In this document: positions 1 to 64,000 of the stretch, piece by piece | Numbering within the stretch: position 1 is the stretch's first letter | Layout of the letters: every line of letters begins with the position of its first letter | From: Nitrosopumilus sp. | GTDB taxonomy: Archaea > Thermoproteota > Nitrososphaeria > Nitrososphaerales > Nitrosopumilaceae | DNA length: 64,000 nt | Reading direction: 5' to 3' | NCBI GenBank assembly: GCA_965218695.1 | Contig: OZ244651.1 | Span: forward strand, 1,760,001 to 1,824,000 | The notes under the pieces: generated by a model | What the model saw: only the letters and a program-made list of their open reading frames with translations | Databases searched by the model: none | What the model was told of the DNA's origin: nothing | Made by a program: the position numbers and the translations under genes

Positions 1-3
1 AGG

Positions 4-411
4 ATGGAGGCGCTCAACAACGGATACGACGAGGCAGTAATGCTAAACCTGCACGGAAAGGTCGTAGAGTGCAGCGTGGAGAACATCTTTATCGTAAAGG
101 ACTCTGTCATACTGACGCCGCCGCTTTCTGCAGGAGGGCTAAACGGCATAACAAGGAACAGCCTGCTCCAGATCGTCGAAGGGGACGGCGGGAAGATACA
201 GGAGAGGGATCTTGACAGGGACGACTTGTATGATGCAGACGAGATATTCATGACGGGCACCGCAGCCGAGGTAAAGTCAGTCACCCAGGTTGACGAGGTA
301 ACGATAGGGGACGGAGAGGTTGGGGAGACCACCAAGAGACTGCAGGGACTGTTTACGGATGCCGTAATGGGCAGGAACCAGAAGTTCCGCTCGTGGCTGA
401 GATTTATCTGA
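4..411 (+). CDS. ilvE: Branched-chain amino acid aminotransferase (class IV PLP), C-terminal part; gene runs off the left edge
   Basis: GYDEAVMLN, ECSVENIF, LNGITR and ADEIFMTGTAAEV motifs typical of IlvE. Confidence 0.9.
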   Translation: MEALNNGYDEAVMLNLHGKVVECSVENIFIVKDSVILTPPLSAGGLNGITRNSLLQIVEGDGGKIQERDLDRDDLYDADEIFMTGTAAEVKSVTQVDEVTIGDGEVGETTKRLQGLFTDAVMGRNQKFRSWLRFI

Positions 412-452
412 CCGGCGATCTTTTTTATTCACAGATTCCCACACAGGATATC

Positions 453-632
453 ATGGATTCGTGTACGCCTGGCGACGCCGAAGAGATCTGCTGGTTCTGC
501 AGGAAGGGACGCCATAACGACTGCATGGGAGAGATTCCGACGCAGGAGAGATCAGACGGGCCGCACGACTGCGCCTTTGGGACCAGCATGGTTCCGTGCA
601 AGTGTGACGTGTGCGTGCAGCCTGCGCCATGA
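453..632 (+). CDS. Small Cys/His-rich putative metal-binding protein (59 aa)
   Basis: MDSCTPG..CWFC...HNDC...HDC...CKCDVC; ATG at 453 avoids overlap with ilvE. Confidence 0.55.
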   Translation: MDSCTPGDAEEICWFCRKGRHNDCMGEIPTQERSDGPHDCAFGTSMVPCKCDVCVQPAP

Positions 633-850
633 ATGCAGAAGAGATCTCCTAGCTTGATTCACGTTGGATTCTGTCCGTGGGATGTTTTCCGGAATCGACA
701 CCACCAACCAGGTACCGTTACCAAGACATCAGGCGGCTAAGCGGTTGTTTTGGTGTTTTTGCAGGAGAGGCGCGATGGATCTGGTCTTTTTATCGACGGG
801 TACGGCAGCGGCGGCAGGATTGACGGTTCCGAGATCAACCATCCATCAGT

Positions 851-1573
851 CTAGCATCCATGCTCCTCTTTCAGATATGAAAACGAGTCGTTGATCTTGG
901 CCATGATTCGGTTTGATCTCTTTTTTTCCGGTGCGGATTTGTGGATGATTCCCTTTGAGGCGTCATACTTTTTTGCCAACTCCCTGTACCTTGTCTTGAT
1001 CTCATGGCATGTGGCATTCTTTGATATGCCGAATATTTCGTGTGGGGTTTTGGCACGCAGAATTCTCTCAGCCTCGGTCAGCAGCTGTTCTGCTGGCCTT
1101 TTCGGGGGCGTGGTCTGCTGCTGCTGCCGCCGCCGCCCCTTCGGCACAGAACCGTAATCATTTCCAGGAATACTGCCAAACCGGTTGTGGGAATCACGCA
1201 GTATTCTGGCTGCTTCATCCAGAATGTCATACGGTATCCCTTCAAAGGTGTCGTCATCAAAATATGACTGGGATGTTTCTTTCTTGGTCTTTTGTCCTGC
1301 TGTCTGGCTGGTCTTCTGATCTTTTTTCTGATCTTTTTTCTGGCTGGTCTTCTGATCTTTTTTCTGATCTTTTTTCTGGCTGGTCTTCTGGCTGGTCTTC
1401 TGTTGGGAACCGTACTGCCCCTCATGCAGGTTATGTCTAATGCCCATCCTGTTCATTGCGCACCTAGAATCATCACAGGGATTGGTCACAGGCGTGTTCT
1501 CAATGATGTGATGTGGTTCATGGTATATTCCCTGCCTGTTTAGCGGACATTTTGGATCATCGCAGGTGGACAT
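851..1573 (-). CDS. J-domain-like protein with two N-terminal Cys/His repeats and a low-complexity QK linker
   Basis: C-terminal PHEIFGISKNATCHEIKTRYRELAKKY...MAKINDSFSYL matches the DnaJ J-domain pattern; likely start MSTCDD (ATG 1573). Confidence 0.75.
   Translation of the reverse strand: MSTCDDPKCPLNRQGIYHEPHHIIENTPVTNPCDDSRCAMNRMGIRHNLHEGQYGSQQKTSQKTSQKKDQKKDQKTSQKKDQKKDQKTSQTAGQKTKKETSQSYFDDDTFEGIPYDILDEAARILRDSHNRFGSIPGNDYGSVPKGRRRQQQQTTPPKRPAEQLLTEAERILRAKTPHEIFGISKNATCHEIKTRYRELAKKYDASKGIIHKSAPEKKRSNRIMAKINDSFSYLKEEHGC
1304..1399. repeat. In-frame 12-bp tandem repeat (units CTGGCTGGTCTT and CTGATCTTTTTT, order ABBABBAA)
   Basis: Read directly; encodes QKTS/QKKD repeats. Confidence 0.9.
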
Positions 1574-1742
1574 TACACAGTCTTGCCAGAACTCGGAAAT
1601 AGGTGTTATTGGGGGGTTATGGCGGCGGCATGATGAGGCACAGACCAAGTCATTCAGGTGCATTACCCAAAAACACGATACCGCGGATCTCCAAGCACTT
1701 GCAGCACACCCGGATACGCACTCGAACGATTAGCATCAAATA

Positions 1743-2318
1743 GTGCCCCATTCCATGGAACGCATGGAATACGACAAGGAGTTTTGGGATGCCTATGCAG
1801 AGGGCAACGAATCACGATACAACGAGGAGTTTGCAAAGTTTGTCAAAGACCTTGCAGGCTCGCTGCGCTGCACAAGCGTACTTGAGATCGGATGCGGCAC
1901 GGGAATAGATCTGAGATTATTTCCGGATACCTTCCAAGTCACGGGAATCGACTTGAATGATTCGGCCCTTGCAGTTGCAAGGGACAAGATGCCGGCTGCT
2001 GCCTTTGAGACGGGCTCCATTGCAGACCTGCCCCTTGAGGACTCTTCTGTGGACTTTGTCTTCACGCACCAGCTCCTGAACTACCTGAACGATGATACGC
2101 TGGAGAAGGGCGTAGCCGAGATGTACAGGGTGGCAAGAAGATACGTCATGAACTGCGAAAAGTACTCCCCCACAGAGGAACGGATTGATGACCACCACAG
2201 GTATCGCAACATGTTAGAGAGATGGATGAACTACAGGGTAAGGATGGTAAGCAACGTGGACATGCACGAGGATATTGACCCGGACAAGTCCAGGTTCACC
2301 CTGCTCAGAAAACTCTAG
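1743..2318 (+). CDS. Class I SAM-dependent methyltransferase
   Basis: VLEIGCGTG motif I, GIDLN, LPLEDSSVDFV. Confidence 0.9.
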   Translation: MPHSMERMEYDKEFWDAYAEGNESRYNEEFAKFVKDLAGSLRCTSVLEIGCGTGIDLRLFPDTFQVTGIDLNDSALAVARDKMPAAAFETGSIADLPLEDSSVDFVFTHQLLNYLNDDTLEKGVAEMYRVARRYVMNCEKYSPTEERIDDHHRYRNMLERWMNYRVRMVSNVDMHEDIDPDKSRFTLLRKL

Positions 2319-2381
2319 CGGTGCCTGCCACACCGGTGCCTGCCACACCAGGCAGGCATGCCCGGCACCCATGCAGCACGG

Positions 2382-3236
2382 CTATGCGTTGTGGGATATC
2401 TTTGAGGGCTCCCGGATCTGCACCTTTGATATCAGTCCCAGAGAGCGGCATGCAAGCGTCCCAAGAAGGAGGGCCACGGTAATCATCACTATGGTCCCGG
2501 ACGGGGCAATATCGAGATAGTACGAAAGGATGATTCCAAATACTGCAGAGAAGACTGACATTGATACGGATATTCCCACCGTCCTCTTGAATCCCATTCC
2601 AAACAGCATTGCAGTGATGTTTGGGATAACAATCAGTGCAGAGATCAGCAGTATTCCCACCAGCCGCATGGACGTCACCACCGTCACTGCTGCCAGCACC
2701 ACAAACAGATAGTTCAGAAGGGTCACGTTGAGGCCCGATATCCTTGCATGCTCCTCGTTAAACGAGATGTGCAGGAACGGCCTGCGAAACGCAAAGAGCA
2801 TAGCCACGATCCCCGCACTTATCGCGACAATCAGTATGACGTCAGAGGTGCCGACAAGCAGTATGCTCCCAAACAGAAAGCTGAACAGATCCACTGAGAA
2901 TCCTCCGGATGCGCTGGTCAGTATTACCCCAACTGCAAGACCCGACACAAGGACGACTGCGACTGCCGAATCGCCTGATATCTTTGTGCTGGAGCGCAGC
3001 TTCTGAAGTCCCAGGCCGCCAAGAATGGACACCACAAACGCACTCCACAGCGGAAACACTCCCAGGAACAGCCCCACGGATATCCCCCCAAATGCCACGT
3101 GGGCTATCCCGTCGCCAAACAGCGAGTATCTTCTCAGCACCAGAAAGATGCCCATGAGGGAACATGCGGCTGCTACTGCAACGCCTGCAAGGAGCGCCTT
3201 TTGCATGAACCCGTATGATAAAATCTCAAGTACCAT
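2382..3236 (-). CDS. znuB: Zn/Mn ABC transporter permease
   Basis: LRRYSLFGDGIAHVAFGG, LFSFLFGSIL, MRLVGILLISALIVIP. Confidence 0.92.
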   Translation of the reverse strand: MVLEILSYGFMQKALLAGVAVAAACSLMGIFLVLRRYSLFGDGIAHVAFGGISVGLFLGVFPLWSAFVVSILGGLGLQKLRSSTKISGDSAVAVVLVSGLAVGVILTSASGGFSVDLFSFLFGSILLVGTSDVILIVAISAGIVAMLFAFRRPFLHISFNEEHARISGLNVTLLNYLFVVLAAVTVVTSMRLVGILLISALIVIPNITAMLFGMGFKRTVGISVSMSVFSAVFGIILSYYLDIAPSGTIVMITVALLLGTLACRSLGLISKVQIREPSKISHNA

Positions 3237-3240
3237 GTCC

Positions 3241-4035
3241 CTAGTGTCCGTGCATGTGCGCCTGCATCGCAGACTCTGTGTACGTCTTTAGAATATTCTC
3301 GTCTGCAAAAAAAGCCTCCTTGTGGCCGTGAAAGAAGAGCTGCCGGTTCATGCATGCAACCTTGCTTGCATACTTTTCCATCGTGTCAAGATCGTGCGAG
3401 GACCATATTATGGTGGTTCCGTTCCGGTTAATCTCAGTCACCGCATCATAGAATCTTGTCTGGGATTCGACATCGACGCTTGTAACCGGCTCGTCAAGCA
3501 CCAGGATCAGCGGATCGTTTATCAGCGACGTCGCGATGAACACCCGCTGCTGCTCCCCGCCTGAGAGCTCCCCTATTCTGCGATGCCCAAGATGCCCCAG
3601 TCTGACAGTCTTTAGCACCTCTTCAACCCTAGAGTCGGTTCTGTCTATGTCCCGGTATGTATGGTTCCAGGAGTAGCCGTTGTCCCTTACCAGCTCTTCC
3701 CCCCTTGCCGCTCTCTTCTCGGATATGATTCCCATGGAGACGATATCATGCACGGTTGCAGGAAAGTTTGGCTCAAAGGCAACCTTCTGCGGCACGTACC
3801 CCACAAGTGGCAAAATCGACTGGAACTTGTCACGACCGTACCCGAAGACGTTTATGGTCCCGCTGTACGGCTGCAACCCAAAGATGGCGCGAAACATCGT
3901 GGTCTTTCCAGAACCGTTGGGCCCCACTATCCCCAGAAGATCCCCTACATCCACGTCAAAGTTGATGTCATCTACTGCCACATGCTCACCGTACGAGACG
4001 GTGAGATTCTGCACGTGAAGAATACTCATTGGCAT
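3241..4035 (-). CDS. znuC: Zn/Mn ABC transporter ATPase
   Basis: GPNGSGKT, LSGGEQQR, LVLDEP; His-rich C-terminus. Confidence 0.92.
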   Translation of the reverse strand: MPMSILHVQNLTVSYGEHVAVDDINFDVDVGDLLGIVGPNGSGKTTMFRAIFGLQPYSGTINVFGYGRDKFQSILPLVGYVPQKVAFEPNFPATVHDIVSMGIISEKRAARGEELVRDNGYSWNHTYRDIDRTDSRVEEVLKTVRLGHLGHRRIGELSGGEQQRVFIATSLINDPLILVLDEPVTSVDVESQTRFYDAVTEINRNGTTIIWSSHDLDTMEKYASKVACMNRQLFFHGHKEAFFADENILKTYTESAMQAHMHGH

Positions 4036-4982
4036 TCCAGCGCGCCTCGAAGCGACATTAGGTTCCTTTCCATCTTGTCAATAAACGTAATACCAGCTGT
4101 CGTCTCCTCGGGCGTGAGTGCCTCGATCGGACTCAGCACAAGGACGTCGGCGCCTGCCTCCTCTGCAATGGCCTCGGCAAGCCGGGGATCAACCAGATCC
4201 TCAGAGAAGATTATCCGGATGTCATTGTTTCTTACAAAGTCTATGAATTCTGCAATCTCGGTGGCAGACGCCTCGGTATCAGGCGCCTGTCCGCCCAGCG
4301 GGTTTATCTTTATTCCGTACCGCTCTCCAAAATATGCAAAGGCGCTATGGAACGGAACGATGGTGTCCTGCCGGCAGTCTGCCAGGCCCTCCCGAATCAG
4401 GACATCAAGTGAATCCAGCTGCGCGTTGTAGTCTGCGGCATTCTGGAAATAGTATGACTTGTTCTCGGGGTCTGCCAGAGCCAGTCCGTCCCGTATGTTA
4501 TTCACCTGCTGCTTTACAAGTATCGGATCCAGCCACACATGGGGATCAAAATCGCCATTGGCGTGGTCATCGTCATTGGCGTGGTCATCCTCTGCACCCA
4601 AAAGAGTAATGCCGTCTGATGCCTTGACAAACAGTATTCCGTCAAACTCGCCGGACTCGATTATGTTTGAGACATACGGCTCAATTCCAAGCCCGTTGTA
4701 GACAAATACGTCCGTATCCTCCAACAAGAGTATCTCGCTTGCCCTAGGCTCCCAGTCATGAGCCTCTGTCCCCGGGGGAATATACTGCTCTACGACGGCA
4801 CGGTCCCCTGCGACGTTTCTTGCAAACTCATAGTATGGAAAAAACGATGCAAGCACGCGAATCTTCTCGGACTCTTCGGTAACGGCATCATCCGATGCAG
4901 GCTGCTGCATGCCAAATGTTACTGCAAGTGCGACTGCAAGCACTGCTATGACGCCTATACCAACATAGCGTTTGTCCACCAT
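4026..4982 (-). CDS. znuA: Zn/Mn ABC transporter substrate-binding protein
   Basis: N-terminal anchor, EAHDWEP, DPHVWLDP, FHSAFAYF, acidic/His loop DDHANDDDHAN. Confidence 0.92.
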   Translation of the reverse strand: MVDKRYVGIGVIAVLAVALAVTFGMQQPASDDAVTEESEKIRVLASFFPYYEFARNVAGDRAVVEQYIPPGTEAHDWEPRASEILLLEDTDVFVYNGLGIEPYVSNIIESGEFDGILFVKASDGITLLGAEDDHANDDDHANGDFDPHVWLDPILVKQQVNNIRDGLALADPENKSYYFQNAADYNAQLDSLDVLIREGLADCRQDTIVPFHSAFAYFGERYGIKINPLGGQAPDTEASATEIAEFIDFVRNNDIRIIFSEDLVDPRLAEAIAEEAGADVLVLSPIEALTPEETTAGITFIDKMERNLMSLRGALECQ

Positions 4983-5003
4983 GTCCCATCTTTATTAACA
5001 CCA

Positions 5004-5112
5004 TATATAAGTTTAATAATTATTATTATAAATTCTATATTTTTAATCATTTATTGTCTGCTGTAAATATAAAAATTATTAAGATTATCTAGCAAGTTTA
5101 AATAATGATTAA
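5004..5112. promoter_or_regulatory. Divergent znuA / NikR-like promoter region with a 7-1-7 inverted repeat TAATAAT-T-ATTATTA (5014-5028)
   Basis: AT-rich intergenic region; minus-strand TTATATA box at ~5004-5010 next to the perfect 7-1-7 repeat. Confidence 0.5.
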
Positions 5113-5127
5113 CAAGAATACCAACAG

Positions 5128-5511
5128 ATGCCCGTAATCTCAATATCGCTAAACGACAAGATGCTAGACGAGCTTGACGGCCTTCAGGGATCCATGGGGT
5201 TTACGGGGCGCTCAGAGATCATCAGGGCCGGCATCAGGAGCTTCGTACAGGAGGAGAAGGAAAAGAGCGGCATAATCGGCATGCAGAGTGCCGTGTTGCT
5301 GGTGGTCCATCCCGACGAGTTCGATGATCAGGTTGCAAGGATAAAGCACAAGTACGAGGATCTGATACGGACACATCTGCACAGCAAGATAGACGGGGAC
5401 AGGTGCGTGGAGATGTTTCTGCTGGATGGGGACTCTGAAAGGATACACGAGGTAACGTACGGGTTTCAGACCGACAAAAGGATGGACACGGTAAAACTGG
5501 TGGCCCTGTGA
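5128..5511 (+). CDS. NikR/CopG-family ribbon-helix-helix metal-responsive regulator
   Basis: MPVISISL...GRSEIIRAGIR RHH domain; C-terminal HLH...C metal site (THLHSKIDGDRCVE). Confidence 0.88.
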   Translation: MPVISISLNDKMLDELDGLQGSMGFTGRSEIIRAGIRSFVQEEKEKSGIIGMQSAVLLVVHPDEFDDQVARIKHKYEDLIRTHLHSKIDGDRCVEMFLLDGDSERIHEVTYGFQTDKRMDTVKLVAL

Positions 5512-5754
5512 GGGTTTTGTCAAATTCAGGGTTGCCGTCACTGCCTGTAAATTTTCGGTTATTTGTAGAATTCCGTGAAATATCTCACAAAAAATATGGA
5601 TTCACGAAAGCATGCAGGGGGATTGGAAAAACGATTGATGACTGGCGAGAAACAAAAGAGAGGAAAACAATGAAAGGATGGATCAGACGGTTATATCGCC
5701 TGCAGGTGGGTTCTGGTTCGTTTTGGTGATCTGAACAATAAAACTGACTCGAAC

Positions 5755-6069
5755 CTATTTGGCCAATTTTTCAGCATTTTCATACCCTTTTAGAATCCAC
5801 TTCATGGCATCATCTGTTGTGGTTAGATCTGAATCAATTTCAATCCATCCCATCCTAGCACCGTGCGAAAATGGTTTGATTGCTTTTGATTTTATAGCAA
5901 TTTCCTGCTGATCTTTAGGAAGCCTAATGATGATTTCGTGGTTGTTTTTATTGCTGAATCCAACAAAAAATTTCTTTTTTATTGAAAAACATTGATAGCC
6001 GAACATGGGTCTGGTTGTTACATGCTTCATAGATTCAACCTTCTTTTTGATTGAGTCGTAACTATTCAA
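5755..6069 (-). CDS. TfoX N-terminal-like protein
   Basis: TTRPMFGYQCF...KFFVG...MGWIEI pattern; AT-rich relative to its neighbours. Confidence 0.6.
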   Translation of the reverse strand: MNSYDSIKKKVESMKHVTTRPMFGYQCFSIKKKFFVGFSNKNNHEIIIRLPKDQQEIAIKSKAIKPFSHGARMGWIEIDSDLTTTDDAMKWILKGYENAEKLAK

Positions 6070-6088
6070 TGATATTCTCCTTTGGTTT

Positions 6089-7388
6089 CAGTAGTCGGAA
6101 ATTTACCCTCTAAGCCATCCAACAGATGTTCGCAGACGTGTTAACATTTTTCGAGCATACGGATCTATTATCTACGGCGTCCTTGCCCACCCTAGTGTTT
6201 GCGCAAAAAGGTGGGCAGGTACACCGTAACAAGATCGGAGAAAGGATGCTTAATACCTTGTCAGGAATACTGTGGTCTGCACCCATAGGATTCCCTACTG
6301 GGAACAATGCCCAATACGGGGTGGGCGAGTTTGCAGCCATACTGATGAAGATGTCTGAATCCAACATAGCCTCCGAGGAGGCAATCAGGCTGCTCAAGCA
6401 TGCCAAAAAGAAGATGCCGTCACCCAAGTGGTTTCGCAACATGGTAAACTCGCTAGAATCAGACGGTGCAGACGAACTCTGCAGGGACATGCTCACACGC
6501 ACCGCAAGGCTTGCCAAGAATACGTGCCGGTACAAGGGAGGCGTACTGGTGGCAATAGACAAGCACCTGATACCAAGGCACGACAAGGACAACATGTCAC
6601 ACCTGATATGGTCCAAACCAAAGGGCGGTACAGGCAGGTTCGAGTGCTATGCGACAATGCACGTGGTAGCAGAGCAGGTTCCGGCCATTTTGGAGTGCAT
6701 GCAGGTCACGCGCAGCGTGGACAACGCCGATTTTGTGCGTAAATTCATGCAAAAACTCAGGGATTACAGGATACGGGCCCGGCTGCTGCTGATGGACCGC
6801 GAGTTTTACTCGACTGAGATAATCAGGCTTGTATCCGAACAAAGGCGCAAGTTCCTGATGCCGGCAGTCAAGAACGTGGGGATGAAGAGGGCGATACGGG
6901 AGCACCACGATAAATCACGCAGGGCAGTCTCACGGTACACCCTCAGAAACGCAGCAGGCCAGTCTGTTACATTCACGTTGATAATCACGCCCTCAAAAAA
7001 GATAGACGATCCTGATGCCGATGCCACGGAAAGATACCATGTCTTTGCCACCAACCTTTCCCCTGCCAGGGCGCTAGACGAGATTGAGACGCTTCCAGAG
7101 GAGTACAGGAGAAGGTGGGGGATAGAGACAGGATACAAGCAGGTAGAGCAGGTGCGTCCGAGGACGACAAGCCGCAATGCGTCGTTTAGGGCAATCATGT
7201 TTTACGTCTCGCTGTTCATGTACAACACGTGGGCAGTGGAGCAGTACCGTGCGGATTCGAGTTATGATCGGGTGACTCTGGCGCTTGTCGCATATGCTGC
7301 GGCCATGGCTGCATTGGAATTATGTAGGATTGTGGGTCAACCGTATGATGTCGGGGGACCTGCCTAAGGGGTAAATTTCCGACTACTG
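6089..7388 (+). mobile_element. ISH3-family insertion sequence, intact copy 1
   Basis: 20-bp TIR CAGTAGTCGGAAATTTACCC at both ends; flanks GGTTT / AGTAT. Confidence 0.88.
6126..7367 (+). CDS. ISH3-family DDE transposase
   Basis: VAIDKH, LMDREFY, YRRRWGIETGY (YREK-like) motifs. Confidence 0.88.
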   Translation: MFADVLTFFEHTDLLSTASLPTLVFAQKGGQVHRNKIGERMLNTLSGILWSAPIGFPTGNNAQYGVGEFAAILMKMSESNIASEEAIRLLKHAKKKMPSPKWFRNMVNSLESDGADELCRDMLTRTARLAKNTCRYKGGVLVAIDKHLIPRHDKDNMSHLIWSKPKGGTGRFECYATMHVVAEQVPAILECMQVTRSVDNADFVRKFMQKLRDYRIRARLLLMDREFYSTEIIRLVSEQRRKFLMPAVKNVGMKRAIREHHDKSRRAVSRYTLRNAAGQSVTFTLIITPSKKIDDPDADATERYHVFATNLSPARALDEIETLPEEYRRRWGIETGYKQVEQVRPRTTSRNASFRAIMFYVSLFMYNTWAVEQYRADSSYDRVTLALVAYAAAMAALELCRIVGQPYDVGGPA

Positions 7389-7389
7389 A

Positions 7390-9038
7390 GTATGGACTCA
7401 GGTCGCCAAACTGCGCTACGCTGCCACTGCGGGTGCAGAAACCTTCTGATATTGTTCGGGTGGCTTGAATATGCTCCAGCCAGGATCCATGATGATGTTC
7501 TCGACTGCTTGGCGTGGGAAGATGCCCTGCTTGTGGCAGGTGCGCGCCACTGATATCAGCACCGAGAAGACCTCCCGCCCCTCGGGTTCGGACAGCTGGT
7601 GCCGCACGTTCCTGTGCAGCACCGCAGTGTCGCGTATCTCCAACTCTGCTGCGTTGTTATGCGGCGGCATGCCCGGATGCCTGAGGAACGTGAACATGCA
7701 CGGGGCCGCGTTCTCAAGCGTCGTGCGGAAGTCGTGGGACTCCCCGTAGTCCGAGGCGATTTGGAGCACCGTCCTTTCCAGGTCCAGGCACTCGCCGGAT
7801 CCGGCAGACTCCCTGTCCTTGACTGACCGGTACAGGGCAAGCAGCCTGCGGTAGCAGGCAAGATCGTTGCCGCCGTTCTTGATGGCGTACTCTTCTGCGG
7901 CGCGCAGCAGGTGCACCCAGCACCTCTGCTTGACTGGGAACATGTTGTAGACGGTGTACCCATCCACCACCACCGGCTTGCCAAGCAGCCGGGCAAAATG
8001 CGCGTTTATCACCAGGGCCGCCCTGCTCGGGGCGGCCACCAGATACGTGGCGTCCCCGGTGGTGACCAGCCACACGTACCCCTTCTTCCCGTTCATCTTC
8101 ATGTGGGACTCGTCAAACTGCACGAACGCGGCCTCGGCGATGTGGGCCAGTATGCCCTCGTACGCGCCCTTGAGGATCTTTTTGAGGGCCTTGCGCGCGT
8201 TCCATATGGCGTTTGGCGATATGCCAAACCCGTACAGCGCCTTGAAATAGTATGATACGGTATAGTCCGTGCTCCTCTTGTCGTAGTACTCCTCCACAAA
8301 CCCCAGGGCCTTGGGGCCAAGCGACGTGCCGGGGATCGTGGGAGGCACGGCAGAGCTGACGTGATTGCACCTCTTGCACAACCCCTGTCCCACCAGGTAC
8401 GCGACGCGCTCGATCCTCATGGCACCGTCGTCGGGAAAATCATACACCATCTTGACAATGGACGGCATCCGGACCAGGTGTCCGCGTCCGCACTTTTCGC
8501 ACCTGCACACTGGCAGACTCTCGGTCCTCTCGGCCCTGTTCTTGTGCGAGGCGCCGGCGTGTCCTGCCGGCGGTCCCTTGCGGGTCTTGTCTCCGGCGCC
8601 TTCGCCTTCTGATTCAGGTCCGCCTTCCGATTAGGACTTTTCTCCTTCCTTGGGCCCGCTGCCATCGGACTCCGTCTTGGCCTCCATGTCCATCCGCTTC
8701 CTGAATGCCGTGCGGTCCGAGTTGTACAACGAATATGTGGACGAGGACATGTTGGGGTTCTCGTACTTGCGGAGCCTCCTGCGGTATCCTGCATTCTCCA
8801 GGGTCAGGCGGTCGTTTTCAATCTCGAGCAGCGTCACCTTCTTGGTGAGTTCGGCATTTGTCTTGTACATCGTTTTCTTAAACTTCTCGAACTCCGTCAC
8901 TACCCTTGCCAGCTCCCTGCGCAGGAGCGATATCTCTGATTTGCTCACGTGGGTTCGCGGATTCCGAGATCAATAAATCGGCATGGTCTAATTTGATGCA
9001 CAAGCGATTAAAATCTAGGCACGGACCTGAGTCCATAC
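7390..9038 (-). mobile_element. IS66-family single-ORF element A
   Basis: 15-bp TIR GTATGGACTCAGGTC at 7390-7404 and 9024-9038; no matching TSD seen. Confidence 0.85.
7416..8948 (-). pseudogene. IS66-family transposase with one in-frame TAA at 8631-8633
   Basis: ORFs 8631-8948 and 7416-8510 share a frame; QFDES, VVDGY, QRCWVHLLR, PPHNNAAE motifs. Confidence 0.85.
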
Positions 9039-9182
9039 CTTTGGAGTACCTTGAGGGACAGGGGCTGCTGGATTAGGAATCCCGGCGCGCGGGCGTCCGT
9101 GTCATCTTTGCCGCACTGGGGACGCCGCGGGGACTCGGCCAGTGAAGGTGCCGTGGAACCTAAAAAAGGTAACATTACAGGC

Positions 9183-9205
9183 CGAATCCCTCTAGACCCG
9201 CTACC
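9183..9205 (+). other. Distal att site: 23-bp copy of the tRNA-Lys 3' end (CGAATCCCTCTAGACCCGCTACC)
   Basis: Exact reverse complement of 51191-51213. Confidence 0.9.
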
Positions 9206-9709
9206 AATGTACACATCGGGTGTTCTGCCAATCATCCAAAGCGCCATGAATCAATAATCCAAGATCAGAGAAGGCACGAGGCATGATTCGCCATAACGAC
9301 ACCGGTTGGGAACAGTTCGGTTTTGGTGTACTGGGCAAGCCTGTCGGTTGGGTGGTTGGCATCTCGGTGATGCCATTGCACAATTACGTGATAACTAGCG
9401 CGCCACACGCAACCCAAACATCATATTTTTAACGTTCAAAAATAAGACCCATGCAGATTTGACTACCGACTCTGGCGTATTGGACTATTTTGAGGGAACC
9501 GTGAGGGAATTTATAGTACGCACGCTCTCGGGCACAAACAACTGGTGGAAGTCCTGCATCCCGCAGGAGATAAGAAATAATGCAGACAAGAGGCACGGGG
9601 ATGAAAAAAAGATGGCCGACGTGCTAAACAAGCCCGTATACGAGGCGTGGCATTACGTTAATTTTGATGGTTACGGAAAGAGTAAGTGTTCACGTGGTTT
9701 AACTCATTT

Positions 9710-11116
9710 TTAGGCGTATTTTGCAATCTCCGCCAAGTAATCCAATTTCTTGTTTTTCCATGTCATTACACATGAAAAGAAATTCGCCATCCACGTCATC
9801 GTCTCCTCTGCCCTTATGCTGCCCCGTATTTTTCTGTGCACGACTATCTCGCGCAACCCGCGTTCTGCAGCATTGTTTGTAGGCGGGATCTTTGGGTTCA
9901 GCACGAACCGGAACAGGTCGCTGCCAGCATTGCTGATCTTGACCATGAATTTTTCCAATATTGGATCGTCGGCGTACCTTGCAACGATCTTTTCGATGCA
10001 TGACGTCAGCATGGCAGACGCGTTGTCCCGGAGAGAGCGCGAGCGTTTCCTGCTTGCCCTTCTGGCATAATCATAGATTATGCGCAGGTGCTTCAGGACG
10101 TTGCGCGCGCCTGGGCAGTCCGGATTGCGGTTGCAGATGTCCCTGGCCTCGCGTATTATGTGCGACCAGCAGCGCTGGACGCGGTATTTTCCGTACGCCG
10201 TCCAGCCGTCGCACACTAACGTGCCGTCCCAACCCCCAAGCGCTTCTTTCAGAACCTTTGCCCCCCGGCTGTCCCGTATCACGTACAGCGCGTGCCCGGT
10301 CAGCGGATCGTGCAGTATCCACACCCAGACGTTGCGGCCGTTTAGGTGAATCGATGTCTCGTCGGCGTGCAGTATCTTGGCCTTGCGTATCATGGCGGCA
10401 ATGGCTGCCGCAGGGGCGCCCAGCGACGTTCCCAGCCTGCGCATTATGTTGTGCGCCGTGCCCGAGGAGAGTGTAATTCCGTACCGCGACATGCGGTCTG
10501 CGATCATCCTAAACGGCATGCGACACACGTAATCGTCTGCAACATCAGTCGTTATGCTCGGATCGTAGCTGCCCTTGTCTGGAAGGCCGGTCTCGGGCTT
10601 GATGTCCACCAGACCGCAGGAGCAGCGACACGTGTTTATGGTGTGGCGCGTGGTGATGACCTTTATCGTGCGCTCCACCCTGGTAATGTCGCGTTTTTCT
10701 GACTGCACTATGGAAAGGCTACCCGAGCCGCATTCGGGGCAGGCCTCCGGGGTGTGTTCCTCAAACTCGGTGGGTTTTGGCTTGCGGGTGCGGCCCATGT
10801 GGCCTTTTTGCCCCCCGCGCGACTTCCCGCTGCCGGCCGCATCCACGCGGTCCTTTTGATCCCGGGAGGCTTTTGTGGATTTATTGTAGGCATTCTTTTC
10901 GTCGCCTTTTCCCTTTGTGTCAGGCCATCCGGGCCCCCTTTTTTGTGATGACGGGGTGTTGTAATTGTCATGCCGCACCAGCCTGCGCTTAAGATCAGCA
11001 ACTGCCAGATTCAATTCCTCAATTATCTGCCCTTGCATCTCAATCGTCTGCTTGAGCTTGATGTTCTCAGTCTTGAGATCCGTGTACATCTTTTTGAGTT
11101 CAGCCTGGCTTTTCAC
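9710..11116 (-). CDS. IS66-family transposase
   Basis: Coiled coil, CPEC zinc finger, HADET, VCDGW, QRCWSH, PTNNAAER. Confidence 0.92.
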   Translation of the reverse strand: MKSQAELKKMYTDLKTENIKLKQTIEMQGQIIEELNLAVADLKRRLVRHDNYNTPSSQKRGPGWPDTKGKGDEKNAYNKSTKASRDQKDRVDAAGSGKSRGGQKGHMGRTRKPKPTEFEEHTPEACPECGSGSLSIVQSEKRDITRVERTIKVITTRHTINTCRCSCGLVDIKPETGLPDKGSYDPSITTDVADDYVCRMPFRMIADRMSRYGITLSSGTAHNIMRRLGTSLGAPAAAIAAMIRKAKILHADETSIHLNGRNVWVWILHDPLTGHALYVIRDSRGAKVLKEALGGWDGTLVCDGWTAYGKYRVQRCWSHIIREARDICNRNPDCPGARNVLKHLRIIYDYARRASRKRSRSLRDNASAMLTSCIEKIVARYADDPILEKFMVKISNAGSDLFRFVLNPKIPPTNNAAERGLREIVVHRKIRGSIRAEETMTWMANFFSCVMTWKNKKLDYLAEIAKYA

Positions 11117-11207
11117 ATCGGGTTTGGATTACCATCCTATTTGGATCTGTGGTTTGCACAAAATTTACCCAAGAGTGAACTGAATTAGGCACGACGTGAA
11201 CACTTAC

Positions 11208-11410
11208 CCAGATTCAATTCCTCAATTATCTGCCCTTGCATCTCAATCGTCTGCTTGAGCTTGATGTTCTCAGTCTTGAGATCCGTGTACATCTTTTTGA
11301 GTTCAGCCTGGCTTTTCACATCGGGTTTGGATTACCATCCTATTTGGATCTGTGGTTTGCACAAAATTTACCCAAGAGTGAACTGAATTAGGCACGACGT
11401 GAACACTTAC
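11208..11410. repeat. 203-bp direct tandem duplication of 11005-11207
   Basis: Identical sequence read directly. Confidence 0.9.
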
Positions 11411-11752
11411 CGGAAAGATAATCGCAAAAAGGGATAACTGGAGGAATTACTTCGAGGGCATATTCCTAGACAAGCATGTCTTTGAATACAAAATGAAGGT
11501 TATACTCTCTCTTAGAAATGACGTGAGACATGGGAGAAATCTTGATCACGTAAACAGCCTTAGGCTTAGAATACACTGCTATGATATACTCTCACAGATA
11601 TATGAAAAGGACGACACACTTTCATATGACATGGACAGCCTAGTCACACATACCGGTCTGGGCTAGAATCTACCTGCCTATGCGAGCTGCCGTGTTGACT
11701 TTTTTGGCTAAGTTTCATTACCCCTACGATTTCACTAAAAATGAAAATTATG

Positions 11753-13351
11753 GTAACTGTGTAGTTTTTTGATCAAATGTTGAATTCCATGCCTACAAAC
11801 GTCTGTGTAGTTTTTTTGAAACTATTTTTAATCACTTGATCGAGTTTTTCTCTCCATTCCAATTTTTAGATCATCAGTTCCCACGGTTTGCATTATGTCT
11901 GATGATAATTCCGAGTCAAGGATTGCAGAACTGGAGGAAAAAGTGGAGATGATGGCAGGGCAGCTGGCCAAAAAGGACCAGCAGATAGCCAAACTCACTG
12001 ATCTTTACGCTGCCGCCCTCAGGCAGATCCAGGACCTCACGGCAGAGTTGCAGGAAGCAAGGGGCACCATATCGGCTGCCGTTGCAAGGAGCATCGGCGC
12101 AAAACCTGACAAAAAGACGGGCAGTGCCAGACGCCGCACAAAGGCCAAGGGCAAGCCAAGCGTCCACAGGCGCACGGGCCTTGCGCGTCCTGAAAGAATA
12201 GACGCAGAGGAGACGGCAGATCCCCACACGTGCGACAACTGCGGCAGCTCCGACCTCTCCGAGTGCGTATCCACGTACACAAAGGTGGTAAGGGAGGCTG
12301 CCAAGACGGAACTAAAGCACATCAAGGTGACAGTAAAGAGAAGACGTTGCAGGAACTGCAAGAAGACCGTGTCCGGCAGGACTCCGCTGGCACTGCCAAA
12401 CTCCAGGTACGGGATCAACTTTATGATAATGATGGTCATCCTCAGGCTGCACGGCATGTCAGACCTCAGAATATGCAATATTGTCATGATGATGTACTCG
12501 GCAAGAATCACGGAATCTGCGATAAACCGTATGGTGTGCAGGATGGCCCGGGAGCTCGGGCCGCTGTACGAGAAGATCAAGGAGGAGGTAAGAAACTCGC
12601 CTGCGATAAACGGGGACGAGTCCGTCTGGCGCGTCGACGGCACGAACTACTGGCTGTGGGCGGTGGTAACAAGGTACGCCGTAATCTACGAGGTGCACCG
12701 CCGCAGGAACTCGAAGGTTCCAAAAAAGATGCTCGGCAAGGACTACCCGGGATGCGTGACGTCTGACTCGTGGGGAGCGTGGAACGTCATAGGAGCCATG
12801 CACCAAAAGTGCCACCTGCATTACGTCCGGGACGTCAAGGCCACCCTGAGATACAAGAATCCCGGCCAGGACTACCGTCGGCACGCAAGGACGCTGCGCG
12901 CGATACTGCGGGACTCGCACGTCGACGGCGCCGTTCCGGGAGGGGCAGACGCGCTTGCCGCAAAGAAGAGGCTGGATCGTCGCATCGCGTCCATGATAGG
13001 CAGGCTCGAGAAGAACCGCGACTGCAAGCACTGCAACAGGATGCGCAAGAGGCTGGTGCGGGAAAGGGATCACCTGTTTGCGTTTCTGGAGACAGACGAT
13101 GTCGAATACCACAACAACCGGGCAGAGCGGGCCATCAGGCCGTGCGTCATCCTGCGCAAGAACAGCAACGGGAGCAGGTCAAAGAAGGGCGCAGACGCCA
13201 TTGCCACGCTGATGAGCATCAAGCAGACATGCAAGGCAAGGGGAGATGATCTTGGCACGGTCCTGCGCGAGGGTCTGGTCCTATGTCAAAAAAATACATA
13301 GTTTCTTGGAGACATGGAATTCAGCATTTGATCAAAAAACTACACAGTTAC
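11753..13351 (+). mobile_element. IS66-family element C
   Basis: ~40-bp TIR GTAACTGTGTAGTTTTTTGATCAAATG...; 8-bp TSD AAATTATG at 11745-11752 and 13352-13359. Confidence 0.92.
11895..13301 (+). CDS. IS66-family transposase
   Basis: CDNC..CRNC, NGDES, TSDSW, QKCHLHY, HNNRAERAIR. Confidence 0.92.
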   Translation: MSDDNSESRIAELEEKVEMMAGQLAKKDQQIAKLTDLYAAALRQIQDLTAELQEARGTISAAVARSIGAKPDKKTGSARRRTKAKGKPSVHRRTGLARPERIDAEETADPHTCDNCGSSDLSECVSTYTKVVREAAKTELKHIKVTVKRRRCRNCKKTVSGRTPLALPNSRYGINFMIMMVILRLHGMSDLRICNIVMMMYSARITESAINRMVCRMARELGPLYEKIKEEVRNSPAINGDESVWRVDGTNYWLWAVVTRYAVIYEVHRRRNSKVPKKMLGKDYPGCVTSDSWGAWNVIGAMHQKCHLHYVRDVKATLRYKNPGQDYRRHARTLRAILRDSHVDGAVPGGADALAAKKRLDRRIASMIGRLEKNRDCKHCNRMRKRLVRERDHLFAFLETDDVEYHNNRAERAIRPCVILRKNSNGSRSKKGADAIATLMSIKQTCKARGDDLGTVLREGLVLCQKNT

Positions 13352-13452
13352 AAATTATGTAAATCTGTAGGGACATCAACACACGGCAAGAACTAGGGAA
13401 AGACATCCTGCTTGTTCGCTATTTTTTTAAGCAAAGTCTTATACGCCTAGTC

Positions 13453-14871
13453 ATGACAGGCACCCAAAACCGGATTCCATATGATCAGATTCCGGATGCA
13501 GTCATGTACATTCTGAACAGGAAGGGCAGAACCGTAGAAGATCTTGAAGGGGAACGCGGCAGCAGATATGTGGTGGCGCCCGCCCAACTTGGCTCTAAAA
13601 ATGTAGCCGTATGGCACCGCAAAAGACAGCTTGACGAGTCCGTGGCACAAATCCTGAAACTGCATCCTGACGTATGGGGACCTGCCAGGCACTCAAACGA
13701 TTTTTCCAACGCCACATCCCAGTATCTCTCCAAGCTCAGGAAGAATGGAACCATAGCAGACCTGAACCCAGGCAAGCGGTATGGGATATTCAGGCTTGTA
13801 CGTTCATCCCCGCTCGCGCAGGACATGCCAAAGATGAGCTATGAACGGCGTTTCACTACGTCATCGTCCACATCCGGTACGGAACCCGCATCAGAAGTCG
13901 AGATGAGACAGGCATTCCTCTCAATACTTACCATGGGAGTCAAGGACAACACATACAAGTTTGCACTTGCCCGGGCAATCCTGGATCACTGCCGGGAGTC
14001 TCAGGGCATGGAAAACTCCCTAGATATACCATACGAGAGTCTTTCAGACAAGTTCCTGCAGTACTACTGGCACCAAGAGTGCCGATTCAGGATAAAACAG
14101 GACTTTCACACAAAAAGCATGCCAAAGGTAATCCAGGTAATCAGGGGAGTCTTTGGCCAAAACACCCCGGGCCGCTTTGATCTTCTTGATGATGCCGATG
14201 TGGCAAAGGCAAAAAAACAGATACTAAAGACCGTCTTTGGGCATGCAAGAAACAAGACGTCCATGGTCGTGCCCCGGTTTCAAAAAGTCAGGGTGGGTTC
14301 ACGTTCAGAGGAGAGGCGCGTCTTTTACGACTATAGTGATGACACAAAGATTATTCGCCTCAGGCCCGAGGCGTTTGAGTTCTTCAGGAACAACCACGGC
14401 ATACTGATGGGAACAGTTCTTGCAGAGTGGACTAGATTTCTTGAGCGGACAAACATCGGCCTTCCAATGCTTCTGGCAAAGATCCACATGGACGAGGCTT
14501 CAAGGGGCCCGCTTACCAAATACAAGAACCTCTTCTTACGACACACCGGCCACTGCTTTTACTGTGGTAGCAGGCTGGAAAAAAACTACACCCATGTGGA
14601 TCACTTTATCCCGTGGTCGTACATCTTTGATGACAACGTATGGAACCTGGTTCCGGCGTGCCAAGACTGCAACTGCAAAAAGAGCAACTCGCTCCCACAA
14701 GACGAATTCCTGCAGAGCCTCATACGCAGGAACGACAAATACTATGACACCATCGCCCCACTAAGAAGATCCCTGAAAATGCTGGATGCGCGCCACGGCT
14801 GGAAGCCAGAGATAGAAAACCACTACAAAACCTGCCTCTACTATGGATTCAACATAATATCCATGCCATGA
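13453..14871 (+). CDS. HNH endonuclease with an N-terminal extension (possible modification-dependent nuclease)
   Basis: KDNTYKFALARAIL; CFYC...HVDHFIPWS...NLVPACQDCNCKKS. Confidence 0.85.
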   Translation: MTGTQNRIPYDQIPDAVMYILNRKGRTVEDLEGERGSRYVVAPAQLGSKNVAVWHRKRQLDESVAQILKLHPDVWGPARHSNDFSNATSQYLSKLRKNGTIADLNPGKRYGIFRLVRSSPLAQDMPKMSYERRFTTSSSTSGTEPASEVEMRQAFLSILTMGVKDNTYKFALARAILDHCRESQGMENSLDIPYESLSDKFLQYYWHQECRFRIKQDFHTKSMPKVIQVIRGVFGQNTPGRFDLLDDADVAKAKKQILKTVFGHARNKTSMVVPRFQKVRVGSRSEERRVFYDYSDDTKIIRLRPEAFEFFRNNHGILMGTVLAEWTRFLERTNIGLPMLLAKIHMDEASRGPLTKYKNLFLRHTGHCFYCGSRLEKNYTHVDHFIPWSYIFDDNVWNLVPACQDCNCKKSNSLPQDEFLQSLIRRNDKYYDTIAPLRRSLKMLDARHGWKPEIENHYKTCLYYGFNIISMP

Positions 14872-15016
14872 TATTTCACAGGGACAGCTTGGACCAGCTT
14901 AACCTATTCCTTCAAAAACATGATTGATTTTTGCCTTGATAATTACTCCTGTGATCTTTATCTTTTTTTTTGCAGGTTTTATGGCTCCGTCCAGAGTTTT
15001 GGCAAATTAAAAAAAG

Positions 15017-16542
15017 GTAAGTGTTCACGTCGTGCCTAATTCAGTTCACTCTTGGGTAAATTTTGTGCAAACCACAGATCCAAATAGGATGGTAATCCAA
15101 ACCCGATGTGAAAAGCCAGGCTGAACTCAAAAAGATGTACACGGATCTCAAGACTGAGAACATCAAGCTCAAGCAGACGATTGAGATGCAAGGGCAGATA
15201 ATTGAGGAATTGAATCTGGCAGTTGCTGATCTTAAGCGCAGGCTGGTGCGGCATGACAATTACAACACCCCGTCATCACAAAAAAGGGGGCCCGGATGGC
15301 CTGACACAAAGGGAAAAGGCGACGAAAAGAATGCCTACAATAAATCCACAAAAGCCTCCCGGGATCAAAAGGACCGCGTGGATGCGGCCGGCAGCGGGAA
15401 GTCGCGCGGGGGGCAAAAAGGCCACATGGGCCGCACCCGCAAGCCAAAACCCACCGAGTTTGAGGAACACACCCCGGAGGCCTGCCCCGAATGCGGCTCG
15501 GGTAGCCTTTCCATAGTGCAGTCAGAAAAACGCGACATTACCAGGGTGGAGCGCACGATAAAGGTCATCACCACGCGCCACACCATAAACACGTGTCGCT
15601 GCTCCTGCGGTCTGGTGGACATCAAGCCCGAGACCGGCCTTCCAGACAAGGGCAGCTACGATCCGAGCATAACGACTGATGTTGCAGACGATTACGTGTG
15701 TCGCATGCCGTTTAGGATGATCGCAGACCGCATGTCGCGGTACGGAATTACACTCTCCTCGGGCACGGCGCACAACATAATGCGCAGGCTGGGAACGTCG
15801 CTGGGCGCCCCTGCGGCAGCCATTGCCGCCATGATACGCAAGGCCAAGATACTGCACGCCGACGAGACATCGATTCACCTAAACGGCCGCAACGTCTGGG
15901 TGTGGATACTGCACGATCCGCTGACCGGGCACGCGCTGTACGTGATACGGGACAGCCGGGGGGCAAAGGTTCTGAAAGAAGCGCTTGGGGGTTGGGACGG
16001 CACGTTAGTGTGCGACGGCTGGACGGCGTACGGAAAATACCGCGTCCAGCGCTGCTGGTCGCACATAATACGCGAGGCCAGGGACATCTGCAACCGCAAT
16101 CCGGACTGCCCAGGCGCGCGCAACGTCCTGAAGCACCTGCGCATAATCTATGATTATGCCAGAAGGGCAAGCAGGAAACGCTCGCGCTCTCTCCGGGACA
16201 ACGCGTCTGCCATGCTGACGTCATGCATCGAAAAGATCGTTGCAAGGTACGCCGACGATCCAATATTGGAAAAATTCATGGTCAAGATCAGCAATGCTGG
16301 CAGCGACCTGTTCCGGTTCGTGCTGAACCCAAAGATCCCGCCTACAAACAATGCTGCAGAACGCGGGTTGCGCGAGATAGTCGTGCACAGAAAAATACGG
16401 GGCAGCATAAGGGCAGAGGAGACGATGACGTGGATGGCGAATTTCTTTTCATGTGTAATGACATGGAAAAACAAGAAATTGGATTACTTGGCGGAGATTG
16501 CAAAATACGCCTAAAAATGAGTTAAACCACGTGAACACTTAC
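15017..16542 (+). mobile_element. IS66-family element B copy 2 (1526 bp, opposite orientation to copy 1)
   Basis: Same TIR and identical protein; 8-bp TSD AAAAAAAG. Confidence 0.92.
15108..16514 (+). CDS. IS66-family transposase
   Basis: Translation identical to 9710-11116. Confidence 0.92.
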   Translation: MKSQAELKKMYTDLKTENIKLKQTIEMQGQIIEELNLAVADLKRRLVRHDNYNTPSSQKRGPGWPDTKGKGDEKNAYNKSTKASRDQKDRVDAAGSGKSRGGQKGHMGRTRKPKPTEFEEHTPEACPECGSGSLSIVQSEKRDITRVERTIKVITTRHTINTCRCSCGLVDIKPETGLPDKGSYDPSITTDVADDYVCRMPFRMIADRMSRYGITLSSGTAHNIMRRLGTSLGAPAAAIAAMIRKAKILHADETSIHLNGRNVWVWILHDPLTGHALYVIRDSRGAKVLKEALGGWDGTLVCDGWTAYGKYRVQRCWSHIIREARDICNRNPDCPGARNVLKHLRIIYDYARRASRKRSRSLRDNASAMLTSCIEKIVARYADDPILEKFMVKISNAGSDLFRFVLNPKIPPTNNAAERGLREIVVHRKIRGSIRAEETMTWMANFFSCVMTWKNKKLDYLAEIAKYA

Positions 16543-17651
16543 AAAAAAAGGAATCGTATTTGGTATTATATTTTTTGGAACAACAGCAGTGTTTTTTGAA
16601 TTGTTTACTCCTTGGGATTGTTTTGGTGAATCTTTATATTTACTGGCTTGTGAGTAATTTTTGTGGATTGTTGGATTAGTAGCGACATGCGTGGTATTTA
16701 GTTCCATCTACAAACCCAGTAGTCGGAAATTTACCCCTTAGGCAGGTCCCCCGACATCATACGGTTGACCCACAATCCTACATAATTCCAATGCAGCCAT
16801 GGCCGCAGCATATGCGACAAGCGCCAGAGTCACCCGATCATAACTCGAATCCGCACGGTACTGCTCCACTGCCCACGTGTTGTACATGAACAGCGAGACG
16901 TAAAACATGATTGCCCTAAACGACGCATTGCGGCTTGTCGTCCTCGGACGCACCTGCTCTACCTGCTTGTATCCTGTCTCTATCCCCCACCTTCTCCTGT
17001 ACTCCTCTGGAAGCGTCTCAATCTCGTCTAGCGCCCTGGCAGGGGAAAGGTTGGTGGCAAAGACATGGTATCTTTCCGTGGCATCGGCATCAGGATCGTC
17101 TATCTTTTTTGAGGGCGTGATTATCAACGTGAATGTAACAGACTGGCCTGCTGCGTTTCTGAGGGTGTACCGTGAGACTGCCCTGCGTGATTTATCGTGG
17201 TGCTCCCGTATCGCCCTCTTCATCCCCACGTTCTTGACTGCCGGCATCAGGAACTTGCGCCTTTGTTCGGATACAAGCCTGATTATCTCAGTCGAGTAAA
17301 ACTCGCGGTCCATCAGCAGCAGCCGGGCCCGTATCCTGTAATCCCTGAGTTTTTGCATGAATTTACGCACAAAATCGGCGTTGTCCACGCTGCGCGTGAC
17401 CTGCATGCACTCCAAAATGGCCGGAACCTGCTCTGCTACCACGTGCATTGTCGCATAGCACTCGAACCTGCCTGTACCGCCCTTTGGTTTGGACCATATC
17501 AGGTGTGACATGTTGTCCTTGTCGTGCCTTGGTATCAGGTGCTTGTCTATTGCCACCAGTACGCCTCCCTTGTACCGGCACGTATTCTTGGCAAGCCTTG
17601 CGGTGCGTGTGAGCATGTCCCTGCAGAGTTCGTCTGCACCGTCTGATTCTA

Positions 17652-18753
17652 TAGTGGCGATCAAAAGTTCTTGCAAAATAATTCGGCTTTTCTGTTAAAG
17701 AATTTGATCAAATCCAGATTGAATCTCGCAGTTCGATAGTACTGGGAGACGGCACTGTGCATGTCCAAGAAGGTTTTGTAGTATTCTGAAACAAGCAGGT
17801 TCCGTTTTCCCTGGTGCCAGCATTCTTCCACGGCGTTGAGATACGGTGAGCCTTTTGGCAGGTATATGATCCTGATGTTCTTGTTCTCGCGCAGCAGCGT
17901 CCGGACGGCTTTTGCGCGGTGCGGGGACGCCCTGTCCACCAGGACGGCAACCTTCCCAAAATGCCTCTGCATGGCCTTGAGATAAGCAACAAAAGTGGGC
18001 GCGTTAAACCCGCTGGCAGTCCTGAAGAACTGCCTGCCATCCATTGTAATTGAACCGTACGCGGTAATTCTTTTGTGGCTTCCAGTGTATGGCACGGTTA
18101 TTGGCACCCCCACGGGGGACCAATACTTGCGGCCAGATTTTACGTCGTGTATGAAGAACGCCTCGTCTTGCACGGCCAGGACAAAACCGTCTTTTTCTAG
18201 GCGTGAAATTCTCTTTTTGAGGCGATATTGCCAGCTTTTTACGGCTGCCTTGGTGGCCCTGTTGATGTGGATCCTTTGCGACCCCTTGGGGGACAGACCG
18301 TATTTTTGCATGATTTTCCTGATGTTCGTCCTGTGCATCTTTGTTCCCGTCTCCCTGTGTATGACCTGTTGCAGTTCGGCAGGAGTGGTCTTGAACCGGT
18401 CTACCTTGTCCAGTATGCCGTCCATTGCTTCAGGTGAAATCTTGGGCGGCCTGCCGGATCTGGGAAGATCCCGGAGGCCTTGTAGACCTCCATTCTCGAA
18501 GCGTTCCAGCCAGTTGCGTACCCACCTGGGACATCGCAGAAGATTGACGGCCGCATCATCTATGCTCATTTTACGAAAATGTACCATGTGTACTGCAAGC
18601 ATTCTGGCTCCCACCCTGAGGTCCTTTTCTTTTTTGTATGCTACTTCGAGTTCTTCCCGTGTTACTTTGATCATGCCGCGTTAGGCGACCGGCTGATCTA
18701 CATAGTTTTCGGTCTGAGGTGCTGAACTTGGAACGAACTTTCACTTTTCACTA
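17652..18753 (-). mobile_element. IS630-family element inserted at CTAG with TA duplication
   Basis: TA at 17650-17651 and 18754-18755; imperfect TIRs TAGTG...AAAGTTC. Confidence 0.88.
17661..18674 (-). CDS. IS630-family transposase (single ORF)
   Basis: HTH with RSGRPPK, QDEA, VDRASPH, SPYLNAVEECW. Confidence 0.9.
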   Translation of the reverse strand: MIKVTREELEVAYKKEKDLRVGARMLAVHMVHFRKMSIDDAAVNLLRCPRWVRNWLERFENGGLQGLRDLPRSGRPPKISPEAMDGILDKVDRFKTTPAELQQVIHRETGTKMHRTNIRKIMQKYGLSPKGSQRIHINRATKAAVKSWQYRLKKRISRLEKDGFVLAVQDEAFFIHDVKSGRKYWSPVGVPITVPYTGSHKRITAYGSITMDGRQFFRTASGFNAPTFVAYLKAMQRHFGKVAVLVDRASPHRAKAVRTLLRENKNIRIIYLPKGSPYLNAVEECWHQGKRNLLVSEYYKTFLDMHSAVSQYYRTARFNLDLIKFFNRKAELFCKNF

Positions 18754-19339
18754 TAGCGAGTTTACCATGTTGCGAAACCACTTGGGTGACGGCATCTTCT
18801 TTTTGGCATGCTTGAGCAGCCTGATTGCCTCCTCGGAGGCTATGTTGGATTCAGACATCTTCATCAGTATGGCTGCAAACTCGCCCACCCCGTATTGGGC
18901 ATTGTTCCCAGTAGGGAATCCTATGGGTGCAGACCACAGTATTCCTGACAAGGTATTAAGCATCCTTTCTCCGATCTTGTTACGGTGTACCTGCCCACCT
19001 TTTTGCGCAAACACTAGGGTGGGCAAGGACGCCGTAGATAATAGATCCGTATGCTCGAAAAATGTTAACACGTCTGCGAACATCTGTTGGATGGCTTAGA
19101 GGGTAAATTTCCGACTACTGATACTAGCTAAAAGCATAAATTCGTGCGCCCAAACATTATTTTTTGAGGAAAACACGCCCCATTTCCAGACATGATGGTG
19201 CCTACAAGCATGCTACGATAACACAATCACGGAAATTGGCAACAGGTTAGACTGCATGAACTTATGCGCGTCGCTATAGGTTCATACAAGTTTACATAAT
19301 CCGTGATAGAAACTGTTTTGTATTGATGTGTCTTGAAAC

Positions 19340-22300
19340 ATGATCTTGACACAACAGGATTTGGAACTGTCTGACGTGCAAAAGCGCATCGTGGACCACG
19401 ACAGCGGCCATCTGAGGATTGTGGCGTGTCCCGGTTCAGGAAAGACCGAGGTTGTAAGCAGAAGGGTCGCGGAGCTCATACGGAAGGGAGTGGAACCGTC
19501 AAGGATAGTCGCCTTTACGTTTACCGAAAAGGCGGCAGAGGAACTAAAGCTGAGGATCAGGAGACGGCTGGAGGACATGTGCAGTGAGAAATCAGATTTC
19601 GGCGACATGTACATCGGAACGATAGACTCGTTTTGTCTTCACATTATTCGGGAGATAAGACCTGAATTCAAAGCCTTTGAGGTACTGGACGCGGCAAGAA
19701 GAATGGCGTTCATAGACAGATGGTATCTTAACATGGGGTTTGATTCGATGCAGACTGAAAATGCCGGAAAGTGGAGAACCATGCAAATTTTTTGTGACAG
19801 TTCGGACAGGGTAATGAACGAGATGATCGACACATCGAAGATAACAGACGATGCATTTGTGAAATGTTATGACCGATATGTAGGAAAACTGAGGGAAGAG
19901 AGATTTTTTGACTTTACGTCGATAATATACACGCTTGTCGAACTGCTTAGACATGACGAATCTGCATTAAACTACATCGGCAGTCTGGTAAAACACGTGG
20001 TCTTTGATGAATACCAGGATGTAAACAGGCTTCAGGAGTCACTGCTTGACTATATGTCGGTTGGTTCGGATTCGGTATGTGTGGTGGGGGATGACGATCA
20101 GAACATCTTCCAATGGCGGGGAAGCAGCGTTGATCATATTGTGAATTTTCGAGAAAAATATTCCAAGTACGGGGTTACAACGGAGGAACTTGATACAAAC
20201 TACCGTGCCACTGATGGACTGATCGATGTTGCAAGCAGGTTGATAGCAAGCAACACGAGGAGGCTGGAGAAAAACATGAAGGCGTATGACGGACAGAACT
20301 ATCCCTTTGAATTAAACGACATAGTGCACCGCCACTTTGATAGCGACAGGGAGGAATTCAGATTCATACTTGACAGCCTGAACAGGCTACACGGTACGGA
20401 CTTTGTGGACAAGCACGGAAATGCATATGCGCTGTCATACCGCGACATGGCGGTAATAGTGAAAACCAACGAGGACGCTGCCCGGATAATAGGTTTTTTT
20501 GAAAGCAACAGCATGCCGTGTATAGCAGACAGCGGCAGTGGCGTATTTGAGCGCCCCATCGTCATCCTGGCCGTGGACTGCATCTCGTATGTTTTTGACT
20601 GCGCAGAATACGCAACAAACGCGGTTCCAGAGATGGATGTTCTTGCGGAAAGATATGCAGGTGTGGTAGGAGGCGACAAACAGAAATTTCGAGACGGATT
20701 GCAGAAGATAAGGGCGGATACCGATGAGATATCGGAGAAAAAGAAAGGATGGCTGCCCAATCTTGGATTGCAGGAATTCTACCAGCGAATACTGGTTTCA
20801 ATGGGATCTGAAAGAGGCGTATTTGCCGAAGTCGACTTGTACAATCTTGCGGTTCTAAGCACTGCGATTTCCGATTATGAGTATGTGTATCAGACACTCA
20901 GGACGGGGGAAATCAGTGGCTTCAAATGGTTCATCAGGCAGTTTGCGGAGAGGTATTATTCCGATCCGCAACACAATGATCCGTCCGAGGTGGATGCAGT
21001 CAGAATACTTACCATATGGAAGGCAAAGGGTCTGGAATTTCCGGCGGTCTTTGTTCCCTCGTTTGTCTACAGAAAAAGACCTCGCGCATCCCCATGTTTT
21101 GCAGACGATCATCTGTATGACAAGGAAAGATACGACGGTACGGAGGAAGACGACAGGAGGGCGTATTATACTGCAATAACTCGCTCGCAAAAGTACCTGT
21201 TACTGACCGGTGCATCCAGGAGGGAGATTGTGGTAAGATCCGATCCATCAAAAAACATGATCAGGCCGCATCCGTTCATTGATGAGATGAAAAACGGACG
21301 GTTCTCTGAAACGTTTCATGCCAAAAGATCAAAGACTGGAAGGGAGCAGAGAATGATGGAAGGGGGAACGTTTCCAACCTCGTACAGCAAGATGAGCATC
21401 TACGACAGATGTCCATACGACTACAAGCTCAGACACGTTCTGGGATTCAATGCCGGCGTACCGGCAGCATTTGGATACGGAACCAACATACACAACATAT
21501 TGAACCTGATCCATTCAAAATACATACGGGAGAGGAAGGTTCCAACGGAACAGGACATCAAGAAAATGTTTGATCAGATGTTTTATCTGAGATTTGCCCC
21601 CGGAAGGCAGACGGAGAACATGAAAAAGGCCGGCATGAGGGTGGTATCCAACTATGTCCAGAATCACAAAGACGACTTTGAGAAAATCTTGGACACGGAA
21701 AAGAGGTTCGAATTCATGCTGGGACAGGCAATGATATCCGGCGACATTGATCTGCTCAAGAAGATTAACGAGGATGGGCAGGTAACCGAAATCGAGATTA
21801 TCGACTTTAAGACCGACCGGCAGAACGGGGACGGCGTGTATGATCTGGACTATTCAGAACAGGTGAGGCTATACTCGTATGCGGCAAGGTTTTCACTTGG
21901 GACCAAACCGCAGAGGGCGGCTGTACACCATCTTGACACGGGCAAGGTGGATTATGTGGACATAAGTGACGGACAGATGGAAAAAACAAGGGGCGACATG
22001 GAGTCAAAGATAGGAAGCATACTGTCCAAGGACTTTGAGGCGCAACCAGAAGACAGCAAGTGCAAGGGATGTGACTTTAGGGCGTTGTGTTCCCACAAGG
22101 GATTCGATGTGGGAGTCGGCTTCAAGCCGGCAGAACATGTCAAGCGCGACAGTCCTGCCAGGGACGACGAGTCTGAAGCAGACGCCGGAACGAACCTTGG
22201 CCCCTCGGTCATAAGCAGGGGTATGAGGACAAAGGCCGCAAGAATGGCGGAAAAAATACATGCGGACGGGATCGTCCCAGATGCGGACGGGGCATACAGA

Positions 22301-22456
22301 CTGCAGTCAGAAAGTGATTCGGACAGATCGTACAGGGTTACAGCGACGAGCTGCCAGTGCAGGGGATTCAAAAGCTACGGCGGCAGGAACCCGGACAGCA
22401 TACCCACCTGCTCCCACATAGAGGCTGTAAAAATCGTAAAAGGGGCCACCTCATAG
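19340..22456 (+). CDS. UvrD/PcrA-like SF1 helicase fused to a PD-(D/E)XK nuclease and a C-terminal SWIM zinc finger
   Basis: ACPGSGKT, FDEYQD, VGDDDQNIFQWRG, NYR, KAKGLEF, YTAITR; GDIDLL..IDFKT; C..CxxC..C; SCQCRGF...CSH. Confidence 0.88.
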   Translation: MILTQQDLELSDVQKRIVDHDSGHLRIVACPGSGKTEVVSRRVAELIRKGVEPSRIVAFTFTEKAAEELKLRIRRRLEDMCSEKSDFGDMYIGTIDSFCLHIIREIRPEFKAFEVLDAARRMAFIDRWYLNMGFDSMQTENAGKWRTMQIFCDSSDRVMNEMIDTSKITDDAFVKCYDRYVGKLREERFFDFTSIIYTLVELLRHDESALNYIGSLVKHVVFDEYQDVNRLQESLLDYMSVGSDSVCVVGDDDQNIFQWRGSSVDHIVNFREKYSKYGVTTEELDTNYRATDGLIDVASRLIASNTRRLEKNMKAYDGQNYPFELNDIVHRHFDSDREEFRFILDSLNRLHGTDFVDKHGNAYALSYRDMAVIVKTNEDAARIIGFFESNSMPCIADSGSGVFERPIVILAVDCISYVFDCAEYATNAVPEMDVLAERYAGVVGGDKQKFRDGLQKIRADTDEISEKKKGWLPNLGLQEFYQRILVSMGSERGVFAEVDLYNLAVLSTAISDYEYVYQTLRTGEISGFKWFIRQFAERYYSDPQHNDPSEVDAVRILTIWKAKGLEFPAVFVPSFVYRKRPRASPCFADDHLYDKERYDGTEEDDRRAYYTAITRSQKYLLLTGASRREIVVRSDPSKNMIRPHPFIDEMKNGRFSETFHAKRSKTGREQRMMEGGTFPTSYSKMSIYDRCPYDYKLRHVLGFNAGVPAAFGYGTNIHNILNLIHSKYIRERKVPTEQDIKKMFDQMFYLRFAPGRQTENMKKAGMRVVSNYVQNHKDDFEKILDTEKRFEFMLGQAMISGDIDLLKKINEDGQVTEIEIIDFKTDRQNGDGVYDLDYSEQVRLYSYAARFSLGTKPQRAAVHHLDTGKVDYVDISDGQMEKTRGDMESKIGSILSKDFEAQPEDSKCKGCDFRALCSHKGFDVGVGFKPAEHVKRDSPARDDESEADAGTNLGPSVISRGMRTKAARMAEKIHADGIVPDADGAYRLQSESDSDRSYRVTATSCQCRGFKSYGGRNPDSIPTCSHIEAVKIVKGATS

Positions 22457-22596
22457 ACTCATCCTATGCCGTGTCGGCCATTATTTCATGAACCGCGGTA
22501 TCTTTGCAGCAGAACCATGCAGTCTACCAAAAAATTGAATTTTAGTAATGGACCATGCCTCATGTTATACCAGAGCCGGATTGTTGATGAATTGCG

Positions 22597-22957
22597 TTAG
22601 GCCCTACCGGAATTATTTCCTGCTGCGCAGGGTCGCAGAATCTGGCGAGACTCGTCGGGTATGACGCTGTCGAACATCTCGATCCTGTGCAGAACCGTGC
22701 TGTACCTAGGATCCCAATCCACCTCCCTGTTCTTCCACAAGCGGCGCTCGATGTTCAGATCCTTGTCCTTTCGCACCGGCTCCCTGTCTTTTTGGTTTAA
22801 TTCCCTGTCCTTCGTTCCAAGATTTCTTTGTTTTTTGATTTCCTGCTGCATCCTGCGTGTGGCCCGTTCAGATAAATCCTGCATTTGATGTGTGGCGTGA
22901 CCGTGCATGATCTGAACTTATTGGACTGGTTTGGGGGGGGTTGCACACAGGCTCCAA
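22597..22957 (-). pseudogene. Truncated 5' remnant of an IS5/ISL2-like element
   Basis: Translation aligns by eye with the N-terminus of the 45467-46810 transposase (ERRLWKNRE vs ERGLWKGRN; LHRIEMFDSVI vs LHLLEVLDGII). Confidence 0.7.
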
Positions 22958-23123
22958 TAGAAGCCATGCGTAATCCCTCCATTTCGTTGGGTTAAACCAG
23001 AAAAACCCAGAAAATATTAAAAATTCTGATTTAATTCTCGCCATGTTAGCCATGTGGGGATCCTGTCCTGCCAGAAATACAAAATAACGTGCGCAACCTT
23101 GCAGCACCACGATGTGCACGGAA

Positions 23124-24437
23124 TTAATTGTTTGAAACGGCGCTGCCGGGGACGTTTGCCTCTTCCCAGTTTATTACCGGCCCCAGCGTGCTACCTGAAG
23201 GAGGTCCTTTCTTCATCTGGTTCCACAGGAGGTCCAGGTTTACGAGTCCGGTTATTATGTTAAATTCCCTGTTAAAGTCGCCAATCTTTCCCTTGTATGG
23301 CGCGGTAAGCCGGCCGTACCGCTTCAGCCTGCCGATGGAGTGCTCTACCTTTACCCGGGCGGAATTGATTTTGTGGTTGTGCTCCTTTTCCTCCTTTGTA
23401 AAGCGCTTGTGGTTCTTGGTCTTCTTGTGCGGCTGCAGGGTGTTTGTGCCGGGCAGATCCTTTGCGATTCCCTTGTAGCCGCGGTCAGTAAGGGTGTGGA
23501 TCCTGTCCTCTTCGGGGGTGTCCTCGTCGCACATGCGGTCCCACCATTTTCCAAACGGCAGCGGGCTCTCCCTGAGCAGCGTGATGTCGTGGACGGATCC
23601 CACGGTGCTGCCGGATATGGCGACTATCACCCCGTTTTCATTTATGCAGACTGTGGTGTTGAGCGTGAATTTCTTCTTCTTGCCCGAATACATCATGCTC
23701 CTCATCTGTTTTTCGTCCGGCCTCTGTATGGGGCAGTGCGTGCCGTCGATCATCATGATGCCCCCGTCAGGCCCGGAAATTATTTTTTTGAGATCCTCTT
23801 TTGTCTCCGTGCCTGCTATCTCCTTTGATATGTTGGCAGCAGTGGGCAGCGCCGCCTCAAGCACCCCGTCTAGTACATCGATATACCTGGACACGGTCGC
23901 CTGGTCTATTCCAAAGAATGCCGCAAGCGCGCCCTGCGTGGGGTTGCCCTTTTTGTACATCAGTGACATGAGTAGCGCGTGCCTTGGGTACAGCTTGCAG
24001 CGGTTCCCGGGATCCGACGCCCTCGTCTCGTCGTTCCTGAAGAGCGGGGATTTGCCGCTTTGTCTTATCCATGCCTCGGCCCTGTCAAGTATGTACTGGA
24101 ATTGCCCCCTGCCCTTCAGCGTCGCGTCATGAAGCTTCTTCCCGACGCCGATGACGTCGTCAAACACCTCCACGCGGTGCAGCAGGGCGGGCTCCCCTGC
24201 GGCTCCGGACTCGGAGCCGTCCCGCGTGCTCCACAGGCTTTGCTCGTGCTTGGCGGCTGCCTCCAAGCGCTTGATGTCAGCGTCCTGGCGCTTGATGTCA
24301 GCGTCCTGGCGCTTGATGTCAGCGTCCTGGCGCTTGATCATGTATCTGAGAGCCTTGTTCTCTTTTTGCAGGTCACTTGTTTTCTGTTCCGACAACAGTA
24401 TGAACCGGCATATTCTGGTTTTAATTGGATGGATCAT
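23124..24437 (-). CDS. IS5-family (DDE_Tnp_4-like) transposase
   Basis: FFGIDQATVSR HTH, IDGTH, YSGKKK, DRGY, RVKVEHSIGRLK. Confidence 0.88.
   Translation of the reverse strand: MIHPIKTRICRFILLSEQKTSDLQKENKALRYMIKRQDADIKRQDADIKRQDADIKRLEAAAKHEQSLWSTRDGSESGAAGEPALLHRVEVFDDVIGVGKKLHDATLKGRGQFQYILDRAEAWIRQSGKSPLFRNDETRASDPGNRCKLYPRHALLMSLMYKKGNPTQGALAAFFGIDQATVSRYIDVLDGVLEAALPTAANISKEIAGTETKEDLKKIISGPDGGIMMIDGTHCPIQRPDEKQMRSMMYSGKKKKFTLNTTVCINENGVIVAISGSTVGSVHDITLLRESPLPFGKWWDRMCDEDTPEEDRIHTLTDRGYKGIAKDLPGTNTLQPHKKTKNHKRFTKEEKEHNHKINSARVKVEHSIGRLKRYGRLTAPYKGKIGDFNREFNIITGLVNLDLLWNQMKKGPPSGSTLGPVINWEEANVPGSAVSNN
24267..24338. repeat. 21-bp tandem repeat x3+ encoding IKRQDAD heptads
   Basis: GCGCTTGATGTCAGCGTCCTG repeated. 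Confidence 0.9.
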
Positions 24438-24516
24438 AAATTTTTGACAGCAGGGCTAACGTCAACGCGGAGTTTGAAAAAGTTCTGGATTACGCATATT
24501 TTCTAATGCATGCAGT

Positions 24517-24918
24517 CTATTCGTTGAGTTTTCTTCTTATCCGTCTCATGCACTTGTCCGGGTTTTTCTCGATGTCATGCTCCCAGAACCTGAGCACGGA
24601 CCACCCGTCCCTGCGGAGCCTACGGGAGTATCTCCTGTCCCTCCTCATGTTTTCTTCTATCTTGTCCCGCCAGAATTTTTTTGCAGGTCTCTTTTTCGTG
24701 TAATACCTGTAGCCGTGCCAGAAGTCCCCGTCACAGTAGATCGCTATGCGTCTCTGCCGAAGTACAAAGTCCGGACTGCCGAACATCTTTGGATACATCT
24801 CAAACTCGTATCCGGCCTCGGACAGCATCTGCCCCATCCTCATGTCGATCTTTGTATATTTTCCACGTATCCTAGACATGATCCAGGATCTCTTTTCAGG
24901 GGAAAAGATGTCTGTCAT
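24517..24918 (-). CDS. vsr: Very-short-patch repair endonuclease
   Basis: MTDIFSPEKRSWIMSRIRGK, GSPDFV, DGDFWHG, FWRDKIEENMRRD, GWSVLRFWE. Confidence 0.92.
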   Translation of the reverse strand: MTDIFSPEKRSWIMSRIRGKYTKIDMRMGQMLSEAGYEFEMYPKMFGSPDFVLRQRRIAIYCDGDFWHGYRYYTKKRPAKKFWRDKIEENMRRDRRYSRRLRRDGWSVLRFWEHDIEKNPDKCMRRIRRKLNE

Positions 24919-25074
24919 GGGCAGCGGCAGTCTCCCCGCCGGCATTCACCCCTGTCGGATACGGCAGGGCAGGGTGATGTGTGTCCAGGCGATCTTTGGC
25001 ACGCCTGCACGGCATACCTGTATTTTTCAATATATGTCATCCCCGCACCCATGTGAGTTCCGTATGGTGTTTTA

Positions 25075-25683
25075 TTAATTTGAGTATCTCCGGTAGAGAT
25101 CCCACGCAAGATCCTCCAGGGCCTGCCACACGTCGTCCTGCAGGTCATTCCTGAGCTGGTCAAGCAGGTGCCGCACAGTCCCCAGCGTGCCGGTATCTAC
25201 ATGAAAGGACAGACCTCCAAGATCACTCGGATCCAGTCTCTCGTCAAGCCTGCCTATCCTCTCAAAATATGCAGTAAACGTGTCCCAGGAAACCAGGTTC
25301 TGCCTCGCCCTTGCCGCGTCTTTGCATTTGTCCAGCAGGTCGTCACCTGACATCCTGCCTCCCTTGTCGACATATGCAAAGAACATCTTTCCATGTTCCT
25401 TCATGATGTCCTCGATGCTGACTTTTGCAGAATAAACCACTATGGGAATCCGCGTAATCCTGAGACGTCTTCTCAGATCGTCGATCATGCAGTATCCGGT
25501 TTTGTCGGAGTCCTTTATGGATACGTCCGTGACAATGACGTCAAATCCGCTGTCTATCCTCTCGTCCAGTTCCTCCTGGGTCGAGCACCACGTGACCTCG
25601 TAGTCATCCTCCAGCGAATCCCTGACCAGATCGGCGGTCTTTTGATCATCGTCAAACAGAAGTATTCTTGGTCTGTCTTGCAT
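25075..25683 (-). CDS. Response-regulator receiver protein with an unknown C-terminal helical domain
   Basis: ILLFDDD, IVTDVS (phospho-Asp), YSA, VDK; ATG directly follows the kinase stop. Confidence 0.85.
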   Translation of the reverse strand: MQDRPRILLFDDDQKTADLVRDSLEDDYEVTWCSTQEELDERIDSGFDVIVTDVSIKDSDKTGYCMIDDLRRRLRITRIPIVVYSAKVSIEDIMKEHGKMFFAYVDKGGRMSGDDLLDKCKDAARARQNLVSWDTFTAYFERIGRLDERLDPSDLGGLSFHVDTGTLGTVRHLLDQLRNDLQDDVWQALEDLAWDLYRRYSN

Positions 25684-25684
25684 T

Positions 25685-27997
25685 TTACTTGCCCCGCAGG
25701 TTCTCAAGCGGAATGAGGATCTGTATGGCGGTCTCCCCCTCTCCGGGACTGTTCTTTTCATGCGTGCTTGAGCTTACCTTCACGGCTCCTTTGTAGTCGT
25801 CCTCTACGATCTCCCTTACGATGGTGGTGCCCATGCCGGTACCGTCATCGCCTCCGGTTTTTGATGTAGAGTAGAACGGATCAAATATTTTGTGAAAGTT
25901 GTCCTCCGGAATCCCCACACCGTTGTCGTATACCTCTATCTTCAAATGCGGTTCGCGCTTCTCGAACAGTATTTTTATACGCTTGTTCTTGCGCTGGACT
26001 CTGGTCAGTGCCTTGATCGAGTTTGCCATCAGGTTTATCACTATCGATTCCCAGGATGCACGGTTCATGTACAGGCCGTCCAGGTTTCTCGGTCCGACTT
26101 GCACCTCGACATCTATTGACAGGGACTGTAAAACATCGTTAAACCCCTCCTTGAACCGTTCTACCGACTCGTCGAATTTTATTATCTCCCTTCCCCGTCT
26201 TGTTCCATCCGGACCGCTAAACAGCGAGGCGAATTCCCGTATGTATGAGTTGAGATCGATCATGGTCGAGACATCGTCTATGGTTTTACTGACGTAGTCC
26301 TGTTTTTTGGTGTCATCCCACCGGCTCCATTTCGTAGCAAGTAGTCTTTGTCTTTGGTTGATTCTGCCGATTATTTGACGGACTTCGTGATGGAACGCCA
26401 ACGCAGATATCCCCAGCGAGGCCAGGTTTCTATACATCTCCAGGTTTGTCGTGACCCTGGTTATTGCCTCTGCCCTCTCCTTGTCTTGGATTTCGATCTG
26501 CCTCATGGCCTCCACCGTCTGTTGTCTTAGAGCGGCTTTCTCATCATCATTGATATTCGTGCCCTCTACATGATCAAGAAGGTGTGCAAGTGTTGATTGC
26601 GCCTTTGCAGATGCCATGCTCCTGGGCTTTTTTTCTTGCTGCCGTTCCTCATATGTCCTCCTGTACTCCTCAAGTTCTTCCAGGACGTCCGTTACCAGCC
26701 GTTCCTTCAGAAATTCGAACGCCTCGTTCTGAACCAGTCCCTCCCTCGTGGTGGTTTCCACGATATCCGGATTTTGCTCTCTGGTCAGGAAAACATATCC
26801 TATGACGTTTCTGTTCCTCACCTTGCCCCCCATTTGGCGTATGTATCTCTTGTCAAGTCCCGCCCAATCGTCTCCCTTCTTTCCATAAGGCATGATTCTA
26901 ATACCGTCATTGAAGATCTTGATTCCACAGTTTTCCACAAGCTGATCCTCCAGCTCCTTTGCCATCCTCACTGATTTGGGTGCCCACTGCCTTGCCCTGC
27001 CTTCAAAAGCCAGGAGGACGATCTTCGCATCGCCGCATGTCCTGTCTCCTGCGGAAATGGAACCCCGGGATTTTGCTCTGCTGCTCAGGTCGGATGCGGG
27101 TTTCCGTGCATCCTCTCTGCCAGTCCGGTGGTGGATCTGGTAGTTTACCTTGTTTCCCATTAGCTGCGCCCTGATCTCCCATGGCGCGTATTTTTCCACA
27201 ACACTCTCAATCTTGGTTCTCCTTGGTCTAAACCCGTGCGGGACGATCCTTACATCAAACGAATTCTCGTCGGATGTCCTTATGACTGTGGGCGACACCA
27301 GGGTTCCTGCATTCACAACTATGGCATCAATGTCTTTCAGCGTCCACCGGTCCTTTAGATCCGTAATTTCTATCCGAAGCCCGGATCCGTGTCCCGCAGT
27401 GTCCAGAATCCTCAACTTGTTGGGAATGGATCCAAAGTCTTTCCCGGCAACATACTGGTTCCAGTCTATCACAAGCTCGATCGTGTTGCTTGGATAGTCT
27501 GATTTTACCCTTCCGGCGTATTCCCGTGGATTCGATGTGATCCTTACCACATTGCCCAGTCTCTGCGATGCGAACCGTCCCATCCCTTTCTCTCCGGCCA
27601 CCCGTCTCTGCAGTGCCGGGGAGTACTTTTCCTGCTCCTTGTGCGATGTGGCAACCCGCATCCATTTATCCCGGAAATCCTCAACCGTCATTCCGATCCC
27701 AGAATCCTCTATCACTATTTTTTTCATCGATATGCCCTCCTCCATCTGACCGTCCGCATGAAAATGCACGCTGCATTCAAGGGCGTCTGCATCAAAGGAG
27801 TTCTTGATCAGCTCCAGGATTGCCTGCACGTGCGAGGAGACTGACTGCTCCCCTATGTTCATGGCAAGCTTTGCGTCAAATGAGTGGTGCAGTTCGATCT
27901 CGGCCATTTCGGACTGTCCTGCTGTCTTCACGCCGCCCGCGTCACGTATTTCCGTGCCCGCAGTAACTGGTTTGTGATTCATGATATGCCGGAACAT
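25685..27997 (-). CDS. MORC/GHKL ATPase fused to a histidine kinase (start uncertain)
   Basis: N-terminal ELIKNSFDADA, DSGIGM, GEKGMGRFA; C-terminal H-box FHHEVRQ, NLMANSIKA, DNGVGI, FDPFYST, GTGMG. Confidence 0.88.
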   Translation of the reverse strand: MFRHIMNHKPVTAGTEIRDAGGVKTAGQSEMAEIELHHSFDAKLAMNIGEQSVSSHVQAILELIKNSFDADALECSVHFHADGQMEEGISMKKIVIEDSGIGMTVEDFRDKWMRVATSHKEQEKYSPALQRRVAGEKGMGRFASQRLGNVVRITSNPREYAGRVKSDYPSNTIELVIDWNQYVAGKDFGSIPNKLRILDTAGHGSGLRIEITDLKDRWTLKDIDAIVVNAGTLVSPTVIRTSDENSFDVRIVPHGFRPRRTKIESVVEKYAPWEIRAQLMGNKVNYQIHHRTGREDARKPASDLSSRAKSRGSISAGDRTCGDAKIVLLAFEGRARQWAPKSVRMAKELEDQLVENCGIKIFNDGIRIMPYGKKGDDWAGLDKRYIRQMGGKVRNRNVIGYVFLTREQNPDIVETTTREGLVQNEAFEFLKERLVTDVLEELEEYRRTYEERQQEKKPRSMASAKAQSTLAHLLDHVEGTNINDDEKAALRQQTVEAMRQIEIQDKERAEAITRVTTNLEMYRNLASLGISALAFHHEVRQIIGRINQRQRLLATKWSRWDDTKKQDYVSKTIDDVSTMIDLNSYIREFASLFSGPDGTRRGREIIKFDESVERFKEGFNDVLQSLSIDVEVQVGPRNLDGLYMNRASWESIVINLMANSIKALTRVQRKNKRIKILFEKREPHLKIEVYDNGVGIPEDNFHKIFDPFYSTSKTGGDDGTGMGTTIVREIVEDDYKGAVKVSSSTHEKNSPGEGETAIQILIPLENLRGK

Positions 27998-28042
27998 TCC
28001 AAGGTATTTAAAGCCAAAAACCTGAATGGTTTTCTCGTACGG

Positions 28043-28837
28043 TTATTGTGTTCCCTTGTGTATCCTGCGGATTGTGTTCCTGGGAGACAGGAATCCCTTG
28101 TATGACTTCCTGTCTGCATAGATTTCAGCTTCAAGCAAATCACTGTCGAGGATCTGTCCCAGGCTTCGCATGATGGTTGAAAACTCGTCATTACGTTCCT
28201 TCTGACACAGTTCGATCTCGGCTATGCGTCCGCTCTGCTCGGCTGCAATCACCAGTGAGCTCTCCAGCAGAGTTTTGGTATTCTTGTGTTGCTTCAGGCC
28301 AGCAAACACCACGTTCATCGGATATGAGAGGACTGCCTCCCTTATACGGAACAGATCGATTATGTCCTTGAGTGGTAATCTGCGTTTTCTTTTATCGTAC
28401 AGGCCGTCCAGTTTTTTTATCCTTTCAGACAGATGGATGCTCTTGATGGCATCGCCCAGTACGGACATCGGATCCTCCTTGATGGGTTTTACCAAGGAGG
28501 TCTTTCCTCTCCCCCCGCCGGGATCATATGTCCAGTCTTGGCCCTCATAGTCGCTAATGATCTGGTAGATCTTGTCCCTGCCGGGAGGTTTTTCATACCT
28601 CGGCCTGTTTCCAAGCCGCCTGCTCTCTTTGCAGAGAATCTTTTCAACGTCCTTGACGGATATCCCATCGGGATGCTGGGAGACGATCTTTTTTACCCAC
28701 GCGCGGTCGCTTTCATAGTATTTCGTCACGAAAGTCCAGTGTACGGAGCATATATTATCATTACCATACGGAATTTCCGTACGGTATGGGGGAGTTATAA
28801 GCAAATCTGCCGCATGTGTAACATGCATCGAAACCAA
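28043..28837 (-). CDS. Hypothetical protein, possible winged-helix DNA binder (start uncertain)
   Basis: Long ORF co-oriented with and upstream of the MORC-HK gene; HPDGISVKDV...GRDKIYQIISD pattern. Confidence 0.5.
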   Translation of the reverse strand: MVSMHVTHAADLLITPPYRTEIPYGNDNICSVHWTFVTKYYESDRAWVKKIVSQHPDGISVKDVEKILCKESRRLGNRPRYEKPPGRDKIYQIISDYEGQDWTYDPGGGRGKTSLVKPIKEDPMSVLGDAIKSIHLSERIKKLDGLYDKRKRRLPLKDIIDLFRIREAVLSYPMNVVFAGLKQHKNTKTLLESSLVIAAEQSGRIAEIELCQKERNDEFSTIMRSLGQILDSDLLEAEIYADRKSYKGFLSPRNTIRRIHKGTQ

Positions 28838-29221
28838 GTATCGGCGGCTCGGTCATCAAGACCTAGGTGTTTCACAGTACGGATTACCGACTTTGGTTTG
28901 AAGAGCCTTAAGAAGACCGTCAGAAGAAACGGCAGGTTCAGGGGTGAGGTTGACTGCATCATAGATAAGATTGTACGCAATCCGGAAGCGGGAAGGGAAC
29001 TTACCTCAGATCTGTTTGGAATGAAGGTCGTGACATCCGAAGACGGAAAATACAGGGTCGTTTACGAGGTTGATGATGCAAGACGTGAAGTCGTTGTACA
29101 TGCAGTTGGAGGCAGGAGGCATGTCTATGACGATCTGGCGCGGATACTCAAGAGGATAATGCCATACACCGGAAGCGGATCTTTTGGCAAGTGGCAAGAC
29201 AGAAATGACGATCAGCGTTGA
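28823..29221 (+). CDS. RelE/ParE-family toxin-like protein
   Basis: NPEAGRELTSDLFG...KYRVVYEVDDARREVVVHAVGGRRHVY. Confidence 0.75.
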   Translation: MHRNQVSAARSSRPRCFTVRITDFGLKSLKKTVRRNGRFRGEVDCIIDKIVRNPEAGRELTSDLFGMKVVTSEDGKYRVVYEVDDARREVVVHAVGGRRHVYDDLARILKRIMPYTGSGSFGKWQDRNDDQR

Positions 29222-29702
29222 TTTGCTTGGAATCCAACAGCATGACGCCGAATTCGTCTGCTTCGATCATTTCCGCCACATCCCGACATATTAGTTGATG
29301 ACTATTTGAAATAATGTTTCCCCCTTGCCCTGTCTGCATCTTTGCCGGGACGGGCATGGCATGGTTCAGCGTCAGGCGCATCGGACACGCATCCGCCTGC
29401 AGGGATGCCGGTAACTATGATCCTGTTCCGTTCCAGCAACCTGTATTGTCATAAAGTTTGTCCGTTATCATATCGTCCTTGTGGTTGACCATCAGCATAT
29501 GGACAACATCATGAAATTTCATGCCGGACTCTCCAGAATCCTAAAAGAACCCGGGTCTTTCTTGCGTATGTTCCAGTACCGGTGCCGGGCATCCGGCCCC
29601 TGGATCCTTTGAACTTTTCCACGATACCGCCGCGCCGGCACGGATTAAGACATGTGCGAGGGTCATGGATCCGCTTATAGGCAAATTTTGCAACGTATAT
29701 GC

Positions 29703-30425
29703 ATGGCTACCAAGGCAAAGATCCCGTCGAATGCGGTCATAATCAGGGAGGCGATTGGGCTGTTGGAGAACAGCAGCCCCAACCCGCTATCGCCCGAGTC
29801 GATCCGGGCTGGATTCTCGGACTCCCTGGAGATCCTCTTTGGGACTACATACAAGGTATATCAGAAATATGAACGGGATGAGGAGGATGCAATCCTGTCC
29901 AAGAAGATTAGCAGTTTGAAGAACGACACGTACACAAGAGATGATGTGATTGCCATGCTCAGGGAGACAATGGCCGACGGTGCGAGGATGGGGATGAGTC
30001 ACAAGCAGTCAAGAGCGTCAAGGGCCGGCAAGTCATTCGAGATCATCGTAAAGGAGCTCCTTGACAGGCTGGACATACCGAATGAGGGAATCACAAGGGA
30101 GGACAAGAAATCCGGTCTGAACCGCATAGATCTGGTAATTCCCGACAGGGAAACGGCCATCAAATCTCCGGACATGGCGCACTTTCTATCCCTCAAGACA
30201 TCCCTCAGGGAGAGGTGGATGCAGGTGGCCGAGGAACAGGTACAGGGACAGAGAACCCACCTGCTTACCATGCTACAGAATGAAACGCTGTCTGACGAGG
30301 TGGCCAATAAGATCACCAAACGCGGCATATTCCTGTACATTCCAGACAGCGTGAAGAGGGATCGCTTTGCCGGCAACCCGCGGATCAGGGGCTTCTCGGA
30401 GATACCAAGGGTCGTCGGATCCTGA
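29703..30425 (+). CDS. Type II restriction endonuclease, EcoRII C-terminal-like catalytic domain only
   Basis: SRASRAGKSFE, DLVIP, LSLKTSLRERWMQVAEE (KxxxRER). Confidence 0.82.
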   Translation: MATKAKIPSNAVIIREAIGLLENSSPNPLSPESIRAGFSDSLEILFGTTYKVYQKYERDEEDAILSKKISSLKNDTYTRDDVIAMLRETMADGARMGMSHKQSRASRAGKSFEIIVKELLDRLDIPNEGITREDKKSGLNRIDLVIPDRETAIKSPDMAHFLSLKTSLRERWMQVAEEQVQGQRTHLLTMLQNETLSDEVANKITKRGIFLYIPDSVKRDRFAGNPRIRGFSEIPRVVGS

Positions 30426-30588
30426 TCGTCGGGATCGGTTGTATCCGGCAGGTTTGTCCGATATCGGGCAGATTCGAGGAGAAACATGTTGTCAATCTAC
30501 CAGATCTGGACATCATCCAAGGGCACTGCGGCATCATCCCAATTTCTAAAACAGGCCCAAGTTCGGCACAAACCAAAAAGTGACAGCC

Positions 30589-31212
30589 CTACGGATAAAT
30601 TACCTCTTGCGGCGGCAGTGAGTTCTTGCCCCACTGGGTGGCCATGGCCTTTGCTATCCCTTGAAAAGTTCTGGATCTTATCTTCCATCGTTCAGGCGAC
30701 GGCGGGGTGCGGAACACCCTTTGCTCCCTGCCATCTACTATGTTGGTGGGCACGAGTTTTGGTAGGTTCTTCAGCCACAAACAGGTCGCCTTGGTTTCCC
30801 CATGCCCAAACTGCCAGGGTTGGATAATCTGATCCGGTTTTCGTATGTGTGATGAGATGACCGATATCGGGTTTTCTAACGCAATGCGTGGGATGTTGCT
30901 GTCCATCAGATCCTGTACAAAATCAAGTGCGTCTGCCTGCTCCTTCTTCTTGAACCTGAACCACTTCGCGCCTGAAACTGCCAAATGGGTGCACGGGGGA
31001 TGCGCTATCATCAGATCCCAATCCCCATCAAGCAGATCTCTTATGTCCCCTCTGTAATGCTTTCCCGGAATTTCAGAATCCAGCAAGTCACAGCTCACTG
31101 CATCATGTCCCATCTTTGAAAACTCTTCCCTCACGATGCCGCTAAATTCACAAGCCACTAGAACCTTCAATTTGTAATTTGTAAAGATCGGAGGCTTAAA
31201 AAGATTAGTCAT
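30589..31212 (-). CDS. Short phage-type C5 DNA cytosine methyltransferase-like protein (likely TTG start at 31170)
   Basis: KVLVACEFSG, SCDLL, DLMIAHPPCT (catalytic PC), LENP, KATCLWL, RSRTFQGIAKAMATQWG. Confidence 0.78.
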   Translation of the reverse strand: MTNLFKPPIFTNYKLKVLVACEFSGIVREEFSKMGHDAVSCDLLDSEIPGKHYRGDIRDLLDGDWDLMIAHPPCTHLAVSGAKWFRFKKKEQADALDFVQDLMDSNIPRIALENPISVISSHIRKPDQIIQPWQFGHGETKATCLWLKNLPKLVPTNIVDGREQRVFRTPPSPERWKIRSRTFQGIAKAMATQWGKNSLPPQEVIYP

Positions 31213-31216
31213 TTGG

Positions 31217-31363
31217 GGTTCTCTTGCAGATTCGGTTGGTCTACGCCAAGTGACTCAAATTCCACCCCCTGATTCCAGCAGGTACAGGTTGGAACAACTT
31301 CTACACCCACGCATCCACGCACCCTAACCTGTCTCAAGCACCGACCGAATCTGCAAGAGAACC
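31217..31363. mobile_element. 147-bp MITE with 24-bp terminal inverted repeats (IS6-like ends)
   Basis: GGTTCTCTTGCAGATTCGGTTGGT / ACCGACCGAATCTGCAAGAGAACC, one mismatch; non-coding. Confidence 0.75.
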
Positions 31364-31410
31364 ATAGGAACATAATCATTTTTTAGTATAACACTACACC
31401 TTCACACTGA

Positions 31411-34400
31411 TTGTCACCTATTACTTCAGAAGATAAAACAATTCCAAACGTTCCCAGCCCACTGGCCACAGGTGGCGCCGGAACAGCCTTTGAGCAGCAT
31501 GTGGGGGCCATGTTTCTTGCGCTCCTACTCACACGCGGGATTCCGGCTGTATTCAGAGACTGTCAAGTAGAGAAAGTCGGTTTTCAGACGCAATATCTTG
31601 GATGGGAGACTGACGACCTTCTTGCCACATGCTCAACGGACGCAGACGGGAGCCGCCAACTGGCAATACAAGCCAAACGTACGTTTACTGTTGGAAGTAG
31701 TTCGCCTGATTGTGTCAAAACATTCCAAGGATTCTGGAAGGATTTCAAGGCGGCAGGGGGATTCAACCCTGACAAGGACGCACTCCTGCTAGCCACGTTG
31801 CACAGCACCAGTGCTTTAAAAGGGCTCGGTAATCTGTTGGAATGTGCCCGGAACTCACCTAACGTAGAAGACTTTGGAGATAGGCTGAATGCCCCAGGAT
31901 TCTTGTCTAAGCCGGCAAAGGATTGCCAGCAGGTAATCAGAACCGCCATTGAAGAATTGGATTCTTCTGAGGTGGACGAGGCGGAATTCTGGCGTTTTCT
32001 CAAGACGATCCATATCCTATTCCTCGACTTTACTACATCAACTGCTCAACAGGAAGCTATGTGCAAGTATCAACTGGCTCTGGCTGCGGATAGCTCAAAT
32101 GCAGCAAGTACCGCAGAATCTACTTGGAATAAGCTCTTGGAAATTTCCTCTGCATGCGCATCAGGGGCGCGAGTATACAGTCGCTCTGACTTGCCTAGTG
32201 ACATGTGCGCATCACATGATGCCATCCAACCTCCCCGAACCACGCTACAGCCCCTGATTGAGCATTCAGACATTACTTTGGATGCAATCAGAACAACTAT
32301 TTCAGGCGTAACACTGCCGCGCAGGAAAACGATTACAAAGGCAATTGAGGCACTCGCCGAGAATCAGGCAGTCATATTGACAGGCTCGCCAGGCTCTGGA
32401 AAGTCTGTACTTGCCAAAACGCTAATTCGGCAGCAGGCAAGTGACTATTTCTGCCTGTCTTTTAGGGCCGAAGAGTTTGCAGAGAGCCATATTGACCCGG
32501 TACTGCACGGCTCGGTAACTGGCAAGCAGTTTGCGGTTCTTCTGGGCGCGCAAGAACGGGTCTTGATACATGTGGAAAGTTTTGAACGCCTGCTTGAGCA
32601 CACTACACGCGATGCGTTTACTGACTTGGTCACGATGGCAGAACAGCATCCAAACATTAGGCTGCTGCTGACATGCAGAGACCATTCCATTGGCACCGCC
32701 TTGGCAGCGTTTTTTGAGCAAACCGAATTGACGCGTGACGTGGTCGAAGTACCGCTGCTTGACGAAGATGAAGCGGTACAAGTCGCCAGCAACTTTCCCA
32801 ATATCGTGAATCTCATATCCAACCCTAGATTAAAACGGATTTTGTGCGTTCCGTATCTTCTTGACATGGCGGCAAGAATGGACTGGTCTGAACAACAGGA
32901 CATGCCACAAGACAGCAGGTCCTTTCTGGAAAAATGCTGGAGCAACGTTATCCGAAAAGACAGCATGACATCTGCGGGATTGCCTGACCGGCGCGAACGC
33001 GCCCTTGTTGAACTTGCGGTGCGCCGCGCTCGTGAATTGCGTCCTTTCGTTTCGACGGACGGAATTGATGTTGATGCACTTGACTGGTTGTACAAAGACG
33101 GCATTGTGTTAAAAGAAAGGCAAGGATTTGCCGCACCGGCGCACGACGTCATTGAAGACTGGGCAATAATACGATGGATCGAATCGCTTGCTACAAGGCA
33201 CGAATGGCAGGCTTGCCCAATATCTGAGGATGTCAGCTGGCACCCTGCTATCCGTCGGGGATTTCGCGAGTGGTTGAAGGATAATCTGGATGCAGGCTTC
33301 GAGAAGGCATACAGATTTGTGCTCTCCGCATACAGAGCCGATTCTCTTCCCCAACACTTTCGAGACGACGTGCTGGTTTCAATGTTGCTTTCCAATTCCG
33401 CGGGGGAGTTTATTTTGCGTCAAAAAGACGAAATGCTGGCCGATGATGCTCGACTGTTTGCTAGATTGATACATCTGGTGCGTGTTGCGTGTAAAAAAGT
33501 CGTAAAACGATCAGGAATATCAAATATGCCGCTATCTGTATTGCTTACGCCGGAAGGGGATGCGTGGCAGGCATTACTGGAGGCAGTCGCCGATGAACTT
33601 GACCGGCTGTTACCCAAACACAGAGGATCGATACTTGGACTGCTTGAGGACTGGGCGGATGGAGCAGACGCGGATTCATCAACGCCAGACGCAGTCTCGT
33701 TTGGCAGGATAGCATACCAGCTGCTCAATCAGTTGGAAGACTATCGTGATGATGACGTTCGAGGGCAGATTCTAAAGGCCATTGCAAAAGTGCCCCATGC
33801 CGACGATGAAAGATTCATCGATCTGATTGAGCGGGCATCAATTAGATCAAAGCGACGTGACCTTCTGGCAAGGGAATTTAGTGAACTTCTGATCAGCACG
33901 TGGGATGGAGCCCCAGCGTGCAGATGTTTCCCAAAACATATGGCCAAACTTACTCGGTTCATGTGCTGCCTATCGGAACATGGCATTAGGCCCGAATCCG
34001 ATTTTGACGCATTCTTACACACCGAGCCATATTTCGGATTGAGATTCAACGCTCATTTCCGTTTCTTGCCTAGTGCCATTCGAGGCCCGTTTTTCTCCTT
34101 GTTGTTCTATCATCCACAAATCGGCCTTCAGCTTGTCCTGGATATAGTCAATCATGCGGGAGATTGGTATGGAAATCGCAGATGGCCTAGGACCAGATTG
34201 GAGCCAGCATACCAAATCACAATTTCAACTTCCGGTGGAGAGGTTCAGCAATGGGCAAATGACATCCTTTGGCAGGCATATCGAGGAAAGCGTCCCATTC
34301 CCAATGTCATCCAATGCGCGCTTATGGCCCTTGAGCATTGGCTGCTGAAGATGTGTAAAGACTCAATTCCTGTTGAGCATTGGCTGCTGAAGATACTAAA

Positions 34401-36480
34401 AGAGAGTAATAACGTAATGACTACCGCAGTAGTGGCAAGCGTGTGTAATGCTTATCCTGACCTTTGTGGCACGGTGGCATTCTCTTTCATCAAGTCCAAG
34501 AAATGCATTGAACTGGATAATCAGCGGGTGTCAAATGAACACGAATTCAGATTAGCATTATCACTCAGTTTTCATCCTGCAGATCAGATTTACTTTGATG
34601 AACGCAAAAGATCAAACGCACTGGAACATCGTCAGCGCAATCTTGAGACTCTGGCACTCTATCTGCAATCGAGAGGGCAAGCAAGACAGATCCATAATAT
34701 TATTGACGGCCATCTGGCAGAGATGCCTCCCGAGGTCCAAAGGACAGACGAGGACAGAGCTTGGCTGTTGGCATTACGCCGGATGGATTTCAGGCGCCTG
34801 AAGGTTGCCAACGCGTCATTCTCTTCTGAAGGCAATGATTCAGAAAACAAATCTGCAAAGAGCGTGACCATGTCCCTCGTACCCAAAAACTTGGATCCTG
34901 ATGTCCAAAACCTTGTCAACGCCAGAGCCGAGGAACACAGTCAGTATGTCGATATGTTATCACCATTAAATTGGGGACTTGGGCAGTGGGATCGAAACTC
35001 CGAGAAGAAGGATATCGATTCTTGGCGGGATTTCCTTACCAAGGCACGAGATACGCACCAAATGGAAACAACAGCAGGCTTGGGATGGATTCTAAAAAGC
35101 GGCAGGGGAATAATTGCCGCCGTGTGTGTCCGGGATCATCTGGAAGACATGGAAGCCGATGACCTGCGATGGTGCATCGACACACTCATTGCCGAGGTTG
35201 GACAGGATAATGAAAGCGAAGATCCCGTAGTCAACACATCTAACAACCCTACGAGTCCCGACATGCATGCGGCCTACGTTTTGCCAAAGATCCTATCTTG
35301 CAATCAGAATGATGCGGAAATCTTGAAAGCCGTCATCAGGGCAGTCACTCATCCATCACCAGAAGTTTCGGCTTGGGCGGCAGAGGGGATTGCAAAGTAT
35401 CTGGGACCTGAGCATCAGAATACAGTGCTCAGCTGCATTGGGGCAGTCGCCATGCACTCAAATCTTTTAGTGCAAGATGAACAACTACAAACTCAAAGAA
35501 GAATGCAGGGAATTTTTGAAGAGCGTGATTCAGAAAACATGCGAGAACGGGTCAGGAAAGAGTGCATCCAAGGCTCCATCAACGTGGAGCAGGAATTGGC
35601 AGGCATTGATCCCGTGTCTGGGTATGGATGGTACGCTACCGAGCGCATTTTGGCAATGTTGGGCACGTCACAGGATTTTGTCATTACAAAAGACATCGTT
35701 ACGGAGACCGGGCAGGCTGTCGTGAGGGCGTGGTCTGCCACACATGAGGATCATGATACCGCGGTAGGTTCTCAGTCCGTTCTCTCCGCGGTAGATAAGT
35801 TAACGAGTATCGTTTTGACCATGACGCCCGACGCAGCACTGCATTGCTGCAAACCGTTCTTGAATGCGGTGGATGAACATCCAGACGAGGTGGACGACTT
35901 TATTGGGATGCTAATAATACATGAGTACAGGCAGAATTCTGACGAAACTTGCTTCTGGACTTTGTGGCAGGCCTTCGCTGATCGCATAATCGATGCGCAG
36001 TGGTCTTGCAGGATTAGCTCCAGTCGTTCGGTTGGAAAAAAACTGATAGACAAAATGCTGTTTGGAACACATTGGAAGAATGGACTACGAGATTGGCACT
36101 CCCTTGCTGATCACAGGCATCAGATCAATGCATTTATGACCAGCCTGCCTGCCGTGTCACCAGTATTGATGGGATTTGCCCACTACATTTACCACCTGGG
36201 GGGAAGAACGCTGCCAGACGATTTTATAGTAGTAGCTGACCGTCTGCAGGCGGGAGACCCAGCAGAATTGTTCAGTAAGCGAAGCACCATCCTTTATCTG
36301 GAGCCTCTTCTTCAACAATACGTTTACGGTCAACCAGCAGTCCTAAAAACAGACCCAAATTTGCGAACGGCCACCCTTACAATTCTAGACCGACTTGTAG
36401 ATGCAGGATCTTCCGGGGCATACAGGATGCGTGATGATTTCGTGACCCCGGGGGCAGATTCGTCTAACTCTCAAGCATGA
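31411..36480 (+). CDS. Large STAND/NACHT-like NTPase with an N-terminal PD-(D/E)XK nuclease (Avs/AVAST-like antiviral protein)
   Basis: TGGAGTAFE...TDD...QAKR nuclease-like N-terminus; Walker A GSPGSGKS; VLIHVES Walker B region; long helical C-terminus ending LDRLVDAGSSGAYRMRD. Confidence 0.75.
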   Translation: MSPITSEDKTIPNVPSPLATGGAGTAFEQHVGAMFLALLLTRGIPAVFRDCQVEKVGFQTQYLGWETDDLLATCSTDADGSRQLAIQAKRTFTVGSSSPDCVKTFQGFWKDFKAAGGFNPDKDALLLATLHSTSALKGLGNLLECARNSPNVEDFGDRLNAPGFLSKPAKDCQQVIRTAIEELDSSEVDEAEFWRFLKTIHILFLDFTTSTAQQEAMCKYQLALAADSSNAASTAESTWNKLLEISSACASGARVYSRSDLPSDMCASHDAIQPPRTTLQPLIEHSDITLDAIRTTISGVTLPRRKTITKAIEALAENQAVILTGSPGSGKSVLAKTLIRQQASDYFCLSFRAEEFAESHIDPVLHGSVTGKQFAVLLGAQERVLIHVESFERLLEHTTRDAFTDLVTMAEQHPNIRLLLTCRDHSIGTALAAFFEQTELTRDVVEVPLLDEDEAVQVASNFPNIVNLISNPRLKRILCVPYLLDMAARMDWSEQQDMPQDSRSFLEKCWSNVIRKDSMTSAGLPDRRERALVELAVRRARELRPFVSTDGIDVDALDWLYKDGIVLKERQGFAAPAHDVIEDWAIIRWIESLATRHEWQACPISEDVSWHPAIRRGFREWLKDNLDAGFEKAYRFVLSAYRADSLPQHFRDDVLVSMLLSNSAGEFILRQKDEMLADDARLFARLIHLVRVACKKVVKRSGISNMPLSVLLTPEGDAWQALLEAVADELDRLLPKHRGSILGLLEDWADGADADSSTPDAVSFGRIAYQLLNQLEDYRDDDVRGQILKAIAKVPHADDERFIDLIERASIRSKRRDLLAREFSELLISTWDGAPACRCFPKHMAKLTRFMCCLSEHGIRPESDFDAFLHTEPYFGLRFNAHFRFLPSAIRGPFFSLLFYHPQIGLQLVLDIVNHAGDWYGNRRWPRTRLEPAYQITISTSGGEVQQWANDILWQAYRGKRPIPNVIQCALMALEHWLLKMCKDSIPVEHWLLKILKESNNVMTTAVVASVCNAYPDLCGTVAFSFIKSKKCIELDNQRVSNEHEFRLALSLSFHPADQIYFDERKRSNALEHRQRNLETLALYLQSRGQARQIHNIIDGHLAEMPPEVQRTDEDRAWLLALRRMDFRRLKVANASFSSEGNDSENKSAKSVTMSLVPKNLDPDVQNLVNARAEEHSQYVDMLSPLNWGLGQWDRNSEKKDIDSWRDFLTKARDTHQMETTAGLGWILKSGRGIIAAVCVRDHLEDMEADDLRWCIDTLIAEVGQDNESEDPVVNTSNNPTSPDMHAAYVLPKILSCNQNDAEILKAVIRAVTHPSPEVSAWAAEGIAKYLGPEHQNTVLSCIGAVAMHSNLLVQDEQLQTQRRMQGIFEERDSENMRERVRKECIQGSINVEQELAGIDPVSGYGWYATERILAMLGTSQDFVITKDIVTETGQAVVRAWSATHEDHDTAVGSQSVLSAVDKLTSIVLTMTPDAALHCCKPFLNAVDEHPDEVDDFIGMLIIHEYRQNSDETCFWTLWQAFADRIIDAQWSCRISSSRSVGKKLIDKMLFGTHWKNGLRDWHSLADHRHQINAFMTSLPAVSPVLMGFAHYIYHLGGRTLPDDFIVVADRLQAGDPAELFSKRSTILYLEPLLQQYVYGQPAVLKTDPNLRTATLTILDRLVDAGSSGAYRMRDDFVTPGADSSNSQA

Positions 36481-36503
36481 ATCTGATCTGGATTCATGTT
36501 TTT
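36476..36503 (+). terminator. Hairpin plus T-run at the stop of the Avs-like gene
   Basis: CATGAATC-N7-GATTCATG followed by TTTTT. Confidence 0.55.
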
Positions 36504-36651
36504 GATACCAGTTTTCATGCATGTGTCAAATGGTCAACACCCCTGCTTATTTAGACATAACCAATTCCAGTGATCTATAACGGCATGCAAAAATTCGTGA
36601 ATGCGTGTTAGCCACGCCCACACCACACAGGGGGCCAACCCATAGCGGTGC

Positions 36652-37602
36652 ATGGCCGTAATGACCCCACTGAAAAGACGTTTAACCCAAACCATTCCAA
36701 TCAACTTGTTGGATTATGATTCGCTGCACCACTTCATCAAGTACAAGATGAGCATGACGCACGTCTACCAGCCAATCATGATACGTACGCTGCTGGAATC
36801 CGAGGACTGCAAGGCGACCCGAGAGGCGATTGCAAGGCAGTTCTTGGGCATGGACGAGTCCCAGTTGAACTACTACAAGGCGATAACTGCAAGGTGGCCG
36901 CACAAGACGCTGAAGGGGCACGGGATAGTAGAGTACGAAAGGAGGGGACAGGTGTACACCCTGCTTCTTGACGGCGCGACGGCAGGGCAGAAGGAGAGGC
37001 TGACGGAGCTGTGCGACCGCAGGCTTCACGAGTTCATCGACAGGGATCCGGCGATACGGCGATTGCGGGAGCATGACAGGCGCTCGCGTTCCGGCAGCCT
37101 CAGGTACGACGTCTTGGCAAAGTCCCGGGGCTTCTGCGCCGCATGCGGCGTTTCGTCCGCTGAGGCGCTGCTGCACGTAGACCACATAATACCGATCAGC
37201 TGGAATGGCAAAGACCAAATGGACAACATGCAGGCGCTGTGCTACAAGTGCAACACCCAGAAAAGGGACAGGGACGATACGGACTTTTTGCTGTGGCGCA
37301 AGAGGCTCCAGTTCAGGAAACCCGGATGTGCCATGTGTTCCAACGAGGCACACGCGCTTGGGAACGACCTGGCGTACTGCGTTCTGGGAGGGGCAGGCGA
37401 TCCTTCGATGGTGGTCCCCCGGAGGCATGCATTATCGTTCATGGATCTGATACCTGCCGAACGGCACCTCTGCATCGCGCTGGCGGATCGCGCCGTGCGG
37501 TGCTTGAAGGAACAACACGGGCGCGTGGCAGATTTTGACGTGAGGTTCGACGTGCCTGCCGACCACTACTCCATCAGGATCGCCCCAACAAGCAGGCAGT
37601 GA
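36652..37602 (+). CDS. HNH endonuclease with a degenerate C-terminal HIT-like domain
   Basis: HVYQPIMI; CAACG...LHVDHIIP...NMQALCYKCNTQK; then CAMC...SMVVPRRH with no HxHxH triad. Confidence 0.8.
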   Translation: MAVMTPLKRRLTQTIPINLLDYDSLHHFIKYKMSMTHVYQPIMIRTLLESEDCKATREAIARQFLGMDESQLNYYKAITARWPHKTLKGHGIVEYERRGQVYTLLLDGATAGQKERLTELCDRRLHEFIDRDPAIRRLREHDRRSRSGSLRYDVLAKSRGFCAACGVSSAEALLHVDHIIPISWNGKDQMDNMQALCYKCNTQKRDRDDTDFLLWRKRLQFRKPGCAMCSNEAHALGNDLAYCVLGGAGDPSMVVPRRHALSFMDLIPAERHLCIALADRAVRCLKEQHGRVADFDVRFDVPADHYSIRIAPTSRQ

Positions 37603-37835
37603 TTCTGCCGTCAAACCGTTCTTGTTCGCGGCCGATTGGGATGACGGCATCCATCAGTCTCCATTTTCAAGTGCCCGCTTGATGCCCCTTCTGCGCTTTC
37701 CTTGGCACGCGTGAATGTATCATGCGGACGCGGGATACGCACCCGAGCAAAACCTTCCGGTTCGGCGCAGACATCCAAAAGATTCAGGCAACAAGCAAGC
37801 GAATCTTTATGGCCTCGACTTTGCACAACCGTTTC

Positions 37836-38507
37836 ATGGGATCCGATCCGAACAAGCTGGCCGTACTGGTTGACGGAGACAATGCGTACTTGGAGTACAT
37901 CGAACGCGTGATGGCCCATGCCGGCCGGCACGGCCAGGTGGTGGCCCGCCGCATCTACGGCGCCCACGACAAGATAGACAGTTATTTGGAATGCATCAAG
38001 TGCCACGGGTTCAAGCCTACATACGCGGAAGGCCAGAACGCCGCGGATACCAACCTGATAATAAATGCAATGGATATGTTCCGCTCCAAAGTGGCCGACG
38101 GCTACTGCATAGTAACGAGCGACAATGACTTTGCCGAACTGGTCAAGCGACTCCACAAGGAAGGGGCATTCGTGGCAGGGATCGGGGCGTTGGACAAGGA
38201 AATATCGCCGTTCAAGGACGCATGCGACGACTTTACGTATTTCGAAGATCTGCCCCCGCCGGACGACCAGGATCCGGCCATCCGGGAATTTGTGCATGGT
38301 TGGGAGGAGGCAGTCAAGGAAGCCATCCGCGCGTGCGCGAAAGAGGACGGATGGACCTTTCTCTCGGATATCGGGAACAGGTTGAGGGGCGCTGGATACG
38401 ACCTTAATCCTGCCGCCCATTGCCACAAGGGACAGATGTCATTAATTGGGTCATGCCCGGAGTTTGAAATAAGGGCAGAATCGAATCAGGTACGACTGCG
38501 GCAGTAG
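37836..38507 (+). CDS. NYN (LabA/DUF88) domain protein with a C-terminal OST-HTH/LOTUS domain
   Basis: LAVLVDGDN, RRIYG, NAADTNLIINAMD, TSDNDF, ACDDF; DGWTFLSDIG. Confidence 0.85.
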   Translation: MGSDPNKLAVLVDGDNAYLEYIERVMAHAGRHGQVVARRIYGAHDKIDSYLECIKCHGFKPTYAEGQNAADTNLIINAMDMFRSKVADGYCIVTSDNDFAELVKRLHKEGAFVAGIGALDKEISPFKDACDDFTYFEDLPPPDDQDPAIREFVHGWEEAVKEAIRACAKEDGWTFLSDIGNRLRGAGYDLNPAAHCHKGQMSLIGSCPEFEIRAESNQVRLRQ

Positions 38508-39545
38508 CAACCACGATCCGGCTATCCGGACGGCAGTCTAACACTGGACAAGGTTCTGTAAAATCTGCGGGTGGTGGGATCGGTTGTTGACGAAGGACAA
38601 GACCGAGGCCTTGGACAAACCGGGGTTGAGGTACTGCCCAATCCGGACGCGCTAGTTCGAGCCGGCGTAAGACAGACACCATCCCACAATGTACGCCGTC
38701 CCACCATTCTACAAAGTCTGCCATGCAATCCGACTCTTCCTTTGGGGGCTCCGCCGGACACGGTGAGATGAAGCATTCCAGCGGCCTCATTCGGGTGGAA
38801 CGCGCAACTTTCTTGGACTGCATACCGAAGGGGTTCGGAGGATCCGGGCTTGTGGAAGCGTGATGGTGCCGACGGCTTCAAGGAATGGGCGATTCAGGAG
38901 GGAATTGCTCAGGAGGGAATTGCTCATTTCTGGACCTGTTACTTTGACTATTCTTTCTCCTGACAATGCCATTCCTTGACCACGGAAGTTTCTGAAAATA
39001 CTCATTCCTTGAGACGTACTAGTCATTCATGGACGATTCCATACCATGCCCCGAAACGTTCCATGGTGAACTATTCCGTGACATGCGGGGCTTGTTATTC
39101 CAATCCAGAAGATCCATTCCATGGAATCATTCCACGATTACGTTTGAGGATGCCGTTTTCATGGAACCCTTCCTTGTCATGTTGTGGGTCAAAACGGGGG
39201 GGCATGTCATGTCATGCCAGACGCCGAAGGCGTCTGGACGTCCACGTAAGGCTCGAGTCGGGTTGTGCCATGCCGGCCTTATGACATGTTGGGATGAGCG
39301 GCCCTATGGGCCGCTGGGACAAGCCCGGCTTATGCCGGACTGAAGTATACAGGCTGTACCATATCGGACTTGGGTCCGACTACCATGCCAGTCGAGGTGC
39401 GGGTGCCAATGAATCCGGAGTGCCATTGGGAACCGGGTGTGTTCATGTGCGGCCAGAAGCGGGGGCCTGCGTGCTAATAGCAGTCAGGACAAGCCAGATG
39501 ACTGCGGACTTTGTGAAAAAAGATCGGAACTATTCATGTACCAAG

Positions 39546-40136
39546 CTAACCGAAGGCGTTCGGGCCTTCGAGCGGACCCTCTCTGTCTCTCCTCAACATC
39601 TCTTTCTTGACGGCCTTCTTGATCCTCTCTGGGGTGTAGTACGGATTTGCTTCCTTGAACTTCTTTAGGAGCTCCTTCTTGGTCTTGAGGCGTTCAGCCG
39701 ACTTGATGTGACTTATTCCCTTGTGGATCAGGGTTATCATGTCTGGGTTGGGATAGGCCAACAGTTTGCCGTCCTTTTCCTCGATCCATATGTCGGGCTC
39801 TAGGTTGAACTGTTTGGCCTTTTCCTTGATTCTGGGGAATGACTTCCGAACGTACGCCTCCGTCGTGCGACGTCTGAGGGATTGTACGGTGAACTCTTCC
39901 CGACATTCGAGGTGCGTCTTTTGGTTGTTGCTCGTGATGTCGGATTTTGGGATGATCTCATCACAGTGTACACAGATTTTGCGATCCTCGACCTTTATCA
40001 CGTCGGAGCATTCCAAATGGCGATCCTGCCCTTCGTAAGTGATGTGCGTAGAGTCCATTATGTCGTCACATACGACGCAGATTCTCGGCTTGAATTTTGG
40101 CCACTTTATTGTGGGTTTGGATTTTCTTCTGCCCAT
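39546..40136 (-). CDS. Hypothetical protein with two CxxC...HxxC zinc-finger repeats
   Basis: CVVCDD...RHLEC and CVHCDE...THLEC. Confidence 0.65.
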   Translation of the reverse strand: MGRRKSKPTIKWPKFKPRICVVCDDIMDSTHITYEGQDRHLECSDVIKVEDRKICVHCDEIIPKSDITSNNQKTHLECREEFTVQSLRRRTTEAYVRKSFPRIKEKAKQFNLEPDIWIEEKDGKLLAYPNPDMITLIHKGISHIKSAERLKTKKELLKKFKEANPYYTPERIKKAVKKEMLRRDREGPLEGPNAFG

Positions 40137-40199
40137 ACATTTGAAAAAACTTTAGTTCTATTATATAGTTGCGAGTTTACAATTAGACTGTATATCAGG

Positions 40200-40345
40200 C
40201 CTTATCCGGAAGAACTGCCTTCCGTTCCGGGCAATCGAGCCGTACGCTACGATCCTCTTGTGGTTGCTTGCGTATGGCACGTTTATGAAACGACCTGCCA
40301 TAGACCAATATTGACGGTCGACTATCACGTCGGGCACGAAAATTA
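40200..40345 (-). pseudogene. IS630 transposase fragment
   Basis: YWSMAGRFINVPYASNHKRIVAYGSIARNGRQFFR vs YWSPVGVPITVPYTGSHKRITAYGSITMDGRQFFR in 17661-18674. Confidence 0.75.
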
Positions 40346-40371
40346 CCTGGGACAAGCGCATAAACGCCCAG

Positions 40372-40479
40372 ATCAAAACGGCGAATCCATCAAAACAAGG
40401 ATTGAAACCTCAAAAGATGGACGTCTCCAGGGATGAGACCGAGTCAAAACGACGAATCCATCAAAACAAGGATTGAAAC
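40372..40479 (+). CRISPR. Mini-CRISPR array: two 37-bp repeats and one 34-bp spacer; no cas genes in the window
   Basis: Repeats RTCAAAACGRCGAATCCATCAAAACAAGGATTGAAAC at 40372-40408 and 40443-40479 (2 mismatches); ATTGAAAC 3' end; spacer CTCAAAAGATGGACGTCTCCAGGGATGAGACCGA. Confidence 0.82.
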
Positions 40480-40596
40480 AACCACGCCGGTCACGCCGGT
40501 CACACGTTCAGGCAGTGTCCCAATTTTAGACTATTATTTTGCCTAGCTTACAATATAGTGTTATTCAGAATAATATTTATTTCAAGAACGGTCAAT

Positions 40597-41472
40597 ATGG
40601 CCATGCCCCGCCGTGCCAAAAAAGAGCTCCGCAACTTCACCCGCTCACTAAGGCTCGTCAAGCGATCCATCCGCCTCAACATACCCAGCTTTGTCAGCCG
40701 ATCCCTGTGCGTCAATCCCGGCGACCGCTTGGAGTGGTCGTTGAAATCCGGCATCCTCTGGTTCCGGATCGGTTCCGGGCCGAACAAGTTCTTCCTGCAA
40801 GGGCGCTCCCTGTACTGCACCGTCCCCATGAACTTGGCCAAATCTGCCGGATACTGGGACGGCGACTGGGTGCGGTTGAACGTGTACAGGGACGACTACC
40901 CGTTAGCCATATCCCTATCCCGCGCCAAACCGCCGCCCCCCGGCACGTTCGTCCGAGACAGGTGGAAGGAGGAAGAACGCGAGTGGGACAAAATGGTCGA
41001 TGAACTACGCCGGATCGAAGACGATAACAAGCGCCTGAAGAGAGAGAAATATGAATTGGAATTCGAGGTGAGACGCTTGAGGGCCACGGTAAGAGGGTAC
41101 AAGATCGGCGGTTCGTTCTCAGATTCGTGGTGGCTAGAGAAGCTTGACAAGATGAAAGATAACGTGGAAGGACCCCTGAAGGAAAAATTCGCCCGCGAAT
41201 TCGGCAAGGAATGGTGGCTCAACCCGTACTTCATCGCATCCAGCGTCGAATTTTTAAATATCACACCCAGCCGTAACTTGGAGGCACACTTTGCCGGCCT
41301 GCTGGCTAATTTCGACCTTGACGATCCGGGCATCGACAGGATAGAGGTTGAGGCGTACCGCCCCGTGCTAGAGATGGTCAAGTCCGGCATGTCACTGGCA
41401 GAAGCCGTGGCCTCCAACATACGGGCTTTCGCGGCTAGATCTTCAGGATCATCACCCCGTAGGTCTTTCTGA
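40597..41472 (+). CDS. Protein with tandem AbrB/MazE-like domains and a coiled coil
   Basis: SIRLNIPSFVSRSLCVNPGDRLEW and SLYCTVPMNLAKSAGYWDGDWVRL. Confidence 0.65.
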   Translation: MAMPRRAKKELRNFTRSLRLVKRSIRLNIPSFVSRSLCVNPGDRLEWSLKSGILWFRIGSGPNKFFLQGRSLYCTVPMNLAKSAGYWDGDWVRLNVYRDDYPLAISLSRAKPPPPGTFVRDRWKEEEREWDKMVDELRRIEDDNKRLKREKYELEFEVRRLRATVRGYKIGGSFSDSWWLEKLDKMKDNVEGPLKEKFAREFGKEWWLNPYFIASSVEFLNITPSRNLEAHFAGLLANFDLDDPGIDRIEVEAYRPVLEMVKSGMSLAEAVASNIRAFAARSSGSSPRRSF

Positions 41473-41983
41473 TTCCCGAATCCCCGTCACACGGGGCAGA
41501 CATGGCATTTGCAAGGCTCCCGCAAGCGACTGTAAGGGAACGAGCGGGGCTCGATTCGCGCGTTCTCAGGATCCTGTCAGAATCTCACCTGTCATCTATC
41601 CCCCGCGCGCCCGGCCCCGTCACGCAGGCAGCTTGGAGTGCCAAGCATGGGAGAAACGACCCGCAGGCAAGCAAACCGTCAGGATCCCGGGGCATCCGCG
41701 AAGGCTTTGTACAATGGGTCGAACACCTGAGTACGGGTGCGGCCTCGTGGGGCAGAACTCGGCGGCATCTCACTGCTACCCTTCTTGCGGCATTCCCTGC
41801 ACCCGACGCATCAGAGGATCATTGGCGCCGACCAAGGCACGCCATGGATGGACGCGCTTCGGGACCGGGCTGCACGGGGAGCGAGTCACGGCGCACAGTT
41901 GCGTTTCCCCGCAGAGGGAAAACGGATTCGTGGAAAGCGGCAGACGTTCCCGTTTCCTGCCAGGCCGCGGCACGCACAACACG

Positions 41984-42190
41984 TCACGCCTCGGGATCGT
42001 AGGTTCCTGCCCTGACGGACTTTGATATCTTGCTGACCTTGGGACGGGAGATCGGCCGGTTCCAATAGGGCGACCGGCAACTTCGCACGCGGCAGCTGCC
42101 CGGCGGCTTGGTGCCTTTCAAGATCGTCCAAGTCCCACCGCACCGTTCGCAGGTGCACTTGATGGCCGTGACCGTGATCTCTTCCATCAT
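41984..42190 (-). CDS. Small zinc-ribbon protein of the kind seen in archaeal viruses and plasmids
   Basis: CERCGGTW...PGSC...CRSPYWN. Confidence 0.7.
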   Translation of the reverse strand: MMEEITVTAIKCTCERCGGTWTILKGTKPPGSCRVRSCRSPYWNRPISRPKVSKISKSVRAGTYDPEA

Positions 42191-42372
42191 GACACTACGT
42201 GTGCCATGTGTGACATATAGCACTTTTTAGTCCAGTGTGCGTTTTCCATGCGCCATCATGACATGCATAAAAATGAAAGATGTGGTGGGTCAAAAGGGCA
42301 TCAGAATGTTGTGCTAGCAGGAATCATAACTGTTCGGGAATCTCACCTTCATCTTGAAAATATATGCTCCAC

Positions 42373-42398
42373 ATGGTACATGTTTATATATGTACCAT
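42373..42398. promoter_or_regulatory. Palindromic operator candidate enclosing a TATA box
   Basis: ATGGTACAT-GTTTATAT-ATGTACCAT upstream of ATG 42413. Confidence 0.6.
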
Positions 42399-42412
42399 AC
42401 GGTATATGTTAT

Positions 42413-42658
42413 ATGAAAACACAGGCCGCAGCGATCAACCGAAACGGAAGTGCAGGTGAATTTTTCTACAAAAACGCCTGTACTGCTCCTGTCAATACCA
42501 CTTTAAGAGTAGCAAAATGCCATGTGTCCCCGGTGGAACACATCCTAACAGAAGGCATGGCAGACGCCCACAAGCGATTCGTCGTCGAATTAGGACAAGA
42601 CGATAGGCAACCGGATGCCTGCCAGACGGGACGGCTCCGGGAGGCTGGCAAGCGATGA
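42413..42658 (+). CDS. Hypothetical protein, first gene of the replication-like operon
   Basis: ATG downstream of the TATA box; ATGA overlap with the next gene. Confidence 0.5.
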   Translation: MKTQAAAINRNGSAGEFFYKNACTAPVNTTLRVAKCHVSPVEHILTEGMADAHKRFVVELGQDDRQPDACQTGRLREAGKR

Positions 42659-42972
42659 CCCACTACGCCGTTCGGCTCTACACGGATCAATTAGTCAAGG
42701 TTCACAGCACGCGGATCGAGTGCGGCCGGAAAGACATCCCGGGCATGCTTGCCTGCGTCGTGATACACTACCTCAAGGACGCCCCCTATCCGGGGGCCAT
42801 GCAGGCCCGCGTCATAGTCGGCAGGCGCTACACCGAATACGTGATCCGGCTGAAAAACGACGCTCTGGACGTGTACCGCCACGTATTGCGGGCCAACAGG
42901 GCGGAGGTACAGGAGCACCCCGCCGGTTCCGCGGCGCCTCTAGATGGAGAGGAAGAGGGTGCAGCCCGGTGA
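42655..42972 (+). CDS. Hypothetical protein (paralog 1)
   Basis: YAVRLYT...TRIEC..DIP...YLKDAPYPG...IRLKN...VYRHV shared with the next gene. Confidence 0.75.
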   Translation: MTHYAVRLYTDQLVKVHSTRIECGRKDIPGMLACVVIHYLKDAPYPGAMQARVIVGRRYTEYVIRLKNDALDVYRHVLRANRAEVQEHPAGSAAPLDGEEEGAAR

Positions 42973-43232
42973 CCCGCTACGCAGTTCGACTCTACACAAA
43001 CGGGGGAGATCGTATCCGGGGCACGCGGATTGAATGCAGCAGGAGGGACATCCCGGACTGTCTGGCAGATATCGCGATGGACTACCTGAGGGATGCCCCG
43101 TATCCGGGCATCATCCAAGCCCTGGTCAACGTCGGCCGGAACTATACGCAATACTTGATCCGGCTTAAAAATAACACCGTGACGGTATACCGCCACGTAT
43201 TCCAATGCGACATGGAAGGGGTGCAGGAATGA
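42969..43232 (+). CDS. Hypothetical protein (paralog 2)
   Basis: GTGA overlap with paralog 1 and clear similarity to it. Confidence 0.75.
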   Translation: MTRYAVRLYTNGGDRIRGTRIECSRRDIPDCLADIAMDYLRDAPYPGIIQALVNVGRNYTQYLIRLKNNTVTVYRHVFQCDMEGVQE

Positions 43233-43317
43233 TGCAGGCTGCGTGCATCCGCGTCAGGCAGAACGCCGACGAGCCGTTTCTGACGCGTGCCGACAGGATG
43301 AACACGGAGCCGGCGCC

Positions 43318-44703
43318 ATGATCCTCTGGTGCACCAAGTGCAGGGAATTCCGCAAGAAGAACACGCCTGACTGGTCCGAGTGCAGGTACTCGTCCCGGCA
43401 CACGCTGGTGCCGGGCCACGAGAGGATGGAAAAGGAGCTGCGGCAGGTAAGGGAGAGGATCACCGCTTCCGGCAAGCCTCGCGACGAAGATCTCAAGAGG
43501 CTCGGCGCGCTCGAGGCCGTCAAGAACGCCGAGTCCGACAGCGACGACGAGAGGGGGCACATAGCTGCTGTGGCAGACGGGATGATCGCCGGGCACGCGT
43601 GCGTGGAGCGTGACCCCGGCGGGGCGTTCTTTTGGATGAAAAGCGGCGGCTCGTGGTACCTGTTCCGGCACGATGACGGCATGGTGACGGATCTGATCCA
43701 GGCCGGGTACTTTCGGAAGTACGGCGTGGTGGCGCCCGACTATTACGTGACGACTGCGCTGGCCTCGCACAGGCTGCGCGCCAAGTTTGATGGGCTGCGC
43801 GTGGACCGCGTCTGGAAGCGCGCCGGCTTTGACGGCCGCACGCTGTGGGTGGATCTGGGCGGGCAGCCCCGGCGCCTGTACGGGATATCTGCCGAAAAAC
43901 ACGGACCTGTCATCCCGTATTCCCCGGACGTGCGCGTGGTGATCGAGCGGCACGGAGCCGCGATGCCCGAACCCGAGCGGGGAGGCGAGGGGTGGCTGGA
44001 GAAGTTTCGCGCCATGCTGCGCGTGCGGGAGGAGCAGGCGGAGCTGTTCTGCGCGCACCTCTGCCACATGTTCTGCGCACACCACCAAACCCCCGCGATG
44101 CTGTTCTCCGGCCCGCCAGGCTCCGGCAAGACGGCGGTCGCCCGCCTCGTGCGGGAGTTGGTGGATCCGGTCGGGTTTGAATACGCCGTCGCGGTGCTGC
44201 CAAAGTCGGCAGATAGCCTGCGCAGGATCCTGGCAGGATCGCCGGCGGCATCGTTTGACAACGTGCGGCAGTTAAGCAGGGAGTCAGCCGACGCGATGTC
44301 GGGAGCGCTGGAAGGGCTGGCGATGATTGCAGGCGTGCAAAAGCATCCTGCATCTTTTGGCAACGTCCGCCTCGTAATGGCCGCGCCGGAAGGCAGACCA
44401 GCACGGCTGCATTCCCTGGAAGGCAAGACCGTCCGGTACGAGCTGTCGCCGGTGGAAGAGTGGAAGACCATGGGCGAGATGGCAGCCGATTTTTACGCCA
44501 TGAGGCCGCACCTGTACCACGAGATGTTCGACGTCCTGCACCGCGCCTTCGGGGATTCCCCGGTTGCCCGGCCATCCACCCGGATGGCCGACTTTGAGGT
44601 GCTGGGACGCTCCATTGCAAAACATGCCGGGCACGATGCAGACGGGTTTGTCGGATCTCTTCGTTTTGCGTTGTTGGATGGGACGATGCCGGGCACATCC
44701 TGA
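43318..44703 (+). CDS. P-loop ATPase, SF3/D5-like replication helicase candidate with an N-terminal zinc motif
   Basis: CTKC...C....H; GPPGSGKT; SFDNV; RMADF. Confidence 0.7.
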   Translation: MILWCTKCREFRKKNTPDWSECRYSSRHTLVPGHERMEKELRQVRERITASGKPRDEDLKRLGALEAVKNAESDSDDERGHIAAVADGMIAGHACVERDPGGAFFWMKSGGSWYLFRHDDGMVTDLIQAGYFRKYGVVAPDYYVTTALASHRLRAKFDGLRVDRVWKRAGFDGRTLWVDLGGQPRRLYGISAEKHGPVIPYSPDVRVVIERHGAAMPEPERGGEGWLEKFRAMLRVREEQAELFCAHLCHMFCAHHQTPAMLFSGPPGSGKTAVARLVRELVDPVGFEYAVAVLPKSADSLRRILAGSPAASFDNVRQLSRESADAMSGALEGLAMIAGVQKHPASFGNVRLVMAAPEGRPARLHSLEGKTVRYELSPVEEWKTMGEMAADFYAMRPHLYHEMFDVLHRAFGDSPVARPSTRMADFEVLGRSIAKHAGHDADGFVGSLRFALLDGTMPGTS

Positions 44704-45466
44704 CCGACGGCAATCAATCCGGTTCAAGCCTAGTGTTTTTGCACGCCTTTTCGAGTTCTTCCCGTTTTATGTCGTTCATGTACCCAAGTAATGAGATCTG
44801 ATCCACAGTCTTTTCGATTAACTATTCAGGAACTTACGTGTCGCTATACTAGACTGTGCCGATGACATTCTCGGACAAAGACATCAGATGCGATCAGGCA
44901 AAGCGACTACAAGTGAGCAAAAGGAGACACGCCGTTCCAATAGACCGTGGTTTCAAAAAGTCCTTCAATGTAATGATAGGGCACGCCAAGGCGAAGTACC
45001 GGGGTAAGGAGGCATGGATGAGGCACGGTCATGAAAACCGTTCTTTTCATCATGTGTGCTGCCGGCTACAGCTGAAATGACTGCATTTTCCATCAACCAT
45101 GGGTCAACCTCCATTCAATGATCAGACATTTAACTCTGGAAACGCATCTGAGAGTAGTGATTAAAGCAACAGGTGGGACGATTTTGGCGGTCATGTTATT
45201 GATTGCCTTGTTTGGTTCACTTCCAGGTGGCGATGTGGTAGACTCTAAATCTGCTGCAACCAACGCGCAACAGAACATTGCAACTGATACAGTTGTCAAA
45301 ACAGGAGGTAAAGTAATCAATACATTAGAAGATATGCGTAATCCACCCATTTTGCCAACCCGGCCATAAAAAACCGGAAAAATACGGCCTAAAACTGCTC
45401 GTGTCGTGTATGTGGCAAGTCCGTTCACCCCAAAATCCAAAATGACGTGCGCAGCCTTGCAGCACT

Positions 45467-46810
45467 TCATCGTGCCCTGAATTCTACTTGACCGGAGCTT
45501 CGGAGCAGGCCCTGTCCCAGTCTACTGACGTCTTCCACTGCCCTGGCGGTGGCGGACCCTTTTCCATGCAGTCCCACAATGTTCAGGTTTACCAGCCCGG
45601 TGATCACGTTAAACTCCCTGTTGAACTGGGCCGCGTTGCCGTCGTACGGGTCGGCAAGACGCGCGTAGCGCTTGAGCCTGCCTATCGTGTGCTCCACCAA
45701 TACCCGGGTGGAGTTGATCCTGTGGTTGTGCTTTTTTTGCTCCGGCGTCAGCGGCGTGTCCCTGGTCTTCTTGTGCGGGATCTCCGGCGTGGTGCCGGGC
45801 AGGTGGTCTGCGATTCCCTGGTAGCCGCGGTCGACGAAGGGGTGGCACCTGTCTGATTCTGGCAGGTCCGGATCGTGCATCGCCTCCTCCCACTTTCCAA
45901 ACGGCATGGGGCGTTCCTTGAGCAGCGTGATGTCGCCGACTGACCCGACGGTGCTTTTTGATATGCCGATCACCACCCCGTCCCGGTTGGTGTACACGTT
46001 GGTATTGTTGGTGAACTTTTTCTTCTTACCGGAGTATCCCATGCGCCGGACTGACTTTACAGACGGGCGCTGCACGGGGCAGTGCGTGCCGTCTATGAAT
46101 ATCTCGCCCCCGTCGGGTCCGGGCACGATCTTCTTGAAATCCTCCCTGGTCGGGGCAGCAGCTACCTCCTCGGATATGTTGTCTGCCGTCGGAAGTATTC
46201 CTGCCAGCATCGCATCCATCACCGGAATGTACCGGGACACGGTGGTCTGGTCTATCCCGAAGAATGCGGCAAGCACGCCTTGGGCGGGGTTGTCCTTTTT
46301 GCGGATAAGTGCTAGGAGCAGTGCGTGTCTCAGGTACAGTTTGCACCGGTTTCCGGGATCGGATGTCCGGGATGCGTCATCGCGGAACAGCGGCATCTGG
46401 CCCGAATGCGTCAGAAACGCCTTGGCCCGCTCCAGCATGTACCGGAACTGTTCCCCGTCTGCCAGCGTGACATGGCGGAGCTTGTCCCCGTCGCGTATTA
46501 TGCCGTCTAGCACCTCTAGCAGGTGCAACGCGGGCCCCTTGCCGGGGTTCCAGCCATCGTTCCTGCCCTTCCACAGGCCGCGTTCAAGGCCCAACTCCCT
46601 GTCTTTCTGTTCCAGCTTTTTGTCTTTCTGCTTTAGAATATTTTTTAGGCTTCTGTCTTTCTGTTCCAGCTTTTTGTCTTTCTGCTTTAGAATATTTTTT
46701 AGGCTTCTGTCTTTCTGTTCCAGCTTTTTGTCTTTCTGCTTTAGAATATTTTTTAGGCTTCTGTTTTCTTGTTCCAATCTGTGCATGATCTGATCAGGCG
46801 AGTCTGGCAT
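45467..46810 (-). CDS. IS5-family transposase
   Basis: IDGTH, YSGKKK, DRGY, RVLVEHTIGRLK; paralog of 23124-24437. Confidence 0.88.
   Translation of the reverse strand: MPDSPDQIMHRLEQENRSLKNILKQKDKKLEQKDRSLKNILKQKDKKLEQKDRSLKNILKQKDKKLEQKDRELGLERGLWKGRNDGWNPGKGPALHLLEVLDGIIRDGDKLRHVTLADGEQFRYMLERAKAFLTHSGQMPLFRDDASRTSDPGNRCKLYLRHALLLALIRKKDNPAQGVLAAFFGIDQTTVSRYIPVMDAMLAGILPTADNISEEVAAAPTREDFKKIVPGPDGGEIFIDGTHCPVQRPSVKSVRRMGYSGKKKKFTNNTNVYTNRDGVVIGISKSTVGSVGDITLLKERPMPFGKWEEAMHDPDLPESDRCHPFVDRGYQGIADHLPGTTPEIPHKKTRDTPLTPEQKKHNHRINSTRVLVEHTIGRLKRYARLADPYDGNAAQFNREFNVITGLVNLNIVGLHGKGSATARAVEDVSRLGQGLLRSSGQVEFRAR
46599..46760. repeat. 54-bp tandem repeat x3 encoding RSLKNILKQKDKKLEQKD
   Basis: Read directly. 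Confidence 0.9.
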
Positions 46811-47165
46811 TTGATGTGAGACGCGATCGTGCCTGATCTAAATTTATCGATGTGAACAGGGGGATTACGCATATCTTCTATTGGGTGACCAAGCTATTAA
46901 TTCATCATGCAAGGATGCAGCATCACAAGCATGCTCAACTGCAACTACAACAGTAAATATGGCCGGAATTGCAATTACCGTACTTGTAGCTGCGTTGACA
47001 GTTTCTGGAATTTTGGGATTTGTGAAATTTGTTATGAATGTAGTTGAGAGTTTTTAGGGTACACCAGCAGGTTGCCGCAGAATGTATTCTAGGATTTGTG
47101 GCGGGTATTGGCCTGTTTGCATCCGCCGTATTCCAAAAGACGTTTGGGCGGCACGACGCTGCCGC

Positions 47166-47852
47166 CTAGCAAAAGTTCTGCGTCGCGTAGACCACCTCAT
47201 CGGCGCTTATCTCCACGCCAACGCCAATCCTGTCATACGTACTGCCCAAGATATTTTCCCTGTGTCCCGGGCTGCCCATCCATCCCGAAAATATTTCACT
47301 GGCCACATCTAATTCGCTCTCATGCCAATCATACGAGCTCGTCACGCCTGCCGTCACGTACGACGAATAGGTATGACCCTGCGAGATATTTTCCGCAAGC
47401 CCCTCAGTGTAATGTGTTCCGTAATCCTTCACGCACGAGTAGCCGGCCCGCTCTCCCCTGGCAGTGGGATCCAGGCCTTCCGGCGTGTCGTGCGCAAAAT
47501 AACTGCGCTCTGACATGTCCACGCTGTGGTTTCTGGCAACCGAGTCTATGACCGAAACCCTCGCAAGCTGGGGAATGCCCATGCGCTGCCGTTCGTCATT
47601 TGTGAACTGGTAGATGTAGTCTTCTATCACTCCACTGTCAAACCCGGATGCGGTTCTGACCGGGAGCGTTTCAGTGACTGACGTCACCCGGTTTGACAGA
47701 TCGTCGCTTATGTTTTCGATGTCAGGCATGTTGACTGTTATCTGGTTCTCGTTCAGTGTGATGTGTTTTGACACCTCATCCTGGACAAGTTCAGCCGCCC
47801 TGTCCGTCCCAATCCAGTATAGCGCGCCTGCAACCAGCACGACGGCAACCAC
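47166..47852 (-). CDS. Membrane-anchored CAP/SCP-domain protein (5' end possibly frameshifted; original ATG perhaps 47967)
   Basis: TNDER, ARNHSVDM..YFAH, AENI, WMGSPGHRENIL, IGVGV, TQNFC. Confidence 0.85.
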   Translation of the reverse strand: MVAVVLVAGALYWIGTDRAAELVQDEVSKHITLNENQITVNMPDIENISDDLSNRVTSVTETLPVRTASGFDSGVIEDYIYQFTNDERQRMGIPQLARVSVIDSVARNHSVDMSERSYFAHDTPEGLDPTARGERAGYSCVKDYGTHYTEGLAENISQGHTYSSYVTAGVTSSYDWHESELDVASEIFSGWMGSPGHRENILGSTYDRIGVGVEISADEVVYATQNFC

Positions 47853-48419
47853 TGCGACTATTATGCCCGTAAGGCGCTTGGTTCCACGCGTCCTGCCTCT
47901 TGATCTTTTTCCACATTTTGAGCAGTAGAACGAGCCCCTAGCGTATTGAAAATTATGAGCACCCCATGTGTCAGATTAACTGGCTCAAATAAAAACAGTG
48001 CATGCTTGGACGGCGTCATGGAACCAGTCGCGGCAACGCATGTTTGCGTCAAAATTTCAACGCCGTCATGCACAGGGAAGGCCATCCACCAAGTCCGGAA
48101 ATGAGCTGGAACGGTCACTCAGACGGCCTGCGTGATAAGAACAGGGTGCTACGGCGGCCAGGGCCGGGCGCACTCGCACTTGTGCCGAAGTTTGTTTGCG
48201 TACGCCGTAAAACTTAAGGAATGATTGCCAGAGTACGGCCAGACGCGGTACAAATGACATTCCAGCCTGCAGGAAGCGCAGAAGGACGCGCCCGTGCCAC
48301 CATGTGCTAAGCGTAAGCGCCATCTGGAAAAAGCGTGACGGCGTGGATTGACGCATGTCTGCCGCGATATGTTCAATAGGTTCTAATTTCCCACAGGGGT
48401 GATTTCGAATGTGGGGGAA

Positions 48420-49463
48420 ATGAAGAATGCCTTGCCATCGTTTGTACTTTCCGCATTCCTACTATCGTCTGCATTCTTGCTGGTCCCGTCCGCCGCTTAC
48501 GCCCAAACGGAACAGATTCCGCCTTGGGTAAAGACCGTCTTTGGGTTGTACGTCCAAGGCGAGATATCCGAATCAGATCTACTGGCAGCCATAGAATACC
48601 TGATCCAGATTGGCCTGATAGCAGTCTCCACGCCAGACGCTTCAAACGCGGTCCCGGATGAAAAAATTCCTGACGACGGGGATTTTTACATCACGTACGG
48701 CCCCAACCCCAATTCTAGGTACGAGGGAGCCGACACTGCCGAGGCATGGCTGCAAGACCTGGAAATTATCGAATACGAGGTCGAATTCCTCAACGAACAT
48801 TTCCGCCTGCCGTACGACGTGGAGGTGGCCGCCGAAGAATGCGGGGAGATAAACGCGTTTTACTATCCAGACGATGCGAAAATAGTCATATGCTACGAAT
48901 TTGTAGACGATCTGTTCGAGACGTGGTATCTGTTCAACGAGGACGGTCAACCAGACGATGCCATTTCCTACGCGTACGACGTGCTCGTGTACACGTTTTA
49001 CCACGAGCTGGCACACGCCATGATAGACGTTTACGATCTGCCGATTACCGGACTGGAGGAGAATGTGGCGGATCAGTTTGCCTCACTCATATTGTCATAT
49101 ACATATGATGACGAGGTGGGTTATTCGCTTGGCCAAGACATGCTGTACAATGTGGGGACGTACTACCTTTACGAGGATGAATATTGGAACGTGCTGTGCC
49201 CCGAGATGGCAGAAACGCCGGAAGAAGCCGAATGGTGCGCCCATTCATACTGGGGCGTACATGGGTCGGACATCCAAAGGTTTTACAACATTTCATGCTA
49301 TACCTACGGGTCAGATCCAGCATACAACGAGGATTTGATTGAGGACGGGTGGCTGCCGGAGGAACGTGCAGCAAACTGTGAATTTGAGTACTGGCAAATC
49401 GATTCCAGCTGGAGCCGTTTGCTGGAAGGATTCACCGACGGGTTCTTCGACGAAACAACCTGA
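48420..49463 (+). CDS. Secreted DUF4344-like zinc metallopeptidase with a thaumarchaeal IPxWVK domain
   Basis: Signal peptide; IPPWVK...GEISESDLLAAIEYLI; CGEINAFY, HELAH, EENVADQFA. Confidence 0.82.
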   Translation: MKNALPSFVLSAFLLSSAFLLVPSAAYAQTEQIPPWVKTVFGLYVQGEISESDLLAAIEYLIQIGLIAVSTPDASNAVPDEKIPDDGDFYITYGPNPNSRYEGADTAEAWLQDLEIIEYEVEFLNEHFRLPYDVEVAAEECGEINAFYYPDDAKIVICYEFVDDLFETWYLFNEDGQPDDAISYAYDVLVYTFYHELAHAMIDVYDLPITGLEENVADQFASLILSYTYDDEVGYSLGQDMLYNVGTYYLYEDEYWNVLCPEMAETPEEAEWCAHSYWGVHGSDIQRFYNISCYTYGSDPAYNEDLIEDGWLPEERAANCEFEYWQIDSSWSRLLEGFTDGFFDETT

Positions 49464-49549
49464 CGTGGTGGATTTATGCCAACGTTTTGTTCCGGCATTC
49501 ACGCCGACTGCGGGCGCGGGCATCAGAGTGCGTGTTGCCCGAGGGGACG

Positions 49550-51157
49550 CTAGTCGTTCCCGTGTCTCGGATCGTGGCCCTCGGACAGGTCGCCGTCGTA
49601 CTCCTTGTTCCTGGCCTCGTACTCTGCCAGCGGGTCGCCCTTTACGTCCGGGCGCTTGGACAGCCTGCGCACCATGTCCTCCAAGACGCTTATCTTCTTG
49701 TTCTGCCTGGCAGTCACCTCCTCGATGTTGGCCCGGTGGATTTCCTCCATCTGGAGCAGGAGCGCCTTCAGGGCGTCCGTCTCGCTTGCCACCGCCCCGT
49801 CCTTCTTCGTGGCCTTGGGCCTCTTGAGGACGTTTCCCATTCCGAACATCTTGAGGCGCAGATTCTCCAAGTCCTCCACCTTCTTTTCCAGCCGCGCCAT
49901 CTTGGCGTCTTTTTCCGGCTGGGCCTCGGCGGCGCTGGCTGCCACATCCAGCAGTTCCTTGGCCCGGGCCATCTGCTTTCGCAGTTCGGCCTCGTGGACC
50001 TCCTTCTCCGACTCGAGGTTCCGTATGTTCTCGGACATGCGTCGGGTGGACTGCTTGAGCCTGGTCGCGTCGCTTACCGTCAGGTCCGGCACGACTGCCA
50101 GGTACTCCTGCGCAAGCTCCAGCACGGAGGTCTTGAAATAGTTCTGGTCAAGCGAGATCATCCCCTTGTGTCCCATCATGAACTCCTTTTTTATCAGCGA
50201 GGCAAGCGGCGAATCGGACGAGAGCGCCTCCTTGCACGTCTTGTTGTAGAACCGCCTGAACCCGTTGGTGAGTGGGACGTTGTGCCTCCTGGACTTGCCC
50301 GTATTGGGAGGACGCAGCTTGGCGTGCGTCACTATCCTGTCCAGCCGCTTTTTGACTGACTGCATCGAGGCCCTCTTGGGGATGCCCCTAATGGCAAGGA
50401 ATATCGGATCCTTCGGGCCTGGCTGTCGTCCCATGTGGTCTGCCCACGTGAGTCCGTACACCTTGAGGGATTCGTACGCCTCCGGGGTTATGAAGGCCAT
50501 GTAGTTTGCCGCCGAGCCCCGGTACACCTGCAGCATGGCGCACGCGACTTCGCAGGCCTCTGCCCCGGGATCCAACACGAGATTGCCGTTGACGCGGTAT
50601 ATCGGCACCAAGTCTTCCCAGTTCAGGTCTATCCCGCCTATGCGCGCGCCCGAGCTTGACAGCACCAGCACCAGCGCCTGTTCCATGGGATCGCGCGCGT
50701 GTTTGAGCATCATGCTTATTTCTTCCCTTGACCACCCACGCGATTCCTGGATGTTGTCAAGTTCCGGGTACGTCGCGTAGAGCCGCTTCCACGGCATCAC
50801 GATATCGTTCATGTCGAATAGTTTCTTGATCGGCTTGAAGTAGTTGCCAAACGTGGTCGGGTTGAGGTAGTCCGGATCGTCCTTGGGCAGGGTGGTCCTC
50901 TCCCGCAGCTTCCTAGACAGGTTAAGCAGCAGGTCGCGCGTCCACTCCTGGTCCTCCCTGCCGTGTTTTACCAGCTGCGCCACGCGCTCCTCGAAGTCGC
51001 CTTCGAGTATCTCCTCAAAGTACTGGCACAGTATCTGGCGCAGCGTCCGGGTGTACTTTTCCTGGGTGTACTTTGCCTTTATGCCCTGCATGAACAGCTC
51101 CAGCGGCGCCGCGTCCCCGCTCCTGACGATCTCGTCTTTTGTCAATCTCACACACAT
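49550..51157 (-). CDS. Tyrosine recombinase/integrase with a C-terminal coiled coil
   Basis: SSGARIG (R), NGFRRF, MMGH, QNYF (Y); starts 34 bp after the tRNA att. Confidence 0.88.
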   Translation of the reverse strand: MCVRLTKDEIVRSGDAAPLELFMQGIKAKYTQEKYTRTLRQILCQYFEEILEGDFEERVAQLVKHGREDQEWTRDLLLNLSRKLRERTTLPKDDPDYLNPTTFGNYFKPIKKLFDMNDIVMPWKRLYATYPELDNIQESRGWSREEISMMLKHARDPMEQALVLVLSSSGARIGGIDLNWEDLVPIYRVNGNLVLDPGAEACEVACAMLQVYRGSAANYMAFITPEAYESLKVYGLTWADHMGRQPGPKDPIFLAIRGIPKRASMQSVKKRLDRIVTHAKLRPPNTGKSRRHNVPLTNGFRRFYNKTCKEALSSDSPLASLIKKEFMMGHKGMISLDQNYFKTSVLELAQEYLAVVPDLTVSDATRLKQSTRRMSENIRNLESEKEVHEAELRKQMARAKELLDVAASAAEAQPEKDAKMARLEKKVEDLENLRLKMFGMGNVLKRPKATKKDGAVASETDALKALLLQMEEIHRANIEEVTARQNKKISVLEDMVRRLSKRPDVKGDPLAEYEARNKEYDGDLSEGHDPRHGND

Positions 51158-51195
51158 GAATACGTGTGGAACCTATAAAAGTTCTTTAAAGGTAG

Positions 51196-51269
51196 CGGGT
51201 CTAGAGGGATTCGAACCCTCGACACCAGGATTAAGAGTCCTGCGCGCTACCTGGCTGCGCCATAGACCC
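51196..51269 (-). tRNA. tRNA-Lys (anticodon CTT); integration target
   Basis: GGGTCTA/TAGACCC acceptor stem, CAGGA-CTCTTAA-TCCTG anticodon arm, GTTCGAATC T-loop, no encoded CCA. Confidence 0.95.
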
Positions 51270-51426
51270 ACCAAAATGGATGTGGCTGGTCTTGTTATTA
51301 ATCTTGAGATTGTGCCATCCGGCATGTCCGGCCTCAATGGATATGGTCACGAAGCAGTCAGTAACATGCATGGAATGGTACACGACGAAAACGGACAGTG
51401 ATAGTTAAGGAACTTGGATGTGTAAT

Positions 51427-52029
51427 TTAGTTTTGTGCTGTTGCTTCTATCTCGTTGTACTTTTCAATGATTGCCGTAAGTGCAGTTGATACCGGAACGT
51501 CGTTCATCTTTTTCTTTTCTGCAAGAAGCTTCTGGTATGCATCAAGTGTAATGTATACCGGAATTGAACCGTTCCCCTCAAGCAGGCCCCTCACGTTATA
51601 CAGTGCAGTCTCCATTCCCCTTTCGGCAGACTTTGCAAACTTTGCCTTGTCCATTATGGCTCCTAGCGGACCAAATGGCATCTCATAGTCTGCACTCATT
51701 GTCACCCGGGTAAGGTTGCCGCCCAGTGCCTGAAACTCGTTGGTGATCTGCCACCTTTTGAACGGGCCTTCAATCTGCTTTGCAGATATCCTTTCATTCC
51801 GGATAAACTCAGTCGTCTCGCAGTCCCATTCCAGACGCTTTCCGCCAAAGTCGCCGATAATCCTAAACGTTGTGCCCACACCCATGCCTTCCTTGATATC
51901 CATTGGAACGACGGTCATGCCCACGGCATCAGTCTTGATTTGATCGGATACATGTTCTGGTCTTGCAAAGTATGTAAAGACGTTCTCTATAGGCGTCTTT
52001 ATGTCAATTGATTTGGTGACGAGAGTCAA
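51427..52029 (-). CDS. SRPBCC/START-like (cyclase/CoxG) family protein
   Basis: SIDIKTPIENVFTY, GVGTTF, QIEGPFKRW, YEMPFGPLG. Confidence 0.8.
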   Translation of the reverse strand: MTLVTKSIDIKTPIENVFTYFARPEHVSDQIKTDAVGMTVVPMDIKEGMGVGTTFRIIGDFGGKRLEWDCETTEFIRNERISAKQIEGPFKRWQITNEFQALGGNLTRVTMSADYEMPFGPLGAIMDKAKFAKSAERGMETALYNVRGLLEGNGSIPVYITLDAYQKLLAEKKKMNDVPVSTALTAIIEKYNEIEATAQN

Positions 52030-52291
52030 CGAGTCTGTTTCTAGTCAATTAGAATTTAAAGGTTTTGAGAATTTTTTTGTGCCCGGCGATATTCTAAAAA
52101 ATGAATTACAGTCGTGATAGAACCCATCATGCACACGGCCAGATCGCAAGATGCCATCCGGTAGTATCGGGCGTACCAGGCATGATCGGCATCGCTCTTT
52201 CCCCGCAGGACGATATCGAACGGCACACATGCGCAGCATCCATGCCATCAATGGACTTGCAATATATTCATCCTCGTTCCATGACATACAG

Positions 52292-52813
52292 ATGATCCGG
52301 AAGCTGCTCGTGCTGATCGTTTTTGGCCTACTGCTTGTGCTGGCCTTGGCTCCAAGCGACGCATACTCGCATTCCATGTTCAACTCGGCCGAAAAGTTCA
52401 GTGCAGGCTACAGGGTGCAGGTGGCCACGGCGCCTGAGTTCCCGCAGATAGACGAGCCGTCCCAGTTCAGGGTAAGGGTCACTGATGCAGACTTTGAGGA
52501 GGTCGACAGTTTTGTCATGGGGATCCGAGTATTCTTCCATGACAAGCAGGTCGATGCCATCCCCCCCACGGCCATTGAGGCAGGGCACTGGGACTTTGAC
52601 TACACCTGGAGAAACCCGGGGAACCACATTGTAAAAATCGACCTCTACGGCGTGAGTGAGAACTCGGACGTCGTAACATACACGTTCAACATGGGAACCC
52701 AGAGTCCGTTTGGCTACATCTTCATACTTGCCATAACCGTCGGAGCCATGTGTTTTGGAGGGATCATGACATACATCTATCTGCCATGGATCATCAAGAA
52801 GATCAGGCAATAG
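52292..52813 (+). CDS. Exported membrane-anchored hypothetical protein (mature N-terminal His, possible copper handling)
   Basis: Signal peptide ending AYS-H, beta-rich middle, C-terminal TM helix. Confidence 0.65.
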   Translation: MIRKLLVLIVFGLLLVLALAPSDAYSHSMFNSAEKFSAGYRVQVATAPEFPQIDEPSQFRVRVTDADFEEVDSFVMGIRVFFHDKQVDAIPPTAIEAGHWDFDYTWRNPGNHIVKIDLYGVSENSDVVTYTFNMGTQSPFGYIFILAITVGAMCFGGIMTYIYLPWIIKKIRQ

Positions 52814-52957
52814 GCAGGAGGCACACGGATGCCACAATCAACAGGCATCCAGGCATGTTCATGCCTTCCGGCCTGCACGAACTTTGGCCTCTAGGCGCGC
52901 CCCTTGTATCTGCAGGGTTCGTGCCATCAAGGCATGGCATGTCCTGGCCAGACTCAG

Positions 52958-54544
52958 TCAGTCAGACGGTCGCTCGGTTCCCGCGTAAAAGTTGTCAAAA
53001 TGAGCCTCCACATTCCAGCCAGCTACCCAATAGTCATACACCCCCAGCCTCACAGTCACCATATCATGTCCTGACACGGCCTCTGTGACGTCATAGTTGA
53101 ATGTCTGCCATCCGCCCTCCAGCGTCCCGCCCCGGCCAAGCCAGCTTCCCCACAGCAGGTTTCCATCCTTGTCCAGTATCTGCATGTTGGCATTTACCAC
53201 AAGGGGCACCGTGTTGCCGCCTCCTGCCGTGTAGTCGACTCCCACGAACAGGTCGTCGTCTCCCAACAGATCCAGCCGGATGTCTCTTTGTATCCCCGCG
53301 TATGATGCAAAGCCGTCCCCGCTTATCCGGGCAGAGGGTGCTGGGCTGCCTGCATTCGGGTCTATGCTAAACCTGTACCGTTCAAACGCGGCGCGGGTGG
53401 GTTCAGACGACGGGACGTGTTCGGCCACCTCTCCAAACTCTTCCCATTCTTGCCCATCCTCAAACCCATCCGTTATAGTCGCAAACGTTGAGGTCACCGT
53501 AACATGCTGCACCTTGACTGAGACGTTGTTGGCAACGTCCCTTGCATACCACGTAATTACCGTCGTTCCAACCGGAAACCGGTTCTCATCCTGCACCACA
53601 AACGGCCCGGCTACATCCCCCCTAGAATCAAACGCAAGCGCATATCCCACCAGGTACGGGTCGGGATCCTGCGAATCCTTTGCCGTGATGTCACCCAGCA
53701 TCTGCATGCTTACCTGTATGGAAAGGCCGTCGGCCTCAAACGTCCGATCCTCGACGCCCTGGATCACCGGCGCCATTATGTCCGTCTTGTCATCTAGCAT
53801 GAACCGCAGGACGTTTTCAAACAGCCTGGTGTCGGGCCCATGCCACCCAATTATCATATGCGTGCCTGCACCGACTACCATCCCACCGTTCCAGTCGGGG
53901 TTGTCGTTGATTATGATTGCCGGCACGTCTTGAACCGTGTGGTACCCGGTCGGTTTGTATGACTGGCCCGACACCGTGGACAATACCGTTATGTGATCCC
54001 TGTCCACTATCTCCTCCACGTATGCATCGCAGCACCAGTCAGAAAACTCCGACACCTTGTTGGGGACGTTCCATATTGGGTGTTCCTCCTGCCCGGGTGC
54101 CGGATATATCGTGCTGTACTGCACAGAACCGCCGAACTTGAACCCAAAGGCGTCCCTTGTAAAGTCCTGATGGCACGGCGCATCAGACGAGCCTGAGGTG
54201 CATCTCTGGTAGGGCGTGTTCACGAGTAACAGCAGCCGGCCTCCTTCGTACACGTACTCTTCAAGCGCCTTCTTGACACCCTCATCTCTTGAGAGTCCTG
54301 TCCTCCACGCCAGCACTACCTTGGCATCCTTCATCTCGTCTGCATCTGCCGAGCCGCTGCTTGTCTTCACCACATACCCCCTTGACTCCAGCAGTGCCAG
54401 ATGTTTGGCGCCTATAGCGTCCGTTCTGTCCTCATCATACCCGTACATCAGCACATCAACCGGTCTTTCTGCCTCTGCCTCCAGCGTCAGGGTCGCGCAT
54501 GCTGCCACGGCCAGAACCGCAAGGAGGATAACCTTGAAACCCAC
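52958..54544 (-). CDS. Secreted multidomain protein with a HYR/Ig-like domain
   Basis: Signal peptide; DIMAPVI...FPVGTTVITWYARDVANN...VTVT. Confidence 0.7.
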   Translation of the reverse strand: MGFKVILLAVLAVAACATLTLEAEAERPVDVLMYGYDEDRTDAIGAKHLALLESRGYVVKTSSGSADADEMKDAKVVLAWRTGLSRDEGVKKALEEYVYEGGRLLLLVNTPYQRCTSGSSDAPCHQDFTRDAFGFKFGGSVQYSTIYPAPGQEEHPIWNVPNKVSEFSDWCCDAYVEEIVDRDHITVLSTVSGQSYKPTGYHTVQDVPAIIINDNPDWNGGMVVGAGTHMIIGWHGPDTRLFENVLRFMLDDKTDIMAPVIQGVEDRTFEADGLSIQVSMQMLGDITAKDSQDPDPYLVGYALAFDSRGDVAGPFVVQDENRFPVGTTVITWYARDVANNVSVKVQHVTVTSTFATITDGFEDGQEWEEFGEVAEHVPSSEPTRAAFERYRFSIDPNAGSPAPSARISGDGFASYAGIQRDIRLDLLGDDDLFVGVDYTAGGGNTVPLVVNANMQILDKDGNLLWGSWLGRGGTLEGGWQTFNYDVTEAVSGHDMVTVRLGVYDYWVAGWNVEAHFDNFYAGTERPSD

Positions 54545-54718
54545 GCACTAGTACACTGTTTTGGGTATAAATCTCCGATCTTGCGTCCCCATCTGCCACG
54601 CAAGCATGTCATCAAGACGCCAGAGTTCTCATCCAGCCCGGGTCTGCTGCCGTCGCCGTGCGATTCTTCTTGTGCGGCACCGCTCAACACACATCATTTG
54701 GTTGGGGCACGAGCGGAT

Positions 54719-55162
54719 TCAAGCCTTAGAGACTATCTGTTCGCGCGATATCCTGAACGCAAACAGCGTGGTCAACAGCACCATTGCAAACAGCAGTATC
54801 CCTATCCCCAAGTGGATGGAGACAAGGACTGCGTGCAGCTTTAGATCGATTACCAGCGCGCCAAGCGTGATCTGCGTGATTACAAACACCGTGGCAAGCG
54901 TGCTTGTCACCTTGATCTTGGAGTCTGCCTGCCGGTTCAGAAAGCTTGCAACCATCGTTGCGATTACCAGCGCGCCGGTGGTAGCAGCTGCCAGCCTGTG
55001 AATCCACTCGATCAGGTACTCCTCGGACGGCATGATGCCGTTGGGGCACAGCGGCCACTCAGGACACGTGAGGCCGAGACCGGCAGCAGATATGTACCCG
55101 CCCAGAAACATCAGCGAGTACAGTACCACCATTGTTGCGAGGGCAAGGTACTGGATTGCCAA
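54719..55162 (-). CDS. ctaA: Heme A synthase (short COX15/CtaA type)
   Basis: AGLGLTCPEWPLC, IEWIHR, QITLGA, IHL. Confidence 0.88.
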   Translation of the reverse strand: MAIQYLALATMVVLYSLMFLGGYISAAGLGLTCPEWPLCPNGIMPSEEYLIEWIHRLAAATTGALVIATMVASFLNRQADSKIKVTSTLATVFVITQITLGALVIDLKLHAVLVSIHLGIGILLFAMVLLTTLFAFRISREQIVSKA

Positions 55163-55164
55163 GA

Positions 55165-55740
55165 CTACTCTTCTACGATAAACGTGCCCTGCATTCCCTG
55201 CAGGACGTGTCCTGGAACTGTACAGATATAGTCATAAACTCCCGGCGCTCCTGCCAGAAACGTCACGCTGCCCTCCTCTCCGGGCCTCAGGGAGGCTATT
55301 GCAGAGCCGATTCCAGACTCCCATATCACGCTGTTAAAGTCGTTGGGATCGCTTACCACCCCGAATGCATGGAACGACCTGCCCATGTTGGAGACCATTA
55401 CGGTCACCTCGTCGCCGGATTTCACTACAATGTCAGGGTTGTGCCCCTCCTCGCCTGGCAGCGCGTTGAAGGCCAGATCCCTAAAGTCGTCAGACTCTAC
55501 AAAGTTCAGGACAAACTCGTGCTTGACGCCTGTCGGGGGTGCGCCCCCGCCTGTATCGACCCTCTCCTGTTCTTGCTGCGCTGCCATTATCTCGACGATC
55601 GGTGCGGGTTCTGATATCCAGTAGTCCCACATGGAAAAGAAGATCAGGCCGCCTGCCACGCATATGCCCACCATGATCGCCATCATCTTGGCTGTCCTGG
55701 CAGGCGTTGTCCGGTAGTAGGTTTGTGGATCGTGTTTCAT
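55165..55740 (-). CDS. Membrane-anchored cupredoxin (blue copper protein) of the oxidase operon
   Basis: N-terminal TM; HAF...YICTVPGHVLQGM type-1 Cu ligands. Confidence 0.88.
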   Translation of the reverse strand: MKHDPQTYYRTTPARTAKMMAIMVGICVAGGLIFFSMWDYWISEPAPIVEIMAAQQEQERVDTGGGAPPTGVKHEFVLNFVESDDFRDLAFNALPGEEGHNPDIVVKSGDEVTVMVSNMGRSFHAFGVVSDPNDFNSVIWESGIGSAIASLRPGEEGSVTFLAGAPGVYDYICTVPGHVLQGMQGTFIVEE

Positions 55741-55754
55741 CTTACATATCTCTC

Positions 55755-57281
55755 CTAATGCGCCGGCGTCTTTGCCTCAAACGGATAATAGTACTTTCCG
55801 CCCACGCCAAACGGATCCTCTGTGTTTGCAATCTCTCCCTTGGCCGAGCTGTAAATCATGTTAATCAGGAACAGTACCATGCTGGCACCTATTATCATTG
55901 CACCCACTGACGCTATCTGGTTCATGGCGATCCACTCGGGGATTGGCGGGTAGTCAAAGACCCTCCTTGGCATGCCGTACAGTCCCAGCACGTGCTGCGT
56001 GAAGAAGACCATGACGGTCCCTATCATGGACATGATAAAGTGGATCTTGCCCAGGGACTCGTTGTAGAGACGTCCTGTGACATATGGGAACATGTAGTAC
56101 AGGTATGCAATGGAGCCAAAGGCGATCGTTCCCATCACAAACAGGTGGAAGTGTCCCACCACCCAGTAGGTGTCGTGCGTGGTAAAGTCAAGCGGCATGG
56201 CGCTGTTTACCACTCCGCCTGCACCGGCTGAGAAGAACAGGGCGATCCCTCCCACCGACCACATCATTGGGGTTGCAAACTTTATTCGGCCGTTCCACAT
56301 GGTGGCAATAAAGTTGAAGACGTGCATGGCAGATGCAGGAACCGCTGCAAGCGTTCCGACCATGAATACGGTCTTTTCCGTAAAGGACATTCCCGTGGCG
56401 TACATGTGGTGCGCCCACGAGGAGAAGCTCACTATCGACAGCAACACGAACGCAAAGATGCCAGAGTTGTAGCTGTAGATCGGTCTCCTTGAGAACCGGG
56501 GGATGATCTCGTACATCATGCCTATGGCAGGTATGACCAGCACGTACACCTCCGGATGGAAGGTAAACCAGAACAGGTGCGCATACGCGATCGGGTCGCC
56601 TCCTAGTGCGGGATTGAAGAATCCGCTGACCCCCAGGCGGTCTGTAAGCAGCATGAGGAGGGCTGCTGCAAACGTGGGGATGGCCACGAGTATGATTAGT
56701 GAGGATGTCAGGAATGACCATGCCAGGAGCGGAACCTGCCCTATGGACATGTCAGGATGCTTGCATTTGAGGATGGTCACCACAAAGTTGATGGCGCCAA
56801 GCACCGAGGAGACGCCCAGAATCTTGAGCCCGAATATCCACATGTCAGCAGCCGGACCGGGCGAGCTGATGATGGAGTACGGGGGGGTCGCATACCACGT
56901 AAAGTCGGCAAACCCGAGCCAGATTAAGGCTCCTGCGGGAGGAATCATCCAGAACGCAATTGCGTTGAGCTTTGGATATGCCATGTCCTTGTACCGGACC
57001 ATTATTGGTACAAAGTAGTTGCCCACCGCAGCGGCAAACGGTATGATGAAGAGGAATATGAGCGTCGTACCGTGAACGGTGAATATTCGGTTGAATGTCA
57101 TGGAGTCGGTAATGATCTGTGAGCCTGGAAGGAACAGTTCGACCCTGATCGCCAAGGCAAGCGCGCCTCCCAGAAACAGGAATGCCAGGGACGTTATCAG
57201 GTAGAGAAGGCCGACATCGGTGTGGTGGGTGGAGAACATTACCTGCCAGATCGGCCGTGGGCGTTGCAGTTCTAGAGTCAT
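55755..57281 (-). CDS. coxA: Heme-copper oxidase subunit I
   Basis: FTVHG, WFTFHPEVY, WAHH, HDTYWVVGHFH, GMPRR. Confidence 0.95.
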   Translation of the reverse strand: MTLELQRPRPIWQVMFSTHHTDVGLLYLITSLAFLFLGGALALAIRVELFLPGSQIITDSMTFNRIFTVHGTTLIFLFIIPFAAAVGNYFVPIMVRYKDMAYPKLNAIAFWMIPPAGALIWLGFADFTWYATPPYSIISSPGPAADMWIFGLKILGVSSVLGAINFVVTILKCKHPDMSIGQVPLLAWSFLTSSLIILVAIPTFAAALLMLLTDRLGVSGFFNPALGGDPIAYAHLFWFTFHPEVYVLVIPAIGMMYEIIPRFSRRPIYSYNSGIFAFVLLSIVSFSSWAHHMYATGMSFTEKTVFMVGTLAAVPASAMHVFNFIATMWNGRIKFATPMMWSVGGIALFFSAGAGGVVNSAMPLDFTTHDTYWVVGHFHLFVMGTIAFGSIAYLYYMFPYVTGRLYNESLGKIHFIMSMIGTVMVFFTQHVLGLYGMPRRVFDYPPIPEWIAMNQIASVGAMIIGASMVLFLINMIYSSAKGEIANTEDPFGVGGKYYYPFEAKTPAH

Positions 57282-57330
57282 CAGTTAATCCCTCCGCAAT
57301 CAGCATCTGCGGATAGTGATAAAAGCGTTA

Positions 57331-57762
57331 TCAAGTCGATGCCTCCTCTACATACAGCGTTCCGCGCATGTTGTAGTGGATCAGTCCGCAGTACTCCCTG
57401 CACTGGATGTCATGCTCTCCAGGTGCGTCGGGTGCAAACCATACGGTGTTGACCCTGCCCGGCACCGCATCGATCAGAACCACATAGTCGTGAATGTTAA
57501 AGGAGTGGATGACGTCGGTGGCCGATACCTCAAACTTGTAGGCCTTGCCTGCCTCCACATGGAGCTCGCCTATCTCGACTGTGCCGTCCATGTGCTCAAA
57601 GGTCCAGACCCACTGCTGCCCGGTCACCTTGATTATCTCGGCGTCCTCCGGGACATGCTCGACCAACCTCTCGACATTCCAGGCCTCTGCCCCGACCCAT
57701 GTCATAAGTGCAACTACAATGCCGACGTATATCCATTCAGGCCAGTTGGAGTGCGATCCCAA
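57331..57762 (-). CDS. coxB: Heme-copper oxidase subunit II, CuA domain (TTG start inferred)
   Basis: GQQWVW, DVIHSF, DAVPGR, CREYCGLIHYNM. Confidence 0.92.
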   Translation of the reverse strand: MGSHSNWPEWIYVGIVVALMTWVGAEAWNVERLVEHVPEDAEIIKVTGQQWVWTFEHMDGTVEIGELHVEAGKAYKFEVSATDVIHSFNIHDYVVLIDAVPGRVNTVWFAPDAPGEHDIQCREYCGLIHYNMRGTLYVEEAST

Positions 57763-57764
57763 TC

Positions 57765-58025
57765 CTACCAGTCCGTCCCTTCGTATGGAGTCGGCTTTGC
57801 CTTGGGGTGCGACTCCCTGAACCGCCAGATCTGCCATATTATGGTGCCAGATACCACTGCACCCACAGTAAATGCCACAGTCATCATCCTAAAGAACAGG
57901 TTCCAGATGAGCACCCTGCGATCTACATATTCGCCAGGCTCATCACCTGCTGCAAATGCAGCCTCCAGAGCTGGAACAGCCATCATAATTGCAAATACCA
58001 AGAACAGACCAATCATACCATTCAT
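57765..58025 (-). CDS. Small membrane protein corresponding to the N-terminal TM part of a split subunit II
   Basis: Signal plus TM helix ending IWRFRES; first gene of the cox operon. Confidence 0.75.
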   Translation of the reverse strand: MNGMIGLFLVFAIMMAVPALEAAFAAGDEPGEYVDRRVLIWNLFFRMMTVAFTVGAVVSGTIIWQIWRFRESHPKAKPTPYEGTDW

Positions 58026-58081
58026 TAGCGATTGACAGTCGTCTTATGTAAATTCTATTTAAGGGTTTACAAGGTTCGGCC

Positions 58082-59626
58082 GTATGAATTCACCTGCCCC
58101 TTATATCAGTCGACCAACTTCTTCGGCCACGCTCTTGCCATGTGCCCTCCACGTGAGGACGCACGTGACAAAATCTGCAAGGCGCTTCATGGCCTTGGAG
58201 CCGCCCTTGGTCTGCCCGCTTATCTTGCGGAACACCACCAGGTAGCGCAGCGCCCTCTCGCTGGCGTTGTTTGTAGGCTCGACGCCGGGATGCTCCAGGA
58301 ACGCAAACATGCGGTGCAGGTGCCTCTCGAGCTTGTCCAGCACCTTTTGCATGTCGTCATCGTCACCACCACCACCGGCATCGCGGTACCGGTCAAGCAC
58401 GTCCTGCATGGTGCGGTTCATCGTATGCCGCAGCTGTGGCGAGCGCGCCTCCTGCGCGGCCAGCAGTTTTGCCCTCTCAAACACCCACTTGTGGTCCTCG
58501 TGGAGCTGCTGCTGCCGCCGCCGGACACGTTTGGTCTCGGGAGGCACGGCGCAGTATTTTTCTGCCAGGTGCCTTGTCTGCCGGAGGTCGTGCGCCCAGC
58601 ACGACTGGTGCATGCCGTCCTTGTCAAACCTGTCATATCCGGTGTACCCGTCAGTTATCGCCACCCCGTCAAATTTGTCCATGGCATCGAGCATGAGCGT
58701 GGCCCTGCTCTGGCTGATGTTTATTGCGATGTTTTTGCCCGACTGTGCCACGTTTGCGTGTACCTTCTGGCCGTCGTTTCGCCAGCTGGTTTCGTCAAAC
58801 CCGGCACAGTCAGAAGCCTCCACTTCCCCGAGGATCCTGCCTGCCTCGTGGCCCGAGGCGTCCCCGACGCGTGCCATGATGTTGTTGACGGTGGATCCTG
58901 CAAGCATAATGCCCGTTATGGAGCGCACCGCGACCGAGATTCCCTTGAGCGGCACCCGTGCCGCGCGCAGTTCTGAGACGAGTCCGACCATGCCCTTGCC
59001 GAAGTTGCCCCGCCGCGGCAGGTCGTTTGGAGCATCTTCCCTGCGGCCGCATGAGCCGCATACTGCAGTCTCCACGCGGTGCCGCGTCTCGCACGCAGTC
59101 ACCCTGATGTCCGTGATGTCCCGCACGCGCGGACTGCCAATCGCCATCCGGCCGCCGCCGCCGCCGCACCCGCATTCCGGGAGCACCGGCACCCGCCTCC
59201 TGCCCGACTTCCTGCGCCCGAACCTGTGGGATACGGTCCTTTCCGGGTCGTGGGGGCGCGACGCCCCCGCGTGTCCCTTTCTTCCCCCGCGCTTGGATTT
59301 GCCCTCCTTTTCCTGTTTTTTTGCCCGCTCCCTCTTCTGGGCCTTCCATTCCAGGGATTCAGATGAGGGCGGCGTGTTGGGGTTTGTATAGTATGTCATG
59401 AGGCGTTCGCTGTACCCCAAGGCCCTTTCAAGACGTTCTATCCTGCCAAGTGCCTTCTCAAGATCGGATTTGAGGGTGGCAATCTCCCGGTTCCGTGCTA
59501 GGAGTTCCTCTTTTAGCTGGTCCCTGCTCATGTGCCGTGAATTTACCATGTAAAGTGATGTGTATTGCCAGCATATGGATCAGTATGATCATTTTTTTGT
59601 GACAGGAAGGACAGGTGAATTCATAC
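58082..59626 (-). mobile_element. IS66-family element D
   Basis: TIR GTATGAATTCACCTG; TSD GTTCGGCC / GTTTGGCC (1 mismatch). Confidence 0.88.
58101..59549 (-). CDS. IS66-family transposase
   Basis: NPNTPPSS, FDETSW, TDGY, QSCWAH, PTNNASERALR. Confidence 0.9.
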   Translation of the reverse strand: MVNSRHMSRDQLKEELLARNREIATLKSDLEKALGRIERLERALGYSERLMTYYTNPNTPPSSESLEWKAQKRERAKKQEKEGKSKRGGRKGHAGASRPHDPERTVSHRFGRRKSGRRRVPVLPECGCGGGGGRMAIGSPRVRDITDIRVTACETRHRVETAVCGSCGRREDAPNDLPRRGNFGKGMVGLVSELRAARVPLKGISVAVRSITGIMLAGSTVNNIMARVGDASGHEAGRILGEVEASDCAGFDETSWRNDGQKVHANVAQSGKNIAINISQSRATLMLDAMDKFDGVAITDGYTGYDRFDKDGMHQSCWAHDLRQTRHLAEKYCAVPPETKRVRRRQQQLHEDHKWVFERAKLLAAQEARSPQLRHTMNRTMQDVLDRYRDAGGGGDDDDMQKVLDKLERHLHRMFAFLEHPGVEPTNNASERALRYLVVFRKISGQTKGGSKAMKRLADFVTCVLTWRAHGKSVAEEVGRLI

Positions 59627-59757
59627 GTTTGGCCGGCCGTCCAAGAAGATTGGGAATATGCAGGTGCAAAACGCAATTTCGTGTACGGATCTGGTAAAAA
59701 GTCACCAAGGCCTCCTCTCCTCCCGGCAGAAGAGGCGATCCCGGCGGGTCTCGGGAT

Positions 59758-62700
59758 TCATCGGGGGCCGGCACTCTGACTGCCCGTATCCTGCTGCTGC
59801 TGCCCCTCCTTTGCTGCTGCTGCACCCGGAACGTTCGTCTCCTGCGTGTTCGGGTCCGGCCTAACCACAAAGATCTTCACACCCCTCTTCAGTTCCTCAT
59901 CTAAGGCACCATGCCCCTTCCTGATGTCCTCTGAAAACGACCAGACGTGGCACTCTTTGAACCCGAGTTTTGGCCACTTTGTCATGTTGTACCTGACATG
60001 CTCCAGATGCGATACGCACTCCGATCCAGACTCCAATTCTATGCTTATCGGGGTGTCGGTGGAGTAGTCGTATGCCACAAGATCCGTCTTGTCAACTGCC
60101 TCGTGTATCCTCTGTGATGCGACGGCGACAAAGCATCCCCTGTCCAGATAGTGGGCGACGGCCTTTTCGAAGAGCTCCGGGATGTCTTGTGCCGTGCCTA
60201 CTGCACCGCAGTCAAAACCAAAGTATTCCTTCCGTGTCTCCTCGGCAACGGCATAGGGGTCCAGCCGGCCGGTGCGGGGTGCCAGCAACCCGTCATGTAC
60301 CATCTCGCGGAGCAGGCAGGAGACCGTGTCGCGGGGCGTCGTGCCTGCCACACTGGCTCCGGTCGGATTGTACCGACTCGTCACCTCCTTGAGGTTGAGC
60401 GGGCCTTTACGCAGCAGCAGCAACAGCAGGTGCCACCTTTCACGCGAAAGAAACTCCGCATCCATGTTCTCCATCCACCTGTTCCTCTCCTCCAGACGCA
60501 CATCAACTAGCGGATGCGTGTCCCCGTCCCGGGTTCCGTACCTTTCACGCTCGGATGCGACAAAACCATTCCATTCCTCCCGGGTCATGTTGGGCCTGCA
60601 CGCCTGGCCCGACTCGGGATCGAAATGTGTCCAGAACTGAACTGGCAACGGTTGCTCTCCCCCGGGCTTTGGTGCAATGCGTGCAGTCCAGCGGTATACC
60701 GGCTGCGTGGCTATCATGTTTTTGATGTCGTTGACGTACTTTGGATCCCATGCGCTTGCCAGCCTCTGCGCGTCATTCCCCTCAAGGTGTCCGGCCATCT
60801 GTATGCCAAAGTTTGTCGTAATGCTGCTAAGATCACTCTCGTCGAGCTGTTTGAGGCTCTGGTGCGCAAGTATCAGCCCCAGTCCCTTGGACCTTGCCTG
60901 CGATATCATCGTCTCGAGCACGGATATGCCCTTCATCTTCTGGAACTCGTCGAGTGCCAGAACCACCTGCGTCCGTTCCCCTAGCGGAGTGGTGCTGGAG
61001 CGGTGCAGTATCTCGAACCACAGTTTCAGCACAAACGTCTGCATCACCAGATTGATCACATTCATCGGTATGTCCGACTCGGAGAACCTCACCACGGTAT
61101 AGTGTCCGGGCTTGATCATCTCGCTGAACAGTGCAGTGGATCTTCTCTGGCAGAACATGTGCTTCATCTTGGCACTTACGGCAAAGATGTCCAGCCTGTT
61201 CAATACGGGTTCAAACGACCTGGCATCCATGGCGGCTATCGATTTGAGCGCCGCATTCAGCTCCTCGCTTGGCCTGCCAAGGCTCCGATACATCACCTGC
61301 AGGTACTTCTTCTTCCTCTCCTGTATCTTCAGTATCAGGTCATACAGGTCGATGAATGTGGGCTTGTCGTTGTTCAGATAGATGTACTCTAGAAGGTTGC
61401 GCATGATCCGGTTCATCCGCACGAACGCCTCGGAGTTCCCGTACCACCCCTTGATCATCTCAAAGAAATACCCCACGTACAGCGCCACCAGCTCGTCGCG
61501 CGCCCCCTCCTTGTCCCTGTCGTACGGCGGAAGTTCCAGCGGGTTGATTGAAAAGTTGGTCCTCGAGGGATCCATATAGTGCACCAGGTTCCTCTCCACG
61601 GTAATCTTTTCGCACTGCCGGATGAACATCTCAGAGTCATCCCCCTTGGGATCAAAATAGATGAACGCGTTTGGCCAGCCGACATCCTGATCCGCCAGCG
61701 TCTTGGCGCGGTCAAGGCCGGACAGCATCTTCCGGGTGCGGGCACCGCCTCTTATCTCCGATACCGGGACCTCCCGCGGGAGGGACGCATAGATGTTTGT
61801 CATCTCAAGGTGTTTGGCAATGACCCTGATTACAGACGACTTGCCGCTGCCGGTACCGCCCGGGAGGTACATGTGGCGCGCAAAGTCCGCCGGCGAGACT
61901 GTCACTGCATCGATGTCACTTGATACGTGCTCCCGGCCAAACCGTGCGTAGTATTCTGCGCCATCAAACGAGTCTTGCTGGCTGAGACGGCCTATGCTGA
62001 ATCCCCGTTTGTCCAGCTGCTGGGACGGCAGCACGTTGTACCTGGTGACCCTCAGGTTGGGGGTTGACGAGTCCGGCAGGTGGACAAACGACGGCATCTC
62101 TGATTGGAGCACTATGTTGAATGGGGGCGACTGCCTGGGGCGGTATCCCCCGATCATTCCCTTGGAGGCATACCTGCCCACTACCCTGTTCATCTTCTCG
62201 CGGGGGTCCGGGATGGCCCTCGATTGGTAGATCTCTATGCGCTGCCTCTTGGTCTTCTCCCGTCCGATCCTGATGCCGTCAAACTGGAATCCTGCAAGAG
62301 CCAGGAGGGACTGCCACTTGGTTTTCTGCTGTTCGGCCTTGTCCATGTCGTGGCTGAAGAATCGTGACGCCGGATACGTGTATGGCGTGAGAAAGTCATG
62401 GTTTGAGCGTATCTCCCCAAACGATATCGCATCGGCCACGTTGATGTCCGATGTCGTTCCTGCGTCGATGAGTCCGCGGACTGAGACGATTCCGTGCGGC
62501 CCCCGCGCCTTTTCGATCGCATCATGCTGCAGCGCAGAAAAATTGTTGTGAAACTCGCCGCCTGACTCCGGGTGTGCCGTCGGGGGCGCGTCGGTCTTGT
62601 TGCCACCGGACACGTCCGGCATTAGTCCGTCCAGGAAGCTGCTGCCGGGCGGTTTGTTCGTCCGTATGTCCGCGTGAAACCCGTTGATCCCCTGCAGGTG

Positions 62701-63213
62701 TCTTTGGAGAAATGCGGTAAAGTCATACCTGCAAAACGCAAACTGTATCCACGCGAACCTGCCCTGCTGGATCGTGCTTGCCAAGTTTGACATCATCCAG
62801 GGCGGCGCATCGTCCTGCCTGAAGAGGGACGCGTAGTGGCCGTGGTACACCCCGACATCAAAGAATTTGTATGGCGTTCTGCGGTCAAACCATTCCGGCG
62901 TGTTGTCTTTTAGTGCGGCGTACTGTGCCCCGGGATACATGTTGCTAAACGCCTTCTGGTATAGGGCAAGGTCGCCGGGCACGGCTGCAATCACCATCAT
63001 CAGTTCCTTGCGCTCCCCGTCCCACCACATCTCAAAGGAGCGCACCGCCTCGGAGAACAGTTTTGGCGCGTAGTGCATTACCCTCTCCCTGTCCGACTCC
63101 AGCTGGACTGACACGGTGGCTGCCACGTGTTTGGAGTATTCCCCGATAAACCTCTTGGCATCGCCCAGCATTCCCTTCTGCTTTCTCAGGTTATAGAGGT
63201 GCCAGCGGTTCAT
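59758..63213 (-). CDS. VirD4/TraD/HerA-like P-loop ATPase with long N- and C-terminal extensions
   Basis: RHMYLPGGTGSGKS, FDPKGD, INPLE, LALDEFQ, ILAHQS. Confidence 0.82.
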   Translation of the reverse strand: MNRWHLYNLRKQKGMLGDAKRFIGEYSKHVAATVSVQLESDRERVMHYAPKLFSEAVRSFEMWWDGERKELMMVIAAVPGDLALYQKAFSNMYPGAQYAALKDNTPEWFDRRTPYKFFDVGVYHGHYASLFRQDDAPPWMMSNLASTIQQGRFAWIQFAFCRYDFTAFLQRHLQGINGFHADIRTNKPPGSSFLDGLMPDVSGGNKTDAPPTAHPESGGEFHNNFSALQHDAIEKARGPHGIVSVRGLIDAGTTSDINVADAISFGEIRSNHDFLTPYTYPASRFFSHDMDKAEQQKTKWQSLLALAGFQFDGIRIGREKTKRQRIEIYQSRAIPDPREKMNRVVGRYASKGMIGGYRPRQSPPFNIVLQSEMPSFVHLPDSSTPNLRVTRYNVLPSQQLDKRGFSIGRLSQQDSFDGAEYYARFGREHVSSDIDAVTVSPADFARHMYLPGGTGSGKSSVIRVIAKHLEMTNIYASLPREVPVSEIRGGARTRKMLSGLDRAKTLADQDVGWPNAFIYFDPKGDDSEMFIRQCEKITVERNLVHYMDPSRTNFSINPLELPPYDRDKEGARDELVALYVGYFFEMIKGWYGNSEAFVRMNRIMRNLLEYIYLNNDKPTFIDLYDLILKIQERKKKYLQVMYRSLGRPSEELNAALKSIAAMDARSFEPVLNRLDIFAVSAKMKHMFCQRRSTALFSEMIKPGHYTVVRFSESDIPMNVINLVMQTFVLKLWFEILHRSSTTPLGERTQVVLALDEFQKMKGISVLETMISQARSKGLGLILAHQSLKQLDESDLSSITTNFGIQMAGHLEGNDAQRLASAWDPKYVNDIKNMIATQPVYRWTARIAPKPGGEQPLPVQFWTHFDPESGQACRPNMTREEWNGFVASERERYGTRDGDTHPLVDVRLEERNRWMENMDAEFLSRERWHLLLLLLRKGPLNLKEVTSRYNPTGASVAGTTPRDTVSCLLREMVHDGLLAPRTGRLDPYAVAEETRKEYFGFDCGAVGTAQDIPELFEKAVAHYLDRGCFVAVASQRIHEAVDKTDLVAYDYSTDTPISIELESGSECVSHLEHVRYNMTKWPKLGFKECHVWSFSEDIRKGHGALDEELKRGVKIFVVRPDPNTQETNVPGAAAAKEGQQQQDTGSQSAGPR

Positions 63214-64000
63214 TGCCCATCCTCTTCCTCCTCCCTTTCCTCCTCAAACACCGCATCCGGGTGCGTCTCCGGCGGGCAGCAACAACTTTGGACTGCGCGT
63301 CGGCGTCGACGTGTGGCCTGCCGTAGCATCTGGAAACCGGTTTGCTGGCATGTGAGACAGGACTGTCCCACTTAAAAGGGGCAGAATTGCGAGCAAAAGA
63401 ATCGGATTCTCCTGTCCAGATGTCTGCCTGAACCGGTACGAAACCGGAGATGCTACCAGACTTTGCACTTGGCCGGGCTTGCCAAGGTCGGCATACATCC
63501 TGAATCTCTGCCAAGCTGTCTGCATGGCACAACCGAGCCGGTGGCGCAATCATCCAAACCGGAAGGGATGTACAGCGACAACATGACATTTTTAGGTACT
63601 ACCGTGCCTGCAAAGCCGTCTCACGTCATTCCAGATGTGAGTGTTTTCCCCGGAAGATAGCATCATGTAGGAATCACAAATCAACAGGATTCCCGAACGG
63701 ATCTGCCGGCACGCCCGTCAGGTGCCCCTTGCAGGCAAATCATTGACGGCATCAGCGTATCTGCATGCCTTCCCGATATCCAGCATCATCCGGACATCAC
63801 CACTCAAGCGGATTCTTGGTCTATTCGACACGAACGGCTCGGTTATGGCTTCGAATAGACATGAGGATTTACCAGCACACTACGGATAATGGCGTTGTCC
63901 ACCTTTTGATAATCCTGCTCTATTTCACACTATTTTTGGTTCATTTTGGCATCCCAAACCTGGACTCTGAAGGGGTTTCTGGTGTCGGCAGGCTTGCGGT

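Follow-up and report, generated by a model that had tools for sequence, protein, structure and literature searches.

An IS-bounded inversion has probably turned round one att site of a defence island at tRNA-Lys(CTT) in Nitrosopumilus sp.

Results

The window (the whole stretch of 64,000 nucleotides analysed, corresponding to C1:1760001-1824000 of the assembly of a Nitrosopumilus sp., an archaeon of the ammonia-oxidising type, in 9 contigs and 2,627,169 bp) carried a tRNA-Lys(CTT) gene with an integrase gene immediately past its 3' end, a cargo region with defence-type genes and, at the far side of this region, two ISH3-like insertion sequences (IS) in opposite orientations enclosing a segment composed of island and chromosomal DNA (Table 1). 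The tRNA-Lys(CTT) gene was the only tRNA gene detected by ARAGORN in the window, and the only CTT isoacceptor among the 41 tRNAs of the assembly.

Table 1. Features of the island, of its two boundaries and of the adjoining chromosome, in window coordinates
Feature	Position	Strand	Remarks
ISH3-like IS, copy A	6089..7388	+	1300 bp, 20-bp terminal inverted repeats
Segment read as inverted	7389..16716	.	Holds an end of the island (att core, arm and IS66-type IS) together with 7.5 kb that was formerly chromosomal flank
IS66-family IS at the island end	7390..9038	-	No matching 8-bp target duplication
Remaining unique island-side DNA	9041..9153	+	Single copy in the assembly; between the IS66-type IS (7390-9038) and the att arm
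Element-side arm, TGGAACCTAAAAAAGGTAACATTACAGGC	9154..9182	+	29 nt, directly abuts the distal core
Distal att core	9183..9205	+	23 bp, identical to the 3' end of tRNA-Lys(CTT) and the 4 nt after it
Original chromosomal flank of the tRNA	9206..9681	+	Homologues beside tRNA-Lys(CTT) in relatives G002 and G018
IS66-family IS in the flank	9682..11411	-	1526 bp, with 204 bp of its end repeated in tandem; a simple insertion that has its own target duplication
Second IS66-family IS in the flank	11753..13351	+	Matching target duplications at each of its 5 full copies
HNH-domain gene of the chromosomal flank	13453..14871	+	Adjoins nikR in relatives, on the other strand
Third IS66-family IS in the flank	15016..16542	+	Intact 8-bp target duplication
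ISH3-like IS, copy B	16717..19120	-	Interrupted by an IS630-type IS at 17652-18753
Island cargo region	19121..49549	.	Pfam, PADLOC, NCBIfam
UvrD-type helicase fused to PD-(D/E)XK nuclease	19340-22456		GajB-like in PADLOC
IS5-type transposases (two)	23124-24437 and 45467-46810
Vsr	24517-24945		PADLOC
Two-HATPase protein with receiver-domain neighbour	25075-27997
ParE-like protein	28433-29221
EcoRII-C-like nuclease	29652-30425		PADLOC REase_II
Avs4-like STAND NTPase	31411-36480		1689 aa
HNH protein	36652-37602
NYN protein	37722-38507
Putative integrase P0001	49550..51157	-	535 aa, long C-terminal coiled coil; frame open, full length
Integrase-side arm motif, TGGAACCTATAAAAG	51167..51181	+	10 nt upstream of the integrase start codon
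Proximal att core	51191..51213	-	Last 19 nt of tRNA-Lys(CTT) plus 4 nt downstream
tRNA-Lys(CTT), putative integration target	51195..51269	-	ARAGORN

The gene content of the cargo region made the label of defence island a fair one. The Avs4-like STAND NTPase matched the PADLOC Avs4 profile at E 2.5e-147 from position 166 to position 1569 of its 1570, and the NCBIfam Avs4 profile at E 3e-152, where its 508.6 bits fell short of the cut-off (1500). Its N-terminal effector part (residues 1-278) lay outside the profile match, and from its sequence the product is best called Avs4-like. Many of the cargo genes were of unknown family, and genes for an excisionase, for replication, for conjugation or for a virion were not recognised in the island by Pfam.

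The protein encoded beside the tRNA gene (P0001) had no match in Pfam, with the Phage_integrase family (PF00589) remaining unmatched even at E <= 10, nor any in NCBIfam; among the PHROGs, it matched no integrase family. Searches of the PDB by sequence and with a 27-sequence profile returned coiled coils only and no recombinase. Homologues of P0001 amounted to 339 at E <= 0.001 among 7999 scored candidates, and six of the best 120 of these 339 were named integrase at their source, in records of Nitrosopumilus, Nitrosarchaeum and Cenarchaeum. Four residues (R172, R301, H330 and Y340), which we take to be the catalytic positions as assigned from tyrosine recombinase motifs, were invariant in 27 aligned sequences drawn from these best 120.

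The AlphaFold2 model of P0001 reached a mean pLDDT of 71.3 and a pTM of 0.46, with pLDDT below 50 over residues 300-343, where three of the four conserved residues are held. Foldseek searches with this model gave 23 PDB matches at E <= 0.001, and all 31 matches listed were tyrosine recombinases (XerA 5hxy at E 3.5e-5, Cre, XerH, Tn1549 Int, an integron integrase and SroF, at probabilities of 0.92-1.00), with archaeal XerA, Cre and XerH at the top (probability 1.00) and modest TM-scores of 0.34-0.49 on the target. A protein of this genome that does match PF00589 was aligned to P0001 by hhalign (probability 82%, E 1.1e-5), which paired R172 with the Arg of GMRIGE, R301 with the Arg of HSFR and Y340 with the Tyr of LLQYDRL; the first His of the HxxR motif was replaced by Asn in P0001. 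Judging from the model, P0001 is a divergent tyrosine recombinase with a two-domain fold of the Cre/Xer/lambda-Int type, belonging to a family without a curated model. With its full-length frame, the recombinase fold, the invariant Arg/Arg/His/Tyr and the alignment to a Pfam-positive integrase, it appears to be intact as such.

Relatives of this integrase gene were also present elsewhere in the genome. A paralogue 55% identical to P0001 was located at C1:1105219-1106847 in the same arrangement, beside tRNA-Lys(TTT); a further one was found at 490538-491725, along with fragments at 2438574-2439068 and 750153-750362. Two claims of the sequence-only reading of this DNA are borne out here, namely that the island carries defence genes (the Avs4-like NTPase and restriction-type genes, by PADLOC and NCBIfam) and that its integrase is apparently intact.

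The distal core, CGAATCCCTCTAGACCCGCTACC (window 9183-9205, plus strand), was the exact reverse complement of 51191-51213, the two copies thus forming an inverted pair. Each 14- to 23-mer of the core occurred exactly twice in the whole assembly, in the two cores, and a 23-mer begun two bases earlier was found in the same two places only at up to three mismatches, with 0 matches expected from 100 dinucleotide-preserving shuffles. The 23-bp repeat is therefore real and unique, as every 14-mer was found at two places only and chance matches numbered zero. A 25-mer taken from the 3' end of the tRNA retrieved only the two known cores from the window when up to six mismatches were allowed. The exact copy of the tRNA-Lys 3' end on the plus strand, within the ISH3-bounded segment and opposed to the tRNA on the minus strand, had been described beforehand with the right coordinates, strands and sizes; the accompanying check for a further directly oriented copy of the core found none in the 2.63-Mb assembly.

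The layout around the cores was that of an element integrated in a tRNA gene, with the integrase gene immediately past the 3' end of the tRNA (its start lying 34 nt from the proximal core) and that 3' end repeated at the opposite boundary. Because an element-side arm abuts the repeat on one side, because old chromosomal flank follows on the other and because the layout is of thaumarchaeal type, the repeat at 9183-9205 is, on sequence grounds, taken as the true distal att site of the island.

Arms and motifs beside the cores recurred at other att-like positions of the genome. With one base changed, the element-side arm abutted a 19-nt copy of the tRNA-Lys(TTT) 3' end at C1:605676-605723, and in unchanged form it abutted an 8-nt core at C1:612684-612720. 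These other att-like sites of the genome sat hundreds of kb from their tRNA genes. The first 15 nt of the arm formed an inverted copy (14/15 nt) of the motif found on the integrase side, and the same motif stood 32 nt from the core start beside tRNA-Lys(TTT) and the paralogous integrase (C1:1106860), with equal spacing at tRNA-Lys(CTT). All five genome occurrences of this 15-nt motif were within about 50 nt of an att-like core or of an integrase start. Were the element circular, inverted motifs would stand on both sides of the core, each 23 nt from its centre, and these may be recombinase-binding or promoter elements; the motif upstream of the integrase is likely to be a TATA-type promoter element as well.

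A 36-nt pattern joining arm and core was restricted to one of 101 genomes of the genus (G000) and was found in none of the 100 others at up to three mismatches. It had no match in viral contigs and metagenome contigs, and a looser arm-gap-core pattern had none in viral, metagenome and genome contigs, in scans that may leave out records of the genome to which the window belongs. One contig of run X1 contained 9154-9201 with other flanks.

DNA following the distal core was found next to the tRNA gene in relatives. Homologues of 9337-9681, 11412-11764 and 13408-14871 sat between nikR and tRNA-Lys(CTT) in G002 and G018, which shared 91% and 83% identity, respectively, with the window over the tRNA side. 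In G002 the flank homologue was 1.28 kb from tRNA-Lys(CTT), with no integrase, and this 1.28-kb stretch had no homology to 9206-9336. In G018 a mosaic of about 6.5 kb was placed between flank and tRNA, containing the N-terminal 188 aa only of an integrase. No degenerate second att site was detected in the G002 or G018 loci at up to five mismatches in 25 nt.

Contigs of four of the 18 listed runs (X5, X9, X10 and X1) were compared as well. Those of X9 and X10, about 92% identical, joined the tRNA end to a homologue of 9360-9681, and one X10 contig displayed the tRNA T-arm letters GTCGAGGGTT ahead of position 9183. A clean junction homologous to window 9206-9336 was not found in G002, G018, X9 or X10. 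A small flank gene starting within 9453-9681 was cut by the IS66-type IS at 9682 and resumed at 11412; this IS was absent from X9, X10 and X1, whose contigs continued uninterrupted past 9678-9681. The small gene had no Pfam family, and a HEPN-type identity considered for it was rejected for want of Pfam support, the DUF1678 match being weak (E 0.0024) and below cut-off.

The two IS copies were labelled ISH3-like from their transposase, whose best NCBIfam match was transpos_ISH3 (E 5.5e-42, 143.9 bits, under the curated cut-off of 225) with IS4 second, and which matched DDE_Tnp_1 only in Pfam. The 20-bp repeats and 5-bp duplications seen here fit the ISH3 family, which we take to be characterised by short terminal inverted repeats and target duplications of 4-5 bp. 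Five of the six full copies of this IS were bordered by matching 5-bp target duplications, copy A being the exception, with GGTTT (6084-6088) on one side and AGTAT (7389-7393) on the other. Read in the orientation of the IS, copy B was bordered by AGTAT (19121-19125, ATACT) and GGTTT (16712-16716, AAACC), the reciprocal of copy A; its IS630-type insertion split it into stretches of 370 and 930 bp. The additional 4+6 bp of identity past the ISH3-like ends was discarded as a separate signal, being explained by the swapped duplications plus chance.

The segment between both copies had the opposite orientation in relatives. In the two of 30 relatives that were compared in detail (G002 and G018, 2/2), window positions 1-5511 and from 51193 onwards were collinear, and 9337-14871 was reversed. 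Because the target duplications were reciprocally swapped, and because G002 and G018 independently carry the opposite orientation, 7389-16716 appears to be inverted relative to the ancestral order, the orientation of the window being the derived one by parsimony. Run contigs broke at IS copies, and the orientation of the window was provided by one assembly. Contigs of X5 agreed with the window in every base at 4000-6115 and 9161-9700, junctions that occur in either orientation.

Turning the segment back moved the att copy to 14900-14922 of the minus strand, where it is in direct orientation with the tRNA site, and changed the distance between the cores from the present 42,031 bp to 36,314 bp. 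Both statements made from the sequence in advance, that an IS-bounded segment is inverted and that the att sites were direct repeats about 36 kb apart before the inversion, agree with these results.

IS elements were abundant in this genome, one IS66-type IS alone having 29 full copies. The IS66-type IS at the island end was only 143 bp from the distal core and, because its matching target duplication is absent, a deletion adjacent to it is likely, by which part of the island may have been lost. A nested inversion between the IS66-type copies at 9682-11207 and 15016-16542 was considered and rejected, as each of them had its own matching 8-bp duplication. Identity between the IS copies concerned was 99.8-100%, and the events would therefore be recent. 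A second reciprocal swap of target duplications was detected elsewhere in the genome; such inversions therefore recur in this genome. The apparent arms of 1551 nt and 99% identity of the IS66-type copies at 9682-11207 and 15016-16542 overran the IS ends.

Discussion

The features of the locus are very probably explained by an integrated island in which an IS-bounded inversion has flipped one of the two att sites, leaving no one-step exit. An element of about 36 kb would have integrated into the 3' end of tRNA-Lys(CTT) by means of its own tyrosine recombinase, leaving direct att repeats, one of them in the tRNA by the integrase gene and the other, the displaced tRNA end, 36 kb away by the old flank. 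The ISH3-like IS would then have been present in inverted copies, one inside the island near its distal end and one between nikR and the HNH-domain gene. Recombination between these copies would have turned round 9.3 kb carrying the distal att site with its arm, so that the two att sites, both intact, would now face each other 42 kb apart.

Tyrosine recombinases delete the DNA between directly oriented sites and invert the DNA between inverted ones. Because of this property, one-step excision by the integrase would be blocked in the present geometry, and the integrase could instead invert 42 kb. Recombination between both att sites would turn round 9206-51190 rather than excise it, thereby joining the tRNA body to its ancestral flank in an attB-like junction and the arm to the integrase side in an attP-like one, with both junctions remaining chromosomal. 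Since the 42-kb inversion makes both junctions, PCR for attP and attB junctions alone cannot tell excision from inversion.

The lock deduced from this geometry would not be absolute. After the 42-kb inversion the two ISH3-like copies would moreover be directly oriented, and a later recombination between them would release a circle with attP and the integrase gene. Two events, one between the IS copies and one between the att sites, would free a circle in either order. Before the flip, the island may also have lost its mobility through other decay, marked by the IS66-type IS that stands beside the att arm with no target duplication and by the two IS5-type transposase genes of the cargo. For practical purposes, the island bearing Avs4 is probably a fixed part of the chromosome in this IS-rich genome.

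The inversion may also be real and the element already a decayed remnant, the flipped att site being a bystander scar with no functional consequence, which we regard as somewhat unlikely. The adjacent deletion suggested by the IS66-type IS that lies near the core and lacks its target duplication would fit such a decay, as would the two IS5-type transposase genes of the cargo and the fact that excisionase and transfer genes were not recognised. The mosaic with a truncated integrase at the tRNA gene of G018, and the att-like sites stranded far from their tRNA genes, are also consistent with it. Against this, both 23-bp cores are identical and the conserved motif is found in both arms, the integrase frame is full length and keeps all family-invariant residues, and the near-identity of the IS copies makes the events recent.

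The route by which the inversion arose is a separate matter. Intramolecular replicative transposition gives the same reciprocal flank pattern as homologous recombination between two inverted copies. A single ISH3-like copy could hence have made the inversion in one step, a route that we consider rather unlikely. It would yield a product with the flank pattern observed, and no strain with two copies and an uninverted segment was seen; the present data fit both routes alike, and the consequences for the att pair would be identical.

An artefact of assembly, in which the inverted IS repeat was traversed wrongly and the real chromosome keeps the ancestral order, with direct att repeats and an excisable island, appears highly improbable. 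A wrong path through inverted repeats yields exactly the reciprocal flank pattern, and the contigs of X5 break at the IS copies, so they are compatible with either orientation. However, the main contig of 2.46 Mb spans dozens of near-identical IS copies of up to 1.65 kb, from which reads longer than the repeats may be inferred; the break in copy B (370 + 930 bp) shortens the ambiguous repeat; and no alternative contig for the locus was present among the 8 small contigs. Very doubtful, too, is a conditionally mobile island, with the integrase flipping 42 kb at a measurable frequency and the IS pair toggling 9.3 kb in a mixed population as a heritable and reversible gate on loss and transfer of the island; if it were true, four chromosomal states would exist, only some of them able to release a circle bearing Avs4. 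The earlier suggestion that the orientation of the IS-bounded segment is a switch for mobility found no support, neither a second orientation nor a circle having been seen in the assembly and in the run contigs, which break at the IS copies.

The island with a reversed att site resembles known thaumarchaeal integrated elements in several respects (PMC6563490). The att sites described there have a median length of 17 bp, most being under 26 bp, and 57% of the integrations are in tRNA genes; the present island likewise combines a tyrosine recombinase, the 3' end of a tRNA gene and a short att site (23 bp). As described in that survey, 'cryptic integrated elements' similarly carry defence genes and unknown cargo, and IS insertions were reported inside 7 thaumarchaeal integrated elements (Krupovic et al. 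2019, PMC6563490). The elements of the survey were defined by direct repeats, whereas the pair is inverted here and one end of the island lies in a flipped segment. The word 'inversion' does not occur in the main text of PMC6563490.

Splitting of an island through recombination between IS copies has been described in bacteria. In Staphylococcus aureus OC8, IS256 copies recombined to give a 1-Mb inversion splitting vSa-beta (PMC5065196). According to the account given there, the IS copies were opposed, with one of them in the island, their duplications were heterogeneous and the island came to lie in two parts, all of which parallels the present locus. The two cases differ in that the former concerns a bacterium and 1 Mb, compared with 9.3 kb here, and a change in the relative orientation of an integrase/att pair is not mentioned in the passages of PMC5065196 considered here.

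Inversion between att sites by an archaeal integrase also has a precedent. Int-pTN3 of Thermococcus nautili was reported to carry out integration and excision and, in vitro, to invert the DNA between att sites of opposite orientation (Cossu et al. 2017, PMC5495485). This archaeal tyrosine integrase targets a tRNA gene, and its activity is the precedent for the 42-kb flip predicted here. As presented in PMC5495485, Int-pTN3 differs in being of the SSV type, in splitting its own gene on integration and in driving chromosomal inversions itself, whereas in the present island the inversion is IS-bounded and the integrase gene stands whole beside the tRNA.

Loss of excision is known from 'grounded' prophages and immobilised archaeal elements, for which mutation of the att site or of the recombinase gene is given as the route (PMC6379469; PMC8371274). 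The island at tRNA-Lys(CTT) would be alike in having lost excision and being kept with genes useful to the host, as these sources portray such elements. It would differ in that its att cores and recombinase gene look intact, their relative orientation alone having changed. No archaeal case of an intact att pair inverted by an IS-bounded flip was found in the open-access literature. The general phenomenon is known in bacteria, and the advance made here is a clean example, not a new principle.

Conclusions

The change in orientation of the distal att site is supported by two independent lines of evidence, and the locus suggests that a mobile island can become fixed in an archaeal chromosome without mutation of its integrase or att sites, the IS-driven flip of one end being sufficient. 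Islands of this kind will escape any search in which an integrated element must have direct repeats. The conserved arm-core-arm layout also offers a first picture of the att site used by a large family of thaumarchaeal integrases without a curated profile. The fixation proposed here bears on the retention of defence genes such as Avs4 in IS-rich thaumarchaeal genomes.

Integrase family and att-like sites

The divergent tyrosine recombinase P0001 belonged to a large thaumarchaeal integrase family, of which 339 homologues scored at E <= 0.001. The family features a coiled coil of about 170 aa at the C-terminus and had no matches to the integrase models of Pfam, NCBIfam or PHROGs. A paralogue in the same genome (G000), 55% identical to P0001, adjoined tRNA-Lys(TTT) with the same arm motif. 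The corresponding distal att site, an element-side arm abutting a core copy of the tRNA 3' end, lay in direct orientation, yet 501 kb distant. In the related genome G002, too, 24 nt of the tRNA-Lys(TTT) end recurred at a distance of about 453 kb from the gene, with no integrase within 20 kb. The 936-bp stretch flanking the distal site of G000 had a 95.6% duplicate with a variant of the arm, and part of this stretch was similar to 1.28 kb adjoining tRNA-Lys(CTT) in G002. G000 also contained a third att-like site.

Coordinates of the features described (C1, contig of the genome named)
Feature	Position	Description
P0001	window 49550-51157	
Paralogous integrase beside tRNA-Lys(TTT)	G000 C1:1105219-1106962	
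tRNA-Lys(TTT) distal att	G000 C1:605676-605723	arm and 19-nt core
Duplicate of 936-bp stretch	G000 C1:1654248-1655180	
Third att-like site	G000 C1:612684-612720	complete arm, core of just 8 nt
Mosaic in G018	L017 (G018 C1:770000-789999) 13373-19900	about 6.5 kb
Fic-domain gene in G002	L012 (G002 C1:428200-448199) 16940-17845	
1151-aa protein gene	window 59758-63213	
IS66-type IS adjoining it	window 58101-59549	
12-nt tandem repeats	window 1278-1402	in-frame, within ORF 851-1663
54-nt tandem repeat	window 46599-46776	in-frame, three units, within ORF 45467-46810
IS66-type IS, island end	window 7390-9038	
Duplicated IS end	window 11005-11410	exact 204-bp tandem duplication, in IS66-type IS at 9682
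Head-to-tail IS66-type pair	G000 C1:2180949-2184258	8 bp between copies
Inverted IS66-type copies	G000 C1:1021727-1023252; C1:1092028-1093553	outside the window

The tRNA-Lys(CTT) locus in relatives and other genes of the window

At tRNA-Lys(CTT), the relative G018 harbored a mosaic terminating in an integrase remnant, of which only the N-terminal 188 aa were left, 70% identical to P0001; at the DNA level this remnant was nearer (88.6%) to the tRNA-Lys(TTT)-associated paralogue of G000. The same locus in G002 encoded a Fic-domain gene between an HNH gene and a small flank gene; G000 lacked it and displayed an IS66-type IS at about the same place.

On the other side of tRNA-Lys(CTT), 8.5 kb past it, a 1151-aa protein with weak matches to TraG/TrwB/VirD4-type coupling proteins was encoded beside another IS66-type IS, and may belong to a conjugative element extending beyond the window. 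Tandem repeats occurred in an ORF with a weak DnaJ match (12-nt units) and in an IS5-type transposase ORF (54-nt units).

IS66-type copies and a second inversion

Of the IS66-type IS that forms the inverted pair outside the window, G000 had 29 full copies, 22 of them flanked by matching target duplications. The IS66-type IS at the island end had no matching 8-bp duplication, even with the ISH3-like element inserted 4 nt from its terminus taken into account; this absence makes a deletion likely there, which would have arisen by recombination with a second copy since lost. The 8-bp target duplication of the IS66-type IS at 9682 was located outside its duplicated end. The head-to-tail pair, formed by the same IS as at the island end, recurred with an identical joint in a contig of the public sequencing run X5, with GGTAAAAT between the IS ends, and is a tandem dimer or, alternatively, a form resembling a circle junction. 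Between the two inverted IS66-type copies elsewhere in G000, the 8-bp target duplications were reciprocally exchanged (GTGCAAAC / AAAATAAC), a swap that points to another IS-mediated inversion, the second in this genome, spanning about 70 kb.

Follow-up and report, generated by a model that had tools for sequence, protein, structure and literature searches.

What is a CRISPR repeat-spacer-repeat unit worth to a mobile element whose host has no detectable cas genes? The question is raised by positions 40372-40479 of the window (the whole stretch of DNA that we analysed, 64,000 nucleotides long), where two CRISPR-type repeats enclose one spacer. The initial annotation proposed that the unit belongs to an integrated element and uses host CRISPR machinery in trans; as an alternative, it considered the stump of a longer array, pointing to an IS630 scar directly upstream. 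We find that the alternative fits better, as there are neither cas genes nor a leader. Because the host lacks detectable cas genes, the array most likely remains from a defence module that was lost, rather than serving this host as a working weapon.

The unit itself is composed of three parts:

40372..40408, plus strand: CRISPR repeat 1, 37 nt (Rfam CRISPR-DR7, 44.6 bits)
40409..40442, plus strand: the single spacer, 34 nt, no target found (from the sequence and the target searches)
40443..40479, plus strand: CRISPR repeat 2, 37 nt (CRISPR-DR7, 45.0 bits; 34/37 identical to the repeats of type I-B arrays in relatives)

The two direct repeats are identical in the window sequence at 35 of their 37 positions, repeats 1 and 2 having A and G, respectively, at position 1 and G and A at position 10. 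Each contains an AATCC...GGATT stem and carries ATTGAAAC at its 3´ end. An automated repeat search of the window returned practically the same pair (40373-40408 and 40444-40479, 36 nt, 97%, spacing 71), and both copies match the Rfam family RF01320, CRISPR-DR7, on the plus strand over its full length (1-37), with scores above the gathering score of 37. The 26-nt core of the repeat is present twice in the window, the expectation from 100 shuffles being 0.00. These Rfam matches and shuffles rule out a chance repeat. A coding tandem repeat was also considered and rejected: the open reading frame that crosses repeat 1 (39882-40436) spans the IS fragment as well and has no family match. Outside the array, the core was not found in the 2.63-Mb genome even with 3 mismatches allowed, so that comparison of the repeat with host arrays yields no further copy. 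A degenerate third repeat was sought on both sides of the array, where the best identity was 13/37 (random median 14). A CRISPR array is expected to have a unique spacer of ~30-40 nt between direct repeats, and this is what we see, at the minimum number of units. The locus is exactly one bona fide CRISPR repeat-spacer-repeat unit.

The initial annotation had thus described the repeats, stem and spacer correctly, which sequence, repeat search and Rfam all bear out. Its interpretation of the 3´ end as the 8-nt Cas6 handle AUUGAAAC is likewise sound, the enzyme family being specifically Cas6b of type I-B systems. According to excerpts of PMC3479195, 37-nt type I-B repeats are cut by Cas6b, which gives crRNAs with an 8-nt 5´ AUUGAAAC tag.

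Is there anything in the host that could make use of such RNA? The host genome (G000) belongs to an ammonia-oxidising archaeon (archaeal AmoA at E 3.4e-116). Its assembly comprises 2.63 Mb in 9 contigs, the largest of 2.46 Mb, with 52.8% G+C and an estimated completeness of 99.99%. We searched the whole genome in six frames with models of Cas1 (PF01867), Cas6_C (PF01881), RAMP (PF03787), Cas6b_C (PF17262), Cas2 (PF09827), Cas7/Csh2 (TIGR02590) and Cas5 (PF09704). There were 0 matches, and the controls were positive. Nine proteins of the cas locus of a relative, G099, gave with tblastn a best E of 0.011 in the host genome, due to a generic helicase match. Crude k-mer scans of the host genome revealed no second CRISPR-like array; the periods of other periodic repeats in the host are divisible by three, which gives them the look of coding repeats. 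That no cas genes lie within the 64 kb had been noticed before, and by model and tblastn searches the same holds for the entire genome. As far as sequence searches of a 9-contig assembly can tell, the host is without machinery for the array. The proposal of in-trans use had itself been made dependent on a Cas6 or an effector in the host. Since neither was found, nor any host array with the same repeat, it is not supported for the present host.

Elsewhere in the genus, cas genes do occur: Cas1 was found in 42/100 other genomes, Cas6_C in 6/100 and Cas6b_C in 14/150. Cas1 of the genus is often present in several copies of ~410-420 aa, or as fused proteins of ~560-578 aa, and has a casposon-like look. 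The G+C content under one genus label is spread unusually widely, with 31-43% at loci L020-L024 and L063-L065 compared with 52.8% in the host genome, 57% at the G002 locus and 50% at the G018 locus.

Members of the repeat family are also found in relatives. Several genomes labelled as the same genus or family (G099 with 132 copies, G123, G383, G029 and others) contain large arrays with a uniform repeat, GTCAAAA[T/A]GACAAATCCATCATAACAAGGATTGAAAC, which is identical to repeat 2 at 34/37 positions. Matches to the repeat with up to 3 mismatches were obtained in 9/400 other family genomes. Among the matches listed, every one outside the host genome has exactly 3 mismatches and none has the repeat variant of the host array. 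Among the repeats listed within the arrays of relatives there are no differences, while the host pair differs at 2/37 positions. The 132-repeat array of G099 directly follows a cas7(Csh2)-cas5b-cas3-cas6b-cas1-cas2-cas4 locus, and its Cas6b (216 aa) matches PF17262 at 1e-36 together with PF17955. Exact searches with the 26-nt core found, in a collection of genome contigs, only two arrays of bacterial MAGs with different 5´ halves, which says nothing on the origin of the repeat; the repeat cores had no exact match in a collection of viral contigs.

Small isolated arrays are present in two of the relatives. In G095 (C1:43915-44023; locus L023, 9915-10023), another isolated unit of two repeats and one spacer belongs to the same repeat family. 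An IS6/IS240-type transposase gene precedes it by ~1.6 kb, the cas locus of its own genome is 1.5 Mb away, and the array at that cas locus (~67 repeats) has a repeat different from that of the isolated unit. In G036 (C2; locus L024, 10489-10660), an isolated array of three repeats with a different 5´ half is situated ~470 nt past a split IS630-type transposase (HTH and DDE_3), far from cas1 and cas6 of the same genome.

The spacer could tell against what the unit was once directed. It has ~54% G+C (measured on 35 nt, including position 40443), like the host lineage and unlike the ~31-37% G+C relatives that bear the large arrays. Given this composition, it was probably acquired from high-G+C DNA. 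The initial annotation had seen no protospacer in the window, and our searches agree: the longest exact match in the inserted DNA is 10 nt and the best non-self match in the own genome (blastn-short) 13 nt, both at chance level. Searches of viral, plasmid and host sequences, suggested along with the annotation, returned no target either. In detail, there was no match to phages, no match with up to 3 mismatches in 150 genus genomes, and two chance matches to plasmids (E 0.3 and 4). Viral contigs contained neither the 35-nt nor the 34-nt string of the spacer, and metagenome contigs did not contain the 35-nt one, in scans that required exact matching and covered collections in which the mobilome of the host lineage is barely sampled; the 35-nt query includes one repeat base and could miss a perfect 34-nt protospacer in the metagenome contigs. 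Neither the 23 nt that precede repeat 1 nor the 35 nt that follow repeat 2 had an exact match in viral contigs.

Next to the unit, the following features are found:

39546..40136, minus strand: left neighbour, a basic Cys-rich protein of 196 aa, no known family
40140..40204, no strand: A+T-rich intergenic DNA, the sole promoter-like stretch upstream of the array (putative, by eye)
40205..40348, minus strand: internal fragment of an IS630-family transposase (~81% identity, alignment)
40349..40371, plus strand: gap of 23 nt between IS and repeat, not leader-like (alignment; leader comparison)
40597..41472, plus strand: right neighbour, a protein of 291 aa, no known family

The IS630 scar directly upstream is real. 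Its ~145 nt are ~81% identical to C1:935149-935292 of the host genome and to C1:1282452-1282595 of G002, and the gene matched there encodes a transposase of 337 aa with DDE_3 (3.4e-20) and HTH_32. The fragment represents an internal part of this gene on the minus strand, without IS ends; it must have been trimmed by at least two deletions. IS homology stops at 40348 in the alignment, 23 nt ahead of repeat 1. An A+T-rich leader with a promoter is expected before the first repeat of a CRISPR array, and here it is missing: the 23 nt have 61% G+C and are unlike the leaders of G099 and G123, which are rich in A+T. Possibly, they are the 3´ remainder of a truncated older spacer. The A+T-rich stretch at 40140-40204 lies beyond the IS fragment and adjoins the start of the divergent 196-aa gene.

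The neighbouring genes are of little help. The downstream gene had been called AbrB-like, which we could not confirm: the 291-aa protein has no Pfam match at E<=0.1 and its AlphaFold model has a pLDDT of 44. One relative (P0005), encoded on a 7.3-kb contig, exists among 5.8 billion proteins, and none was found in viral contigs, metagenome contigs or 400 genomes of the class. Neither PHROGs nor PADLOC matched the immediate neighbours of the array; the 196-aa protein is without a Pfam match as well. Within 38500-43300, DNA matches in 100 genus genomes are limited to the repeats and the IS fragment.

Another claim of the initial annotation, that the array resides on an integrated element, is well founded, as there is an insert at a tRNA gene that is absent from the same site in G002 and carries a candidate integrase-like gene. 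Two features mark its edge:

49550..51157, minus strand: candidate integrase-like gene (535 aa) at the edge of the insert (ESM Atlas lead)
51195..51269, minus strand: tRNA-Lys(CTT), where the element is integrated (from 51193 on, synteny with G002 is restored)

G002 is ~89-94% identical to the host in shared DNA. Window positions 1-5511 correspond to G002:438180-443570, and segments 13408-14871, 11412-11764 and 9337-9681 to G002:443587-446886 in inverted orientation. At this site G002 has 1.28 kb of unrelated DNA and then tRNA-Lys, and synteny is back at window position 51193. By this break in synteny, the array-bearing DNA (roughly from 15-19 kb to 51192) is missing at the same site of G002. 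The corresponding site of G018 holds ~6 kb of different DNA and a partial homolog of the 535-aa gene beside the tRNA. The 535-aa gene has no Pfam match of its own; its ESM Atlas feature score is 0.98 to Nitrososphaerota clusters, of which 37-53% of members have PF00589.

The 3´ end of tRNA-Lys (51191-51213) has an exact 23-nt copy in inverted orientation at 9183-9205. This copy is probably the second att site, which would have been flipped by IS-mediated inversion between inverted IS copies. Two inverted IS pairs are present (6088-7388 with 16717-17651; 9682-11207 with 15017-16545), and a segment of ~9.2-14.9 kb is inverted relative to G002. The region 5500-19000 is dense with IS copies, and several of them, such as those at 7390-9039 and 11753-13353, have 94-99% identical copies at many places in G002.

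The insert is defence-laden cargo DNA. A protein of 1689 aa encoded at 31411-36480 is Avs4 according to PADLOC (E 2.5e-147, nearly the whole profile), a gene for an HNH nuclease follows it (36652-37602), and an EcoRII-C-like protein is also encoded in the insert. A 486-aa ATPase gene (43223-44816) recurs on contig C2 of the host (12975-14568; 83.5% nt and 80% aa identity), and besides this gene contig C2 and the element have almost nothing in common. Contig C2 also has a tRNA-Lys-like match of 64 nt. The k-mer scan further picked up a three-copy short-period repeat at 46598-46748, in or beside a DDE_Tnp_4 transposase gene (45467-46810).

We consider it probable, though far from certain, that what the element carries is the stump of a type I-B array and that this stump is inert. 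In the original setting, Cas6b would cleave each repeat of the pre-crRNA 8 nt from its end, yielding a crRNA composed of the 5´ AUUGAAAC tag, the 34-nt spacer and a 3´ remnant of the repeat, to be loaded into type I-B Cascade. Cas6b processing and Cascade loading are established for this repeat family. Later on, the leader, the remaining array and any cas genes would have been lost; on the leader side, an IS630-family insertion followed by deletions could account for what is left. As nothing in the present host appears to process or use RNA of the array, the unit is most likely inert there.

Several observations favour the stump. Firstly, the repeats are genuine members of the CRISPR-DR7 family, close (34/37) to the G099-type arrays; the array has no leader, and searches of its 99.99%-complete host showed no cas genes. 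Secondly, the leader side has been remodelled, with a trimmed IS fragment abutting repeat 1. Further, the two repeats have already diverged from one another (2/37), and the spacer has no detectable target. Finally, an insert at tRNA-Lys with Avs4 and HNH fits the precedent of thaumarchaeal integrated elements.

Other observations speak against the stump. Both repeats keep an intact stem and 8-nt tag, and they differ in the 5´ third only. The repeats are well preserved and decay is therefore slight, which could equally mean recent acquisition or maintenance. Natural CRISPR repeats at the trailer end are often degenerate, and the terminal repeat of the G123 array is so; the last repeat of our unit is not degenerate. 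By analogy, leaderless mini-arrays of phages, which are possibly functional in the account excerpted from PMC6858448, might argue for activity here too. The last point concerns metagenomes. The locus itself was recovered in four DNA runs of one study, with no variant in the array, and one run of a second study contains identical pieces of 151 nt at depth 2. In run X1, a contig of 102 nt aligns over 40444-40479 and combines a related repeat (5 differences in 36) with a different spacer, at a depth of 40.8 compared with 9.1 for the host locus. A second CRISPR array of the same broad family is present in that sample, so that a Cas-bearing organism or replicon may share the habitat.

The strongest competitor of the stump, itself rather unlikely, is a portable mini-array or decoy: a crRNA gene with one spacer that acts in trans when the element enters a relative with Cas6b and Cascade, or together with a co-resident element. 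It would exclude a competing element or titrate Cas proteins, and in a Cas-less host it would merely be carried. In favour of this, the unit has one spacer, its repeats retain hairpin and tag, and it is located on an integrated element without cas genes. Potential partners exist, considering that Cas6b is found in 14/150 other genomes of the genus, with repeats of the same broad family, and that a related repeat occurs in the same sample (X1). The 54% G+C spacer probably comes from high-G+C DNA similar to that of the host lineage, not from the ~31-37% G+C relatives. Moreover, mini-arrays of mobile elements and viruses, as well as stand-alone arrays, are known, including those of thaumarchaeal elements (in the available parts of PMC6563490, PMC6858448 and PMC11656645). 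However, published mini-arrays match the system of their host exactly in the repeat, as stated in PMC11656645, and our host has no such system. Among the matches listed outside the host in the 400 family genomes, all are 3 mismatches away, and the repeat cores have no exact match in viral contigs. There is also no target and no leader, and the IS fragment abuts the array. The more specific idea that the element keeps the single-spacer crRNA gene, as portable ammunition or a Cas-titrating decoy, silent in Cas-less hosts and active when the element enters, or is in one cell with, a carrier of a Cas6b type I-B system, seems to us quite improbable; if it were true, elements of ammonia-oxidising archaea would shuttle between Cas-bearing and Cas-less hosts, with CRISPR parts kept under selection in both.

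Very little speaks for a matching CRISPR-Cas system that is present in the host or its population and missing from the assembly, in which case the mini-array would work as proposed in the initial annotation. Loci of cas genes and arrays do often assemble poorly, the genome is in 9 contigs, and a related repeat with another spacer is present in run X1 (depth 40.8 against 9.1). Yet the completeness is 99.99% with one contig of 2.46 Mb, all seven cas family searches and tblastn came back blank, and the X1 repeat differs at 5/36 positions and has a depth unlike that of the host. The nearest relatives seen, G002 and G018, are single contigs and likewise gave no Cas1 and no Cas6.

A role independent of Cas, in which the hairpins would for instance mark transcript ends, stabilise transcripts or form a regulatory RNA acting on the 291-aa gene, is hardly credible: the array does end ~117-118 nt before the ATG of this gene, in the same orientation, but no evidence points to such a role, the 5-bp stem is weak, control of the CreTA type requires Cascade, which is absent here, the longest exact spacer match in the insert (10 nt) is at chance level, and there are no conserved relatives for covariation. 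Two more special modules were considered and rejected. A CreTA-like toxin module repressed by crRNA is contradicted by the lack of Cascade genes and of any partial match (10 nt at the longest in the insert), and an RNA anti-CRISPR made of a solitary repeat by the presence of two repeats with a spacer and by a host without Cas.

How does the probable stump compare with known systems? Orphan CRISPR arrays share with it a genuine unit, a genome without cas genes and an adjoining IS remnant; our unit differs in its minimal size and in its location, which is an integrated element instead of a chromosomal site that once held cas genes. The thaumarchaeal integrated elements NCAV2-E1, NitIsl-E1, NitVie-E4 and NitEve-E4 carry type I-B CRISPR-Cas or stand-alone arrays, and the excerpted text of PMC6563490 proposes that the stand-alone arrays originated from the cas-bearing ones through loss of cas genes. 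With these elements our unit shares the phylum, the integrated element as carrier and the type I-B repeat family. In the same excerpts, however, the stand-alone arrays have 69-96 spacers and a host type I-B system with an identical repeat, whereas our unit has a single spacer and no system in its host. The repeats themselves resemble, in 37-nt length, short hairpin and AUUGAAAC-giving 3´ end, the Cas6b type I-B repeats of M. maripaludis and C. thermocellum (as given in the excerpts of PMC3479195). Unlike in these two species, no Cas6b was found in the host genome, and processing of the repeats is therefore not expected. Were Cas proteins present, the unit would function as Cas6b type I-B crRNA genes generally do.

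Mini-arrays and RNA anti-CRISPRs are more distant. The mini-arrays of SPV1 and SPV2 from Sulfolobales are similar in having 1-2 spacers in an intergenic position on an element without cas genes (excerpts of PMC6858448 and PMC11656645). In contrast, they have host-like leaders with promoters, host-matching repeats and spacers against sister viruses, judging by the portion of PMC6858448 available, and none of the three was found here. The definition of MGE-borne mini-arrays by Medvedeva et al. 2019 requires a mobile element that lacks cas genes and carries 1-2 spacers, as is the case here; it also requires repeats equal or nearly equal to those of the host system, whereas our host has none. The unit fails to show two defining features of MGE mini-arrays, host-matching repeats and a leader. 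RNA anti-CRISPRs also consist of a CRISPR repeat on a cas-less mobile element; Racrs, in the abstract of PMC10651486, are single repeats directed against Cas of the infected host, while our unit has two repeats and a spacer in a host without Cas.

The most suitable place for the unit is among orphan array remnants on thaumarchaeal integrated elements, a kind that is already known. It is one more example of CRISPR parts travelling on such elements, which is known to happen. If it is a remnant, it represents a small historical marker, showing that the element or its ancestor formerly coexisted with a type I-B CRISPR system, within a lineage of high-G+C, IS-rich ammonia oxidisers that is now without CRISPR-Cas. 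If, on the other hand, the unit should prove to be processed, or conserved with turnover of its spacer, then mini-arrays of mobile elements would be known from mesophilic ammonia oxidisers too, and from hosts that lack Cas.
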